Shown piece by piece: positions 1-38,399 of a DNA stretch of 38,399 bases. How positions within the stretch are numbered: the first letter of the stretch is position 1; every line of letters starts with the position of its first letter. Origin of the DNA: an uncultured Campylobacterales bacterium (GTDB lineage: Bacteria; Campylobacterota; Campylobacteria; Campylobacterales; JAADDG01); NCBI GenBank assembly GCA_964590185.1, contig CAZPVZ010000065.1, forward strand, positions 1 to 38,399. The letters are read 5' to 3'. A model generated the notes under the pieces. It was not told where the DNA came from and did not search any database. It was given only the letters and a program-made list of their open reading frames with translations. The position numbers were made by a program, and so were the translations under genes.

Positions 1-8
1 TCCGACTA

Positions 9-332
9 ATTACGACAATGACCCGATTTTCAGGGGATTGAGACATTGAAACCATAAACTTTTTCATACCAACTCCTTATTACGACAATGACCCGATTTT
101 CAGGGGATTGAGACTCTGCCGCTTTCAAAATCTCTCCTGAAATAATTACGATAATGACCCGATTTTCAGGGGATTGAGACCATAAGAAACGCCGAAACGC
201 TTCTTAGGCCGCCAACGTTTCGAATTACGACAATGACCCGATTTTCAGGGGATTGAGACATAATAACAAGCTGTATAACGTAGTGCGAAAACTCATATTA
301 CGACAATGACCCGATTTTCAGGGGATTAGCAG
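9..332 (+). CRISPR. CRISPR array (partial, continues upstream of window); 5 repeats of 36 nt, 4 complete spacers
   Basis: The repeat ATTACGACAATGACCCGATTTTCAGGGGATTGAGAC occurs at 9-44, 79-114, 145-180, 224-259 and 297-332. The 145-180 copy has C->T at repeat position 8, and the 297-332 copy has a degenerate 3' end (GATTAGCAG instead of GATTGAGAC). Unique spacers are 34, 30, 43 and 37 nt. The window starts inside a spacer. The repeat 3' end ATTGAGAC resembles the ATTGAAA[CG] handle of Cas6-processed type I/III repeats, and the degenerate repeat sits at the right end, so + orientation with the leader off-window to the left is favoured. Confidence 0.95.
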
Positions 333-485
333 TATTAAGGATGCAAAATGGACGTAATTATGGAAGCTTACGAAAAAAAGAAATTGGAAAAAAGAAAAGA
401 AAAAGATAAAAAGCGGGAAAAAGAGAAGGAAAACAATAGTAAAGAAAAAAAGGAAAAATAAAAAACCTTTATTTTGCGTACGGCG

Positions 486-1316
486 TTACTTTTCAAGCTC
501 TTTTTTGATTTTTAAAATAGCTTCTTTTGCTCCGATAGGCAAAGATATACCGCCATCTCCTGGCACTTCGTAATCCCTCGGATTTACTCTGATCAAAGGA
601 GCTTTGTAAGCGGACGATATGTCCTCTCCCATCATTCTAACCGTAGGAACGGCGAGGCCGGCTCCGAATTCCACAATTGCCAAAGAGCCGTCGGCTCTAT
701 CCATAAAATCCAAAAATCTTCTTCGTTGTTCTCTCTCCCTCCTATCCACCCATTTCCAATCACCGAACATCAAAATATTCGGTCTTGCAATCTTTTTGCA
801 ATGAGGACATTTCGGCAAAGGCTCTTTAGCCGAAAAACTCTCTTCGTCCACTACGATTTCTACGCCCTCCGCGCTCCATATCACATCTAAACAGGGCTCT
901 ACGCATTGCAGATAGTGAATCGAACCGTGTACCTCGTCTATTTTATTTTCATCAAAACCAGCCTTTTGAAATTGACCGTCAACGTTCGAAGTAAATACGA
1001 AATAATCCTTTTTTCCTTCGGCAATCTCCAAAAGCTTATAAAACCCTTCATGAGGAACGGTTTTTCTGTAAAGATTGAGCCTATGTCCGTAAAAAGCCCA
1101 CGCAAGATGCGGATTTTCATCAAACCATACGGGATTGGCCAACTCCTCAAAACGCAGATTCAACCTCTCGGCCGCCGGATAAGCCCGCCAAAATCCTCTC
1201 TTGCCTCTAAAATCCGGCAATCCGCTATCAACTCCCATCCCGGCACCCGCCGTTATCAAAAGATAATCGGCTTTTTCTATCGCTTCCGCGGCTCTTTTTA
1301 TCTCTTCTCTCATCAT
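486..1316 (-). CDS. Sir2-family NAD-dependent protein deacylase (sirtuin)
   Basis: 276-aa ORF. It has the GAGMGVDSGLPDFRG Rossmann/NAD motif, TSNVDG, a catalytic His in EVHGSIH, and Zn-ribbon cysteines CVEPC...CPHC. Confidence 0.85.
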   Translation of the reverse strand: MMREEIKRAAEAIEKADYLLITAGAGMGVDSGLPDFRGKRGFWRAYPAAERLNLRFEELANPVWFDENPHLAWAFYGHRLNLYRKTVPHEGFYKLLEIAEGKKDYFVFTSNVDGQFQKAGFDENKIDEVHGSIHYLQCVEPCLDVIWSAEGVEIVVDEESFSAKEPLPKCPHCKKIARPNILMFGDWKWVDRREREQRRRFLDFMDRADGSLAIVEFGAGLAVPTVRMMGEDISSAYKAPLIRVNPRDYEVPGDGGISLPIGAKEAILKIKKELEK

Positions 1317-1363
1317 AAACTTTTCCGTTTCGAATTTTTTACAAAGATTCTATCATAAAAAAT

Positions 1364-3286
1364 TTACATCCAGGTGCAAAACCACATCTGAAAAACCAAA
1401 ACGCTCCAAAGCTTATTTATATTTACGCTTTTTCCCTCTTTCAAAAGTCTCTTCAATCTGCCGACCTCTTCAACGTTAAAAATGTTATGTTCTTTCATCC
1501 TCTTCTCGTCAAGATATATATCGAGCAAAAATTCCAAATCGCCCCTCAGCCAATAGTTAAGAGGAGGTTGAAAACCGCTTTTGGGACGCTCCAAAAGCTC
1601 CTTGGGAACGTATTTGTAAAGAATTTTTTTCAAAAGATACTTTTTCGTGGAATTTTTATATTTTAAAGAGACGGGAACCTTAAACATATATTCGGCTATT
1701 CTATGGTCCAAAAGAGGCTCCCTCGCTTCCAAAGAGACGCTCATTGAAGCTCTGTCGACTTTAACCAAAGAATTGTCTCTCAAATAGGTTATATAGTCTA
1801 TAAGCATCATCTGATCCATAAAATCGAGTTCTTTTATTTCTTTAAAATATTTAAAATAACTCCGAGGCAAAAAAGTATCTTCGCTCTTTATCAATATCTC
1901 CTCGACTTCCTCTTTTGAAAGATTGGAGCTTGCGTTTATGAACATCGAAGAAAAACCGTCCGACTCGACGGCTCTTTTAAATTTAAGATATTTATCGACT
2001 ATATTCCTATTTCTAATCTTTTTAGGAAGCAGATCGTTTATCCTTTTTACTCCGTCCGCCGAAACCGAATCTACAACTCTTTTTAAAATCAATTTCTTAA
2101 ATTCGTTGCTAAAAATATCTCTAAAAGAGTAGAGAGCGGAATATTTGCTATATCCCGCAAACTCCTCGTCTCCCCCGTCGCCGGAAAGCGCCACCTTAAC
2201 GCTTCTTCTCGCAAAAGAGCTCAAAACGGCGGTAGGTATCGTAGAATCGTCGGCAAAAGGCTCGTCGTATATGTAAGGCAGTTTTAAAGCGGTCTCCATA
2301 AGCTCCTTTTTGCCTATAAAAGAGACATGATGATCGGTTTTCAAATAGGAAGCGACGCCGTAAGCCTCTTCGGATTCGTCAAACTCCTTTTCTTTAAAAC
2401 CTATACTGAAAGTATCGAGCTTCTTGTCGCTGTTTGCCTGCAAAATCGCCGCAACCAGCGAAGAGTCGTATCCTCCGCTCAAAAATATCCCCACCGGAAC
2501 GTCCGCAACCGTTCTTAAAGAAAAAGCGTCGTTTAAAATCTCCTCAAGTTCTCTTAAAACCTCTTTTTCGCTCTTTTCAAACTTCTCCTCTTTCGCTATC
2601 TTTACGATATCCCAATAGCGGGAAATTTTAAATTCTCCGCTTTTTAAGTCGTACTCCATATACGAAGCGGCGGGAAATTTATAAAGATTTTCAAATACGG
2701 ACTCGTCTCCTCCTATATATCCGAATCTCATATAAAAAGGGAGAACCTTTTGATTTAAAACCTTCTTAAAATAAGGATTTTGAAGAAACGCTTTCACTTC
2801 CGAGGCGAATATAAAAATATCTCCCTCCTTATAATAATAAAGCGGCTTCACTCCCGCCCTGTCTCTTGCCAAAAAGAGTTTCTCTTCTTTCTTATCGTAT
2901 ATGCAAAAAGCGAACATCCCTATAAATTTATCCAAAGCCTTACGGCCCCACTCCTTATAAGAGTATAAAATAACCTCCGTATCGCTATCGGAAGTAAATT
3001 CATACCCTTTTTTCAAAAGCTCTCTTCTTATTTCCCTAAAATTGTAAACCTCTCCGTTATAAACTATCGCATATCTTTTACATTCGGACACGAAAGGCTG
3101 ATTCGCCCTTTCGGAAATATCCAAAATGGAGAGTCTGTTGTGAGCGAGATGAAGATAGCTTCCGTTTTTCAGGGGAGTTATCAAAAAACCTTTACTATCC
3201 GGCCCTCTATACGATAGAGAGGCGTTCATCTTTTTAAGAACCCTCTCTTGAGGTTTTTTATATACGAAACCGACTACGGAACACAT
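1364..3286 (-). CDS. Asparagine synthase (glutamine-hydrolysing) family amidotransferase, polysaccharide-locus type
   Basis: 640 aa. The N-terminal MC (Cys2 Ntn nucleophile) is present. Other motifs are HNRLSILD, NGEVYN, SDTEVIL, RDRAGVKPLYY and the PP-loop SGGYDSS. Confidence 0.9.
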   Translation of the reverse strand: MCSVVGFVYKKPQERVLKKMNASLSYRGPDSKGFLITPLKNGSYLHLAHNRLSILDISERANQPFVSECKRYAIVYNGEVYNFREIRRELLKKGYEFTSDSDTEVILYSYKEWGRKALDKFIGMFAFCIYDKKEEKLFLARDRAGVKPLYYYKEGDIFIFASEVKAFLQNPYFKKVLNQKVLPFYMRFGYIGGDESVFENLYKFPAASYMEYDLKSGEFKISRYWDIVKIAKEEKFEKSEKEVLRELEEILNDAFSLRTVADVPVGIFLSGGYDSSLVAAILQANSDKKLDTFSIGFKEKEFDESEEAYGVASYLKTDHHVSFIGKKELMETALKLPYIYDEPFADDSTIPTAVLSSFARRSVKVALSGDGGDEEFAGYSKYSALYSFRDIFSNEFKKLILKRVVDSVSADGVKRINDLLPKKIRNRNIVDKYLKFKRAVESDGFSSMFINASSNLSKEEVEEILIKSEDTFLPRSYFKYFKEIKELDFMDQMMLIDYITYLRDNSLVKVDRASMSVSLEAREPLLDHRIAEYMFKVPVSLKYKNSTKKYLLKKILYKYVPKELLERPKSGFQPPLNYWLRGDLEFLLDIYLDEKRMKEHNIFNVEEVGRLKRLLKEGKSVNINKLWSVLVFQMWFCTWM

Positions 3287-4464
3287 GCGAAACCTCTTTT
3301 TTTGGCCAAAGAGAGTTCCAAAACGCTTTTAAATTTTCCGACGATTTTATCTTTTTGAAAATCTTTTACCCTAAAAGAGCTCATATACGCATATCTCTCT
3401 CTTAGCTTTTCATCCTCTTTCACTCTCCTCATCGCTTCGCTCAAGGCTTCCGCATCCGATACGGCCGTTAAAATTCCGTATTTCGAAAGCTCCATACCGC
3501 TTTCAAGATGAAACGAAGTGCCCTTTTGCATGGAAAGAATCTCTCTCGGGCCGCTTTTACAGTCGGTGCTGATAACCGGCAAATTGCATGCGAGCGCTTC
3601 CAAAATGACGTTGGGAAATCCTTCGTAATCCGAACTTAACACGAAAGCGTCGCTTCTTGAAAGATATTTGAAAGGATTTTGATCCCTTCCGAGCAAAAAT
3701 ACCCTCTCTTGAAGCTCGAGCTCTTCGATAAATTTCTCAAGCTCATCTCTAAGCTCCCCTTCGCCTATGATAATCAATCTGCTATCTTCATCGTTCATTC
3801 TGTAAAAAGCTTCTATTAAAAGTTTTTGATTTTTTTGAGGATGGAGTCTGCCTATGTTTATAAAAGTAAAATATGAGAAATCAAACCTGCAAGGCTCGTT
3901 TTTAAGCTCCTCAACTTTTTCCAAATCTATGGGATTGTTTATAACCTCTATCTTCGAAGAAGGAATGAAAAAGTTTTCTATCAGATCAGCCTTTATCCCT
4001 TCGGAATTGGGAAGAATCATATCCGCTTTGGGATATAAAGTTTTTATCAAAAATCTATTCGTTCTATCCTTTAAAGAATTGGTAGCATACTCCATGGAAG
4101 GGGCTATTCTTTCACTGATGACGCATACCGCTTCGTTTCCGTAGCTTTTAGAGAGAGCGTTTATGTAATTGGGTCTGTTCATGAACGACAAAGAGAGATC
4201 TATGTCGTATTTTTGACAAAACTCTTTATACGAATACGCTAAAAAAGGTATTTTGGAAAGTTTTTTAACTCCGCTTTCCCGATACTCCCCGTTATCGAGA
4301 AGTATCACCTCCACGTCTTCCGGTATTTCGTAATCTATCCTATCGTGCATCAAAACGAGTTTTATTTCGAAATCGTCCTTCAACTCTCTTATAAGTATGG
4401 AAACGACCCTTTCGGCTCCGTCTCCCTCCATAGAGTATATAAGTATGGCCACTTTCTTTTTCAT
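3274..4464 (-). CDS. Glycosyltransferase family 4 (GT-B fold)
   Basis: 396 aa. N-terminal motif GDGAERV. C-terminal EX7E-type motif YEGFPNVILEALACNLPVISTD. Overlaps the neighbouring genes by a few nt (operon). Confidence 0.85.
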   Translation of the reverse strand: MKKKVAILIYSMEGDGAERVVSILIRELKDDFEIKLVLMHDRIDYEIPEDVEVILLDNGEYRESGVKKLSKIPFLAYSYKEFCQKYDIDLSLSFMNRPNYINALSKSYGNEAVCVISERIAPSMEYATNSLKDRTNRFLIKTLYPKADMILPNSEGIKADLIENFFIPSSKIEVINNPIDLEKVEELKNEPCRFDFSYFTFINIGRLHPQKNQKLLIEAFYRMNDEDSRLIIIGEGELRDELEKFIEELELQERVFLLGRDQNPFKYLSRSDAFVLSSDYEGFPNVILEALACNLPVISTDCKSGPREILSMQKGTSFHLESGMELSKYGILTAVSDAEALSEAMRRVKEDEKLRERYAYMSSFRVKDFQKDKIVGKFKSVLELSLAKKRGFACVP

Positions 4465-5570
4465 GCTCTTTCCTCATAAAGATTTTCAAAAACTTTTTCA
4501 TATTCATCAATGATTTTCGAAAGCTCATACCTTTCTACGCTCTTTTTTATTTTCTCCCCGTCAAAGGGAAAATCCGCCGCTTTCTCAAGCTTTTGGGCAA
4601 ATTCCGAAATATCGAAACTTTCCGCGACGAAACCGTTGATCCCCTCCTTAACTATTTCGTTTATTCCCCCTTTGCAGGAAAAAGCCAAAACCGGAACGCC
4701 CAAAGCGTTAGCTTCGAGCAAAACGTTCGGAAAACCTTCGTATCTCGAACTCAAAGCGAGCAAATCGGCATTTTTCATATAAGGATAGGGATTTTCCCTA
4801 AATCCCGAAAAAACAACCCTGTTTTCCAAAGAAAGCACCCGAACGAGTCTTTTTAATCTCTCCTTCTCCTTGCCTTCTCCTATCAAAGTCAAAAAGATAT
4901 CGTCCCTATCGCAAAGAAAAAGCGACTTTATCAAAAGATCGAATCCTTTTTTGAAACTCAAAGAACCCACCGCCACCACGTTAAAAAATCTCTCGTCAAA
5001 AAGTTTTTCGTTACCGCCGCAAGAGGCTCTCTCCTCTATCTCTTTTTTATCGACGGGATTGTGAATTATTTTCATTTTTGAAATCGGCATACGATAATTA
5101 TCCCTCAAGTCCTCAAACATATCTCTTGATTGGCATATTACGAGATCGAACTTTTTATAAACGCTTTTAAACATCAGATCGAAAAGAAGAGGATATTTCT
5201 CGTCCCTATTTTTTAAAGATACGAGATTGGTCTCTCTCGCTACGAATTTTATCTTGCGAGGCATAAATCCTATCACGGAAGATACGAGAAGATTCATAGA
5301 TCCTATGGTGGAGAAGACGATATCCGGGTCTATCTCCTTTATCGCATTAAAAAGTTTGAAAAAAGAGCTTTTTAAAGAAGGACTTTTCAAATCGTAAATC
5401 TCTATTTCCGGAGGAACTCGATTCAAAAACGCTCCCTTTTTTTCCAAAAGCAACAAAACCGGTTCGAATCTCTCCCCGTCCAAATTTTTCAAAAGAGTAC
5501 ATACTATCTTTTCGGCGCCTCCGGCATTCATAAAAGGAAGAGTAAAAAGTATCTTTATCTTTTTATTCAT
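4461..5570 (-). CDS. Glycosyltransferase family 4 (GT-B fold)
   Basis: 369 aa. Motifs NAGGAEKI and YEGFPNVLLEANALGVPVLAF. 4-nt overlaps with both flanking genes. Confidence 0.85.
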   Translation of the reverse strand: MNKKIKILFTLPFMNAGGAEKIVCTLLKNLDGERFEPVLLLLEKKGAFLNRVPPEIEIYDLKSPSLKSSFFKLFNAIKEIDPDIVFSTIGSMNLLVSSVIGFMPRKIKFVARETNLVSLKNRDEKYPLLFDLMFKSVYKKFDLVICQSRDMFEDLRDNYRMPISKMKIIHNPVDKKEIEERASCGGNEKLFDERFFNVVAVGSLSFKKGFDLLIKSLFLCDRDDIFLTLIGEGKEKERLKRLVRVLSLENRVVFSGFRENPYPYMKNADLLALSSRYEGFPNVLLEANALGVPVLAFSCKGGINEIVKEGINGFVAESFDISEFAQKLEKAADFPFDGEKIKKSVERYELSKIIDEYEKVFENLYEERA

Positions 5571-7423
5571 CTATTCATCCATCTTTCATACCACAATTCG
5601 AAAACGAACAGATCCCATAAAAAAACGGTCTTTTGAGAGCGGCCGTTTAAATAGTCGTCTCTTAAAGAGATAACCTTTTTAGCATCGAAAAATCCCTCTC
5701 TTTTTATCCTCTCTTCGTTTACGTAATCGATAAAAACATCCTTAAGCTCGTTTCTAAGCCACTTGTCAAGAGGAAGGCTAAGCCCTTTTTTAGGCCTGTT
5801 CATTATCTCTCTTCCGACAAATTCGTGAACTATCTCTTTTAATATGTATTTTCTTATTCCGTATCTGTGCTTTAACGAAGAGGGAACCCTCGCCATAAAA
5901 TATAAAAGCTCTTCGTCCAAAAAAGCCTCTTTCAAAGAAAACCCGTAAAAAGAGGAAGCGGCCGAGACTTTTCTCATCTCGTCGTCCAAAAAGTAGGTTT
6001 TTATCGTCGTAGCAAGAAGATTATTAAGCTCGTCGTTGCTATCTTTTAACATCTGATTGTCGAAATTGGTGGGAAGCTCCTTTATATCCCCCCCTTTAAA
6101 TATCTCTTTTACCTCCTTAAAAGTCATCACCTGGCTTTTATGTTTTAGCATCTGAGAAATGGAATCGGAGTTTAGAACCAATTTCAGTTTTTCAAGTTTT
6201 ACGAAAAGAGGATTGAGATTTTTTTGAGTCGATATCTCTTTGGGCTCTATCTTTTTTAAAATCTCGGAAAATGCTCTCCTAACTCCGACCGGAGACCTCA
6301 TAAAAACCCTATACTGTTCTATGTGATCCCCCGTTCCGAAAACCTCGTCTCCCCCGTCTCCGGCGAAAACGGCCTCTATCCCCCTTTCTTTCATTCTTCT
6401 TAAAATATAGAGAGTGGCAAAAGCCGCTTTGTCTCCGAAAGGCTCGTCGTAAGCCTCCATAAAATCCTCTATCGTATCTCTAAGTTTCGACGCGGTAAAA
6501 AGAACTCTGCAGGAAGAGACTCCTATCGCGTCCGCAACCTTTTTCGCGTAAACGCTCTCGTCATACTCGTCGTCTTCGAAGGCTATGGAAAAAGTCTCTA
6601 TCTTGGAGGGACTGTTTTTTTGGACGAAAGCCGCTATCGCTGCGCTATCATAACCTCCGCTCAACAAAACGCCGTTTTTTAAAGAGAGATCGAGTCTTTT
6701 GGAAACCGCTCCGTCCAAAAGCTCTTTAGCCCTCTCTACGGTCTCCTTCTCTCCCGCCTCCAAAAGAGGCATTCTGTAAAGATGCGCAAGATCCCAGTAA
6801 ATCTTCTCCTTAAAGTCGTTACCGCTTAAATCCAACTCGGCATAAGAGCCGCTTTTTAACTTGTAGCAATTTTCGTAAATCGTATTGGGCTCGAGCATAT
6901 AACCGAACCTCATATAAAGAGCCAAAGAGTCTCTGTTTACGCTCTTTTCAAACTCTTCGTACTCAGAAAAAGCTCCCAAAGAGTTGGAGAAAAGAAAGAC
7001 GTTGCCCTTTTTGTAATAATACATCGGCTTAACGCCCATTTTATCCCGGAAAATGAAAAGTTTGTTCTCGAGAGAATTAAAAAGAGCGAAGGAAAAAACT
7101 CCTTCAAATTCGAAAACTATATGCTCTCCCCATTTGTGAAGAGATTTCAAAACTATCTCGGCGTCGCTTCCGCTTTCGAAAGAGTATCCGTAAAGAGAGA
7201 GTCTTTTTCGAAATCTCTCTTTATTGTAAATCTCTCCGTCAAAGGAGAGAGTTAAATAACCGTACCTTAACAATCCCGTTTTTTCAAAGCCGATAAAAGA
7301 GTTTTTCCCGTTTAAAATTTCATACTTTTTTCTGTTTTTGAAATCGCTTTTTTTATTGTAAACCGCAAATCCACCTACTCTTTTCATTCTCAAAACCTTT
7401 CTCTTTATCGTACTTTTTAGCAA
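5567..7423 (-). CDS. Asparagine synthase-like amidotransferase paralogue lacking the N-terminal catalytic Cys
   Basis: 618 aa as listed. The likelier start is MKRVGGFAVY at 7387. It keeps DGEIYN, SDAEIVL, RDKMGVKPMYY and the PP-loop SGGYDSA, but has no MC start and no HxRLSIxD glutamine-site motif. Confidence 0.8.
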   Translation of the reverse strand: MLKSTIKRKVLRMKRVGGFAVYNKKSDFKNRKKYEILNGKNSFIGFEKTGLLRYGYLTLSFDGEIYNKERFRKRLSLYGYSFESGSDAEIVLKSLHKWGEHIVFEFEGVFSFALFNSLENKLFIFRDKMGVKPMYYYKKGNVFLFSNSLGAFSEYEEFEKSVNRDSLALYMRFGYMLEPNTIYENCYKLKSGSYAELDLSGNDFKEKIYWDLAHLYRMPLLEAGEKETVERAKELLDGAVSKRLDLSLKNGVLLSGGYDSAAIAAFVQKNSPSKIETFSIAFEDDEYDESVYAKKVADAIGVSSCRVLFTASKLRDTIEDFMEAYDEPFGDKAAFATLYILRRMKERGIEAVFAGDGGDEVFGTGDHIEQYRVFMRSPVGVRRAFSEILKKIEPKEISTQKNLNPLFVKLEKLKLVLNSDSISQMLKHKSQVMTFKEVKEIFKGGDIKELPTNFDNQMLKDSNDELNNLLATTIKTYFLDDEMRKVSAASSFYGFSLKEAFLDEELLYFMARVPSSLKHRYGIRKYILKEIVHEFVGREIMNRPKKGLSLPLDKWLRNELKDVFIDYVNEERIKREGFFDAKKVISLRDDYLNGRSQKTVFLWDLFVFELWYERWMNR

Positions 7424-8381
7424 AATCGCTCGCTTCGGAAACGCTCAAAGAAAGCATGGAGTATTTATAACTTAGCTCTTTAAAATATATAAGTATCTCC
7501 TCCAAAAACGCTATGTTTTCTTTTAAGTTGACTCCGAAATTGTGAGGATGCCACCACAAATGAAAAAGTTTTTTCTCTTTTGCGGCAAACTCCATCTGCT
7601 TTTTTATCCTATTTAGTCTCATTTTCTCAAAATAGGAAAACCTCTTCGAAACCGGCCGCAGAAATCTGCTCGAAGGAATGTTTAAAAGAGCGTTTGAAGT
7701 ATCTATCTCGTGAGCGTGCAAACCGGTTATATTCATATAGGTATCGGCAAACAAGAGAGCTTTTCTTACAAACCCCTGTTTTTTCCTCTGATCGACGGGA
7801 CGATATATAAAATGGTTCGGATTGCCTCTGTAAGCTTTAAAACCGAGTTTCTTCAAAACGGGAACGTAATCGACGTTTAGCTGATCTCTGGGGAAAATGA
7901 TGCTTTTTAAATCTCTTTGAATCTTTTTTAAAGCTATCTCTTTAGAATATAACAAGTCATAATAAAACTCCCTTTCATTCTGCCCCTTTTCAAGACAGTA
8001 GTAGTGAGAAAAAGTGTGCGAAGCTATCTCTTGAGTCTCCTCCTTGGCTATCTCCTTTACGCTATCGGGAGCGAAAAAGAGTCTTTCGTCCATTTTCTCG
8101 AACTCCTTAAGCCGTTCGTAGGAGGAGTATCTTTTGTCATCGTAAGAGGGACGAACGGGAGGAAGGTTTTCTCTAAGCTCTTCGAAATTTTCGAAATACA
8201 CAAATCCCACCACTCCCCAAGTGGCGCGTATTCCGTAAAGTTTGAAAATTCTAAGAAGCTCCGAAACCGCATCTTTAGAGCCCAAAATATTTTTTCCGTA
8301 ATCTTTTACTCTTTTGGAATCAAACACTCCCCAATAAAGTTCGAAATCTAAAGATACGGTAAAAACTCCGTTTTTCATCAC
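7353..8381 (-). CDS. Polysaccharide deacetylase-like protein (CE4-like, capsule/EPS locus type)
   Basis: 342 aa. The N-terminal FTVSLDFELYWGV, the HTFSH motif and WWHPHNF recall the polysaccharide deacetylase family found in polysaccharide loci. Family assignment is from memory of motifs only. Confidence 0.6.
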   Translation of the reverse strand: MMKNGVFTVSLDFELYWGVFDSKRVKDYGKNILGSKDAVSELLRIFKLYGIRATWGVVGFVYFENFEELRENLPPVRPSYDDKRYSSYERLKEFEKMDERLFFAPDSVKEIAKEETQEIASHTFSHYYCLEKGQNEREFYYDLLYSKEIALKKIQRDLKSIIFPRDQLNVDYVPVLKKLGFKAYRGNPNHFIYRPVDQRKKQGFVRKALLFADTYMNITGLHAHEIDTSNALLNIPSSRFLRPVSKRFSYFEKMRLNRIKKQMEFAAKEKKLFHLWWHPHNFGVNLKENIAFLEEILIYFKELSYKYSMLSLSVSEASDFAKKYDKEKGFENEKSRWICGLQ

Positions 8382-8506
8382 TAAACGTTCCCCCGAAAAC
8401 TGCCGATATCAAAAAAGGTAAAATATAATGTAAATATTATATTTAATAAAACCTAAATAGCAGTTTAGTTAAAATTTATTAAACTTTTTTACAGTAGGAT
8501 TTTATA

Positions 8507-9769
8507 ATGCTAAAAAGCGTCGAACTTTTCAAATCCAACGAAACCTTTAAAAAACTCTTATCGAATTTCGTCTCTTTGGTAGTGTTGCAGGGAATCAACT
8601 ACATAGCTCCCCTGATACTGCTACCCTATCTCGTTAGAGTGTTGGGAATAGAAAAGTTCGGACTATGGGCGTTTGCTCTCGCCGTAACATCCTACTTCGT
8701 TTTGCTTACCGATTACGGATTCGAATTCACCGCAACCAGAAACATCTCTTTGCATAGAGAAAATCGTCAAAAAATAGAAGAAATATACAACAATACTTTG
8801 ACGATAAAATTTCTCTTCGCTCTTTTAAGTCTCTTTATAATCGTATTGTTAACACTCTTTATCGACAAATTTTCAAAAAACTACACCCTTTTTTACATTC
8901 TTTTTCTATCGGTCGTCGGCCAGGCTCTTTTTCCGGTATGGTTTTTTCAAGGCATAGAAAAGATGAAATACATAACCTTTTTAAACTTTCTATCGAAAGT
9001 AATTCTTTTATCCTTGATATTCGTTTTCGTAAAAACGCCCCAAGATATAAATCTCGTAGCTTTTTTCTACTCTCTCGGATTTTTGGCCTCCGGAATAATC
9101 GCCCAATACATAATCAAAAAAGATTACGGGATTTCCTTTTCTTTTCGAAAGCTCTCCGAAATAAAAGAGGATCTTATAGAGGGATGGTACGTATTTACCA
9201 CGAGAATAACCGTCAACCTCTATACGGCGGCAAACGTCGTGTTTTTGGGATTTTTGGCAAGCGACAAAGTGGTGGGATACTACTCCGTGGCCGAAAAGCT
9301 GGTCGTTGCGATAGGAGGAGCGTTCATACCGCTTCTACAAACGCTATATCCCCATTTCGCAAAAGTCTATTCCGTATCGAAAGAGAAGTTTTTCAAAGGC
9401 AACAAACTTCTATCGGCGGCAATATTTCTAACGGCTCTGCTCCTGTTTACGATCGTAAATCTTTTCGACGAAGAGATACTTCTCCTAATCACCGGAGAAA
9501 AGCCGAACGAATATCTTTTGAGGCTGTTTCACATTCTCACTCTAATAATATTCCTCTTTCCATACGGAGGACAGTTTACGAGAATGCTTATAACGATGGA
9601 AAAAGCGAAATTGCTAAACAGAATAGTTTTGATAGCGGCGATAATCAACACCTCTTTGGCTCCCGTAGCGATACACTTTTTCAGCGCGGAAGGAATAGCA
9701 TGGCTTACCGTTTTCATAGGATGCTACATAGCGATAGTGAAAGGATATTTCGTATATGTAAAAAATTGA
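8507..9769 (+). CDS. wzx: Wzx-type oligosaccharide/polysaccharide flippase (MOP superfamily)
   Basis: 420 aa and about 12 hydrophobic segments. The N-terminus is typical of polysaccharide biosynthesis protein family members (LLSNFVSLVVLQGINYIAPLILLPYLVRVLG). Transcribed divergently from the GT operon. Confidence 0.8.
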   Translation: MLKSVELFKSNETFKKLLSNFVSLVVLQGINYIAPLILLPYLVRVLGIEKFGLWAFALAVTSYFVLLTDYGFEFTATRNISLHRENRQKIEEIYNNTLTIKFLFALLSLFIIVLLTLFIDKFSKNYTLFYILFLSVVGQALFPVWFFQGIEKMKYITFLNFLSKVILLSLIFVFVKTPQDINLVAFFYSLGFLASGIIAQYIIKKDYGISFSFRKLSEIKEDLIEGWYVFTTRITVNLYTAANVVFLGFLASDKVVGYYSVAEKLVVAIGGAFIPLLQTLYPHFAKVYSVSKEKFFKGNKLLSAAIFLTALLLFTIVNLFDEEILLLITGEKPNEYLLRLFHILTLIIFLFPYGGQFTRMLITMEKAKLLNRIVLIAAIINTSLAPVAIHFFSAEGIAWLTVFIGCYIAIVKGYFVYVKN

Positions 9770-9812
9770 CGATATATGAAACGATAAACGATTTTTTTTA
9801 TGAAGAAAAGAG

Positions 9813-11222
9813 ATGAGCGTTTTCGTATATCTTATTCTAATTTTAATAATATTTATAGTGGAACTTAATAGAAAAAAATATTTCACTTACGACTTTATGA
9901 TATCTTTTAACTTCTTTTTTCTGATATCTTACGCTCTAACTCCCCTGATACTCGCTTCGGCCGAAGATCCCTCCGTCTATTTCGCAAACGATTTAACAAA
10001 AGGAGTTTACTATTACGGAGACGGAAAAACTCCCTTTTTGATACTCTTTTCGTATTTGATTTTTTTAGCCGGATATTATAACTCCTACTTTAGAAAAACT
10101 CTGCCCGTTTTTATAATAAAACCGAAATTTCAAGAAAGCTCCTTTATAAAAATATCTCCCTTTCTGGTAGCGATACTTCTGTTTTTCATGGTCGTTTACG
10201 TTATGCAGTTCGGAGGAGTTAGAGAGACCATAATGGCGGCGGAGGCTTACAGAAGCGACGAGTACGAGCCTCCGAAATTCGGTTTCGTGCAAAGATTCTT
10301 TCCCGCTAACATAGTTTTACTCTATTACTCCTTTTTCAAAGCTTTTTTGGACGAAGAGAACGAAAAATACAAAACGCCCTATATAATTCTCTTTCTCTTC
10401 TCGTTTGCATATTTTCTTTTCGTTTTCGTTTTATACAACAGCAGAGGATATTTGATAACCACCCTCGGAGGCTTGTATATCATTATGTCGATGGTAAAAA
10501 GAAGATACTATTTCGCTCAAGTTCTACTCCTATCCATAATCGCCGTAGCGGTGATAGAGATAGGAGATCCTCTCTTTTACGCCATTCCCGAACTTATAGA
10601 CAACGGATGGGAGAGTTTCGTAACCGCCTTTTTGGATCTTGTGAAAGAGGGAGAAAGAGAAGGGGGATTCGCTCTTTTTATCAGCAACTTTACGCATCCG
10701 ATAATCTCTTTGGATCTTAGTTTGAAAGTGGCGGGAAGCGAGGAGGTGCCTTTTAGATATTTTTCCGATTTCGTGATAGCGGTTTTGTCTCTTTTGCCGG
10801 ACAAACTCGTAGGATTCAAAGATCCGCTAAGCGTTAGCAACATAAATACGATTTTAAACATAGGAGAGCTAAAAGGCACCGTTTTGGTGGGCATACTGGG
10901 ATTTTTCGCATACTCTTTGGGAGTCGCGGGAATCGTAATCGGAATGTTTTTTTACGGAGTTTTGGGAGGATATCTGTCAAAATTTTTCTACGAAAACTAT
11001 AAGGAAAACAAAACCGTAATAGTTTTTGCGTACTTTTTCATATTTTATTATGGATATTTCGTATTTAGAGGAGATCCGAAAATTACGCTCGGAGAGGTTT
11101 TCATACTGATTTTCATAATAGGAGTTATTTTGCTATTTTCCGACATTTACGTAAAAAAATCTTTTGACGATATTAAATATTCGAAACCTTTTTCAAACAG
11201 GAACGAATATGAAGTCAAATAG
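9813..11222 (+). CDS. Polytopic membrane protein, probable Wzy-type repeat-unit polymerase
   Basis: 469 aa and very hydrophobic, with more than 10 TM segments and one larger loop. Lies between wzx and the co-polymerase gene. No diagnostic motif, so the call rests on context. Confidence 0.55.
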   Translation: MSVFVYLILILIIFIVELNRKKYFTYDFMISFNFFFLISYALTPLILASAEDPSVYFANDLTKGVYYYGDGKTPFLILFSYLIFLAGYYNSYFRKTLPVFIIKPKFQESSFIKISPFLVAILLFFMVVYVMQFGGVRETIMAAEAYRSDEYEPPKFGFVQRFFPANIVLLYYSFFKAFLDEENEKYKTPYIILFLFSFAYFLFVFVLYNSRGYLITTLGGLYIIMSMVKRRYYFAQVLLLSIIAVAVIEIGDPLFYAIPELIDNGWESFVTAFLDLVKEGEREGGFALFISNFTHPIISLDLSLKVAGSEEVPFRYFSDFVIAVLSLLPDKLVGFKDPLSVSNINTILNIGELKGTVLVGILGFFAYSLGVAGIVIGMFFYGVLGGYLSKFFYENYKENKTVIVFAYFFIFYYGYFVFRGDPKITLGEVFILIFIIGVILLFSDIYVKKSFDDIKYSKPFSNRNEYEVK

Positions 11223-13518
11223 AAACGAATCTTTAGCCGATTACGAAGCTTTAAACGTAAAAAATCTAACGTTCTTTCTATCTAAAGAGAATTTGACGAT
11301 AACATTTATAATTTTACTTCTTTCCCTACTTTTCGGATATATCTATTACAAACAAAAAACTCCCGTTTATAAATCCTACATCAGCATAGAACTTCCGGAA
11401 AGAGGAGCGGAGAACAGAGGAGCTCAAGGTCTCCAAAACATAATCCAAAACATCACCATGCCGACTCCCATGAACAGAGAGACGGAAATAGACATTATAA
11501 AATCGAAAAGACTCATTTTAAAAACCATAAATATCGTTCCCATGAATATAAGATACTATAAAAAAGGGACTTTTAGAAAGATAGAGCTCGAAAATCCTCC
11601 TTTCGTCGTAAAAAACGCGATCCTAAAAGGGATTGCGAAAGTAAATTTTATCTTAACTCCGATCGACGAAAAGAGATTCAAACTGAAAATAGACGCAAAA
11701 AACCGAAAGGAGATGATATACAAATACGGCCAAAAAATAAAAATGACGAAAGGAAGTTTCGTTATCGAAAAAGCTTTGAAAAATATCCCCAAAGAGAAGT
11801 ACTATTTTACGATTTTGCACGAGCAGAAAGTGGCCAAAGAGATACAAAAAAACCTAAGCGTCACCCCGTCTTCTTTAAGATCCTCTCTTATAATAGTGGA
11901 GTATAGGGACTCAAATCCCCGTCTTTTAAAAGATTTTCTAAATACGCTCGGAAAAGTTTATATAGAAGAGAACATCAAAAAAAGAACCCAAGCCGCCTCG
12001 GCAACGCTCGAGTTCATAACCAAACAGCTTAAAAAGATAAAGAAAAAGTTGGAAAAATCGGCTCAAGCCTTAAAAAATTTCAAAAAAAACAACAACATTT
12101 TAGACATAGCCACAAAAACGAGGGAGCTTATAGACAGATCGGTAGCCATAAAAGAGGAGCTTTCGAGAGCCTATCTCGAACTTCAGGCTTTTAAAAGCGT
12201 AAAAAAGGAGTTTTTAAAAGGAAACTACTCGGCACTCGCCGCGATAGGAAACAGATTTCCCATCCTAAACAATCTGATAGAGCGGCTAAAAAGAGAAGAG
12301 ATCGAAAAAGAGAGCCTTCTTACCGAATACACCCCTTTGCATCCTCAAGTCATAAGAGTCGATAAGAGCATAAAAGAGATTAAAAACTCCATAAAAAAAC
12401 TCATAAAAGGAATAGAGACGGATCTTGAAAAAAGAAAGAACATACTCGAAAAAGAGTACCGAAGCTATGAAAAGGAGATAAAAAGTCTCCCGAAAAAAGA
12501 GCAGATCTACGCCAATTTGGAAAGAGATTACGAAGTTAACGAAAGATTATACTCCTATCTGCTAAACGAAAAATCTCAATTCTCCATAGCCAAAGCCGCG
12601 AAAGTCGCGGGAACGAAGATCATAGATTACGCGGAAATTCCTCTAAAACCGTTTAGCCCCAACAAATCTCTCGTCTTAAGCGTAAGCGCGTTTTTAGGAC
12701 TTTTGCTCTCGATGGCGATCATATTTTTCAAAGAAAAAAACGATCCTAAATTAAAAAGCCCTTCGGAAGTCGGCAAACTAAGCTCTCTTCCGATATACGG
12801 CCTCATACCCTTTATCAAAGACGAAACGGCCTACAATAAAGTTTACGTCTTGGAAAATCCCAATTCCAAAGAGAGCGAAGTATATAGAAAAATAAGAACC
12901 GAACTCGAATTCATTCCTCCCTCAGCAGGATGCAAAACCATTTTGGTAACCTCATACGTTCCGGGAGAGAGAAAAACCGTTACTTCGGCAAATTTGGCGG
13001 CGATATTCGGTTTAGGAAACAAAAAGACGCTTCTTATCTCTTTCGACTTCATCACTCCTCAAATTCACAAAAAATTCTCCATCCCCAACAGATACGGAAC
13101 GGCGGATCTGCTGGAAAAGAGAGTCAAAAATCTCGATAAAGTCATATTCGAACATCCGATATACCAAAATCTTCACATCATCCCTTCAGGAGAGATACCG
13201 AAAAACAGATACGATCTTATCCAATCAAACAAAACGGACGCTCTTTTTAAATATCTAAAAAAAATCTACGACTACATCATAGTTGACACTCCGGCGGTGG
13301 ATATGGTTTCGGACGCCCTTTTGTTAACGAGACACAGCGACATAACCGTATTTACGGTAAGAATGGACTTTTCCAAAAAAAGCCACATAAAAAACGTGGA
13401 CCTTCTCGTTAAAAAATACAAAATAAAAAATGCGGGATTTATAATCAATTCAATAAAAACGAAACACCTAAATTTCGAAACCTACGACAAAGGATATCTT
13501 TACTATGCAAACTACTAA
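11209..13518 (+). CDS. Polysaccharide co-polymerase / BY-kinase (Wzc/GumC-like chain-length determinant with C-terminal tyrosine autokinase)
   Basis: The listed ORF starts at TTG 11164. ATG 11209 (MKSNRNE) with an AGGAA RBS is preferred. It has an N-terminal TM, a long coiled-coil periplasmic region, a second TM, then a P-loop domain (VTSYVPGERKTVTSANLA, DTPAV). The tail is Tyr-rich (YDKGYLYYANY). Confidence 0.85.
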   Translation: MKSNRNESLADYEALNVKNLTFFLSKENLTITFIILLLSLLFGYIYYKQKTPVYKSYISIELPERGAENRGAQGLQNIIQNITMPTPMNRETEIDIIKSKRLILKTINIVPMNIRYYKKGTFRKIELENPPFVVKNAILKGIAKVNFILTPIDEKRFKLKIDAKNRKEMIYKYGQKIKMTKGSFVIEKALKNIPKEKYYFTILHEQKVAKEIQKNLSVTPSSLRSSLIIVEYRDSNPRLLKDFLNTLGKVYIEENIKKRTQAASATLEFITKQLKKIKKKLEKSAQALKNFKKNNNILDIATKTRELIDRSVAIKEELSRAYLELQAFKSVKKEFLKGNYSALAAIGNRFPILNNLIERLKREEIEKESLLTEYTPLHPQVIRVDKSIKEIKNSIKKLIKGIETDLEKRKNILEKEYRSYEKEIKSLPKKEQIYANLERDYEVNERLYSYLLNEKSQFSIAKAAKVAGTKIIDYAEIPLKPFSPNKSLVLSVSAFLGLLLSMAIIFFKEKNDPKLKSPSEVGKLSSLPIYGLIPFIKDETAYNKVYVLENPNSKESEVYRKIRTELEFIPPSAGCKTILVTSYVPGERKTVTSANLAAIFGLGNKKTLLISFDFITPQIHKKFSIPNRYGTADLLEKRVKNLDKVIFEHPIYQNLHIIPSGEIPKNRYDLIQSNKTDALFKYLKKIYDYIIVDTPAVDMVSDALLLTRHSDITVFTVRMDFSKKSHIKNVDLLVKKYKIKNAGFIINSIKTKHLNFETYDKGYLYYANY

Positions 13519-14671
13519 GGCGATATTTCTCCTGTTTCTAACCTCCTCCCTGCTCTTTTCCCGAAACCTGTTCGTTTCCTTAAAAGGAGACGACGAAAAC
13601 GAAGGGGATTTCAAACATCCCTTCAAAACCCTCCAAAAAGCCATAAATTCCGCAAAACCGGGAGATATCGTTTATATAAGAGGAGGCGTTTATCCTCTAA
13701 AAGGAGAGTTTACCGCAAACGGCACGGAACGAAAACCGATAATTTTTCGTCCATATAAAAACGAAACCGTAGTTTTTAAGGGAGAGAGGAAAAAAGAGGA
13801 TAAATTCTGGATAGTGGGCTCTTATCAGATATTGAAAAATTTCAAAATAATAAACGGAGAAACGGGAGCGGTTTTTACAAGATACGAAGATTTCAACGCA
13901 TCCCACAACGTTCTTGAAAACATAGAGTTTTACGGACACGTATTCGGGGGAGTTTTGATAACGGGAGGAGCATCTTACAACCTCATCCTAAACTGCGACT
14001 CTCACGACAATTTCGACGAAAAGACCGCCGGAGAACACGCCGACGGATTTGCGGTTAAAGGTTTCGAAAACGGATACCCTTATCCGTATGCGGGAGACGG
14101 TAACGAATTTATAGGATGCAGAGCTTTTAACAACAGTGACGACGGATTCGATCTATGGGATGCGGGAGGGAAAGTAACGATAAAAAGATGTCTCTCTTAC
14201 GGAAACGGTTACGATAGATGGAATTTTACCAAAAGAACCGGAAAAAGATTCGAAGGAGACGGAAGCGGCTTTAAACTCGGCCGAAACAATAAAAAATACG
14301 GAACGAGCTTTCATAAAGTAATAAACTCTTTAGCGTGGAACAACAAATATGCCGGTTTCGATTCGAGCGAAAACGAAAACGCTCTTTTAATAAAAAACAA
14401 CGTTTCGTACGACAACGGGATAAATTATAAATTCGAAAGCAAAAAACAGATTCTTTTTCACAATCTCTCGATAAAACCGAAATTCTCCCATTTTCGGGGG
14501 CTAAAAGATCCGCACTTTTTAAATTCTTGGGAAGAGTGCGAGGATAAAGAGATAGAAAAGAGAGTCGTATCTTACGACGATACGAAGATAAGAGGAAAAA
14601 GAGACGAAAAAGGAGAGTTCGTAAGAGGAGATTTTCTAAAGCTGAACCCCCCTTGTAAAAGTTACCGTTAA
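13505..14671 (+). CDS. Secreted right-handed parallel beta-helix protein (pectate-lyase-fold, DUF1565-like)
   Basis: 388 aa with a signal peptide. The N-terminus (FVSLKGDDENEGDFKHPFKTLQKAINSAKPGDIVYIRGGVY) is typical of beta-helix glycan lyase/hydrolase-like proteins. Overlaps the BY-kinase gene end by 14 nt. Confidence 0.7.
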   Translation: MQTTKAIFLLFLTSSLLFSRNLFVSLKGDDENEGDFKHPFKTLQKAINSAKPGDIVYIRGGVYPLKGEFTANGTERKPIIFRPYKNETVVFKGERKKEDKFWIVGSYQILKNFKIINGETGAVFTRYEDFNASHNVLENIEFYGHVFGGVLITGGASYNLILNCDSHDNFDEKTAGEHADGFAVKGFENGYPYPYAGDGNEFIGCRAFNNSDDGFDLWDAGGKVTIKRCLSYGNGYDRWNFTKRTGKRFEGDGSGFKLGRNNKKYGTSFHKVINSLAWNNKYAGFDSSENENALLIKNNVSYDNGINYKFESKKQILFHNLSIKPKFSHFRGLKDPHFLNSWEECEDKEIEKRVVSYDDTKIRGKRDEKGEFVRGDFLKLNPPCKSYR

Positions 14672-14675
14672 AAAC

Positions 14676-15110
14676 TCATATCGGTTTAACGACCACCATA
14701 ATAACTATAATTATCATTAAAATCGTGGGAACTTCGTTATAAAATCTAAAAAATTTGCCGCTTTTTACGCATTTATCTTCGGCAAGTCTCTTTCTAAAAT
14801 AGTTTAAAGAAATATGATACGCTATCAACAAACCGGCCGCAAAAAGTTTGACATAAAGCCAATCGCCGCTTTTAAAAAGAGAGGGATTTAGATAGATCAT
14901 CAAAAGTCCGCTCAAAACGGTGGCCCAAAAAGCGGGAACGCCTATAAACTTGAAAAGTTTCTCCTCTTGAATCTTAACTACTTCCACAAATCCCTTATTG
15001 TCGATGTTTTCCATATGATAAACATACAGTCTCGGCTGATAAAAAAGCATCGCCATCCAACTGATAAAACTCATAACGTGAAAAGCCAAAATCCAACCGT
15101 AATATTCCAT
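14676..15110 (-). CDS. hemJ: Protoporphyrinogen IX oxidase HemJ (UPF0093 family)
   Basis: Motif WILAFHVMSFISWMAMLFYQPRLYVYH and 4 TM helices. The ATG at 15110 is preceded by AAAGGAG at 7-nt spacing. The listed ORF start at 15143 is probably too far upstream. Confidence 0.8.
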   Translation of the reverse strand: MEYYGWILAFHVMSFISWMAMLFYQPRLYVYHMENIDNKGFVEVVKIQEEKLFKFIGVPAFWATVLSGLLMIYLNPSLFKSGDWLYVKLFAAGLLIAYHISLNYFRKRLAEDKCVKSGKFFRFYNEVPTILMIIIVIMVVVKPI

Positions 15111-15173
15111 GAAAAAGCTCCTTTTTAGAATCCATTTTAACAAAAAAAAGTTTATAAACTAAATAGAAATCTT

Positions 15174-15182
15174 TGATATAAT
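15174..15182 (+). promoter_or_regulatory. Extended -10 promoter element TGATATAAT upstream of the OM barrel gene
   Basis: TGnTATAAT at 15174-15182, 27 nt upstream of ATG 15209. An AGGGAG RBS lies at 15196-15201. The same 9-mer occurs upstream of the gene at 23319. Confidence 0.5.
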
Positions 15183-15208
15183 AATAATTATTTAAAGGGA
15201 GAAAAATT

Positions 15209-15967
15209 ATGAAAAAATTCGCTTTATTTTTAACTTCCTCTCTTCTCTCGTCTCTCCTTTGCGCCGACGTGGTAGGCATGGGAATAGGAGGAGGCGCTTG
15301 GAATCATAACGAAAGCGGTTGGATACGAAAGGACGGAAACGAAATAGACGTCGAGGAGGATTTGCATTTTAGCTCTCAAAACAACGGCTATATATGGGTT
15401 TACGTGGAGCATCCCCTTCCTCTGTTTCCCAACGTAAAAATAACGGGAACGAGACTTTCAAACGACGGAGAGGGGCCGGTTTCCAAAACGGTTAAATACG
15501 GAGATCTGATCATAAACGCAAACGGATACGAAAAAAGCTCCTTTAAACTGAATCAGCTCGATACCGTTTTATATTACGAAGTTTTGGATAGCGGCGTAAA
15601 CCTCGATATAGGAATAAACGTCAAATACATAGACGGTTCGGCGGAAATAGCGGCATACGACCCCACCGCATCCCATATTTTGAAAAAAGAATCGAAAGAT
15701 TTCACTTTAACCGTTCCCATGCTTTACGCCGACGCGAGACTTCCCATACCGATGACCAATCTCGAGCTCGGACTTACGGCAAACGCGATAAGTTACGACT
15801 CGAGCGATTTTTACGATACGAAAATCTACCTAAATTACGACATAGCGGTCGGCACGGGGTTGGAGATAGGATACAGATACGAAAAAATAAAAATAGACGA
15901 TATAGACGACATTTTTTCGGATCTCGAGATAAAAGGCGTTTATGCGGGAGTATATTTTAGATTTTAA
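15209..15967 (+). CDS. Outer-membrane beta-barrel protein
   Basis: 252 aa with a signal peptide (MKKFALFLTSSLLSSLLCA). It has alternating amphipathic strands and a C-terminal aromatic signature (GVYAGVYFRF). Confidence 0.7.
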   Translation: MKKFALFLTSSLLSSLLCADVVGMGIGGGAWNHNESGWIRKDGNEIDVEEDLHFSSQNNGYIWVYVEHPLPLFPNVKITGTRLSNDGEGPVSKTVKYGDLIINANGYEKSSFKLNQLDTVLYYEVLDSGVNLDIGINVKYIDGSAEIAAYDPTASHILKKESKDFTLTVPMLYADARLPIPMTNLELGLTANAISYDSSDFYDTKIYLNYDIAVGTGLEIGYRYEKIKIDDIDDIFSDLEIKGVYAGVYFRF

Positions 15968-15998
15968 AAAACTCGGGGTTAAGGCCTCGATAATTTCG

Positions 15999-17403
15999 CT
16001 AAAAAAGGTAGATTTTCAAAATCGATAAAACGGCGATTTCGAAAAAAACAAACGATGATAGATAAAACGCCCGTTTCAAACTCAAAAACTTGACGAATTT
16101 ATCGAATCCGAACTCCCTTATCGTATAGTAGAGCAAGACAAATCCCGCCGCGGAGCTTGCGAGAGCGAGTCCGGAAGCCTTCATCGGATATATCAAAACG
16201 AGAGACAAAACGATATTAACGAAAAGAGAGTAGGAAGCTATCTTAGCCGCCTCTTTCTGCTTATGCTTCGAATAGAGCCACAAAGAGAATATTTTGGAAA
16301 GTCCGTACGGCAAAAGCCCTATCAGATACATACTAAGAACGGAAGCGGTTATCAAAGTATCTTCGTACCGAAAACTTCCCCTCTCAAAGAGCAAAGAGAC
16401 AACCTCTTTGGAAAGCATGATTCCGCCAACGACGAAAGAGCTTAAAAGAAAGAGCAAAAACCAAAAACCGTTTTTCAAAAGATAGAGAGCCTCCTCTTCT
16501 CTTTCGTTTTTCAGATATCTCGCCACTTTCGGAAATATGGCGGTGGAAGCGGCTATCGCAAAAAGCGCCAAAGGGAGTTGAAAAACTCTGTTGGCATAAT
16601 AAAGATAGCTTATGTTTCCGGCCGCCAGAAAACTTGCGAGCCAAGTATCCAAAAAAGCGGAAACTTGAGCGGTAGAATTTCCCAAAATAGCGGGGAAAAA
16701 AGAGCGATAAAATCTCTCAACCTCATTCTTTACCGAAGCTCCCTTCTTCTTAAGATAAACGAAACCTCCCGTTAAAATTTTTAAAACTCCGAACCTTTTT
16801 GCCGCAATCAAGTGAGCTAAAAGCTGAAAAAATCCTCCCGCCAAAACTCCGAAACTCATATACCAAACGATCTCCTTGGGAGGCAAAGAGCGAGAGAGCA
16901 AAAGAGCCGCGATAATACCGATATTTAAAAAAGCGGTGGAAAAAGCGGTCGTAGCGAAGTGATTTTTATATTGCAAAAAGGAGGCCAAAAAAGTTACGAC
17001 GAAAATTATATCCAAATAATAAAAATTCAAAGCCACCAAAGGAGCCGCTTTAGAGACCGTCTCTTCATCAAATCCCACCGCTATGAGTTTGGTAAAAAAG
17101 GGAGAAAAAAGAGTTACGGTCAAAGAAAAAAGAATCAAAAACGAAATAAACCGCAAAAATATCGCCGCGCTAAAAAGACTCTTTTTTTTGGACGCGGCAA
17201 AGGAAGGAAGAAAACTTTGAACGAAGGCCCCCTCCGCAAAAATCCTTCTGAAAAGATTGGGGAGTTTGAAAGCTACGAAAAATATGTCGCTGTAAATATT
17301 GGCCCCCAAAACGGAAGCGGTTAGAAGATCCCTTATGAAACCTAAAATCCTTGAAAAGAGAATTCCGAAACTGTTTGTAAAAATAGAACGAAAAATATAT
17401 CAT
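15999..17403 (-). CDS. murJ: Lipid II flippase MurJ, with an anomalous 5' end (apparent +1 frameshift or non-canonical start)
   Basis: The listed 436-aa ORF begins at an internal TTG. The same frame continues upstream as YIFRSIFTNSFGILFSRILGFIRDLLTASVLGANIYSDIFFVAFKLPNLFRRIFAEGAF, the conserved MurJ N-terminus. That frame has no canonical start after the TGA at 17402-17400, and the ATG at 17403 is in another frame. Confidence 0.85.
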
Positions 17404-17406
17404 CCT

Positions 17407-17805
17407 TTAAATGTCAAGAGATTCCATCAAAGAGGAGACTATGTCGCTCATCGTAATAATTCCGTAAAGCTCGTTATTGTCTATCACCAAAAGCCTCTTT
17501 ATACTGCTCTTTACCATCATCTGAGCGGCATATTTCACTTCAAGTTTCGCCGAAACCGATACCGCCGGAAGAGTGCATACGTCATAGACGTTTAAAAACT
17601 CTATATCCCCGTCTTCCGCCACCATCGCCTGAAGAACGTTTTTAAAGGTCAAAATTCCGTAAGCTCCGTGCTCGGAACTTTTATCAACCACTACCGAATG
17701 GGTTTCGTACTCCTTCATCTTTTTCAAAGCGTCTTTAAGGGAGCTCATCTGACTAACGATCGCCAAGTCCTCTCTTCTGGTCATAATATCCTCAACCAAA
17801 ACCAT
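17407..17805 (-). CDS. CBS-domain pair protein
   Basis: 132 aa with two CBS repeats (IMTRREDLAIV...HSVVVD; VSVSAKLEVKYAAQMMVKSSIKRLLVID..GIITMSDI). Confidence 0.8.
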   Translation of the reverse strand: MVLVEDIMTRREDLAIVSQMSSLKDALKKMKEYETHSVVVDKSSEHGAYGILTFKNVLQAMVAEDGDIEFLNVYDVCTLPAVSVSAKLEVKYAAQMMVKSSIKRLLVIDNNELYGIITMSDIVSSLMESLDI

Positions 17806-17819
17806 AAGCGACTCCTATC

Positions 17820-18170
17820 CTAAACCATATCTCGAATCTGATTTTGAAACTTTCTAAGCTCCTCATGATCTATGCCGACTATATGAGAGATAGGAAGAGT
17901 AAAAACTATCGCTTCGCTCTCTTTGGTATCCGTTTGAAAAAACGTCCGAAGTTTTTTCATAATTCTCAACGAGAGTTTGCGAGGAAGCAAAAACACAAGA
18001 AGAGAAACCTTTTTGGAAGAGAGAAGTTTTACCGGGATAAATTTATTCTTATCCGAAAAATGTTCGGCTTTAAACGCGATAACGCTTCCTCCTCCGTTTT
18101 CTTTTACGAGTTCTATCGTCTCATCGACTCTTTTGGGAGAGACGACGGCTACCAAAGAAACGAATTTCAT
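17820..18170 (-). CDS. Small hypothetical protein, possibly P-II-like fold
   Basis: 116 aa with a good RBS (AGGAAGAGGG before the ATG). The beta-alpha-beta start MKFVSLVAVVSPKRVDETIELVKENGGGS is reminiscent of P-II-like proteins that often pair with CBS proteins. This is weak evidence. Confidence 0.35.
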   Translation of the reverse strand: MKFVSLVAVVSPKRVDETIELVKENGGGSVIAFKAEHFSDKNKFIPVKLLSSKKVSLLVFLLPRKLSLRIMKKLRTFFQTDTKESEAIVFTLPISHIVGIDHEELRKFQNQIRDMV

Positions 18171-18244
18171 CCCTCTTCCTTTTTTAAAAACTGCGTTAGA
18201 GAAATTTTATCAAGAAAGAGCTTAAATTTTATAATTTAAATCGT

Positions 18245-18262
18245 GCGGGGAAAGTTCCCCGC
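18245..18262 (-). terminator. GC-rich hairpin downstream of the CotH-family gene
   Basis: On the minus strand, GCGGGGAACTTTCCCCGC sits 5 nt after the TAA stop and is followed by an A/T-rich sequence, but not by a clean U-run. Confidence 0.45.
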
Positions 18263-18266
18263 CTTC

Positions 18267-21200
18267 TTAAAACATATTTTCGCTTCCGGGAGTTCCGTGA
18301 GCGGTGGCGTTGGATTCTCTCCAATTCTCTTTCAAAGAGTTGTCGCTATTTGGATTTAAAAGCTCCAAAGTGGCTCCGTTTCCGGAAGCGTCGGGCCAAC
18401 TTTCGTCATAAAATACGCTGTCTATCAAAATACCGTCTTTGTTATAGAGTCTGATAGCGTCCGACTTTTTGCCGAATCCGAAAGGAACGTCTCCTATATA
18501 ATTATCCACATCGGGAAAAAGAGAGGAGAATTTCTCGCTATCCTCGCATACGACAAGATAGTCCCTTGCGGGAAGAACCAAACCGTCCGGAAAAATAAAC
18601 TGATGAGAATCGTCGTCGTCTTTTAAAATCCATCCGCTTAAATCCACGTCCTCGTCGGAGTTGTTGTAAAGCTCGACCCAATCTCCCGTGTCGAAATCTT
18701 TAGCCGATTTGTAATTGAATTCGTTTATTACGATTTTAGGAGGATTGGCCAAAGTAAAAGAGGGCGACAAAGTGAGATTCGAATCCAAAACGACTTCTAT
18801 CCTATTTTCGTCGCTATCGTAACCTCCCCAGGAGAGAAGTTTGTATCCCTCGTCCGCAACCGCCTCCAAAACGACCTTTTGACCTTTAAAATATGTGCCG
18901 TTAAAATCGCCGAAAACTCTTATTCCGTCCACCTTTACGCCGCCGAATTTGGAAGAATTTATCTTCAAGGAAACGAGTTCGGCGTCTATCGAAAACTTTT
19001 CTCTAAGCTGTTTTACGATCACTCCGGGTCTTTCGTCGGCAAAATTTCTCATTTTTTCCAACTCGTTATACCAATCGTTTACGTCCGTATAATTGGTATA
19101 ATAACCGTTTACGTCCCCCTCAAGGTGAACCTCTTCCCATCTTGCGTAAGCTCTCGGAATCTCCGGTTCTATAACGGAAGCGAGTTCGTTTAAAATATTT
19201 TTTACTCTATCCGGTTTAAAAGTGATGTTTAGATGCGTCATAAATTTCTCTACGAACTTATCTTTAAAATTTTGATTTTTCAAAAGATTTCTTATTAGGA
19301 AAGTGGACCAAGGAGGATTCGGCCATCCCGGACCGTCGGAAGCGGTGGCGATATCTATCAAATTATACTCCACTCCGGCCACGCTCTCTCTTAAAGCGAA
19401 ACCGAAATCGGTATCGTATAAAATCCATCTCCAAACTCCGCTATCTTTTCTCTCCCTCCAATATCTTATATTGTTTCCCGGCCAATCCCAGTTGCCGAAA
19501 AACATCTCGGCAATTTCATAATCGATATACTCGTCTATATCTATTTTCGAAGCGACATAATTATAAGCGGCGTCGTCGGATAGATCGTGCTCTTTTATAA
19601 AGTCCATAAGCTCGTCGTAAGCCTCTTTATCTCCTTCCAAAACCTTTCTGTTATTTTCGAGAAGATCCACTTTTTTGACTTTGTGATGCTCTTTTAGATA
19701 AGCCTTGTTCGTTTTTTCTCTTATATTGTAAAGTCCCCAAAACTTTCCGTTTAAAAATACCAAAGCCGGCCTGTACGCCTGATGATCGATATCGGTAGTC
19801 TCTTTTATCAAAGTTTGCATAAAGGCGTCTCTTAACATGCTTTTGCCCCAATCGTTTCCGGAGTTTCTTAGTATGAAGTCTTCAAACTCGTCAATCTTTT
19901 CGTCTTTGAAAAGTTTATACTCAAGCTTATCGTTTCCGTACTTACTTTTCATTTTGATCGCAAACGACTTTTGGGGAACGGTTCTTGAACATTTTCCCAT
20001 TATTTCGACGCCCGCGTCGGTTTTAAAACCCAAACTTCCGTTATTCTCGTAAAATTCGACCGTAGCGGCCCTCTCCCAATCCTGAAAATAGTTGGCCATC
20101 TTCGGTCCGAAACATCCCCCGGAAGGAGCTCCGTTTTTCCCGACGGTATAAATGCCTATCTCGTCGTCAAACAAAAATTTGGGATCCACGGTTAAAGAGA
20201 CTACCGGCAAAGTGGAATTTTCGTCTATAAAATAGGTTTTAGTAACGACTTTGCTATCGAAAACCCCGTCTTTCACCCCTATCGCTCTAATAACGGTATT
20301 TTCCTTCAACACTATCGGAGATTCGTAAAGATAGGAATCCTTAGAAGGTATGGAACCGTCAAGAGTATAGTAAATCCTCTCTTGAGGATCTTCGGAAGTT
20401 AAAGCGACGGTAATTTCTCCTTTATAAAAACCTCCCTCTTTATCGAAAACCGGTTCGCCCGCTCTTTCTATCACTTTCATTCCGACTCCGTTGGGATCTT
20501 TCGGAGTGGGAACCATATAGGCAAATTCTCCCTTTTCGTCTCTTCCGTAAGAGATGTCGGCTTCTTGCTCTCTATATCTCAAATAATCCACCACGTCTCC
20601 GTCGGGATCGAACAAAACCGCCTCTTCTCCGCTTGAGGAGAGTTTAAAATCGGTATGAATCTCGTTTTTAACGACGTCTTCATCGTCCGCCCATATAAGC
20701 ATATACCCTTTTGCCGGTATCACCGTTCCGTCGGGTATTCGATACTTTTTCTCCCCTATTTTATCGCTTAGGAAATATCCGCTTAGATTCACGTCCCTAT
20801 CTTCGTTATTGAAAATCTCTATCCAATCGGAGAAATTAAAAAAATCTCCGTCATAGACCGTTTTCGTATTCGCGGCCATAACTTCGGTAATCTTAATATC
20901 CGCCGCGTAATCCCCCAAAAAGCTTTTGGTTATTCTTTTAAATTCCGGAGAATCCAAAAAAGCCTCTATGACGTACTCTCTCGTAGCCCCGTCGGAGAGC
21001 TTTTTCTCCCAAAACTTAAATCCCTCTTCGTCGGGCTCCCTTCCCATGAGAGTTCTGTAAACTACGGTCAAAAACTTCTTATCGTCGTAATTTTTCTCCG
21101 TAAACTCTTTGGAAAAGAAAAAACCTTTGGCTATGTCGCTTGCGCTTTTCCTATGAGTTTTCAGCTCCTTGTTCCAATACTCTATACCGGCCCCGTCGGC

Positions 21201-21707
21201 TCTTCTTCCCAAAACGAGATTATAAAATCTCTCTATGAAAGCCTCTCTTTCGTCATTCTTGTTATGAGCCAAAATTCCGAAATCTTCCTGACAAAGAGAA
21301 GTAAATTCGTCAGAAAGTGCAAAACCGTAAAAAATTTGATCTCTCAATTTTCCGTGATTTTCCAACTCATTAACCCAATAAGAGAGTCCGGTAGGCTCCG
21401 GTTCTCTATTTAATAAAGTAAGATAGGTTCTTCTAACGAACTCTTCGTCGCTAAGATTGGCGTCTTCAAACTCCTTGCTTCTGAAAAAATCCTTAGCGAC
21501 GCTCGTTGCGCTTTTATTTTCGAAAAGCAGCTGTTTTACCCAATAGTTAAAACCCGCACTATCGGGAGTTCTATTTAAAATATTTTCATAAAGCCTCGTA
21601 ACGAAAGCTTCAACCTTATCCGCCGAAGATTTCGCATGAAGATTTAAAACCAAAAAAACGGGTATTATTAGCAAAAAAAGATACCGTCTCAATCTTTCTG
21701 GATACAT
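18267..21707 (-). CDS. Large secreted DUF4214-repeat / lamin-tail-domain / CotH kinase-family protein
   Basis: 1146 aa with a signal peptide. Four DUF4214-type repeats (e.g. FVTRLYENILNRTPDSAGFNYWVKQL, FIERFYNLVLGRRADGAGIEYWNKEL). An N-proximal LTD (ITEVMAAN...DWIEIFNNEDRDVNLSGYFLSD). A chitobiase/Fn3-like segment (IYYTLDGSIPS). A CotH core (LRNSGNDWGKSMLRDAF, VFLNGKFWGLYNIREK). A C-terminal LTD (VINEFNY...DWVELYNNSDEDVDLSGWILKDDD). Confidence 0.8.
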   Translation of the reverse strand: MYPERLRRYLFLLIIPVFLVLNLHAKSSADKVEAFVTRLYENILNRTPDSAGFNYWVKQLLFENKSATSVAKDFFRSKEFEDANLSDEEFVRRTYLTLLNREPEPTGLSYWVNELENHGKLRDQIFYGFALSDEFTSLCQEDFGILAHNKNDEREAFIERFYNLVLGRRADGAGIEYWNKELKTHRKSASDIAKGFFFSKEFTEKNYDDKKFLTVVYRTLMGREPDEEGFKFWEKKLSDGATREYVIEAFLDSPEFKRITKSFLGDYAADIKITEVMAANTKTVYDGDFFNFSDWIEIFNNEDRDVNLSGYFLSDKIGEKKYRIPDGTVIPAKGYMLIWADDEDVVKNEIHTDFKLSSSGEEAVLFDPDGDVVDYLRYREQEADISYGRDEKGEFAYMVPTPKDPNGVGMKVIERAGEPVFDKEGGFYKGEITVALTSEDPQERIYYTLDGSIPSKDSYLYESPIVLKENTVIRAIGVKDGVFDSKVVTKTYFIDENSTLPVVSLTVDPKFLFDDEIGIYTVGKNGAPSGGCFGPKMANYFQDWERAATVEFYENNGSLGFKTDAGVEIMGKCSRTVPQKSFAIKMKSKYGNDKLEYKLFKDEKIDEFEDFILRNSGNDWGKSMLRDAFMQTLIKETTDIDHQAYRPALVFLNGKFWGLYNIREKTNKAYLKEHHKVKKVDLLENNRKVLEGDKEAYDELMDFIKEHDLSDDAAYNYVASKIDIDEYIDYEIAEMFFGNWDWPGNNIRYWRERKDSGVWRWILYDTDFGFALRESVAGVEYNLIDIATASDGPGWPNPPWSTFLIRNLLKNQNFKDKFVEKFMTHLNITFKPDRVKNILNELASVIEPEIPRAYARWEEVHLEGDVNGYYTNYTDVNDWYNELEKMRNFADERPGVIVKQLREKFSIDAELVSLKINSSKFGGVKVDGIRVFGDFNGTYFKGQKVVLEAVADEGYKLLSWGGYDSDENRIEVVLDSNLTLSPSFTLANPPKIVINEFNYKSAKDFDTGDWVELYNNSDEDVDLSGWILKDDDDSHQFIFPDGLVLPARDYLVVCEDSEKFSSLFPDVDNYIGDVPFGFGKKSDAIRLYNKDGILIDSVFYDESWPDASGNGATLELLNPNSDNSLKENWRESNATAHGTPGSENMF

Positions 21708-21841
21708 CTTAATCCTTTCCGTTTTATTTGAATATCCGTTCGATTTGAATGCGTATTAATAATTATAAAATAATTTCTTTAGAGAGATATAAAAAGAAAT
21801 TTTATATTTTTAAAAAAAGTGGGAAAAAGTGGAAGAAAAGA

Positions 21842-21872
21842 TAAAAAAAACCGCCCTTTAAAAAGGACGGTT
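21842..21872 (-). terminator. Rho-independent terminator of the DAHP synthase gene
   Basis: Minus-strand RNA AACCGUCCUU-UUUA-AAGGGCGGUU forms a 10-bp stem including one G.U pair. It is followed by a U7 run and starts at the stop codon. Confidence 0.7.
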
Positions 21873-23236
21873 CAGCAGTTTTTGCGAGCCTCTTTGAGAG
21901 TATCGGCTATCAAAAAAGCAAGCTCCAAAGACTGATTTGCGTTCAGTCTCGGATCGCAATGAGTATGATACCTATCGGCCAACTGCTCCTCGGTGAGCAT
22001 CTCCGATCCTCCTATGCACTCGGTAACCTCTTTTCCGGTCATCTCAAGATGTATTCCTCCGGCATAAGTTCCTTCGGCTTTGTGAATTTCGAAAAAGCTT
22101 TTCACCTCTTCCAAAACGTTATCGAAAACTCTCGTTTTATAATTGTTCGAAGTCTTAATCGTATTTCCGTGCATAGGATCGGAGCTCCAAAGAACCTTTT
22201 TACCTTCTCTTTCGACGGCTCTTAAAAGAGGAGGAAACTTCTCTTTCAATTTATCGGCTCCCATTCTCACTATAACGTTCAATCTGCCCGGCTCGTTCAA
22301 AGGATTCAAAATATCTATAAGTTTCAAAAGCTCGTCCGGCGTAATGGAAGGACCAGCTTTGATACCGATAGGATTGTCTATTCCTCTTAAAAACTCCACG
22401 TGAGCGCCGTCTATCTGTCTCGTTCTATCCCCTATCCAAAGCATATGAGCCGAACAGTCATACCATTTTCCGGTTATGCTGTCTCTTCTTGTTAAAGCCT
22501 CTTCATAATGCAAAAGAAGCGCCTCGTGAGAGGAGTATATGACCGTCTCCCTTATTTGAGGGGAGTTTTCGGCGGTAATTCCGCACGCCTCTATAAAATG
22601 GAGAGCCTGAGTGATTCTATCGGCCAAATCTCTATATCTCTCTCCTACCGCTCCCTCTCTTACGAATCCCATATTCCATTGATGGACTCTGTGAAGATCC
22701 GCATATCCGCCTCTTGCGAAAGCTCTCAAAAGATTTTGAGTGGCGGCGGATTGGTTGTAGGCTTGAAGCATTCTATAAGGATCCGGAGTTCTCGCCTCTT
22801 CGCTAAATTCGATCGAGTTTATGATATCTCCCCTATAGCTCGGAAGAGTAACGTCCCCTATCGTTTCGGTATCGCTGCTTCTCGGTTTTGCGAATTGTCC
22901 CGCGATTCTGCCCACTTTTATAACGGGACATCCGCCGGCGAAAGTTAAAATCACCGACATTTGAAGCATAACTTTGAAAAAATCTCTTATATTATCGGCG
23001 TTAAATTCCGCAAAACTCTCCGCACAGTCTCCGCCTTGAAGCAAAAAAGCTTTCCCTTCCGTAGCATCGGCCATCTTTTTCTTAAGATCTCTCGCCTCTT
23101 CGGCAAAAACCAACGGAGGATATTTGCTAAGCTGGTCTTCAACCTTATGCAAAGCCGACTCGTCCGGGTAAGTCGGATGCTGGACTATGGGTTTTAGTCT
23201 CCAGCTCGATTTATTCCAGTCACTCATTTTTATCAC
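21872..23236 (-). CDS. 3-deoxy-7-phosphoheptulonate (DAHP) synthase, class II
   Basis: 454 aa. The N-terminus is [19 protein letters not shown]. Motifs include [14 protein letters not shown] and HGNT, and the length is typical of the class II (plant-like/AroH-type) enzyme. Confidence 0.9.
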
Positions 23237-23291
23237 CTTCTATTTTTTCGCATAATTATAATACTTAATGGGTTTTAAGTCAAATAATTTT

Positions 23292-23300
23292 TGATATAAT
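23292..23300 (+). promoter_or_regulatory. Extended -10 promoter element TGATATAAT
   Basis: TGnTATAAT lies 19 nt upstream of ATG 23319, with an AGGAAAG RBS in between. The short 5' UTR makes this tentative. Confidence 0.4.
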
Positions 23301-23318
23301 TTCACAAAAAGGAAAGAT

Positions 23319-23756
23319 ATGGTTGAGTTTGCGAGCGCTTTTTTGATAGGATCTCTCGTAGCGTACCTTTTATATCTCAACATAAAAAAAATAACCGATA
23401 AATTGGATAGAGCCGAAAATCCTTCTTATAAAATATATTCAACCTTTGCGGCGAAGGTTGAAGAATACGTCGAAGAAATCAGGGATTCTATCGGAAATAA
23501 ATATCTTTTGAAAAACGAAAACGACCAAAAAGAGATAAAAGAGAAACTCTCCGAAATCGTTAGAGAACTGAAATTTTTCGAAACGGTATCGGTAAAAAGA
23601 ATGGAAAAAGAGGAAGCGGAAGAGAAACTTTTCGATATTCTTTCCGAACTCGATTCCATTTTGGAAAAAAATTTCGTAAACGGACGAGAAAAAGCGGACG
23701 AGCTTAGAGAAAAACTTCAAAAAAACTTTGAAGAGATAAAAAATGACGTCGAATAA
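23319..23756 (+). CDS. Hypothetical membrane-anchored coiled-coil protein
   Basis: 145 aa with an N-terminal TM (FASAFLIGSLVAYLLYL) followed by a Glu/Lys-rich helical region. Overlaps the next gene by 14 nt. Confidence 0.5.
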   Translation: MVEFASAFLIGSLVAYLLYLNIKKITDKLDRAENPSYKIYSTFAAKVEEYVEEIRDSIGNKYLLKNENDQKEIKEKLSEIVRELKFFETVSVKRMEKEEAEEKLFDILSELDSILEKNFVNGREKADELREKLQKNFEEIKNDVE

Positions 23757-24498
23757 CGATTCTCAACAAAGAAACAACATAATAGAGTTTTCAACGATAG
23801 AAACTTCCTGCACCTATCTGCCCGACAGAAGAATGAGGATGAGTTACAAATACATAAAAGAAGCCTCCTTCGAACTCAACTCCGACCTGACCGAGAGAGG
23901 ATGGAGAAGATTCGGAAAATATTACTCAAGGCCTTCCTGCGCGGCATGCAGCGAATGTTTGAATTTTAGAATAGACGCTTTCAATTTCAAATTCTCAAAA
24001 TCGGCAAGAAGAGTTCTTAAGAAAAACAAACATACTAAAATGTACGTACAAACCCCCACGACTACCTCTTCCCATATAAAACTACACGAAAAATATCACA
24101 AATTCATGTCCGAAAAAAAAGGATGGAAATACCATCCGATCTCGCCGGCCACTTATAACGAGCTCTATGTCGAAGGACACGGAAATTTCGGGAAAGAGGT
24201 CTTATATTTCATAGACGATAAACTCGTAGGAGTGGATTTTATAGACATATGCCGCGACGGAATCTCCGCGATCTACTTTTTCTACGATCCCGATTACGCA
24301 AAATACTCTTTAGGCAGATATTCGATATATCAGCAGATATTAATGGCGAAGGAGCGCGGATTAAGATGGATATATTTAGGATATTATGTAAAAGAGTGCG
24401 ACTCGCTAAACTATAAAGCCTCCTACAAACCCTCTCAGATACTTATAAACTCCCCATCTTTGGAAGAAGAGCCCATATGGGTGGATATCAAAGTTTAA
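23743..24498 (+). CDS. bpt: Arginyl-tRNA-protein transferase family protein (bacterial Bpt-type Asp/Glu leucyltransferase)
   Basis: 251 aa. It has the N-terminal CTYLPDRRMRMSY motif, a Cys cluster (SRPSCAACSEC) and a C-terminal YLGYYV motif typical of Ate/Bpt enzymes. Confidence 0.75.
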   Translation: MTSNNDSQQRNNIIEFSTIETSCTYLPDRRMRMSYKYIKEASFELNSDLTERGWRRFGKYYSRPSCAACSECLNFRIDAFNFKFSKSARRVLKKNKHTKMYVQTPTTTSSHIKLHEKYHKFMSEKKGWKYHPISPATYNELYVEGHGNFGKEVLYFIDDKLVGVDFIDICRDGISAIYFFYDPDYAKYSLGRYSIYQQILMAKERGLRWIYLGYYVKECDSLNYKASYKPSQILINSPSLEEEPIWVDIKV

Positions 24499-25504
24499 AA
24501 GGCGTTCTAACTTCCAAAACGAAATCGGGAGAATCGCTCGTTAATCCTATACCCAAAGAGACGTTTACGGCTCTGTCTTTACTAAGAGCCCAGCCGGCGC
24601 CTATTTTTAACTGTGCCACGTTCAAAGTGGAATTGGCCACTTTGGTCCTGTTTCCGTCAACGGTGGAATAACTCGAGAGAGTATAATCGTACTGAAACTG
24701 AGCGTTTACCGAAAAATTGTAAGAGATGGCGTATCCGAAACCGGCATTTAAAGTGATAGTATCTCCCGGTTCGACTTTCTCAAGATGTTTTCCGTTAACC
24801 ATCATATCCACGTCTTGATCGATGTTGTAAGAGTACGAAATCCCTCCGAAAACGACGCTCGGATCTATACTTTTTATAAGATTCACTCCGGCTTTTATCG
24901 AATAGTACCCCGTTCCCAAAGGAAGCTCGTTCTTCGGATCTATATCGTAAGGTCCCTGTCCCGTTTTTGATTTAAAGCTCAGATTTAAAATAACCGCGGG
25001 CCTGTTTAAAGTCTCTCTATAAATCTGATCGCTAATCGTAAAAGTAACGTCGCCGACTCCCCACTCGTCAACGAGATCCTCCTTATTCGTCTCGACTTTG
25101 GCTCTCTGGTCGTGTCTATAGATGAGAGGCACCGCAAACTCGGCTTGCAAAAAATCCGCAATTCCGTAACGCAATAAAATCACGTCCCCTATAATCTGTC
25201 TTTTTATGGACTCTATCCCAAACTGCCCCAAAGTCAAAAAAACGGGATCCAAAATGGCGAAACTGTCCAAAAATATCTGATTGGCCGAGTTGTAAGTGAA
25301 CTGAAAATCGTTCTCGAACTCGAAAACGCCTTTTTTTAACAATACGTAATCTCTTTGAAAATGTTCCAAAACTTCCTTAGGCTGGGACTCTTTCAAAACT
25401 TCGGCAAGCTTTTTGTTCACGCCGCCGCCTTGCGACGCTCCCTCAAAAAGAGTCAAAACCAGACAAAGACTCAAAATCCTCTTATGAAAAGGCGCGTTCT
25501 TCAT
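24488..25504 (-). CDS. Outer-membrane beta-barrel protein (transporter / MetA-pathway-of-phenol-degradation-like family), last gene of the fibre-like cluster
   Basis: 338 aa with a signal peptide (ILSLCLVLTLFEGASQG). A short charged helical segment is followed by alternating beta-strand patterns to the C-terminus. Sits 13 nt downstream of the C39 gene. Confidence 0.65.
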   Translation of the reverse strand: MKNAPFHKRILSLCLVLTLFEGASQGGGVNKKLAEVLKESQPKEVLEHFQRDYVLLKKGVFEFENDFQFTYNSANQIFLDSFAILDPVFLTLGQFGIESIKRQIIGDVILLRYGIADFLQAEFAVPLIYRHDQRAKVETNKEDLVDEWGVGDVTFTISDQIYRETLNRPAVILNLSFKSKTGQGPYDIDPKNELPLGTGYYSIKAGVNLIKSIDPSVVFGGISYSYNIDQDVDMMVNGKHLEKVEPGDTITLNAGFGYAISYNFSVNAQFQYDYTLSSYSTVDGNRTKVANSTLNVAQLKIGAGWALSKDRAVNVSLGIGLTSDSPDFVLEVRTPFKL

Positions 25505-25517
25505 AAAAATTCCTCTT

Positions 25518-26216
25518 TTAATGATCTAAAAAACTTCTAAAAGACGGCAAATTATATTCGAAAATATAATTTCTAAGCATGGTATTTCCGATCCACTTCA
25601 TATCTTCTTCGGTAAGAGCCAGCCTATTGACCCCTCTTCTTTTCCGCTCTATAATCAAAGCTATATGTTTATACCATATTTTATCAAATTCGTCTCTCGG
25701 AAGTATAGTGTTTCCAAGAGCAGGATCGGCTATAAAAACTCTTCCTTTATACAATCCTCTAAAAACTACGAAATGTTTATAGTTTCCTATCGTAATCGTA
25801 ACTATGGCGGGCTTTCCCATCTCCGCCAAAGAATCCAAATCGAGCTTGTATCCGTTGACTTTATATCCCAAAGCGTTGGAAAGCTTTTTTATATCGAGAA
25901 GCGAAAAACCTTTGTTTTGGATTATTTTCATTTTATTTCCGAATCTGAAAAGACCGTTTATGACTTGATCTTCGGTTAAAGGATCGTTCAAATAGTAGTT
26001 ATATATCGTCGCCGTTGCGGCCGAACCGCAACTAAAATCCATCTTCTGCCTCACGAGATGTTTAGAATTGACGCTTTTAGAAGTTTCAACATGAGGATAG
26101 ATTTTGAAAGAGCCGAATTTCAATCCTACTATAATGGGAACCTTAGAATACTCTTTAGACGAAAGAGTTAAGATTAAAAACGGCAATAAAAAAATAATTT
26201 TTACTATTTTATTCAT
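25518..26216 (-). CDS. Periplasmic (signal-peptide-bearing) C39-family cysteine peptidase
   Basis: ATG 26216 (MNKIVKIIFLLPFLILTLSS) is preferred over the listed GTG 26228. C39 catalytic motifs are intact: Gln/Cys in QKMDFSCGSAATATIYNYY, His in YKHFVVFRG, Asp in FIADPALG. No ABC-transporter domain is attached or adjacent. Confidence 0.8.
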   Translation of the reverse strand: MNKIVKIIFLLPFLILTLSSKEYSKVPIIVGLKFGSFKIYPHVETSKSVNSKHLVRQKMDFSCGSAATATIYNYYLNDPLTEDQVINGLFRFGNKMKIIQNKGFSLLDIKKLSNALGYKVNGYKLDLDSLAEMGKPAIVTITIGNYKHFVVFRGLYKGRVFIADPALGNTILPRDEFDKIWYKHIALIIERKRRGVNRLALTEEDMKWIGNTMLRNYIFEYNLPSFRSFLDH

Positions 26217-26231
26217 ACGCCCTACCACTTC

Positions 26232-26324
26232 CTACAACTTCTCTATCTTTTCGGAGACCTTAAAATAAAAAATAGCGGCTATAAAGCTTACAAGCGTCAA
26301 AAATAGAAAAGATAAAGGATCCAT
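26232..26324 (-). CDS. Unlisted 30-aa single-TM micro-ORF upstream of the C39 gene
   Basis: Hand translation gives MDPLSFLFLTLVSFIAAIFYFKVSEKIEKL. An AAAGGAAAAGAGG purine tract lies directly upstream of the ATG. The stop is 15 nt before the C39 ATG. Too short for the ORF track. Confidence 0.35.
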   Translation of the reverse strand: MDPLSFLFLTLVSFIAAIFYFKVSEKIEKL

Positions 26325-26378
26325 CCTCTTTTCCTTTAAACGAAAAAATCATTCTTTAATAAAAATTAGTTTATATAT

Positions 26379-26407
26379 TTGACCTTTTTAACTAATTTTG
26401 ATAAAAT
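26379..26407 (+). promoter_or_regulatory. Near-consensus sigma70-type promoter on the + strand inside a minus-strand operon
   Basis: TTGACC (26379-26384), a 17-nt spacer, then TAAAAT (26402-26407), with a TG at 26399-26400 (extended -10). Confidence 0.55.
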
Positions 26408-26413
26408 ATTATA

Positions 26414-26548
26414 TGAACATAGCTTATACAAACACAAAAACTCCTTTCTCCAGCTACCATCTTTTAGGAGTTTGGCGTAAAGTTATGTTCCTACCCCTTT
26501 TACGGCATTCAGCAACGACTTAACCGGTCGTTTTGCTGAATGTTTTTT
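26414..26548 (+). ncRNA. Candidate ~135-nt sRNA (cis-antisense to the operon intergenic region, with trans match to the start region of the major repeat gene)
   Basis: Bounded by the promoter at 26379-26407 and the intrinsic terminator at 26506-26548. It contains TCCAGCTACCATCTTT (26449-26464), identical to 28695-28710. That makes it complementary to the mRNA segment AAAGAUGGUAGCUGGA spanning the AUG of the 557-aa protein gene. Confidence 0.35.
26506..26548 (+). terminator. Rho-independent terminator oriented on the + strand
   Basis: Arms CATTCAGCAACGAC and GTCGTTTTGCTGAATG form 10 bp, a 2-nt bulge and 4 bp around a 7-nt loop, followed by T6 (26543-26548). On the minus strand the same hairpin lacks a U-tail. 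Confidence 0.6.
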
Positions 26549-26958
26549 CAAAACGGCTTCAAAGCGGATTGAAGCTGATTGTTTATATTTATTCCTCCCG
26601 TTATTTTCGAATTCATAACGAATATTATATTAATCGGCACATTTACGGCTGAATTTACCGCATTGATAGGCACGAACGCATCTTTTTGAGCCAGACCGCT
26701 AACCATAACCGAATCAACTAAATTCGTAGGCAGATCGGCCGAAAATTTAAAAGCGTTGGAACTTATCGTATGAGTCACCGGCAAAGTATTAAACGCCAGC
26801 GAGCTTTTTATCGCATCATCCATCACTTGATAGTTTAAATTGAATCCCTGTGCCGAAATATCCGAAAGCTCTTCGTCTTTTACAACTTCTATTCCGCCGG
26901 CCGTCGAATATACGGACAATATAGCCGATATAAAGAGTAAATAGAGCGCTTTTTTCAT
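26548..26958 (-). CDS. Small secreted protein carrying one copy of the fibre-repeat core (candidate minor subunit/nucleator)
   Basis: 136 aa with signal peptide MKKALYLLFISAILSVYSTAGG. It shares the motif EELSDISAQGF with the 557-aa protein. SGLAQKDAFVPINAVNSAVNVPINII aligns to the repeat core NGxAQxxASxLxIxNxAxSAVNIGQNI. C-terminal residue is Phe. Confidence 0.75.
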   Translation of the reverse strand: MKKALYLLFISAILSVYSTAGGIEVVKDEELSDISAQGFNLNYQVMDDAIKSSLAFNTLPVTHTISSNAFKFSADLPTNLVDSVMVSGLAQKDAFVPINAVNSAVNVPINIIFVMNSKITGGININNQLQSALKPF

Positions 26959-27008
26959 CTTTTTTCCTTTAAAACATCGTTTTAACGCAAGTTAAAACAA
27001 TGTCTCAA

Positions 27009-27032
27009 GAAAGAGGAGAAGCCTCCTCTCCC
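27009..27032 (-). terminator. Stable hairpin immediately after the major repeat gene stop (partial terminator/attenuator or mRNA stabiliser)
   Basis: Minus-strand RNA GGGAGAGGAG-GCUU-CUCCUCUUUC forms a 10-bp stem including two G.U pairs. It starts right after the TAA and is followed by UUGAG... A second perfect 8-bp palindrome (GTTTTAAC-TTGC-GTTAAAAC) lies at 26979-26998. Confidence 0.45.
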
Positions 27033-28706
27033 TTAAAAATTGGTAGCGGTTTGAACCGCGGTTTGAGAAATACTCCAATTGGTTGCGGTTTGGATATTCG
27101 CTATATTCAACCCGTAGTTAACCGCACTTCCGGCGGTATTGCCCAAAATAAGGCTGGACGTTCCGGTTTGAGCGTCTATTAATTGAACTTTTCCGTTATT
27201 ATTGGCTTGTTTTTCGATATTGCCGTTATTTACTACGTCTTGATTATGAGTTCCGCAATTCTCCGCGGTTTGCGTATTGGTTTGAGTCAATACGGAAGCG
27301 GTTGTCGGATTGCCGCTAACGTCCAAAATATTGGCCGCGCTGTTAACCGCGGAATCGGCGCTATTGTGAGAAGCCAAAGAAGCCAAATCTTTTTGGGCGT
27401 TATTGATTTGAACCGCTCCGTTATTGTTTTGGCCGTTATCGGCGCTTCCGTTTACGATTTTTTGAGGAGCGGTGTATTTGTTAACCGCGTTTTGGGTGTT
27501 GGCTTGATCTATGAAATTAAGATTTCCGGCGTTTTCTATCGAAGCTATGTTTTGACCTATGTTAACCGCGGAGTTTGCGGTATTGGTAAAAGCCATGCCG
27601 GAAACTCCGTTTTGAGCTCCGTTTACTTGAACCGCCGCATTGTTGTTGTTGGCGTTGGAAGCTTTCTTAGCGGTTGAAACATATTGATACTCGTACTCTC
27701 CGTTACCGTTGAAAGCTTGTTGAGTATTTGTTTGAGAAACTTTTATATTTCCGGTTACGTCCTTAGCCTGCATGATATTTTGACCCACGTTCTCAGCGGA
27801 ATAAGAAGTATTTGTGATGGAGAGTCCGTTGGCCTCGTCCTGAGCGTTACCGTTAGCCTGTACGGAACCGCTATTGTTTTGTTGCTGTAAAGTATTCTCT
27901 CCGTTTTTAACGGTTTGCTCGAGCATCGTTTTGGAGTGAGTGGCTTTTTGATCGTTTTCCTGCCACAATTTAGGATTCTCCGTATCGGTCGCATACAAGA
28001 TGTTCTGTCCGATGTTTTTAGCCGAAGAAGCGGCATTATCGATAGACAACGCGCTCGCTTTGCTTTGAGCGTCGCCGTTTAATTGAACGGCCGCGTTATT
28101 GTTGCTTTGCTCGTTAACGGTATCTTCGCTCGCTATATGCTGAATTAGAGCGTTAGTATTGGACGCCTGTTGCGAATTTTTTTGTCTTAAGACCAGATTT
28201 TTGGATTTATCGACCGTCAAAATATTTTGTCCCTCGTTGATTCCGGATTTCGCCGCGTTAACCATAACCGCCGCGGAAGCTTCGCTTTGAGCCTTATCGC
28301 TTAGATTGACGGCTCCGTTATCGTTAACCTGCTTATGCAAAGGACCTTTGTTCGTAGTCGTCTGAACGGCGTTTTTGCCGTTTTTCGCAATTTGGCAATT
28401 CTTTTGAGTAAGTTCTCCGCTTCCGTTTACCAAATTGGCAACGTTTTGATTGGCGTTTATAGCCGAAGAGGAACTGTTTACGATCTCCATTCCTTGAGCC
28501 TCTTTTTGAGAGGTTCCTCTAAGCTCCAAAGCTTCGTTGTTGTTAAGCTGATCGTTAGCCGTACCTCCGTTGTAAATATTTTGAATACCTTGCGCGCTAA
28601 CGTCCCCCAACTCGTCTTCGGATAAAGTGCTCACGCCCGCAATCGCCGCCGATGAAACAACCATAGCAACGAGAGCGGAAATCATGATCCGTTTTCCAGC
28701 TACCAT
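27033..28706 (-). CDS. Secreted Asn/Gln/Ala/Ser/Gly-rich protein with seven imperfect 73-77-aa repeats (candidate major fibre/amyloid-like subunit)
   Basis: 557 aa with signal peptide MVAGKRIMISALVAMVVSSAAIAG, an AGGAG RBS and the post-signal motif LSEDELGDVSAQG. Repeat cores start at aa 55, 128, 202, 277, 354, 427 and 502. Only 2 Cys. The C-terminus is TATNF. Confidence 0.85.
   Translation of the reverse strand: MVAGKRIMISALVAMVVSSAAIAGVSTLSEDELGDVSAQGIQNIYNGGTANDQLNNNEALELRGTSQKEAQGMEIVNSSSSAINANQNVANLVNGSGELTQKNCQIAKNGKNAVQTTTNKGPLHKQVNDNGAVNLSDKAQSEASAAVMVNAAKSGINEGQNILTVDKSKNLVLRQKNSQQASNTNALIQHIASEDTVNEQSNNNAAVQLNGDAQSKASALSIDNAASSAKNIGQNILYATDTENPKLWQENDQKATHSKTMLEQTVKNGENTLQQQNNSGSVQANGNAQDEANGLSITNTSYSAENVGQNIMQAKDVTGNIKVSQTNTQQAFNGNGEYEYQYVSTAKKASNANNNNAAVQVNGAQNGVSGMAFTNTANSAVNIGQNIASIENAGNLNFIDQANTQNAVNKYTAPQKIVNGSADNGQNNNGAVQINNAQKDLASLASHNSADSAVNSAANILDVSGNPTTASVLTQTNTQTAENCGTHNQDVVNNGNIEKQANNNGKVQLIDAQTGTSSLILGNTAGSAVNYGLNIANIQTATNWSISQTAVQTATNF
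27036..28544 (-). repeat. Seven tandem coding repeats (protein-level, diverged at DNA level)
   Basis: Aligned cores:
- NNNEALELRGTSQKEAQGMEIVNSSSSAINANQNVANL
- NDNGAVNLSDKAQSEASAAVMVNAAKSGINEGQNILTV
- NNNAAVQLNGDAQSKASALSIDNAASSAKNIGQNILYA
- NNSGSVQANGNAQDEANGLSITNTSYSAENVGQNIMQA
- NNNAAVQVNGAQNGVSGMAFTNTANSAVNIGQNIASI
- NNNGAVQINNAQKDLASLASHNSADSAVNSAANILDV
- NNNGKVQLIDAQTGTSSLILGNTAGSAVNYGLNIANI. Confidence 0.85.
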
Positions 28707-28882
28707 CTTTAACTCCTTTTATTAAGATTGAAAAAGTCAACTTTACTTTCCGATATAGAAATTATCCCATACAATAATGCAGATTTTGTGCAGAAAACCC
28801 GCATTTTTTAAAATTAATAATAATTTTTTTTATTTCTACACTTATTAATTAATTTTATTTTAAGTTATTAAATAATTTTAAC

Positions 28883-29530
28883 TTATTCTATAATATAACC
28901 CACGCCTTTTATGTTTTTGATAACCTTATAACCTATTTTTTTATGAATATCCCTGATATGGCTCGCTAAAGTCTTATAGTTTTTTATATCCTCGTCCCAA
29001 ACGTATTCGCTTAGCGTCTCTCTTCCGACTATCCTGCCTCTATTCTTAACCAAAAAATAGAAAATTTTATGCTGTTTGTTAGTTAATTTAACTATCCTTT
29101 CCCCGCAATAAAGTTCCCTCTTGGCCAAATTGTACTTAATATTCGAGCTTAAAGATATCTCCTTATTCGAGTGAGTGCATCTTAAAACGTTTTTTATCCT
29201 CACCATCAACTCTTCTATATCGAACGGCTTTTTTATATAGTCATAACTTCCCAAATAAAAACATCTCTTAATATAACTAACGTCCTTCTTATTGCTTATA
29301 ACGATGGAAGGCGTATTTATGGCGTTTGCCTGCATATATTCGAGCATTTCGAAAATATCGCTCTTTTTTATATCCAGATCCAAAATCAAAATATCGAAAT
29401 CGTGCAAATTTTCATGTAAAAGCATCTCATCCATATCTTCAAACTTCTTCACATAAAAATCTTGCATCTCAAAGTAGAAAGGTATCCTTCTTTTATAAAA
29501 AACGTCGTCCGATAAAAGAGCGATTTTCAT
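28883..29530 (-). CDS. OmpR/PhoB-family response regulator (receiver + winged-helix), no cognate kinase adjacent
   Basis: 215 aa. Receiver residues are present (LLSDD acidic pair, ILILDLD phospho-Asp, IVIS, DYIKKPF Lys). The C-terminal winged helix has LTNKQHKIFYFLV, REtLSEYVW and IKNIKGVGYIIE. The gene is visibly more AT-rich than its neighbours. Confidence 0.85.
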   Translation of the reverse strand: MKIALLSDDVFYKRRIPFYFEMQDFYVKKFEDMDEMLLHENLHDFDILILDLDIKKSDIFEMLEYMQANAINTPSIVISNKKDVSYIKRCFYLGSYDYIKKPFDIEELMVRIKNVLRCTHSNKEISLSSNIKYNLAKRELYCGERIVKLTNKQHKIFYFLVKNRGRIVGRETLSEYVWDEDIKNYKTLASHIRDIHKKIGYKVIKNIKGVGYIIE

Positions 29531-29676
29531 ACCTTGCGCTTTAAAGTTTTATTTTTTATCGCCGATATAAAGTAATTATAACCTATGAAGCTAAAAAGTA
29601 TAAATAAATAGTCAAATTATTTACTTAATAAAGTTTTGTTGAAGAAAATGGGTATGAAGGTAACAAAAAGGAAACC

Positions 29677-29706
29677 TTTCAGAAAAGAGAAGCCTCTTTT
29701 CTGAAA
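29677..29706 (-). terminator. Rho-independent (bidirectional-looking) terminator after the lipase gene
   Basis: A perfect 13-bp stem (TTTCAGAAAAGAG / CTCTTTTCTGAAA) with a 4-nt loop. The minus-strand tail is GGTTTCCTTTTT and the plus-strand tail is AAATATTTTT. Confidence 0.65.
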
Positions 29707-29732
29707 AATATTTTTACTTTTAAATGTATTTT

Positions 29733-30926
29733 TTACTTAAGAGAAGCGAACCACGAAGAAGCCGTCATATAAGCCGGACCGGCGCATTCGACATGATCGG
29801 AGCCTTCCATCGTAACGAGCTCCACGTTCAAAGAGCCGTTCATTACGAAATTATCGAAAGCCTCTTCGGAATTGAAATAGGGAACTATCGGATCGTCTTT
29901 ACAATGAATCAGTTTCATAGGCGTCTTAGGCGCCCAATTGGATACGGAGTTTTTTATAAGCGCCTCTTTTAGCGCATACTCTCCGTTTCCGAAATATGAA
30001 GCTATGAAATCGGGTCTGAAAAGCTCCGCCGTAACGTTCGTAAGCTGAGTTAAAATTTCGTCTCCCGGAGTATTGCCGTCAAAAAGGTACGGAAGTTTAG
30101 AAGCGAAAGGCTCGTTTATAATCTCATCCAATCTGTTCCATCCGTAATATTCGTCATAAGCGTAAACGACGTAAGCTATAAAAGGAGAGTAGTTTAAAAA
30201 ACTTTTTATTAGAGTGAAATCCGCCGTTCTTTTAAGATCGTAAGGACCCGCCATCGGAGCGGCGGCCGTTACTTCAATCTCGGGATGCTCCTCTTCTATC
30301 TTTTTCAAAGCGGCCATAGTTACGTAGCCTCCTTCGGAATACCCGGAAAGGAAAAGTTTTCCGCTCAAAGGAATACCGTTTGTGCGGCAAGCTTTTCGAA
30401 CCGCTTTTATCATATCGATAACGGCGTTTGCGGAAGGCTCATCTATCAAATAGGGATGAACCTTATCTTTGCTCGCGCCGAAACCTATGTAATCGGGCAT
30501 CGCGAGAACGAATCCGTTTATGGCGCTCATCAAGATAACGCTCGCGTTTAGAGGATTGTTGGAAGGAGCCTCTTTGTCGGTAAATATTGTTCCGTGCTGA
30601 TCGCTAACGAGAGGCAAGGGAGAATCCGTACCTAAAGGAACCGCCAAAAGACCCGACGCGTTTATCAGATTGCCGTATTTATCCACCGTCTTATAAATCA
30701 GCTTAAAAACTTCTATTCCGAAAACTATCGGAGATTCTATTCCCATATCCTCAAGTATCTTTTTCATCTCGTCCCGATCATAAGAGGCGGTTTTGGCAAG
30801 ACTCACAACGTCCCCCGGATGCATGACCAAATCATCCGCTCCTCCGGCGTCTCCTCCTCCGCCGCATCCCGAAAAGGAAAAAACCAAAAACGCGGAAACG
30901 AAAACCAAAGCCAATCTCTTAAACAT
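29733..30926 (-). CDS. Lipoprotein alpha/beta-hydrolase (secretory lipase/esterase-like)
   Basis: 397 aa. Lipobox VFSFSGC followed by a Gly-rich linker. Nucleophile elbow GYSEGG. Conserved His near the C-terminus (GSDHVEC). Confidence 0.75.
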   Translation of the reverse strand: MFKRLALVFVSAFLVFSFSGCGGGGDAGGADDLVMHPGDVVSLAKTASYDRDEMKKILEDMGIESPIVFGIEVFKLIYKTVDKYGNLINASGLLAVPLGTDSPLPLVSDQHGTIFTDKEAPSNNPLNASVILMSAINGFVLAMPDYIGFGASKDKVHPYLIDEPSANAVIDMIKAVRKACRTNGIPLSGKLFLSGYSEGGYVTMAALKKIEEEHPEIEVTAAAPMAGPYDLKRTADFTLIKSFLNYSPFIAYVVYAYDEYYGWNRLDEIINEPFASKLPYLFDGNTPGDEILTQLTNVTAELFRPDFIASYFGNGEYALKEALIKNSVSNWAPKTPMKLIHCKDDPIVPYFNSEEAFDNFVMNGSLNVELVTMEGSDHVECAGPAYMTASSWFASLK

Positions 30927-30946
30927 CTCTCCTCCTTTTAAACGCT

Positions 30947-31360
30947 TTAATAGACTTTTCTTATTTTTACATTTTTTACGCTTATTTTATAAATATTTTT
31001 CATTTTATCTTCCAAAACCGCATCGATATCCAAAAATTCGGCATCGACGGGAATGTTTTCGCACCCCCTAACGACGACAACCTCTCCTCCTTCCGGCTCT
31101 TTTTCCAAAAAAACCTCTTTACTCTCGCAAAAACCTCCTTCGAAAAGAAGTTTCGCTTTAACCGCCGACAGATTAAGAGCGCAGCCCTTTTTCAAATAGA
31201 CTTTAACCGTTACCGAAGAACCTTTTCTTCCTTTACCCAAAGAGGGCATGAGATTTCTCCACGCCACGCTCTTTTTAACGCTTAACTCGCAATTTTCGTT
31301 TTTCACCGTCGCTCCGCATCCGTATAAAAACAGTATGAAACCTACCAAAAAAGCTCTCAT
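30947..31360 (-). CDS. Small lipoprotein, unknown function
   Basis: ATG 31360 (MRAFLVGFILFLYGCGA, lipobox LYGC) forms an ATGA overlap with the HDAC-family gene stop. The listed start at 31372 is a TTG. Confidence 0.6.
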   Translation of the reverse strand: MRAFLVGFILFLYGCGATVKNENCELSVKKSVAWRNLMPSLGKGRKGSSVTVKVYLKKGCALNLSAVKAKLLFEGGFCESKEVFLEKEPEGGEVVVVRGCENIPVDAEFLDIDAVLEDKMKNIYKISVKNVKIRKVY

Positions 31361-32280
31361 TCGTAATTCCAAAGCCTATCGAAAGTTACTCTTACGCTCT
31401 CCACCAAAGAATTTATATTATATCCGCCTTCCAACAAAAAAGCAACCGGTTTGTCTTTTGAAAAATCCAAAATCTTCTCCACCGTTTTAGAAAGCCCCTC
31501 GAAAGTGATCATGGCCGTGGAGATGGTTTCGTCTTTCATCAAATCGTATCCGGCGGAAACCAAAACCATATCGAAATCGAAATCTTTCGGAAGCTCTTCG
31601 TATAACGCCAAAAATTCGTCATCTCCGATATAATCGTCGTAAGGAAGATTTTTGTTAAATCCCCTCCCCCTTCCTTCTCCTATCTCTTCCTCGCTTCCCG
31701 TAAAATACGGATAGTTGTTTCTCTCGTGAGTGCTAAAATAAAAAACGGTATCGTCCTTGTAAAAAATATCCTGCGTTCCGTTTCCGTGATGAACGTCGAA
31801 ATCTATAATCATAATCTTTTCGTATCCCGCTCTTTGAGCGTATTTAGCCATCATGGCGACATTATTAAAGATGCAAAATCCCTGTCCCATCATCCTCTCG
31901 GCATGGTGTCCGGGAGGCCTTAAATTTAAAAAGGCTCTTTTTATGACTCCCTTCTTAAAAAGATCCACCGCGTTTTTAGTGGAAGTGGCCGCCTTCAACG
32001 CCACCTCGTAACTTTTAGGAGACAAAACCGTATCGCTGTTTAAGATCATCCTGACGCCGTTTTCGTATCCGCGTTCCACCCAATCTACGTAACTTTCGTC
32101 ATGAATTTCATACAGATCCTCTTTAGAATGCGAAACGGAAGGAATCTTATAATATTTAAATTCGCTCCTTATCATATCGTCAACGGAAGAGACCCTCTTT
32201 TCATTCTCTATATGTTCGCCAGTGTCGTGAAGAGTAAAAAACGGATCGTAAAGATATCCCACCATTTTCAAACCTTTCAT
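31357..32280 (-). CDS. Histone deacetylase-family (arginase-fold) deacetylase, AcuC/acetylpolyamine amidohydrolase-like
   Basis: 307 aa. Motifs RPPGHHAERMMGQGFCIFNNVA, DFDVHHGNGTQDIF and GGYN. No signal peptide. ATGA overlap with the upstream gene. Confidence 0.85.
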   Translation of the reverse strand: MKGLKMVGYLYDPFFTLHDTGEHIENEKRVSSVDDMIRSEFKYYKIPSVSHSKEDLYEIHDESYVDWVERGYENGVRMILNSDTVLSPKSYEVALKAATSTKNAVDLFKKGVIKRAFLNLRPPGHHAERMMGQGFCIFNNVAMMAKYAQRAGYEKIMIIDFDVHHGNGTQDIFYKDDTVFYFSTHERNNYPYFTGSEEEIGEGRGRGFNKNLPYDDYIGDDEFLALYEELPKDFDFDMVLVSAGYDLMKDETISTAMITFEGLSKTVEKILDFSKDKPVAFLLEGGYNINSLVESVRVTFDRLWNYE

Positions 32281-33452
32281 TTTAAGATGGTAACGAATTC
32301 CCCTTTTCCGGGAACGACTATGCGCGTACGATACGATAAAGAGTTCTCTATCATATCCTCCTTAAAAATTCTTCCTCTATCGGTATAAGATTTTACGAAA
32401 AAGTAGTCCACCCCGTTTACGGTTGCGTAATTTACTCTATCGAATCTGATTCCGGCATCCAAAAGCTCGGCCGCGTCGGAATATTTAAAATAGGTCGTTC
32501 CTATCGAATCGGCTATATAAAAATTTTTTCTCATTTTATATTGAGTTAGAGTAAAAATTTTCGGATCGTAATTTATCTGAGTCGAAAAAACCGCTTTCGG
32601 TTTTACCGAATAAAAGTATAGCGTAGATAAGAAAAGAGAACTTTTAACTACGGGTATATTCAAAATTAAATTCGAGTTTTTTAAAAACTTTTTATTCTCT
32701 AAAACGGCCCTTTTTATGTCGGAGCCGTTTTTGACCGCAATATTAAGTTTATGAGGAAAATACAAAGAGGAGTAGTAATTTAATTCTTTGGCCAAAGAAG
32801 AAGAGTCTCTAACCGCAACCGCCCCATCGTTTTGAGAATATCTCCTTACTTCGGAGAGTTTTTTAAACTGTTTCAAATAATCTATCCCGCCGAAATAGAC
32901 GTTCGGATTCGAACACTCTACGGCCCTTTTGGAAACGGTCGGAACGTAAATGATTTTTCTAACGTACAAAGAGCATAAAGTCTCGGCTACGTCTTTAGTA
33001 ACTGGAGCCACTATGAGATTAACGTCGCCATCTTCGAGTTTATAAAGCAAAGAGGAGAGATAAGAGGGATCGTTGCCGTAAATATCGTAAGTTCTTATGT
33101 CGAAATTCCTCTCTCTCCTTATCAAATACGAAATTACGCCGTTTACGGTGCTTTCTCTGTATCTTCCTATTTTCTTGGGAAGCAAAAAAGCTATTTTATA
33201 GATAAAAGGATACTTTTGAGGCGATACTTTGGGCAGATACTCCTCTTCGTAATAGACCTCCCCATCCCCCGTATCGTCCTCCTCGATTATAATCTCCTCT
33301 TTGGGAGAGGGAATCGCTATAGGCTCCTTCGCTTTTTTTTCGGAAGATAAAATATCCTTTATAATATCGAAAAGTCCCGCATACGAAAACGAAGAGAGCA
33401 TTAAAATTACAAAAAGTATCCTCGCCGCTTTGACTCTCATCTCCTTTTTCAT
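32277..33452 (-). CDS. Hypothetical secreted/periplasmic protein (possible periplasmic-binding-protein-like fold)
   Basis: 391 aa with an N-terminal signal/anchor (AARILFVILMLSSFSYA), an acidic linker (EEDDTGDGEVYYEEE) and then an alpha/beta-looking domain. I do not recognise a family. Confidence 0.45.
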   Translation of the reverse strand: MKKEMRVKAARILFVILMLSSFSYAGLFDIIKDILSSEKKAKEPIAIPSPKEEIIIEEDDTGDGEVYYEEEYLPKVSPQKYPFIYKIAFLLPKKIGRYRESTVNGVISYLIRRERNFDIRTYDIYGNDPSYLSSLLYKLEDGDVNLIVAPVTKDVAETLCSLYVRKIIYVPTVSKRAVECSNPNVYFGGIDYLKQFKKLSEVRRYSQNDGAVAVRDSSSLAKELNYYSSLYFPHKLNIAVKNGSDIKRAVLENKKFLKNSNLILNIPVVKSSLFLSTLYFYSVKPKAVFSTQINYDPKIFTLTQYKMRKNFYIADSIGTTYFKYSDAAELLDAGIRFDRVNYATVNGVDYFFVKSYTDRGRIFKEDMIENSLSYRTRIVVPGKGEFVTILK

Positions 33453-33516
33453 CCTTTTAAATCTTTATAAACCAAATTATAGTATATTATTTTTTACTTT
33501 AGCTAAAGAGAGAAAG

Positions 33517-34209
33517 ATGCTTTTATATCAGCTCGAAAAAGGCTATCGATTCAACAGCGATACGCATTTTCTATACGACTTCATCTCCCGTTTTCCGGTA
33601 AGGGGAGAGGTGCTTGACGTAGGATGCGGATGCGGCATACTCGGACTTTTGATAGCGAGAGACTTTAAAGTGTCCCTAACTCAGATAGACATACAAAAGG
33701 AGAACGTTTTTTTAACGGAGCGGAACGCGAAAGTAAACGGAATAAAAAGCAAGATTATTCACGCCGACTTTAAAACGAGCGATTTTAAAAATCGTTTCGA
33801 CTTTATAGTATCCAATCCCCCTTTTTACCACGACGACCATATAAAAAGCAAAAACGATCACATAAACAAAAGCAGATACGCCCAACATCTGCCTCTGGAA
33901 ACGCTCGTAAAAAACGCCTCGTCGGCCCTGAAACCGAGAGGATACTTCATATTCTGCTACGATCCTAAAGAACTTGATAAAATATTTTTATATTTAAAAG
34001 AGTACCGGTTAAACGCCGAAAAGATAAGATTCGTACATCCCAATAAGAAAAAAAACGCCAATTTAGCAATGATAGCCGCAAGAAAAAATTCAAAATCCTT
34101 TCTTCAAATAGAACCTCCCCTTTTAGTTCACGACAAAGAGGGCTTTTCGGAAGAGGCGGCGAAGATATTTAAAAAAACCTCCACCCATAGCATAAAATGC
34201 TCTTTATAA
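33517..34209 (+). CDS. SAM-dependent N6-adenine methyltransferase, tRNA1(Val) m6A37 (YfiC/TrmN6)-like
   Basis: ATG 33517 (MLLYQLEKGYRFNSDTHFLYDF) is preferred; the listed ORF start at 33301 overlaps the divergent gene. SAM motif VLDVGCGCGILGL and catalytic SNPPFY. Confidence 0.7.
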   Translation: MLLYQLEKGYRFNSDTHFLYDFISRFPVRGEVLDVGCGCGILGLLIARDFKVSLTQIDIQKENVFLTERNAKVNGIKSKIIHADFKTSDFKNRFDFIVSNPPFYHDDHIKSKNDHINKSRYAQHLPLETLVKNASSALKPRGYFIFCYDPKELDKIFLYLKEYRLNAEKIRFVHPNKKKNANLAMIAARKNSKSFLQIEPPLLVHDKEGFSEEAAKIFKKTSTHSIKCSL

Positions 34210-34210
34210 G

Positions 34211-34663
34211 CTAAGGCTTTTGAATCGTTCTTCTATGAACCCTTATCGGTTCCGAAAGATTCAGATTGGAAGAGCTCGATACGACCGTATCGACCAAAAC
34301 CGTCATATGCGAGTTGCTTCCCGTAGTTAAACCGTCGGACAACACTTGAGAACAAGTCGTGGGAGCTTGACTCGAATCGATAATATACCATAAAGATACG
34401 TTAATATCGAACATCGAAGAGGCGGCGGAAGGATAGGTGATGTCTATCCTCTCTACGCAGCTGTTTCTATTATTGTGCCCCAAAATGGCCAAAACAGCAT
34501 ATTCCGTAGCGCTTTGGGCCAAAAGCTCCGCCTGCTCTTTAAGATAAGCGTCACTCGTTTGCTTGGCGCTTGAGGAGGATAAGGATATCATCAAAGCCGA
34601 AAGCGTTGAAACCGTTACCAAAACAACAATTGCCAAAAATAGAGAAAAACCTTTCCTTTTCAA
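34211..34663 (-). CDS. Minor pseudopilin-like protein lacking Glu+5
   Basis: 150 aa. TTG start within a TTGA overlap with the upstream stop. The N-terminus KRKGFSLFLAIVVLVTV is prepilin-like, but Leu replaces the conserved Glu5, as in GspK-type minor pseudopilins. Confidence 0.6.
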   Translation of the reverse strand: MKRKGFSLFLAIVVLVTVSTLSALMISLSSSSAKQTSDAYLKEQAELLAQSATEYAVLAILGHNNRNSCVERIDITYPSAASSMFDINVSLWYIIDSSQAPTTCSQVLSDGLTTGSNSHMTVLVDTVVSSSSNLNLSEPIRVHRRTIQKP

Positions 34664-35571
34664 AATATAGCCCTTTCCTTACAAACCGCAAAATCGAAAC
34701 CGCTTTTGTTATCGTCGTGTATGCAAAGTTTCACCCTCAGAGTCTGCCCTATCTGTTTAAATCTGAAAGAGGAGACGTGCTCGGCTAAAACCGCCGATTT
34801 TCCGTCTTGATAAGTCTCTCCCTCCCAAGGCTGAAAATTGTAATAGAGAGTAAGATTCATATCGTTAACTCCCGTAGAAACCGGAACTATCGCGTAAGCG
34901 CTCCATGAGAGAGCGTATCTTTCATATACGTCTTTGGAAGCCGAAGCCTGAGAAGCGTCGCTGAACAACAAAATATCCTCTCCGTTTCTTTTAACGTTAT
35001 AAGTATAGTTGTGATCCCCGCTGCCGCTCCATCCGAATTGAGATTTATCGGCATGATAAAATCCCTTGAAAATCAAAGCGGGAGTATCCGAAGCGCCGGT
35101 TAAATTAACCTCTCCGTCGGAAAGAGCGTTTATCAATCTATCCGCCACGCTAAGAACGCTTCCCGGAGTTTTCACCTGAGATTTGCTCGTTTGGGAGCTG
35201 TTTATGTCTATAAGAGCGCTCCATCCCGGAACGAAGAAATTTTTCGAAGAGTTAAAATCTCCCTTAAAACCTTCGTTGTCAACCCCTATCCACTCCAAAG
35301 CGGTATAAGTGTTATCCAAAGTCGGATCGTCAAGCGCTTTATAAACTCCGGTCGGCGTAACCGCTATAAGACTGTCTTTTATTCTGTTTTGCAATCTTTT
35401 TACTATTTGATTTAAAACTATCTCCGTCTGACTCTCGAGACGATTTATGGAATAACTTCTCATATAGCCGGTATAAAGATGGGTTATAACGTCGGTTCCT
35501 ATAACCGCCGTTATAGCCATAACGATAATTACTAAAACAAGTTCCAAAAGAGTAAAAGCTCTCTTTACCAT
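34660..35571 (-). CDS. Type IV pilin/pseudopilin-like protein (prepilin-type N-terminal domain)
   Basis: ATG 35571 (MVKRAFTLLELVLVIIVMAI) overlaps the upstream TAA by 1 nt. It has the N-methylation/cleavage motif with Ala at -1 and Glu+5. Confidence 0.7.
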   Translation of the reverse strand: MVKRAFTLLELVLVIIVMAITAVIGTDVITHLYTGYMRSYSINRLESQTEIVLNQIVKRLQNRIKDSLIAVTPTGVYKALDDPTLDNTYTALEWIGVDNEGFKGDFNSSKNFFVPGWSALIDINSSQTSKSQVKTPGSVLSVADRLINALSDGEVNLTGASDTPALIFKGFYHADKSQFGWSGSGDHNYTYNVKRNGEDILLFSDASQASASKDVYERYALSWSAYAIVPVSTGVNDMNLTLYYNFQPWEGETYQDGKSAVLAEHVSSFRFKQIGQTLRVKLCIHDDNKSGFDFAVCKERAIF

Positions 35572-36320
35572 TAAAAAAACGTCCTTTTCAAGATATCGGA
35601 CTCTCCTATGTTGCAAGAGTAGTATCTGAGCACGAAAGGAGAGATTACGCCGGATACTCTTATCTCTATCATTTTAATATTCGAATCCTCTCCGGCGGGT
35701 TTAAAAGTATCGGCAAAATTGAAATTTATGTTTTGCGCGCTGTAATCGGCATTGTCGCTTACGTATCCCACGGTAACGTTAAGATCGAAATTGTCCCTGT
35801 TTAAATAATCAAGATCCGTTCCCTCCTGATTTACCAAAGAGGTGACGGCCTCTCCGTTAAAATCGTCCACGTCGTTGGGATTTGTAAGATTTACTTCCGA
35901 AATGTTCGGATAAGTCGGAGAATCGAACATTCTTCTCCTTCCGTCTCCCACTATCTGCCCCTCCAAACCCCCGTTCGGGAAAAATACCGAAAACCAGTTC
36001 CAAAAAAATATGCAAGCAAGATTCAACGGGAAAGGATAGGAGCTACAAACCGAAGAATCGAACCTCTGAAGCTCGCTATCGGAATTTGAAGTATCGAGTA
36101 TGTAAACCTTTCCCGTAACGGGATCCAAACTGTTTTCGTCCCATCTGTAAGTAGTTATGTTTTGAATTTTCGTCTTAGCCATCAAAACGCTCTCTTGCAT
36201 CGTGGAAAACTCGTCGCTTTTCGAAGAGCTCTCGAGTAAAATCGGAATGCTCATGAAAGCGATGCCTATAACCACTATCGAAACGACCAATTCTATGAAA
36301 GTAAAGCCTTTCCTTACCAT
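35571..36320 (-). CDS. Type IV pilin/pseudopilin-like protein (prepilin-type N-terminal domain)
   Basis: 249 aa with the canonical MVRKGFTFIELVVSIVVIGIAF motif. Its start overlaps the stop of the upstream large gene by 7 nt. Confidence 0.75.
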   Translation of the reverse strand: MVRKGFTFIELVVSIVVIGIAFMSIPILLESSSKSDEFSTMQESVLMAKTKIQNITTYRWDENSLDPVTGKVYILDTSNSDSELQRFDSSVCSSYPFPLNLACIFFWNWFSVFFPNGGLEGQIVGDGRRRMFDSPTYPNISEVNLTNPNDVDDFNGEAVTSLVNQEGTDLDYLNRDNFDLNVTVGYVSDNADYSAQNINFNFADTFKPAGEDSNIKMIEIRVSGVISPFVLRYYSCNIGESDILKRTFF

Positions 36321-38399
36321 GATATCTTCCTATTCTTTTTGATGGAGATTTTCTCGTCAACGGTATGTCCGAGTTTTCCTTTCCCCGCCCACTTCGTATC
36401 GGCGTTTAAAAAAGCCACGTTAAAATCCACGCTCGTAGCAAAAGGATCGGAACTCGAATATACAAGCCACATCGAAGGCGACAAATGAATTTTGTCGTTA
36501 TGAGGAACGCTTGAAACCTTCAAATCCAAACTGTTTATTCTCAAATCGCTAATTACCGTTCCGTGATCCGACGAAGCGGAATTTACCTTCCCGTAAAAAT
36601 AGGAATGAGAAGGATTCTCGTACCAATACAAATCCCCTCTTTTGCATAAAGAACCGTTTGCGAGAGTAAAAACGCTCTTATCGCAATTTTTACAGTAAAT
36701 CTCGTAATAAAACGGAAGATCATCCGCGGTATCTCCCAAAATATTAAGATAATCGGGAGCATGAACCCTCGCATAATAAAACTTCACTTCCTCGTTGTGA
36801 GAAGACTCTCCGTTTATATCTTCGTCGTTGGCTTTGACTTTCGAAAAAGTAAGCTTCAAAGGTTCCCTCTCCTTGTCCGCTTCCCTTTTGAAATTGATCA
36901 TTAAAGTGGTGTTGTTTTCTCCGGCGCTAAAATAGGCTTTCGGGATATCGGCTTTAAAATTTAAACCGGTAACGGGAACCGAAAACGACACGGCCGAAGA
37001 GTCAGAGTGGGAAAGATGATAAGCGTCCTTCCATTTTAAGATATAAGGAGAAGTATCGGCTCCTTCCGCCGAAAAAGTTATCGTTAAGTTGCTGTCCTTG
37101 GCGTAACAGGACGCGTCGTAATTTCTAACCGCGTTTCCGCTATAACTTTTAGCCTTTACGTTCACTTTCAATTTGGCTCCCATCAAATAGGGATCGTCGC
37201 TATAATAAGTATATCCCAAAGCGGGAGTTAGGTTTTCAAAATTCCAATTTACTTCGAAACTATTAGGAATGAAACTCATAGAAGCCGAAGAAGAGGGTAT
37301 CTCTCTCAAAGAAAGAGGAGTGTCGTCGCTATCGACCGAGGCGAATTCGCTTCCTACAATCTCGCTTATATTAAAATCAACCTTTCCTATTTCGTCATAG
37401 AAAGTGTTTTTTAAAAAAACTCCGTTATTAAAAGAAGTTCCGCCCAAAGAGATAACTCCGGTATTGCACCCGGTTTTCTCCTCTTTATAAGTTATCTTAA
37501 AAGAGCCGTCTATGGTTTCGTTATAGTTGTTCAAAGGATTCGAATTAAAATCCTTAGCTACGACTTTAAAATCGAAATTCTCTCCCGCAACTTTAACGGA
37601 AGGCAGTTCGAACTCGTATTTAAAAGGTCTGATCGCAAAATCATCCGTCGAAACCGAGACGCTTCCCAACGCATCCGCCGTACATTCGTAACATCCGAAC
37701 GGATGATCGTAAGGAGGTTCTCCCATTCCGCGTTTATCGGATCTGCAAGGATGGCCGTTATTTCTTATACACCTATCGTAAGCCTCTCTTCCGAAAGCAT
37801 TTAAATATTTTTCGCTATCGTCCACGCAACTGCACATACCTCTTATACCGCTATCGTTATTCTTATCCAAAAAACAAGAACATCTATCCCTTTCGAAAAA
37901 CAGTTTCACAAAATCTATATATTTCATCTTAATCTTAGCTCTTCTTATGGCTCTATCGGGCATTACCGCGGAAGGAATATGAGAAGAGACGCTGTTTTGA
38001 TTGAATACGGAAACCACTACGTTTCCGGAAGCGTCCTTTAAAATATAAGAATAGGAAGGATCGTCCATATCCACGATTCTATACAAAACTTCCAAAGAAG
38101 GCAGATCTACCGCATAAGGATAATAAGGAACCGGAGAAAAAGACTCGTTTAAATAGACCGCATCGAAAGAGTACTCTTTAGAGGCTATTTTCGTTTTCAA
38201 TCCCTTCTCTTTTGCGTATCCCGAACCGAAATCGTCTATAATATCCACGACGTTATTGCCGATTACGACTCCTTCTATAATTCCGGCGGAATGGATGTTG
38301 CTGTTTCCTATCTTATCGACCCACTCTCCCGTCAGCGCGTTTTTGTATCTTGAATGAGCCTGATTTAAAACTCTATGATCTCTATTGCTTAAAAAACCG
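36314..38399 (-). CDS. Large Cys-rich extracellular protein, 5'-truncated by the window edge (possible MshQ/PilY1-like pilus-associated tip/adhesin)
   Basis: The listed 644-aa ORF starts at an internal GTG. The frame stays open to position 38399 (...HSRYKNALTGEWVDKIGNSNIHSAGIIEGVVIGNNVVDIIDDF, LamG/lectin-like). There are 8 Cys within aa 123-189 of the listed ORF, and the remainder is beta-rich. First gene of the pseudopilin operon. Confidence 0.6.
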   Translation of the reverse strand, partial: GFLSNRDHRVLNQAHSRYKNALTGEWVDKIGNSNIHSAGIIEGVVIGNNVVDIIDDFGSGYAKEKGLKTKIASKEYSFDAVYLNESFSPVPYYPYAVDLPSLEVLYRIVDMDDPSYSYILKDASGNVVVSVFNQNSVSSHIPSAVMPDRAIRRAKIKMKYIDFVKLFFERDRCSCFLDKNNDSGIRGMCSCVDDSEKYLNAFGREAYDRCIRNNGHPCRSDKRGMGEPPYDHPFGCYECTADALGSVSVSTDDFAIRPFKYEFELPSVKVAGENFDFKVVAKDFNSNPLNNYNETIDGSFKITYKEEKTGCNTGVISLGGTSFNNGVFLKNTFYDEIGKVDFNISEIVGSEFASVDSDDTPLSLREIPSSSASMSFIPNSFEVNWNFENLTPALGYTYYSDDPYLMGAKLKVNVKAKSYSGNAVRNYDASCYAKDSNLTITFSAEGADTSPYILKWKDAYHLSHSDSSAVSFSVPVTGLNFKADIPKAYFSAGENNTTLMINFKREADKEREPLKLTFSKVKANDEDINGESSHNEEVKFYYARVHAPDYLNILGDTADDLPFYYEIYCKNCDKSVFTLANGSLCKRGDLYWYENPSHSYFYGKVNSASSDHGTVISDLRINSLDLKVSSVPHNDKIHLSPSMWLVYSSSDPFATSVDFNVAFLNADTKWAGKGKLGHTVDEKISIKKNRKISW

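What the first reader, a model, noticed from the sequence alone, without database searches (positions are those of the whole stretch)
24488..29530. Candidate novel Fap/curli-like extracellular fibre (functional-amyloid-type) system
Six co-directional minus-strand genes are separated by short gaps:
- OmpR-type response regulator (28883-29530), then a 176-nt gap.
- 557-aa Sec-signal protein built from seven Asn/Gln/Ala/Ser/Gly-rich repeats (27033-28706), then a 74-nt gap.
- 136-aa Sec-signal protein with one copy of the same repeat core (26548-26958), then a 223-nt gap.
- 30-aa TM micro-ORF, then a 15-nt gap.
- C39 cysteine peptidase with its own signal peptide and an intact Cys/His/Asp triad (25518-26216), then a 13-nt gap.
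- 338-aa OM beta-barrel (24488-25504).

No ABC exporter or membrane-fusion protein is present, so this is not a bacteriocin export cassette.

The parts are a multi-repeat major subunit, a small related subunit, a free periplasmic C39 peptidase and a dedicated OM barrel. This parallels the Pseudomonas fap operon (FapC, FapB, FapD, FapF). Conceptually it also parallels curli, which has a dedicated regulator.

The repeat period (73-77 aa) and consensus (NNNxAVQxNGxAQxxASxLxIxNxAxSAVNIGQNI) do not match what I recall of FapC or CsgA repeats. I cannot assign either structural protein to a named family.
Basis: partly seen in the sequence, partly recalled or inferred. Interest (0 to 1): 0.9.

Follow-up and report, generated by a model that had tools for sequence, protein, structure and literature searches.

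The report
Fap-like fibre export system, new cargo
A vent bacterium carries an undescribed relative of the Pseudomonas Fap amyloid-export machinery that probably exports a new repeat-built all-beta surface protein, and whose cargo has a clear cleavage-type leader that may show what this class of periplasmic protease cuts.

Summary
All six minus-strand genes are present at the stated coordinates. The barrel is a true FapF homologue (PDB 5O65, E=5e-45). The peptidase is a free, signal-peptide-bearing C39 related to FilB and FapD. Both score far below the equivalog cut-offs, and they form a separate clade only 23-31% (barrel) and 33-43% (peptidase) identical to the Fap, Fil and Cupriavidus types.

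The 557-aa and 136-aa proteins match no Pfam or NCBIfam family. That includes the FapB, FapC, FapE and FilA models. The repeat unit shows no similarity to FapC, CsgA or FilA.

AlphaFold models the 557-aa protein as a confident all-beta repeat structure (pLDDT 90) with no PDB neighbour. The small protein is predicted disordered.

The order repeat protein, small protein, C39, barrel recurs in Campylobacterota, Aquificota, Syntrophorhabdia and a Pseudomonadota MAG.

New here: both cargo proteins carry, directly after the Sec signal, a 16-17-residue leader in the canonical double-glycine register, ending A-[Q/K/R]-G. Similar leaders sit beside periplasmic C39 genes in the Fil, Fap (FapE) and other loci.

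Verdict: a new variant of the Fap/Fil kind. Fibre or amyloid formation and leader cleavage are inferred, not shown.

The parts
28883..29530 (-). OmpR/PhoB-type response regulator (215 aa), the likely lineage-specific regulator of the cluster
   Evidence: Pfam Response_reg E=6.9e-15 plus Trans_reg_C E=2.9e-14. An orthologue lies directly upstream of the repeat gene in L004 and L005, and about 2.6 kb upstream in L007. It is absent from the Aquificota and delta loci.
27033..28706 (-). Major cargo: a 557-aa secreted repeat protein made of a Sec signal, a leader and seven ~75-aa Asn/Gln/Ala/Ser-rich repeats
   Evidence: ORF, repeats. No Pfam, NCBIfam or PDB sequence match. AF2 pLDDT 90.1, pTM 0.88, all-beta from residue 40. 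No significant Foldseek PDB neighbour. Only 33 homologues among the candidates scored in a 5.8-billion-sequence database.
28587..28637 (-). Leader/propeptide of the 557-aa protein (residues 24-40, GVSTLSEDELGDVSAQG), the proposed C39 recognition and cleavage element
   Evidence: The motif is conserved in 39 unique repeat-protein N-termini. With the invariant Gly as position 0, they show V/I at -4, L/M at -7, E/D at -8, S/T at -11, L/I at -12, A at -2 and Q/K/R at -1. The AF2 model is disordered over residues 1-38 and the fold starts at residue 40.
27036..28550 (-). Seven tandem repeat units (residues 53-557), consensus NNNGAVQLNGxAQxxASxLxxxNxAxSAVNxGQNI...QxNxQxAxN
   Evidence: There are about six predicted strands per repeat. 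The repeat number ranges from 2 to 16 in orthologues.
27003..27038 (-). Terminator-like hairpin of 16 pairs overlapping the stop codon of the repeat gene, a possible attenuator that sets the ratio of major to minor products
   Evidence: Consensus scan only. Function not shown.
26548..26958 (-). Small cargo or accessory subunit (136 aa): Sec signal, the same leader (GIEVVKDEELSDISAQG), a variable spacer, and a conserved C-terminal module SG-AQ-AFVPINAVNSAVNVPINI-GGININN
   Evidence: Orthologues are 32-48% identical in other phyla. In an alignment of 20 sequences, L31, S35, A36, Q37, G38, F39 and the C-terminal module are invariant. Weak similarity to the repeat core, E=0.0014. AF2 predicts disorder as a monomer, pLDDT 46. 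An exhaustive search finds only 53 representative clusters in 1.84 billion.
26845..26898 (-). Leader of the small protein (residues 21-38)
   Evidence: 53 unique small-protein leaders share the register seen in the repeat proteins.
26232..26324 (-). 30-aa single-TM micro-ORF (MDPLSFLFLTLVSFIAAIFYFKVSEKIEKL), probably a real lineage-specific micro-protein of unknown role
   Evidence: The peptide is conserved in the same gap of L004 and L005 even though the DNA has diverged. No counterpart in other lineages.
25518..26216 (-). Free-standing periplasmic C39 cysteine peptidase (232 aa from the ATG) with its own signal peptide, a member of the FapD/FilB family
   Evidence: PF03412 E=5.9e-22. FilB 2.2e-49 and FapD 2.3e-34, both below cut-off. 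The closest solved structure is the double-glycine protease LahT150, 6MPZ, at 4.8e-12. Q57, C63, H148 and D164 are invariant.
24488..25504 (-). FapF-family outer-membrane secretion barrel (338 aa) without FapF's N-terminal coiled-coil
   Evidence: NCBIfam FapF E=7.5e-40, matching model positions 98-418 of 420, and FilC 5.3e-39. PDB FapF 5O65 E=5.4e-45 over chain residues 26-333 of 334. Its length of 338 aa compares with 398-490 aa for FilC, FapF and the Cupriavidus barrel.

Best explanation
The cluster encodes a two-step, Sec-dependent outer-membrane export system of the Fap/Fil type, dedicated to a new repeat-built cargo.

Proposed mechanism (steps 1-6 are inferred; the supporting observations are noted):
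1. The 557-aa repeat protein and the 136-aa protein cross the inner membrane through Sec.
2. Signal peptidase removal leaves a 16-17-residue N-terminal propeptide. It has the hydrophobic and acidic register of a double-glycine leader, but ends in A-[Q/K/R]-G instead of GG.
3. The periplasmic C39 peptidase recognises this propeptide and cleaves at or next to the invariant Gly. This probably licenses engagement with the barrel, or is coupled to it.
4. The unfolded chain threads through the FapF-type barrel.
5. Outside the cell it folds into an elongated all-beta repeat structure. That structure either stacks head-to-tail into fibres or forms a long surface rod that contributes to adhesion or biofilm matrix.
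6. The small protein, which is disordered alone and carries one repeat-like module, acts as a minor subunit (nucleator, cap or cell anchor) in the manner of FapE, FapB or CsgB.

An OmpR-type regulator controls the cluster in this lineage. Other lineages use c-di-GMP-linked regulators.

Shown here: homology of the machinery, conservation of the gene set and the leader, and a confident beta fold.
Inferred: the cleavage, the export route of the cargo, and fibre formation.
For: -
- FapD is periplasmic and its catalytic Cys is required for FapC secretion through FapF in Pseudomonas (PMC5557850).
- The order repeat protein, (accessory), small protein, C39, barrel recurs in 19 of the 26 barrel loci found, plus Nitrosophilus and Syntrophorhabdaceae, across four phyla. 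C39 lies next to the barrel in 23 of 26.
- The barrels are 43-64% identical within the clade.
- The leader is invariant at A(-2), [QKR](-1) and G(0). V/I at -4, L/M at -7, E/D at -8, S/T at -11, L/V at -12 and I/L at -15 occur in 92 unique cargo N-termini.
- A strict form of the motif occurs in only 2 of 2142 other ORFs in these loci. Both of those lie inside clusters, next to the repeat genes.
- The propeptide length matches the 15-18 aa of double-glycine leaders (PMC10233263).
- AF2 gives pLDDT 90 with disorder confined to residues 1-38, so the fold begins at the proposed processing site.
- Leader-like motifs sit next to periplasmic C39 genes in FilA, Aeromonas FapE, Cupriavidus, Indioceanicola, Polymorphobacter and Photobacterium. 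This fits the mass-spectrometry evidence that FapE is the one N-terminally processed Fap protein.
- The context fits a matrix role. An EPS cluster lies in the window and next to the L003 repeat genes. GGDEF or PilZ regulators sit in or beside the cluster in three lineages.
Against: - There is no experimental evidence for cleavage, secretion or fibres.
- The -1 residue (Q/K/R) is bulky, unlike the Gly, Ala or Ser that characterised C39 enzymes accept. The exact scissile bond is therefore uncertain (before or after the invariant Gly), and cleavage itself is an assumption.
- AF2 models a stable monomer, which is equally compatible with a non-polymerising adhesin.
- Foldseek finds no amyloid-subunit neighbour; CsgA 8C50 appears only at E=2.7.
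- Similarity between the small protein and the repeat unit is marginal.
- Three delta-proteobacterial loci have the barrel without neighbouring C39 or repeat genes, and two Hydrogenothermaceae loci lack a detectable repeat gene nearby.
- The cross-family leader comparison rests on one sequence per system and a loose pattern that also gives noise hits in GC-rich DNA.
Confidence: 0.65

Rival explanations
1. The machinery is the same, but the product is a monomeric beta-rod surface adhesin or coat protein. It would be exported and folded like an autotransporter passenger whose barrel is encoded separately, and would not be a polymerising or amyloid-type fibre.
For: AF2 gives a confident self-contained monomer fold. 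The weak Foldseek hits are monomeric or trimeric beta-helices such as tailspikes, Ag43 and pertactin. The repeat number varies from 2 to 16, as in adhesins. FapF is described as an autotransporter-like 12-stranded barrel.
Against: CsgA and FapC are also confidently modelled as solenoid monomers yet polymerise (established knowledge; review PMC12822426). A co-conserved small subunit with a repeat-like module, disordered on its own, suggests templated assembly. The nearest homologous systems make fibres or pili.
Confidence: 0.3
2. The conserved N-terminal motif is a targeting signal for the barrel or a chaperone, like the N22 segment of CsgA, and is retained in the mature protein. The C39 peptidase would act on another target, for example only the small protein or the barrel itself.
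For: The dipeptide is not GG, GA or GS. Rouse et al. proposed FapE and/or FapF, not the major subunit, as FapD targets. The canonical FapB and FapC examined here lack such a leader.
Against: The motif reproduces the whole double-glycine leader register rather than only a patch. It sits exactly between the signal peptide and the first modelled strand. The closest solved relative of the peptidase is a double-glycine leader protease. Both cargo classes carry it.
Confidence: 0.2
3. A bacteriocin or peptide-export cassette that uses a C39 leader protease.
For: A C39 domain and a leader-like motif are present.
Against: The peptidase is free-standing with a signal peptide and is not fused to an ABC transporter. 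No ABC or membrane-fusion gene was found among the window ORFs scanned or in the related loci. The cargo is 557-1279 aa of Asn/Gln-rich repeats behind Sec signals. The partner is a FapF-type barrel.
Confidence: 0.02

Closest known systems
Pseudomonas Fap functional-amyloid system (fapABCDEF; FapF structure PDB 5O65/5O67/5O68)
   Same: - A homologous outer-membrane barrel, aligned across the plug and 12-strand region (E=5e-45).
- A homologous periplasmic, signal-peptide-bearing C39 peptidase.
- Sec-exported Asn/Gln-rich repeat cargo plus a smaller related subunit.
- Peptidase and barrel genes adjacent to each other.
- FapE of Aeromonas carries a leader-like ELAHLRG motif after its signal peptide.
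   Different: - The cargo is unrelated to FapB, FapC or FapE by HMM and hhalign.
- There are 7 (range 2-16) repeats of about 75 aa, against an almost universal three short repeats in FapB and FapC (PMC12822426).
- No FapA or FapE genes.
- The barrel lacks the N-terminal coiled-coil.
- The leader is present on the major subunit as well.
- Barrel identity to FapF is only 27% and peptidase identity to FapD 39%.
- The hosts are Campylobacterota, Aquificota and Syntrophorhabdia, which published Fap surveys do not report.
Acinetobacter Fil putative pilus system (filABCDEF; NCBIfam NF050077-NF050081, NF033645)
   Same: The best family hit for the peptidase is FilB (E=2.2e-49), and the barrel hits FilC (5.3e-39). 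FilA, the presumed subunit, also has a Sec signal followed by MDDAALSAATGQ|DG. That is the same register, with Gln at -1.
   Different: - No FilA/DUF6160, FilD (FadL-type), FilE or FilF homologues.
- Scores are far below the Fil cut-offs (168 against 475, and 135 against 630).
- FilC has a low-complexity N-terminal extension of about 100 aa that is absent here.
Double-glycine leader / C39 peptidase-containing ABC transporters (PCATs; LahT150 6MPZ, PCAT1 4RY2, ComA)
   Same: The peptidase fold and the catalytic Gln, Cys, His and Asp residues are shared. The leader length of 16-17 aa and the -4, -7, -8, -11, -12 and -15 register are also shared.
   Different: The peptidase is periplasmic and not fused to an ABC transporter. 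The leader lies behind a Sec signal rather than at the extreme N-terminus. GG is replaced by A-[Q/K/R](-G). The cargo is a large structural protein, not a peptide.
Curli (CsgA/CsgB with CsgG/E/F)
   Same: Only the concept is shared: a repeat-built Asn/Gln-rich major subunit, a small minor subunit, a dedicated outer-membrane channel and a dedicated regulator.
   Different: There is no homology. No Csg family hits for any product, and the repeat unit against CsgA gives hhalign E=0.26. The channel is a FapF-type barrel rather than a CsgG lipoprotein nonamer.

Membership tests
Fap system (fapABCDEF) | FapF outer-membrane transporter | tested here: inconclusive
   The homology is clear: NCBIfam NF058560 E=7.5e-40, and PDB 5O65 E=5.4e-45 over the whole crystal construct. 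But the score is 137 bits against an equivalog cut-off of 700, and identity to Aeromonas FapF is 27%. It is a homologue, not an equivalog.
Fap system (fapABCDEF) | N-terminal periplasmic coiled-coil of FapF | tested here: not met
   FapF model positions 1-97 are unmatched. The protein is 338 aa with only about 28 residues between the signal peptide and the aligned region. The Aeromonas and Cupriavidus barrels (416 and 490 aa) have such a segment.
Fap system (fapABCDEF) | FapD periplasmic C39 peptidase | tested here: inconclusive
   NF058616 E=2.3e-34, 118.6 bits against a cut-off of 330. It has its own signal peptide and intact catalytic residues. It is a homologue in a separate clade, 39% identical to Aeromonas FapD.
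Fap system (fapABCDEF) | FapB and FapC subunits with three imperfect Fap repeats | tested here: not met
   No hit of the 557-aa or 136-aa proteins to NF058557 or NF058558 at E<=1, although those models recognise the Aeromonas FapB and FapC. hhalign of the repeat unit against FapC gives E=0.41. Seven 75-aa repeats replace the three short ones.
Fap system (fapABCDEF) | FapE and FapA accessory proteins | tested here: not met
   No hit to NF058559. hhalign of the small protein against Aeromonas FapE gives E=0.36, and only the leader segment aligns. No FapA-like gene is present. Other lineages carry an unrelated SFGxGG accessory gene.
Acinetobacter Fil system (filABCDEF) | FilB peptidase and FilC barrel | tested here: inconclusive
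   FilB E=2.2e-49 (168 bits against a cut-off of 475) and FilC E=5.3e-39 (135 against 630). Identity is 37% and 26%.
Acinetobacter Fil system (filABCDEF) | FilA (DUF6160) subunit, FilD FadL-type porin, FilE, FilF | tested here: not met
   None of the six products hits these models, although the models recognise the A. baumannii locus. hhalign of the repeat unit against FilA gives E=0.81.
Double-glycine leader peptides | A 15-18-aa leader with conserved hydrophobic positions (-4, -7, -12, -15) that ends in GG, GA or GS and is cleaved by a C39 peptidase | tested here: inconclusive
   The length (16-17 aa after the predicted signal-peptidase site) and the full register are met in 92 unique sequences. 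The terminal dipeptide is A-[Q/K/R] followed by an invariant Gly. Cleavage cannot be tested here. The register rule comes from established knowledge, and the length and GG/GA rule from PMC10233263.
Peptidase-containing ABC transporter (bacteriocin export) | C39 domain fused to an ABC transporter, with a membrane-fusion partner | tested here: not met
   The protein is 232 aa with a signal peptide and only weak partial hits to PCAT models. No ABC or MFP gene was found among the window ORFs scanned or in L001 and L002.
Curli | CsgA/CsgB repeats and the CsgG/E/F secretion proteins | tested here: not met
   No Csg family hits for the six products. hhalign against E. coli CsgA, whose sequence I supplied from memory, gives E=0.26.
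Functional amyloid (generic) | Extracellular cross-beta fibrils that resist SDS or formic acid and bind ThT or Congo red | not testable with these tools
   Only indirect support is available: Asn/Gln/Ala/Ser-rich repeats, a confident repetitive all-beta model, and homologous export machinery.

The most novel reading that the evidence does not exclude
Periplasmic C39 peptidases of the FapD/FilB family generally recognise a double-glycine-type propeptide placed directly behind a Sec signal peptide, a 'tandem signal' ending in [G/A]-[G/Q/K/R]. This clade, where every cargo protein carries the motif in textbook register, would reveal the long-sought substrate rule for FapD. Under this reading the 75-aa-repeat protein is also the subunit of a previously unknown class of extracellular beta-solenoid (amyloid-type) fibre, used by thermophilic vent chemolithoautotrophs (Aquificota, Campylobacterota) for attachment or matrix building.
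Probability: 0.3. Interest if true: 0.8.

Novelty: new variant of a known kind. Interest (0 to 1): 0.62.

Why it matters
1. The substrate of FapD, which is essential for Pseudomonas amyloid secretion, was stated to be unknown, and Fap proteins were said to lack canonical C39 sites (PMC5557850). This clade offers a clean, conserved candidate recognition sequence on every cargo protein. Comparable motifs occur in FapE, FilA and other systems. That makes the question directly testable with peptides and purified enzyme.

2. The FapF/FapD machinery is shown to be a modular export platform used with unrelated cargo families. It occurs outside Pseudomonadota, in Aquificota and Campylobacterota. Published Fap surveys, which are anchored on the FapB/C repeat, could not detect this.

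3. The cargo is a new family with no Pfam entry, a confident but structurally unmatched repeat fold, and thermophile hosts. It is a candidate heat-stable fibre or adhesin material.

4. Cultured hosts exist (Nitrosophilus alvini and N. kaiyonis, Persephonella, Hydrogenivirga), so experiments are feasible.

Tried and rejected
- Pfam and NCBIfam scans of the 557-aa, 136-aa and 30-aa products gave nothing meaningful.
- PDB sequence search with the 557-aa protein gave no hit at E<=1.
- Foldseek against the PDB gave no hit at E<=0.001. The best was the P22 tailspike at E=0.066 with TM about 0.07, so no fold assignment beyond a 'repetitive all-beta rod' is possible.
- AF2 of the small protein gave a low-confidence model (pLDDT 46), so I did not fold-search it.
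- hhalign of the repeat unit against FapC, CsgA and FilA, and of the small protein against FapE and the Cupriavidus 162-aa protein, was non-significant in every case.
- I looked for a remnant of the SFGxGG accessory gene in the window and found none.
- The homologue search with the C39 profile listed only the top 120 hits, all from this clade, so it did not return named FapD or FilB entries. I obtained those loci instead from chromosomes mislabelled as plasmids in the plasmid collection.
- An Rfam scan of 24000-30000 found only a sub-threshold RefA9 match (E=0.14), taken as chance. No riboswitch was found.
- Promoter-like sites were not enriched over shuffles.
- Literature searches for DUF6160, FapF-like or FapD-like systems and periplasmic double-glycine processing found no description of this system.
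- The bacteriocin-cassette reading was considered and rejected.


Full report
OBSERVATION. The peptidase gene can start at the ATG at 26216 (232 aa, as gene callers chose in relatives) or at an upstream GTG at 26228. The 557-aa protein has seven repeats starting at residues 53, 127, 202, 277, 354, 427 and 502, a period of 73-77 aa. About 63% of its residues are N, A, Q, S, T or G. GC content is unremarkable across the cluster.

MACHINERY. The barrel matches Pfam PF13557 (E=4.2e-9). More tellingly, it matches NCBIfam FapF (E=7.5e-40, model positions 98-418 of 420) and FilC (E=5.3e-39). A profile of three orthologues matches the crystallised FapF construct (5O65) at E=5.4e-45 over chain residues 26-333 of 334. 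It is therefore a genuine FapF-family transporter. It lacks FapF's N-terminal coiled-coil: it is 338 aa against 398-490 aa for the FilC, FapF and Cupriavidus barrels.

The peptidase is PF03412 (E=5.9e-22), with FilB E=2.2e-49 and FapD E=2.3e-34. It has its own signal peptide and invariant Gln57, Cys63, His148 and Asp164. Its closest solved relative is the double-glycine leader protease LahT150, 6MPZ (E=4.8e-12).

All four family scores are far below the equivalog cut-offs. In pairwise comparison this clade is 43-64% identical internally. It is only 23-31% (barrel) and 33-43% (peptidase) identical to Aeromonas Fap, Acinetobacter Fil and a Cupriavidus system, and those three are equally distant from one another. 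It is therefore a separate branch of one superfamily. [quoted passage not shown]

CARGO. Neither the 557-aa nor the 136-aa protein matches any Pfam or NCBIfam model at E<=1. The negative is meaningful. The library holds FapB, FapC and FapE models and FilA, FilD, FilE and FilF models, and these recognise the Aeromonas and Acinetobacter proteins. The repeat unit shows no profile similarity to FapC (E=0.41), CsgA (0.26) or FilA (0.81).

The family is rare. A word-indexed search of 5.8 billion sequences found 33 relatives of the large protein among the candidates scored, none with a Pfam domain. An exhaustive HMM search of 1.84 billion cluster representatives with the small-protein profile found 53 at E<=1e-3.

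AlphaFold2 with the 33-sequence alignment gives pLDDT 90.1 and pTM 0.88. The model is all-beta from residue 40 to the C-terminus, with about six strands per repeat. Only residues 1-38 are disordered. Foldseek against the PDB finds nothing significant (best E=0.066, TM about 0.07). The weak hits are all beta-helix or solenoid proteins, including a CsgA at E=2.7.

The small protein is predicted disordered on its own (pLDDT 46). Its conserved C-terminal module (SG-AQ-AFVPINAVNSAVNVPINI) aligns weakly with the repeat core (hhalign E=0.0014, 34 columns).

CONSERVATION. The closest named relatives are Campylobacterota ('Epsilonproteobacteria') MAGs (84-92% identical) and Nitrosophilus alvini (37%). 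In N. alvini and in a Syntrophorhabdaceae MAG the repeat gene or genes lie with small-protein, C39 and barrel genes on one strand.

A scan of one genome per GTDB species with the barrel alignment returned 26 loci. They come from Campylobacterota, many Aquificota, Syntrophorhabdales and other 'delta' MAGs, and one Pseudomonadota MAG. Annotating all loci with my own HMMs shows the order repeat protein (1-2 genes, 2-16 repeats), accessory, small protein, C39, barrel. C39 is next to the barrel in 23 of 26 loci, and a repeat gene is present in 19 of 26. Most of the exceptions are truncated contigs. Three delta MAG loci have the barrel alone, and two Hydrogenothermaceae loci have accessory, C39, GGDEF and barrel without a nearby repeat gene.

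The accessory gene (about 95-126 aa, motif SFGxGGMxxYKVVDN, no Pfam family) is absent from the window and its closest relatives. Those instead share a conserved 30-aa single-TM micro-ORF between the small-protein and C39 genes.

Cultured hosts of the clade's peptidase include Nitrosophilus alvini and N. kaiyonis, Persephonella and Hydrogenivirga.

The OmpR-type regulator accompanies the cluster only in Campylobacterota (L004, L005, L007). Elsewhere the neighbours are a PAS-GGDEF protein plus a Cache histidine kinase, a sigma-54 activator with a PilZ domain, GerE-type regulators, or a GGDEF gene inserted between C39 and the barrel. This is the kind of regulation typical of matrix and adhesion functions. 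An exopolysaccharide cluster lies at about 0.5-14.7 kb in the window, and another lies beside the repeat genes of L003.

Directly after the predicted signal peptides, the large and small proteins read GVSTLSEDELGDVSAQG|IQNIY and GIEVVKDEELSDISAQG|FNLNY. I collected 39 unique repeat-protein and 53 unique small-protein N-termini and numbered the invariant Gly as 0. The pattern is as follows:
- Position -1 is Q/K/R in 92 of 92.
- Position -2 is Ala in 90 of 92.
- Position -4 is V/I in 88 of 92.
- Position -7 is L/M in 91 of 92.
- Position -8 is E/D.
- Position -10 is D/E.
- Position -11 is S/T.
- Position -12 is L/V/I.
- Position -15 is I/L.

This is the register of double-glycine leaders, which have hydrophobic residues at -4, -7, -12 and -15 with Glu at -8 and Ser at -11 (established knowledge). 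It holds if the scissile bond lies between [Q/K/R] and Gly, so that 'GG' is replaced by A-[Q/K/R]. Cleavage after the invariant Gly, with a one-residue longer spacing, is the alternative. The propeptide is 16-17 residues long, within the 15-18 typical of such leaders (PMC10233263).

A strict form of the motif occurs in only 2 of 2142 other ORFs in the loci. Both are small proteins sitting inside clusters next to repeat genes, and they look like a third leader-bearing class (EEMEAVFARG|W). The AF2 model's ordered fold begins exactly at the end of the motif.

GENERALISATION. Rouse et al. showed that FapD is periplasmic and that its catalytic Cys is needed for FapC secretion. [quoted passage not shown]

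I fetched other loci with a free C39 and found secreted neighbours whose signal peptide is followed by the same register:
- A. baumannii FilA: MDDAALSAATGQ|DG.
- Aeromonas FapE: LADGELAHLRGR|YV.
- Cupriavidus: KLDDVRGG|AE.
- Indioceanicola: ASVDELDRSVGR|LL.
- Polymorphobacter: VSDAELGEVAGK|TD.
- Photobacterium: LTDDEMSSLRGG|FV.

None was found in the Croceicoccus locus or in a Vibrio locus that appears linked to a type I secretion system.

This rests on one sequence per system and a loose pattern that also gives noise in GC-rich DNA, so it is a lead and not a result. It does suggest that a 'Sec signal plus double-glycine-type propeptide' is the common substrate mark of this peptidase family. 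In canonical Fap only FapE appears to carry it. Here the major subunit does too.

MECHANISM (inferred). The proposed sequence is Sec export, then signal-peptide removal, then recognition and cleavage of the propeptide by the periplasmic C39 peptidase, probably coupled to hand-over to the barrel. The unfolded chain would then translocate through the FapF-type pore and fold outside the cell into a long all-beta repeat structure. The small, intrinsically disordered, single-module protein would act as a minor subunit (nucleator, cap or anchor). A strong hairpin overlapping the stop codon of the repeat gene (27003-27038) could attenuate transcription of the downstream genes (consensus match only).

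Whether the product polymerises into amyloid-type fibres or remains a monomeric rod adhesin cannot be decided in silico.

COMPARISON AND NOVELTY. The system works like Fap and Fil and shares two homologous core components with them. It fails the membership tests for either family on cargo, accessory genes and barrel architecture.

The most comprehensive Fap surveys anchor on the FapB/C repeat and report Fap operons in Pseudomonadota, Desulfobacterota, Nitrospirota and Bacillota. They find an almost universal three repeats, and would not detect this system (PMC12822426). I found no description of it in the searchable literature. Database names are only 'C39 family peptidase', 'beta strand repeat-containing protein' or 'hypothetical protein'.

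I class it as a new variant of a known kind. Interest is moderate to high. It is not categorically new, but it extends the FapF/FapD platform to new phyla and a new cargo fold, and it offers a concrete, testable answer to what FapD-type peptidases cut.

Noticed in passing
window 26232-26324 (-); L004 ~3480-3570; L005 ~9100-9185: The 30-aa ORF is conserved as a hydrophobic peptide with a charged tail (...ISKKIEKL*) in the same small-protein-to-C39 gap of two related Campylobacterota MAGs, although the DNA has diverged. It is probably a real single-TM micro-protein specific to the lineage that lacks the SFGxGG accessory gene.
   Followed up: partly
L001 7205-7549 and 10763-11047; L002 5583-5945; L003 4393-4746; 18 loci in all: A conserved accessory protein of about 95-126 aa (SFGxGGMxxYKVVDNxCYVYTL...YQVCGD), usually with a signal peptide, lies between the repeat and small-protein genes in most lineages. 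It matches no Pfam family and is absent from the window. It may be a periplasmic chaperone.
   Followed up: partly
L009 9099-9986; L026 1201-2085: In the Hydrogenothermaceae loci a GGDEF diguanylate cyclase gene is inserted between the C39 and barrel genes (PF00990, E=2.7e-43). No repeat or small-protein gene is detectable nearby.
   Followed up: partly
L002 7596-7916; L023 12282-12668: A third class of small cluster-encoded proteins carries a leader-like EEM(E/D)A(V/I)FA(R/K)G motif. It has no similarity to the repeat or small-protein families. L002 also has a duplicated module with two C39 genes.
   Followed up: no
window ~486-14671: An exopolysaccharide-type cluster: two asparagine synthases, two GT4 glycosyltransferases, a polysaccharide deacetylase, a Wzz/GNVR chain-length/tyrosine-kinase protein and a Pel9A-like beta-helix protein. 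L003 likewise has fn3, Pel9A-like, deacetylase and GT4 genes next to its repeat genes.
   Followed up: partly
window 18267-21707 (-): A 1146-aa protein that combines a CotH kinase domain, four DUF4214 repeats, Fn3-associated/CHB_HEX_C modules and two lamin-tail domains. It is an unusual large, probably secreted, multidomain protein.
   Followed up: no
window 36314-38248 (-): A 644-aa protein with a weak DUF6701 match (E=1.1e-7). This adds another surface-related gene to the neighbourhood.
   Followed up: no
window 24488-24498: The barrel gene and the convergent arginyl-tRNA-protein transferase (Ate) gene, 23743-24498 on the + strand, overlap by 11 nt at their 3' ends.
   Followed up: no
window 29674-29709: A 13-16-bp hairpin with T-runs on both strands lies between the response-regulator gene and the upstream secretory-lipase-like lipoprotein gene (29733-30926). 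It looks like a bidirectional terminator that isolates the cluster's transcription unit.
   Followed up: no
L003 5456-9950: The repeat gene of this 360-kb contig is split into at least five overlapping ORFs. These are likely frameshifts from a long-read assembly or a pseudogene. No C39 or barrel gene lies within 8 kb.
   Followed up: no
L031 (Cupriavidus metallidurans CH34 megaplasmid 61349-77795): A further uncharacterised Fap-like variant. It has a 511-aa Gly/Ala/Asn-rich secreted protein, a 162-aa and a 456-aa protein with ...RGG motifs, a C39 peptidase, and a 490-aa FapF-like barrel with a coiled-coil. None of the cargo proteins matches an NCBIfam or Pfam family.
   Followed up: partly
plasmid collection hits H1, H16 (NZ_CP104448.1, NZ_AP026896.1): Records of 4.09 Mb and 4.94 Mb labelled 'plasmid' in the plasmid collection are evidently chromosomes. 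They were useful here as sources of the fil and fap loci, but they are mislabelled.
   Followed up: no

What the first reader, a model, noticed from the sequence alone, without database searches (positions are those of the whole stretch)
26845..28625. Shared double-glycine-leader-like motif placed behind a Sec signal peptide in both structural proteins
Immediately after the predicted signal peptides, the two proteins share a motif:
- 557-aa protein, aa 28-45 (DNA 28587-28625 covers the core, aa 28-40): LSEDELGDVSAQGIQNIY.
- 136-aa protein, aa 26-43 (DNA 26845-26883 covers the core, aa 26-38): VKDEELSDISAQGFNLNY.
- Consensus: [ED][ED]EL[GS]D[VI]SAQG[IF]xxxY.

The pattern of acidic and hydrophobic positions mirrors the LSxxELxxIxGG leader consensus recognised by C39 peptidases, but with AQ(G) in place of GG. 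It sits downstream of a Sec signal rather than at the extreme N-terminus.

The signal-peptide-bearing C39 peptidase is encoded downstream in the same cluster. Together these suggest two-step maturation: Sec export, then periplasmic C39 recognition or cleavage. Alternatively the tag may target the proteins to the OM barrel.
Basis: partly seen in the sequence, partly recalled or inferred. Interest (0 to 1): 0.7.

Follow-up and report, generated by a model that had tools for sequence, protein, structure and literature searches.

The report
Sec signal plus double-glycine-like leader
Both fibre-subunit proteins of this gene cluster carry, just behind their export signal, a bacteriocin-style leader that is probably the docking and cutting site for the neighbouring periplasmic C39 protease, and the same tag marks the substrates of related Fap/Fil surface-fibre systems in many bacterial phyla.

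Summary
Both motifs sit exactly where stated. The core ELxx[VI]SAQG is invariant in 20 orthologues of the 136-aa protein. It is present in 47 of 48 signal-peptide-bearing homologues of the two proteins.

One relative has a true double glycine in the same register (SDDELDDISGG). A model trained only on this family was run against 80 loci fetched solely by similarity to the C39 peptidase. It found 95 tagged ORFs in 59 loci, against 0 in a reversed-sequence control. All 91 on the peptidase's strand lie within 6 kb of it, 88 of them upstream.

The tag keeps the canonical double-glycine-leader register: hydrophobic at -4, -7, -12 and -15, and small Gly/Ala at -2. Position -1 is usually Gln.

The neighbouring genes are a free C39 peptidase with intact catalytic residues and a FapF/FilC-like outer-membrane barrel. 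In the AlphaFold model of the 557-aa protein, order begins just after Gln39.

The best reading is Sec export, then leader recognition and probably cleavage by the periplasmic C39, coupled to export through the barrel. Cleavage itself is inferred, not shown. I found no publication describing this tag.

The parts
27033..28706 (-). Gene for the 557-aa major structural protein: signal peptide, leader, then seven or so N/Q-rich beta repeats.
   Evidence: ORF. No Pfam or NCBIfam family. 33 homologues. AlphaFold2 model with pLDDT 80.6 and pTM 0.83, all-beta and repetitive, residues 1-39 disordered. No significant PDB fold match.
28638..28706 (-). Sec-type signal peptide of the 557-aa protein (aa 1-23, MVAGKRIMISALVAMVVSSAAIA|G).
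   Evidence: Read from the sequence: KR n-region, hydrophobic core, AxA site. Helix 3-17 in the model. No dedicated predictor was run.
28590..28637 (-). Double-glycine-like leader of the 557-aa protein (aa 24-39, GVSTLSEDELGDVSAQ). The putative cleavage lies after Q39, before G40-IQNIY.
   Evidence: Motif verified and conserved in homologues. Register matches GG variants. Ordered structure starts at 40-42.
26548..26958 (-). Gene for the 136-aa minor structural protein: signal, leader and a single repeat unit. It is a paralogue of the N-terminal part of the 557-aa protein.
   Evidence: ORF. 20 orthologues. hhalign against the large-protein family: 97.8% probability, E 9e-13. 53 relatives among 1.84 billion representatives.
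26899..26958 (-). Sec-type signal peptide of the 136-aa protein (aa 1-20, MKKALYLLFISAILSVYSTA|G).
   Evidence: Read from the sequence. Helix 2-20 in the model.
26848..26898 (-). Double-glycine-like leader of the 136-aa protein (aa 21-37, GGIEVVKDEELSDISAQ). The putative cleavage lies after Q37, before G38-FNLNY.
   Evidence: L31, S35, A36, Q37, G38 and F39 are invariant in 20 orthologues.
25518..26228 (-). Free-standing C39 cysteine peptidase with an N-terminal signal or anchor (FapD/FilB-like). It is the presumed reader and cutter of the leader. The start is probably the ATG at 26216.
   Evidence: Pfam Peptidase_C39, 78.4 bits against a cut-off of 22. NCBIfam FilB 2e-49 and FapD 2e-34, both below the equivalog cut-offs. 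Gln57/Cys63/His148/Asp164 are invariant in 29 relatives. Nearest solved relatives are LahT150 (6mpz) and PCAT1 (4ry2).
24488..25504 (-). Outer-membrane beta-barrel (FapF/FilC-like, Phenol_MetA_deg), the presumed export channel.
   Evidence: Pfam PF13557, 4e-9. NCBIfam FapF 7.5e-40 and FilC 5e-39, both below cut-offs. The same gene order recurs in L001 and L003.
28883..29530 (-). OmpR-type response regulator directly upstream on the same strand. It may regulate the cluster, but this rests on adjacency only.
   Evidence: Pfam Response_reg + Trans_reg_C. Not conserved next to the cassette in L001. L003 has other regulators nearby.
27003..27038 (-). Terminator-like 16-pair hairpin directly after the stop codon of the 557-aa gene. 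It may attenuate transcription so that the major subunit is expressed in excess.
   Evidence: Consensus scan. Terminator-like sites in the region are not above the shuffle expectation (7 found, 5.8 expected), so this is weak.

Best explanation
The four genes form a compact Fap/Fil-type surface-fibre export cassette: a 557-aa repeat protein, a 136-aa single-repeat paralogue, a free C39 peptidase and a FapF/FilC-like outer-membrane barrel.

Each structural protein has a tandem N-terminal address.
- First comes a Sec signal peptide, removed by signal peptidase I (inferred).
- This exposes a propeptide of about 16-17 residues that is a double-glycine-type leader. It has acidic residues at -8 to -10, Leu at -7, Val/Ile at -4, a hydrophobic residue at -12 and small Ala at -2. 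Gln stands at -1 where classical leaders have Gly.

In the periplasm the cognate C39 peptidase binds this leader. It most likely cuts after Ala-Gln (Q39 and Q37). This would release an unfolded subunit starting Gly-[Ile/Phe]-x-x-x-Tyr, which is passed through the barrel and polymerises outside.

Shown here:
- the motif, its conservation and its register;
- its tight genomic coupling to periplasmic C39 genes across phyla;
- intact catalytic residues in the peptidase;
- a disordered leader followed by an ordered beta domain in the model.

Inferred:
- signal-peptidase processing;
- binding by the C39;
- cleavage and its exact position;
- coupling to the barrel;
- fibre formation.
For: 1. Conservation.
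- The core is invariant in 20 orthologues of the small protein.
- It is present in 47 of 48 signal-bearing homologues of the two proteins, including Syntrophorhabdaceae and Nitrosophilus.
- It is present in nearly all of the 53 relatives found by exhaustive search of 1.84 billion proteins.

2. Register.
- P0051 reads IVSDDELDDISGG-QLQ and L001 reads TLDELDEITGG-G. These place true Gly-Gly exactly where the window has Ala-Gln.
- Across 84 unique leaders, -12 is M/L/I/V in 80, -15 is L/M/I in 64, -7 is Leu in 70, -4 is V/I in 66, -10 is Asp in 66 and -1 is Gln in 60.
- These are the hydrophobic positions of classical double-glycine leaders (established knowledge).

3. Co-occurrence.
- The gene order large protein, small protein, C39, barrel recurs in an Aquificota-like MAG and in Syntrophorhabdaceae. 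Every secreted structural ORF there carries the tag: four in L001 and five in L003.
- An HMM seeded only on the window family was run on 15,674 ORF segments from 80 loci fetched by C39 similarity alone.
- After three iterations it gave 95 hits at 12 bits or more, against 0 in the control, spread over 59 loci.
- 91 hits are on the C39 strand, all within 6 kb, and 88 are upstream.
- Position -1 sits at a median of residue 38 from the Met, IQR 36-40.

4. The mature domains differ between systems: N/Q repeats here, DUF6160/FilA in Acinetobacter and Pseudomonas, and small KIILWDE proteins. The tag is therefore a portable module.

5. The peptidase looks active.
- Gln/Cys/His/Asp are invariant.
- It is homologous to the LahT and PCAT1 double-glycine proteases.
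- FapD needs its catalytic Cys and a periplasmic location for secretion (PMC5557850).

6. The AlphaFold model has residues 1-39 below pLDDT 50 and its first strand at 42-46.

7. FapD-like loci carry Leu(-7)...Gly-Gly sites in the adjacent secreted proteins, for example LDAVRGG-FDFGNG and LEESRGG-FDVAGL.
Against: - No experimental datum shows cleavage in any member. In the literature held, the FapD substrate is still only 'thought to' be FapE or FapF.
- Gln, Arg or Lys at -1 is unusual for C39 peptidases, which classically take Gly, Ala or Ser.
- Residues after the proposed site are also strongly conserved (Gly, then Ile/Phe, then Tyr/Phe at +6). In FilA-type proteins the tag is part of the Pfam DUF6160 model. 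The segment could therefore belong to the mature fold.
- 21 of 80 C39 loci gave no hit. In 5 of them the C39 is at a contig edge. About 11 are Marinobacter/Oleiphilaceae-type loci with no candidate gene upstream.
- The Gly/Ala count at -2 was imposed by my anchoring pattern and is not independent evidence.
- The iterated HMM also absorbed conserved residues downstream of the tag, which inflates FilA-type scores.
Confidence: 0.65

Rival explanations
1. The segment is an uncleaved outer-membrane targeting tag. It directs the unfolded subunit to the FapF/FilC-like barrel or to the peptidase acting as a chaperone, much as the N22 segment of CsgA targets CsgG (own knowledge). It stays on the mature protein. 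The C39 would cut something else, such as the barrel's periplasmic linker or another component, as proposed for FapF and FapE.
For: - Residues after the putative site are conserved (P+2 and P+5).
- The tag lies inside Pfam DUF6160 in FilA-type proteins.
- Rouse et al. saw N-terminal peptides for all Fap proteins except FapE, and suggested FapF-linker cleavage.
- Gln at -1 is atypical for C39 cleavage.
Against: - The exact double-glycine register, and true Gly-Gly variants at the same positions, are hard to explain without the protease active site reading -2/-1.
- The catalytic residues are invariant.
- The leader is disordered and set apart from the ordered domain in the model.
- The window barrel has only a short periplasmic N-terminus, with no long linker to process.
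Confidence: 0.2
2. The segment is simply the conserved N-terminal strand or cap of a family of paralogous fibre subunits. It would be needed for subunit-subunit docking or nucleation. Its likeness to a double-glycine leader and its linkage to the C39 would follow only from shared ancestry of the whole operon.
For: - The two window proteins are paralogues.
- The motif is followed directly by the first predicted beta strand.
- Operon-wide co-inheritance would also produce co-occurrence.
Against: - The tag is attached to mature domains with no detectable similarity: N/Q repeats, DUF6160, and KIILWDE small proteins.
- The window proteins do not match DUF6160 or FilA.
- The tag's own residues 24-39 are not part of the ordered model.
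- Up to five differently built tagged proteins sit next to one peptidase (L027, L001).
Confidence: 0.1
3. The similarity is a chance or compositional match between two acidic post-signal segments and has no function.
For: The motif is short, with 8 of 18 residues identical between the two window proteins.
Against: - Invariance in orthologues.
- 95 hits against 0 in the reversed control, all beside C39 genes.
- No other hit among 637 window ORF segments.
Confidence: 0.01

Closest known systems
Fap functional-amyloid system of Pseudomonas (FapA-F; FapD peptidase, FapF barrel)
   Same: - A free periplasmic C39 peptidase sits next to a Phenol_MetA_deg/FapF-type barrel and N/Q-rich repeat subunits, with a long and a short paralogue like FapC and FapB.
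- The peptidase matches NCBIfam FapD at 2e-34 and the barrel matches FapF at 7.5e-40.
- FapD's catalytic Cys is required for secretion.
   Different: - Scores are far below the equivalog cut-offs (119 against 330 bits, and 137 against 700).
- No FapA or FapE counterpart is present.
- The structural proteins match no Fap model.
- The barrel lacks the long coiled-coil and linker.
- For Fap no substrate leader has been defined, and Rouse et al. state that Fap proteins lack canonical C39 sequences. Here a clear leader is present on every subunit.
Acinetobacter Fil putative pilus system (FilA/DUF6160, FilB, FilC, FilD-F)
   Same: - It is the best NCBIfam match for the peptidase (FilB, 2e-49) and a co-best match for the barrel (FilC, 5e-39).
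- FilA/DUF6160 proteins carry the same signal + D-x-x-L-x-x-[VIT]-x-G-Q tag directly upstream of FilB.
   Different: - The window proteins do not match FilA or DUF6160.
- The FilA tag has Gly-Gln plus one extra residue before the conserved Gly (TGQ-D/A-G-I against SAQ-G-F).
- No FilD, FilE or FilF genes lie in the window cluster.
- No paper on Fil processing was found in the library.
Double-glycine leader peptides processed by PCAT/AMS ABC transporters (LahT, PCAT1, ComA)
   Same: - The leader register is the same: Leu -12, Ser -11, Glu -8, Leu -7, Val/Ile -4 and a small residue at -2.
- The peptidase is homologous to LahT150 (6.5e-15) and PCAT1 (9e-11), with Cys and His aligned.
- The L001 GG leader even weakly matches the Pfam Type-A lantibiotic leader model (E 0.025).
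   Different: - Classical leaders are at the extreme N-terminus of cytoplasmic precursors with no Sec signal. They are cut by a C39 domain fused to an inner-membrane ABC exporter, after Gly-Gly/Ala/Ser.
- Here the leader is behind a Sec signal and the peptidase is free and periplasmic.
- The channel is an outer-membrane barrel, and -1 is usually Gln, Arg or Lys.
Curli CsgA N22 targeting segment and CsgG channel (own knowledge)
   Same: A short post-signal N-terminal segment on an unfolded amyloid-type subunit addresses it to a dedicated outer-membrane channel. A long and a short paralogue serve as fibre and nucleator.
   Different: N22 is not removed and no protease is involved. CsgG is an unrelated lipoprotein channel.
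LapG/LapA periplasmic proteolysis (own knowledge)
   Same: A periplasmic cysteine protease cuts the N-terminal region of a Sec-independent adhesin at a small-residue site (Ala-Ala) near its outer-membrane pore.
   Different: LapG belongs to a different protease family (C93, transglutaminase-like). Its cut releases the adhesin from the surface and is not part of subunit maturation. The substrate is exported by a type I system.

Membership tests
Double-glycine (GG) leader peptide | Conserved amphipathic pattern: hydrophobic at -4, -7, -12 and -15, and acidic at about -8. | tested here: met
   The window has L-12, S-11, E-8, L-7 and V/I-4. Across 84 leaders, -12 is M/L/I/V in 80, -15 is L/M/I in 64, -7 is Leu in 70 and -4 is V/I in 66.
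Double-glycine (GG) leader peptide | Gly at -2 and Gly/Ala/Ser at -1. | tested here: not met
   The window has Ala-Gln in both proteins. Relatives have GG, AG, AK, AR or GQ at the same positions. Only the small residue at -2 is kept.
Double-glycine (GG) leader peptide | Located at the extreme N-terminus of a cytoplasmic precursor, with no Sec signal. | tested here: not met
   A 20-23-residue Sec-like signal precedes the leader. Position -1 is at residues 39 and 37, and at a median of 38 in 80 relatives.
Double-glycine (GG) leader peptide | Removed by a C39 peptidase. | not testable with these tools
   Only indirect support: genomic coupling, intact catalytic residues, and a disorder-to-order boundary at residues 39/40.
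Peptidase family C39 | Match to the family profile above the curated cut-off. | tested here: met
   PF03412, 78.4 bits against a cut-off of 22. PDB relatives are 6mpz and 4ry2.
Peptidase family C39 | Catalytic Cys, His and Asp, and the oxyanion Gln. | tested here: met
   Q57, C63, H148 and D164 are invariant in 29 sequences including the window protein.
PCAT/AMS bacteriocin exporter | C39 domain fused to an ABC transporter. | tested here: not met
   The protein has 236 aa: an N-terminal signal or anchor and the peptidase domain only. The ABC-transporter models match only over the peptidase part.
Fap system (fapABCDEF) | FapD and FapF equivalogs. | tested here: not met
   FapD scores 118.6 bits against a cut-off of 330, and FapF scores 137 against 700.
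Fap system (fapABCDEF) | FapA/B/C/E-type proteins in the operon. | tested here: not met
   The 557-aa and 136-aa proteins match no Pfam or NCBIfam family at E <= 0.1. No further ORFs lie between the regulator and the barrel.
Fil putative pilus system (FilA-F) | FilB and FilC above the NCBIfam cut-offs. | tested here: not met
   FilB scores 168.3 bits against 475, and FilC scores 134.6 against 630.
Fil putative pilus system (FilA-F) | FilA / DUF6160 structural subunit. | tested here: not met
   The window proteins give no DUF6160 or FilA hit. True FilA proteins do: 309.6 bits for FilA, and DUF6160 at E 3.7e-10 to 5.3e-26.
Fil putative pilus system (FilA-F) | FilD, FilE and FilF genes downstream of the barrel. 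| tested here: not met
   Downstream of the barrel lies an oppositely oriented arginyl/leucyl-tRNA-protein transferase gene. Acinetobacter loci have proteins of about 554, 420 and 630-670 aa there.

The most novel reading that the evidence does not exclude
The tandem 'Sec signal + GG-like leader' may be the general, so far undescribed substrate code of the whole FapD/FilB-FapF/FilC class of two-step secretion systems. These systems span Campylobacterota, Aquificota, Desulfobacterota, Omnitrophota and Pseudomonadota.

On this reading a free periplasmic C39 peptidase and an outer-membrane barrel together act as a split, outer-membrane analogue of a PCAT exporter. The leader serves as both translocation ticket and cleavage site. 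The specificity has shifted from Gly-Gly to small residue-Gln/Arg/Lys.

This would also identify what FapD-type enzymes cut. FapE-position proteins in FapD-like loci carry Leu(-7)...Arg-Gly-Gly sites.
Probability: 0.45. Interest if true: 0.8.

Novelty: new variant of a known kind. Interest (0 to 1): 0.66.

Why it matters
Free periplasmic C39 peptidases paired with FapF-type barrels have been known since 2017 to be essential for Fap amyloid export. A December 2025 review still says only that FapD 'is thought to' process FapE or FapF.

A defined leader, present on every structural protein of this cassette, gives a concrete and testable substrate. The same tag recurred next to the C39 gene in 59 of the 80 best loci examined, from a scan that found at least 594 relatives.
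- It predicts the mature N-termini.
- It predicts a shifted protease specificity: Gly/Ala at -2 and Gln/Arg/Lys/Gly at -1.
- It suggests a way to route heterologous unfolded proteins across the outer membrane.
- It assigns a likely role to the N-terminus of Pfam DUF6160/FilA.
- It links Fap, Fil and several unannotated fibre families into one mechanistic class.

Tried and rejected
- **AlphaFold2 of the 136-aa protein** with its 20-sequence alignment gave pLDDT 46. It is uninformative beyond a low-confidence helix over the leader.
- **Foldseek of the good 557-aa model** against the PDB gave no significant match (best E 0.15, TM about 0.05). The weak list is made up of beta-helix proteins. The fold class is left as 'repetitive all-beta, no solved relative'.
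- **A first fixed regular expression** missed the FilA-type tags (TGQDG) and picked up a few spurious internal matches. It was replaced by HMMs with a reversed-sequence control.
- **Canonical Pseudomonas fap operon.** I tried to reach one, to test FapB/C/E directly, through the plasmid collection. None was present. I found only FapD-like loci in Cupriavidus and Rhodanobacter.
- **Literature.** None returned a description of this leader or of Fil processing. The library lacks most subscription journals, so absence is not proof.
- **A third substrate in the window.** I looked for the KIILWDE type seen in L001 and L003 and found none.
- **Cleavage after the following Gly** (SAQG|F) was considered and rejected. 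It puts Leu at -8 and Val/Ile at -5. In FilA-type proteins it shifts the register by one more residue, which breaks the fixed -4/-7/-12 spacing.
Full report
**1. Observation**

The minus strand of the window carries a compact cluster:

| Coordinates (-) | Product |
|---|---|
| 28883-29530 | response regulator |
| 27033-28706 | 557-aa N/Q-rich protein |
| 26548-26958 | 136-aa protein |
| 25518-26228 | 236-aa protein |
| 24488-25504 | 338-aa protein |

- Residues 28-45 of the large protein read LSEDELGDVSAQGIQNIY.
- Residues 26-43 of the small protein read VKDEELSDISAQGFNLNY.

Both segments follow an N-terminus with the features of a Sec signal: MVAGKR-hydrophobic-AIA|G and MKK-hydrophobic-STA|G. 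This was read from the sequence, because no signal-peptide predictor was available.

**2. The neighbours**

- The 236-aa protein is a C39 peptidase (Pfam PF03412, 78.4 bits).
- Its best NCBIfam matches are the free periplasmic enzymes FilB (2e-49) and FapD (2e-34).
- The 338-aa protein is a Phenol_MetA_deg barrel matching FapF (7.5e-40) and FilC (5e-39).
- All four NCBIfam scores are far below the equivalog cut-offs.
- The two structural proteins match no Pfam or NCBIfam family.
- In an alignment of 29 relatives the peptidase keeps Gln57, Cys63, His148 and Asp164.
- Its nearest solved relatives are the double-glycine proteases LahT150 (6mpz, 6.5e-15) and PCAT1 (4ry2), with Cys and His aligned.

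**3. Conservation**

- Twenty orthologues of the small protein, from Campylobacterota including Nitrosophilus, keep L31, S35, A36, Q37, G38 and F39 without exception.
- The large protein has 33 homologues, including Syntrophorhabdaceae.
- Every homologue that starts with a signal peptide has [LM][ST][DE]x[DE][LM]xx[VI]xA[QRK]G. The five without it are N-terminal fragments.
- P0051 reads IVSDDELDDISGG-QLQ. This is a canonical double-glycine leader with Gly-Gly exactly where the window has Ala-Gln.
- An exhaustive profile search of 1.84 billion representatives with the small-protein family found 53 relatives at E <= 1e-3. Nearly all carry a signal followed by ELDxVxA[Q/R/K/G/A/E]G.
- The two window proteins are themselves paralogues. 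The small one equals signal + leader + one repeat unit of the large one (hhalign 97.8%, E 9e-13).

**4. Coupling to the peptidase**

The contigs encoding P0051 and P0033 show the same order: large protein, small protein, C39, barrel. In Syntrophorhabdaceae the cassette occurs twice in tandem.

Every secreted structural ORF there has the tag:
- L001: TLDELDEITGG-G, LSEEELDEVSAK-G, VSDDELDDISGG-Q, GDRELEEVYAG-N.
- L003: five ORFs, with AR or AK at -2/-1.

One peptidase in L001 thus serves substrates with Gly, Lys or Gly at -1, and always Gly or Ala at -2.

I then fetched 80 loci from one genome per species purely by similarity to the peptidase.
- A 22-column HMM was trained only on window-family leaders.
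- Run on 15,674 ORF segments, it found 11 hits at 10 bits or more, against none in reversed sequences.
- Every genuine hit at 5 bits or more had a signal peptide and lay on the peptidase strand within about 5 kb.
- After three iterations there were 95 hits at 12 bits or more. The reversed control gave none at that score (maximum 11.5 bits).
- The 95 hits lie in 59 of 80 loci. 91 are on the peptidase strand, all within 6 kb, and 88 are upstream.
- Of the 21 loci without a hit, five have the peptidase at a contig edge. About eleven are Marinobacter/Oleiphilaceae-type loci with no candidate upstream gene.

**5. Wider families**

In Acinetobacter, Pseudomonas, Roseateles, Kistimonas and others the tagged proteins are FilA/DUF6160 proteins. 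Examples are AMQAMDDAALSSTTGQ-DGINIGI and DLKALDDTDLAGVTGQ-AGISI. The window proteins do not match these models. The tag is therefore attached to different mature domains.

Anchored on the canonical register, 84 unique leaders give the following:

| Position | Residue(s) | Count of 84 |
|---|---|---|
| -1 | Gln | 60 |
| -4 | Val/Ile | 66 |
| -7 | Leu | 70 |
| -10 | Asp | 66 |
| -12 | Met/Leu/Ile/Val | 80 |
| -15 | Leu/Met/Ile | 64 |

- Gly/Ala at -2 was imposed by the anchoring pattern, so its count is not independent. It is nevertheless visible in all listed sequences.
- Position -1 lies at a median of residue 38 from the start, IQR 36-40. After signal-peptidase cleavage this leaves a propeptide of roughly 10-17 residues.

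Two FapD-like loci were also examined: Rhodanobacter L083 and Cupriavidus CH34 L084. Their peptidases score 130-149 bits on FapD and their barrels 141-153 bits on FapF.
- The proteins in the FapE position read ...LDAVRGG-FDFGNG... and ...LEESRGG-FDVAGL...
- The small upstream proteins read KLDDVRGG-AELV and LAMSSGG-NEV.
- These again have Leu at -7 and Gly at -2.
- This rests on two loci read by eye.

**6. Structure**

- The 557-aa model is confident (pLDDT 80.6, pTM 0.83) and is a repetitive all-beta fold.
- Residues 1-39 are below pLDDT 50 and the first strand is 42-46. Order thus begins right after the proposed cut.
- No solved structure matches significantly.
- The small-protein model is of low confidence.

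**7. Mechanism**

The best-supported reading has three steps:
1. Sec export and signal-peptidase cleavage expose a double-glycine-type leader.
2. The free periplasmic C39 peptidase recognises the leader and probably cuts after Ala-Gln.
3. The unfolded subunit passes through the FapF/FilC-like barrel. Outside, the 557-aa subunit polymerises, with the single-repeat paralogue as nucleator, cap or anchor.

The motif, its register, its coupling to the peptidase and the enzyme's integrity are shown. Every biochemical step is inferred.

Cleavage after the following Gly was rejected because it breaks the fixed -4/-7/-12 spacing. An uncleaved targeting tag, like curli N22, remains a serious rival. It could also be combined with cleavage.

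**8. Literature**

- Rouse et al. [quoted passage not shown] They left the substrate open.
- The 2018 review noted fapD-fapF pairs in five further phyla.
- A December 2025 review still says FapD 'is thought to' process FapE and FapF.
- Searches for DUF6160, FilA/FilB/FilF, periplasmic C39 and COG3271 returned nothing on this leader.
- The library omits most subscription journals.

**9. Verdict**

- The system is not a member of Fap or Fil by curated thresholds, but it works like them.
- The tag is a new variant of the double-glycine leader: post-Sec, periplasmic, with small residue-Gln at -2/-1.
- It appears to be general for this class of peptidase-barrel systems.

Noticed in passing
L001:8742-8990 and L003:9596-9916: A third family of small tagged proteins (82 and 106 aa) shares a conserved KIILWDE(A) segment after the leader. 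The L001 copy has a true GG leader (TLDELDEITGG-G), which weakly matches the Pfam Type-A lantibiotic leader model (E 0.025). None is present in the window or in L004-L083.
   Followed up: partly
L083:10708-11220, L083:9477-9998, L084:6414-6890, L084:7566-8738: FapD/FapF-like loci of Rhodanobacter soli and Cupriavidus metallidurans CH34 carry Leu(-7)...Gly-Gly sites in the flanking secreted proteins. In the 390-aa FapE-position protein the site lies about 172 residues in (LEESRGG-FDVAGL). This recalls the reported loss of the first ~70 residues of FapE.
   Followed up: partly
window 27003-27038 (-): A terminator-like hairpin of 16 pairs lies directly after the stop of the 557-aa gene and before the 136-aa gene. 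It may set a high major-to-minor subunit ratio. Terminator-like sites in the region are not enriched over shuffles.
   Followed up: no
L040, L050, L053, L056, L057, L061, L068, L070, L075, L081 (Marinobacter/Oleiphilaceae/Hahellaceae-type loci): These loci have a FilB-like peptidase, a barrel and FilD/FilE-like genes, but no tagged ORF within the flanks held. The substrates may be encoded elsewhere or may carry a divergent tag.
   Followed up: partly
window 34211-38248 (-): A run of genes whose products start with prepilin-type N-termini, such as MVKRAFTLLELVLVIIV and MVRKGFTFIELVVSIVV. They are followed by a 644-aa protein. This looks like a pseudopilin/type IV-pilin-like cluster unrelated to the finding.
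   Followed up: no
window 11001-17000: AT skew rises to +0.19 to +0.30 over about 6 kb, while the rest of the window is near zero or negative. This suggests a long plus-strand gene or genes of unusual composition.
   Followed up: no
L027 (Roseateles koreensis) 5522-9749; L082: Up to five or six differently sized tagged DUF6160-type paralogues lie in tandem upstream of a single FilB-like peptidase. Position -1 varies between Gln and Arg within one locus.
   Followed up: partly
alignment A2, C-termini of the peptidases: Most Campylobacterota, Aquificota and Desulfobacterota members end in an aromatic ...EF or ...DF. Gammaproteobacterial FilB-like members end in a basic Y/F-[KR]-R-[KQN]. The window protein ends ...SFLDH. 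The meaning is unknown; this could be a docking element for the barrel.
   Followed up: no

What the first reader, a model, noticed from the sequence alone, without database searches (positions are those of the whole stretch)
27036..28544. Seven-fold 73-77-aa Asn/Gln-ladder repeat architecture with a single-repeat paralogue next door
Repeat cores start at aa 55, 128, 202, 277, 354, 427 and 502, giving spacings of 73, 74, 75, 77, 73 and 75 aa. Each has a strongly conserved ~38-aa core, NNN[GA]AVQ[LV]NG-AQ-x3-[AS]-x-[LM]-x-I-x-N-x-[AS]-x-SA-x-N-[IV]-GQNI. A more variable Gln/Thr/Asn-rich ~35-aa linker follows each core.

The protein has almost no charged clusters and only two Cys (aa 104 and 484, both in linkers). 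It ends in an aromatic residue (TNF), and the 136-aa paralogue ends in KPF.

Conserved Asn/Gln/Gly/Ala at fixed spacing is the hallmark of stacked beta-solenoid or amyloid repeats such as CsgA and FapC. The DNA-level repeats are diverged, since no long identical nucleotide stretches are visible. That argues for an old, selected repeat structure rather than a recent expansion.
Basis: seen in the sequence. Interest (0 to 1): 0.75.

Follow-up and report, generated by a model that had tools for sequence, protein, structure and literature searches.

The report
Repeat fibre subunit with Fap-like exporter
A secreted protein built from seven Asn/Gln-rich beta repeats sits in a conserved four-gene cassette with a one-repeat paralogue, a periplasmic C39 protease and an outer-membrane channel related to the Pseudomonas amyloid exporter FapF, so it is most likely the main subunit of an undescribed amyloid-like surface fibre.

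Summary
ORF 27033-28706 (minus strand, 557 aa) has seven 73-77-aa repeats at exactly the stated positions. They are far beyond chance at protein level and diverged at DNA level. The "linker" is not a linker: it carries a second conserved block (Q-x-N-x-Q-x-A-x-N) and is confidently modelled as beta strand.

AlphaFold2 gives an all-beta model from residue 40 (pLDDT 90, pTM 0.88) with no real match among solved structures.

The decisive evidence is context. Downstream on the same strand lie the 136-aa single-repeat paralogue, a C39 cysteine peptidase (FapD/FilB-like) and a FapF homologue (E 5e-27 to the FapF crystal structure). This cassette recurs in Campylobacterota, a Syntrophorhabdaceae MAG and other MAGs.

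Both repeat proteins carry, right after a signal-peptide-like N-terminus, L-S-x-x-E-L-x-x-V-S-A-Q-G. This is a near-canonical double-glycine leader, and some relatives have a true GG.

The repeat is not a FapC/FapB, curli or FilA repeat by HMM, regex or profile comparison. Only 95 representatives in 1.84 billion proteins match it.

Verdict: a new cargo family on a Fap-type export pathway, so a new variant of a known kind. Fibre or amyloid formation is inferred, not shown.

The parts
28883..29530 (-). OmpR/PhoB-type response regulator (215 aa) directly upstream. No histidine kinase is adjacent. It is the likely transcriptional regulator of the cassette.
   Evidence: Pfam Response_reg plus Trans_reg_C. 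The gene sits immediately upstream of the repeat gene in L012-L014; in L015 and L016 it lies 2.6-3.4 kb upstream.
27033..28706 (-). BIG: a 557-aa secreted seven-repeat Asn/Gln-rich protein, the proposed major fibre subunit.
   Evidence: ORF. No Pfam or NCBIfam family matches. AF2 pLDDT 90.1 and pTM 0.88, all-beta from aa 40. The family has only 95 representatives among 1.84e9 proteins.
28638..28706 (-). Sec-type signal peptide of BIG (aa 1-23, predicted cleavage AIA|GV).
   Evidence: K5/R6 followed by a hydrophobic core, with maximum 12-aa hydropathy 2.6 at aa 7. The region is disordered or helical in the AF2 model. The cleavage site is inferred; no signal-peptide predictor was available.
28587..28625 (-). 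Double-glycine-type leader motif of BIG, L28-S-E-D-E-L-G-D-V-S-A-Q39|G40. Cleavage by the C39 peptidase is predicted before G40.
   Evidence: The motif L-S-[DE]-x-[DE]-L-x-x-V-S-A-[QRK]-G is matched in 44 of 45 apparently full-length family members, two of them with G in place of [QRK] (P0031 ISGG, P0086 SAG). The confident AF2 fold starts at aa 40.
27036..28544 (-). Seven repeats: R1 28326-28544, R2 28104-28325, R3 27879-28103, R4 27648-27878, R5 27429-27647, R6 27204-27428, R7 27036-27203 (truncated after Q-T-A-T-N-F).
   Evidence: Near-invariant positions over 583 family repeats are N1, N2, Q13, N23, S27, N30, N34, Q48, N50, Q52 and A54.
27003..27038 (-). Stable RNA hairpin starting at the BIG stop codon, a probable attenuator or terminator between the major-subunit gene and the downstream genes.
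   Evidence: dG -23 kcal/mol, z -4.6, 0 of 200 shuffles fold as well. A GC-rich hairpin of unrelated sequence occupies the same position in 7 of 8 related loci.
26548..26958 (-). SMALL: a 136-aa secreted single-repeat paralogue, the proposed minor subunit (nucleator, cap or anchor). Its leader motif is aa 26-38 (26845-26883) and its repeat is aa 79-128 (26575-26724).
   Evidence: Repeat HMM hit E 5e-6. The family of 20 sequences has invariant SAQGF and NAVNSAVNVPINI. It lies next to a BIG gene in L001, L002, L012-L016 and L020. AF2 on the protein alone is not confident (pLDDT 46).
25518..26228 (-). Periplasmic C39 cysteine peptidase (236 aa), FapD/FilB-like, with its own N-terminal hydrophobic signal or anchor.
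   Evidence: Pfam Peptidase_C39 6e-22. NCBIfam FilB 2e-49 and FapD 2e-34, both below the equivalog cut-offs. The catalytic Q..DFSCGSA Cys, HFVV His and DP motifs are conserved with Aeromonas FapD.
24488..25504 (-). FapF-family outer-membrane beta-barrel (338 aa), the proposed secretion channel. [quoted passage not shown]
   Evidence: phmmer against the FapF crystal structures 5o65/5o67/5o68 gives E 5e-27 over aa 54-336. NCBIfam FapF 7.5e-40 (model positions 98-418 only) and FilC 5e-39. N-terminal comparison.

Best explanation
BIG (27033-28706) is the major subunit of an extracellular, amyloid-like beta-solenoid fibre. SMALL is its one-repeat minor subunit. A two-protein export module related to the Pseudomonas Fap amyloid pathway makes the fibre.

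Proposed sequence of events:
1. Both proteins cross the inner membrane by Sec (inferred from their signal-peptide-like N-termini).
2. In the periplasm they stay unfolded and carry a double-glycine-type propeptide, L-S-x-x-E-L-x-x-V-S-A-Q|G.
3. The periplasmic C39 peptidase recognises this propeptide and probably removes it (inferred from motif, gene linkage and intact catalytic residues).
4. The unfolded chain passes through the FapF-like barrel (inferred from homology).
5. Outside the cell each ~74-aa repeat folds into one multi-strand layer. Layers stack in register, so that the roughly eleven near-invariant Asn/Gln/Ser/Ala positions form ladders. The fold is modelled by AF2; the one-repeat-per-layer geometry is inferred.
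6. Seven-layer monomers then add end to end. SMALL, a single layer with two invariant prolines that is not confidently modelled on its own (pLDDT 46, a shallow 20-sequence alignment), acts as nucleator, cap or cell anchor.

A hairpin after the BIG stop codon would give an excess of BIG over the downstream genes. The adjacent orphan response regulator probably controls expression.
For: - Repeats are real, and their conservation pattern is ladder-like.
- The AF2 model is confident and all-beta from G40. Weak fold neighbours are all parallel beta-helices or solenoids, including CsgA.
- The barrel is a clear FapF homologue. The C39 peptidase is FapD/FilB-like with intact catalytic residues.
- All four proteins start with hydrophobic signal-like N-termini.
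- The cassette BIG-SMALL-C39-barrel is complete in L001, L002, L012, L013, L016 and L020. L019 has a differently sized small protein in that slot. L014 and L015 are cut by the contig end.
- The leader motif is matched in 44 of 45 full-length members, two of them with G in place of [QRK]. Canonical GG also occurs in small accessory proteins. The same kind of motif follows the signal peptide of Aeromonas FapE, Acinetobacter FilA and cargo-position proteins of Cupriavidus and Croceicoccus Fap-like loci.
- Published work: FapD's catalytic Cys is needed for FapC secretion, its substrate is unknown, FapE loses its N-terminus, and FapF passes unfolded substrates (PMC5557850, PMC6173800, PMC12459412).
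- Repeat number varies from 2 to 19 among relatives, as in curli.
- A post-BIG hairpin is conserved in position.
Against: - There is no experimental evidence of secretion, cleavage or fibrillation for any member.
- The repeat is not detectably homologous to FapC/FapB, CsgA or FilA.
- The -2/-1 positions of the leader are A-Q, not G-G. Cleavage at such a site has not been shown for any C39 enzyme.
- The barrel lacks the coiled coil that is essential in Pseudomonas FapF.
- A confident monomer model is equally compatible with a non-polymerising beta-solenoid.
- Model coordinates could not be inspected, so the layer geometry is not verified.
- One relative (L003/L004) has the repeat gene without an adjacent C39 or barrel gene.
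Confidence: 0.6

Rival explanations
1. BIG is a monomeric, non-polymerising surface or secreted beta-solenoid protein (adhesin, matrix-binding or ice/mineral-binding type). It uses the FapF-like pore and C39 processing only for export. SMALL is an export adaptor or anchor rather than a fibre component.
For: AF2 folds the monomer confidently without a partner. Weak fold neighbours include adhesin passenger domains such as Ag43 and pertactin, and an ice-binding protein. There are no fibrillation data.
Against: - There is no significant structural or sequence match to any adhesin family.
- Nothing other than repeats is present: no tip or binding domain.
- A one-repeat paralogue is conserved alongside BIG, as with CsgB/FapB-type partners.
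- Repeat number drifts freely from 2 to 19.
- The only characterised cargo of FapF channels is amyloid (PMC5557850).
Confidence: 0.22
2. It is simply a very diverged orthologue of the canonical Fap system. BIG would be FapC and SMALL would be FapB or FapE, with the repeat sequence drifted beyond recognition.
For: - FapD-like and FapF-like genes are present in the same order as fapD..fapF.
- Composition is N/Q/G/A-rich, and a small repeat paralogue sits next to a large one.
- The Croceicoccus FapB-position protein shows weak similarity to both the FapB model (E 0.015) and this repeat HMM (E 0.008), hinting at a possible bridge.
Against: - The NCBIfam FapC, FapB and FapE models detect Aeromonas controls but give nothing for BIG or SMALL at E up to 1.
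- The Fap repeat regex gives 0 hits here against 3 and 2 in the controls.
- hhalign of the family against 20 FapC sequences gives 11 % probability, covering the signal peptide only.
- The unit is 74 aa against 39 aa, and there are 7 repeats against an almost invariant 3 (PMC12822426).
- BIG carries a leader motif that Aeromonas FapC lacks.
- The barrel has no coiled coil, and no FapA or FapE homologue is present.
Confidence: 0.1
3. The cassette is a Fil-type 'pilus' system like Acinetobacter filABCDEF, with BIG playing the FilA role.
For: The C39 peptidase scores higher against the FilB model than against FapD (168 vs 119 bits). The barrel scores about the same against FilC as against FapF. 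FilA has a similar post-signal motif, DDAALSAATGQ|DG.
Against: - BIG and SMALL do not match the FilA model or DUF6160, whereas the Acinetobacter control does.
- No FilD, FilE or FilF counterparts are in the cassette.
- Both hits are far below the model cut-offs (475 and 630 bits).
- The Fil system itself is uncharacterised, so this label would explain little.
Confidence: 0.05
4. The proteins are bacteriocin- or toxin-like precursors, since C39 peptidases and double-glycine leaders are typical of bacteriocin export.
For: The leader resembles LSxxELxxIxGG, and a C39 peptidase is adjacent.
Against: - The cassette has no ABC transporter, and the peptidase is a stand-alone protein with an N-terminal signal-like segment.
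- The cargo proteins start with signal-peptide-like N-termini and are 136-1364 aa of repeats.
- No immunity gene is evident.
Confidence: 0.03

Closest known systems
Fap system of Pseudomonas (fapABCDEF: FapC/FapB amyloid subunits, FapD C39 peptidase, FapE, FapF trimeric outer-membrane channel)
   Same: - The outer-membrane barrel is homologous to FapF (E 5e-27 to PDB 5o65).
- There is a stand-alone C39 peptidase with an N-terminal signal-like segment and the same catalytic motifs as FapD.
- A large repeat subunit is paired with a small paralogue.
- The repeats are Asn/Gln-rich and imperfect.
- The cargo proteins carry signal-peptide-like N-termini.
- FapE of Aeromonas has a comparable post-signal motif, ELAHLRGR.
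   Different: - The repeat is unrelated by sequence: HMM, regex and hhalign are all negative.
- The unit is 74 aa rather than about 39 aa.
- There are 7 repeats here (2-19 in the family) against an almost invariant 3.
- The major subunit itself carries the double-glycine-type leader.
- There is no FapA or FapE homologue.
- The barrel lacks the N-terminal coiled coil.
- The hosts are Campylobacterota and Syntrophorhabdaceae rather than mainly Pseudomonadota.
FapD-FapF-only loci noted in additional phyla (Rouse et al. 2018 review, PMC6173800, Fig. S1 and supplementary tables)
   Same: The fapD-like and fapF-like genes are co-localised without recognisable FapB/C. This window is very probably one of that class.
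   Different: That survey did not identify or describe the cargo. Here the cargo family, its repeat, its leader motif and its single-repeat partner are defined.
Curli (CsgA/CsgB with CsgG/E/F)
   Same: - It has a beta-solenoid of imperfect Asn/Gln-ladder repeats.
- Repeat number is variable across taxa.
- A smaller paralogue acts as the candidate nucleator.
- CsgA R15.5 (8c50) appears among the weak fold neighbours.
   Different: The curli motif N-x-psi-x-psi-x-Q...G... is absent. The repeat is 74 aa rather than about 22 aa. The export machinery is entirely different: the cassette encodes a FapF-like barrel and a C39 peptidase instead of curli-type export genes.
Acinetobacter baumannii FilABCDEF putative pilus system
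   Same: The C39 peptidase (FilB) and barrel (FilC) are about as close as FapD and FapF. FilA has a similar leader after its signal peptide.
   Different: FilA (DUF6160) is not a tandem-repeat protein of this type and does not match. FilD, FilE and FilF are absent here.
Double-glycine leader peptides cut by C39 domains of peptidase-containing ABC transporters (PCATs)
   Same: The leader consensus L(-12) S(-11) E(-8) L(-7) hydrophobic(-4) is reproduced exactly. Some relatives have GG at -2/-1.
   Different: The leader follows a signal-peptide-like N-terminus instead of being the N-terminus. The peptidase has its own signal-like N-terminus and is not fused to an ABC transporter. The usual -2/-1 pair is A-[QRK] with G at +1.

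Membership tests
Fap functional-amyloid system | FapF-type 12-stranded outer-membrane channel encoded with the subunits | tested here: met
   ORF 24488-25504 matches the FapF crystal-structure sequences at E 5e-27 over aa 54-336. The NCBIfam FapF model gives 7.5e-40, but 137 bits is far below the equivalog cut-off of 700. It is a homologue, not an equivalog.
Fap functional-amyloid system | N-terminal periplasmic coiled coil of FapF (needed for trimerisation and secretion in Pseudomonas) | tested here: not met
   The FapF model match covers positions 98-418 only. The pre-barrel segment is about 30 aa, against about 100 aa with heptad-like repeats in Aeromonas FapF.
Fap functional-amyloid system | Periplasmic C39 peptidase FapD with catalytic Cys and His | tested here: met
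   Pfam Peptidase_C39 6e-22. NCBIfam FapD 2e-34, below the cut-off of 330. The Cys, His and Asp motifs align with Aeromonas FapD. The N-terminus is hydrophobic.
Fap functional-amyloid system | FapB/FapC imperfect repeat (HMM; minimal regex X15-G-X4-N-X3-G-X6-N-X7 of Dueholm 2013) | tested here: not met
   The regex gives 0 hits in BIG and SMALL, against 3 in Aeromonas FapC and 2 in FapB. The NCBIfam FapC and FapB models give no hit at E up to 1, while the controls score 1e-50 and 8e-22. hhalign of the family against FapC gives 11 % probability.
Fap functional-amyloid system | Three repeats in FapC and FapB (almost universal, PMC12822426) | tested here: not met
   There are seven repeats in BIG and one in SMALL, and 2-19 in the family.
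Fap functional-amyloid system | FapE (and usually FapA) present in the operon | tested here: not met
   The cassette has only four genes. Neither BIG nor SMALL matches the FapE model, which does detect Aeromonas FapE at 2e-12. The other ORFs of the window were not scanned against the FapA or FapE models.
Functional amyloid (operational definition) | Cross-beta fibrils: ThT/Congo-red binding, SDS or formic-acid resistance, fibres by EM | not testable with these tools
   Only a monomer AF2 model is available. Coordinates and multimer modelling were not available.
Curli CsgA/CsgB | Curlin repeat (N/S-x-psi-x-psi-x-Q-x-G-x3-N/S-x-psi-x-psi-x-Q) | tested here: not met
   The regex gives 0 hits, and Pfam gives no hit. 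Fold search places CsgA 8c50 only at E 2.7 and TM 0.06.
Acinetobacter Fil system | FilA (DUF6160) major subunit plus FilD, FilE and FilF | tested here: not met
   The NCBIfam FilA and Pfam DUF6160 models detect the A. baumannii control but not BIG or SMALL. No genes of FilD/E/F size lie in the cassette. The FilB and FilC models are hit only below their cut-offs.
Double-glycine (C39) leader peptides | Consensus L-S-x-x-E-L-x-x-I-x-G-G immediately before the cleavage site | tested here: inconclusive
   Positions -12, -11, -8, -7 and -4 are met in BIG and SMALL. Positions -2/-1 are A-Q, followed by G. A relative (P0031) and accessory proteins in L019 and L020 have true GG. Cleavage itself is untested.
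Right-handed parallel beta-helix adhesins / autotransporter passengers | Structural superposition on a three-sided beta-helix (pertactin, Ag43, tailspikes) | tested here: not met
   The best PDB hit has E 0.066 and TM 0.07. The best viral-model hits have TM at most 0.18. The protein has no autotransporter barrel.

The most novel reading that the evidence does not exclude
This would be a third, independent class of Gram-negative functional amyloid, after curli and Fap. Its subunit has its own fold, with one ~74-aa multi-strand layer per repeat. A Sec signal followed by a double-glycine-type propeptide would be the general address tag that periplasmic FapD-type C39 peptidases read to load unfolded cargo into FapF-type pores. 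That rule would also explain FapE and FilA, and would identify the long-sought FapD substrate motif.
Probability: 0.4. Interest if true: 0.8.

Novelty: new variant of a known kind. Interest (0 to 1): 0.66.

Why it matters
- Only two dedicated Gram-negative amyloid export pathways are understood: curli and Fap. For Fap, the substrate and recognition sequence of the essential protease FapD are still unknown (PMC5557850, PMC6173800).
- This cassette is a stripped-down version of four genes, in which both cargo proteins carry an almost textbook C39 leader. That makes 'what does the periplasmic C39 cut, and is that the export signal?' directly testable.
- It adds an unannotated cargo family, with no Pfam or NCBIfam model, to the FapD/FapF-only loci previously seen in other phyla.
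- The fold is confidently predicted but structurally unmatched.
- It points to amyloid-like matrix fibres in Campylobacterota related to Nitratiruptor and Nitrosophilus, and in syntrophic Desulfobacterota.
- One host, Nitrosophilus alvini, has a complete genome (1.8-Mb contig).

Tried and rejected
- Pfam and NCBIfam scans of BIG and SMALL returned nothing useful. The only hit was YscB at E 0.024, which is noise.
- phmmer of BIG against all PDB sequences at E up to 10 found no hit.
- Foldseek of the BIG model against PDB and BFVD found only weak beta-helix hits with TM at most 0.18. I rejected these as evidence of membership in any solved fold.
- AF2 of SMALL alone gave pLDDT 46, which is uninformative about its fold. 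It was therefore not fold-searched.
- The Pfam copy lacks PF27129, the tag carried by FapC homologues, so the Pfam negative says nothing about FapC. I used the NCBIfam FapC, FapB and FapE models with Aeromonas positive controls instead.
- I searched the window for the extra small proteins seen in relatives (the 'SFGDGG' and 'IILWDE' families) by tblastn. They are absent.
- The genome-contig scan used strict peptide patterns from SMALL and found only 5 loci. It missed Nitrosophilus alvini and the Syntrophorhabdaceae variant, so it is a lower bound and not a census.
- Literature searches for the Fil system and for Campylobacterota amyloids found nothing relevant.
- The plus-strand ORF 27183-27677 (164 aa), antisense to BIG, was set aside as a probable by-product of the repeat composition. 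No test was run on it.
- I could not inspect model coordinates. The one-repeat-per-layer geometry therefore remains an inference from the conservation pattern.
Full report
**1. The observation**

The finding lies in ORF 27033..28706 on the minus strand, 557 aa. A motif scan and a MAFFT alignment place the repeat starts at aa 55, 128, 202, 277, 354, 427 and 502.

The repeats are far beyond chance for this Asn/Gln/Ala/Ser-rich composition. Twenty of 21 pairwise local-alignment scores between units (median 95) exceed the highest score (67) among 2100 pairs from shuffled sequence.

At DNA level the cores are only 52-63 % identical, and Tandem Repeats Finder sees no array. The two Cys (aa 104 and 484), the C-terminal TNF and the KPF end of the 136-aa neighbour are all correct.

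One detail is wrong. The '35-aa variable linker' contains a second conserved block, hydrophobic-x-Q-x-N-x-Q-x-A-x-N. Over 583 repeats collected from the family, the near-invariant positions are N1, N2, Q13, N23, S27, N30, N34, Q48, N50, Q52 and A54, each 90-100 % conserved.

**2. Structure**

AlphaFold2 was run with a 33-sequence family alignment. It gives mean pLDDT 90.1 and pTM 0.88. Residues 1-38 are unstructured. Everything from residue 40 onward is beta strand, about five to six strands per repeat, with no disordered linkers.

Foldseek finds no significant match among solved structures (best E 0.066, TM about 0.07). The weak hits are almost all parallel beta-helices or solenoids: P22 tailspike, Ag43, pertactin, an ice-binding protein and curli CsgA 8c50. 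Predicted viral structures give the same picture, with TM at most 0.18.

I could not read the coordinates. The conserved Asn/Gln positions recur once per 74-aa unit, and the two halves of a unit differ. From this I infer one multi-strand layer per repeat, stacked in register. That geometry is an inference, not a result.

**3. The neighbourhood is the key evidence**

On the same strand, downstream of the repeat gene, there are three genes.
- **A 136-aa protein (26548-26958).** It has the same N-terminal motif and one copy of the repeat (repeat HMM E 5e-6 at aa 79-128).
- **A 236-aa C39 cysteine peptidase (25518-26228).** It has a hydrophobic N-terminus. Pfam gives 6e-22; the NCBIfam FilB and FapD models give 2e-49 and 2e-34, both below their curated cut-offs. 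Its catalytic Cys, His and Asp motifs align with Aeromonas FapD.
- **A 338-aa outer-membrane barrel (24488-25504).** It matches the sequences of the FapF crystal structures at E 5e-27 over nearly its whole length.

Upstream sits an OmpR-type response regulator. FapD and FapF are the dedicated protease and channel of the Pseudomonas functional-amyloid pathway. FapF passes unfolded subunits, and FapD's catalytic Cys is required for FapC secretion (PMC5557850, PMC6173800).

**4. Conservation of the cassette**

The repeat protein has only 33 word-indexed homologues, all unnamed or 'hypothetical'. They come from an Epsilonproteobacteria MAG, Nitrosophilus alvini, a Syntrophorhabdaceae MAG and others. 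An exhaustive profile search with the seven repeats found 95 representatives at E up to 1e-3 among 1.84 billion proteins, with 1-19 matched units per protein.

The order repeat gene, small paralogue, C39, barrel is complete in:
- N. alvini (L001);
- the Syntrophorhabdaceae MAG (L002, two modules sharing one barrel);
- two Campylobacterota MAGs (L012, L013) and a Nitratiruptor MAG (L016);
- a 33 %-identical relative from another MAG (L020).

L019 (29 % identical) keeps the order, with a differently sized small protein in that slot. In L014 and L015 the contig ends inside or before the C39 gene.

The response regulator sits immediately upstream in L012-L014. In L015 and L016 it lies 2.6-3.4 kb upstream. 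One relative (L003/L004) has the repeat gene without the export genes nearby.

**5. A leader motif**

Right after the signal-peptide-like N-terminus, BIG has L28-S-E-D-E-L-G-D-V-S-A-Q39-G40 and SMALL has V-K-D-E-E-L-S-D-I-S-A-Q-G. The pattern L-S-[DE]-x-[DE]-L-x-x-V-S-A-[QRK]-G is matched in 44 of 45 apparently full-length family members (two with G in place of [QRK]), and is invariant in the small-protein family.

It reproduces the double-glycine leader consensus L-S-x-x-E-L-x-x-I-x-G-G at positions -12, -11, -8, -7 and -4. The -2/-1 pair is A-[QRK], followed by Gly. One member (P0031...ISGG) has true GG at -2/-1. So do small accessory proteins in L019 and L020, for example LDELDEITGG. The confident AF2 fold begins exactly at G40.

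Motifs of the same type follow the signal peptide in:
- Aeromonas FapE (GELAHLRGR);
- Acinetobacter FilA (DDAALSAATGQ);
- the FapB-position and FapE-position proteins of the Croceicoccus and Cupriavidus Fap-like loci.

The literature states that FapD's substrate is unknown, that Fap proteins lack canonical C39 sites, and that FapE alone loses its N-terminus (PMC5557850). My inference is that this motif is the recognition and cleavage site of the periplasmic C39 peptidase, and possibly the export tag. It is not demonstrated.

**6. What it is not**

The NCBIfam models for FapC, FapB, FapE and FilA recognise the Aeromonas and Acinetobacter controls, at 1e-50, 8e-22, 2e-12 and 2e-97. They give nothing for BIG or SMALL at E up to 1.
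- The minimal Fap repeat regex of Dueholm 2013 (PMC3792158) hits FapC three times and FapB twice, but never BIG or SMALL. A curli-type motif is also absent.
- The family repeat HMM does not detect FapB, FapC, FapE or FilA.
- A profile-profile comparison with 20 FapC sequences aligns only the signal peptides, at 11 % probability.
- The barrel lacks FapF's long N-terminal coiled coil.
- No FapA or FapE homologue is in the cassette.
- Canonical FapB and FapC almost invariably have three repeats (PMC12822426). Here there are seven, and 2-19 in the family.

The export module is therefore homologous to Fap (and equally to Fil). The cargo is a separate family with no curated model.

**7. Mechanism proposed**

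The best explanation, at about 0.6 confidence, runs as follows.
- Both proteins are exported across the inner membrane by Sec.
- The C39 peptidase recognises and cuts the leader in the periplasm.
- The unfolded chain passes through the FapF-like pore.
- Outside the cell it folds into stacked repeat layers with Asn/Gln ladders, and monomers polymerise end to end.
- SMALL acts as nucleator, cap or anchor. It is a single layer with two invariant prolines and is not confidently modelled on its own (pLDDT 46 from a shallow 20-sequence alignment).

A strong hairpin begins at the BIG stop codon (dG -23 kcal/mol, z -4.6). A GC-rich hairpin of unrelated sequence sits at the same place in 7 of 8 related loci. 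This suggests attenuation that keeps the major subunit in excess.

What is shown and what is inferred:
- Shown: the repeats, the model, the homologies, the synteny and the motif conservation.
- Inferred: cleavage, route of export and polymerisation.

The rivals are a non-polymerising surface solenoid (0.22), an unrecognisably diverged true Fap system (0.10), a Fil-type system (0.05) and bacteriocin-like cargo (0.03).

**8. Novelty**

Rouse et al. 2018 (PMC6173800) already noted co-localised fapD and fapF homologues in five additional phyla, and listed orders encoding only FapD and FapF (supplement). They did not identify the cargo. I found no paper describing this repeat family, its leader, or Fap-like systems in Campylobacterota.

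I rate it a new variant of a known kind: a known export principle with a new cargo family and a clearer candidate signal. Interest is moderate to high, because it makes the open question of the FapD substrate testable and adds a structurally unmatched amyloid-like repeat. It is tempered by the complete absence of experimental data.

Noticed in passing
window 27003-27038 (-); L012, L013, L014, L001, L016, L002 and L019 just after the repeat gene: A very stable hairpin starts at the stop codon of the repeat gene (dG -23, z -4.6). GC-rich hairpins of unrelated sequence occupy the same position in 7 of 8 related loci. This looks like a conserved attenuator or terminator, or an mRNA-stabilising element, after the major-subunit gene.
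   Followed up: partly
L001 7205-7549 and 10763-11047; L002 5583-5945: A conserved small protein family ('..SFGDGG..Y.VVDN..YV[YF]TL..DG[FL]VN[IV]KV..') accompanies the repeat genes in Nitrosophilus alvini and the Syntrophorhabdaceae MAG; two of the three copies have a signal-like N-terminus. It is absent from this window (tblastn). It may be a periplasmic chaperone, analogous to FapA.
   Followed up: partly
L002 7596-7916; L019 4399-4731; L020 7057-7305: A second accessory family of 82-110 aa has a hydrophobic N-terminus, then a double-glycine-type leader (canonical GG in L019 and L020, e.g. LDELDEITGG and LSAEELDAVEAGG; A-R in L002) and a shared 'IILWDE' motif. It is absent from the window. 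Its function is unknown.
   Followed up: no
proteins P0110-P0137 (e.g. P0112, P0126); L017 2629-3801 and 3949-4521: A distant sister family of about 350-420 aa has the leader 'LSDxxLDxITAG' and two repeat-like units (GSAQSxxxAxNxVNAAGSAVANGVNI) flanking a central region with a CxxGSC motif. The C-terminus is 'QSNVIxHSR'. Giant multi-module versions also exist (P0099, P0103). No Pfam or NCBIfam model matches. The context was seen only on a short contig.
   Followed up: partly
L009 (Cupriavidus metallidurans CH34 megaplasmid) 4348-9966; L010 (Croceicoccus marinus plasmid) 5546-9966; L005 (Vibrio plasmid) 8851-13019: Other FapF/C39 loci carry yet other cargo: Gly-rich or 'DNS'-repeat proteins plus small proteins with RGG or GR leaders. 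The FapD/FapF module therefore seems to serve several unrelated repeat cargos.
   Followed up: partly
window 18267-21707 (-): A 1146-aa protein combines a CotH kinase domain, four DUF4214 repeats, two lamin-tail domains and Fn3-associated or chitobiase-C domains. This is an unusual large, probably extracellular protein a few kb from the cassette.
   Followed up: no
window 11164-13518 (+): A Wzz/GNVR/AAA_31 polysaccharide co-polymerase tyrosine-kinase-type protein. It suggests an exopolysaccharide locus in the same region, consistent with a matrix or biofilm gene neighbourhood.
   Followed up: no
window 27183-27677 (+): A 164-aa ORF lies antisense inside the repeat gene. It is probably a by-product of the repeat composition rather than a gene.
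   Followed up: no
window 24488-24498: The 3' ends of the FapF-like gene (minus strand) and the arginyl-tRNA-protein transferase gene (23743-24498, plus strand) overlap convergently by 11 bp.
   Followed up: no
L006 7877-8716 (A. baumannii VB1190 record CP040048.1): The FilB C39 peptidase gene is split into two ORFs in this record, by a frameshift or a sequencing error. PLSDB labels the record a 'plasmid', but at 658 kb and carrying housekeeping genes it looks like a chromosome fragment.
   Followed up: no
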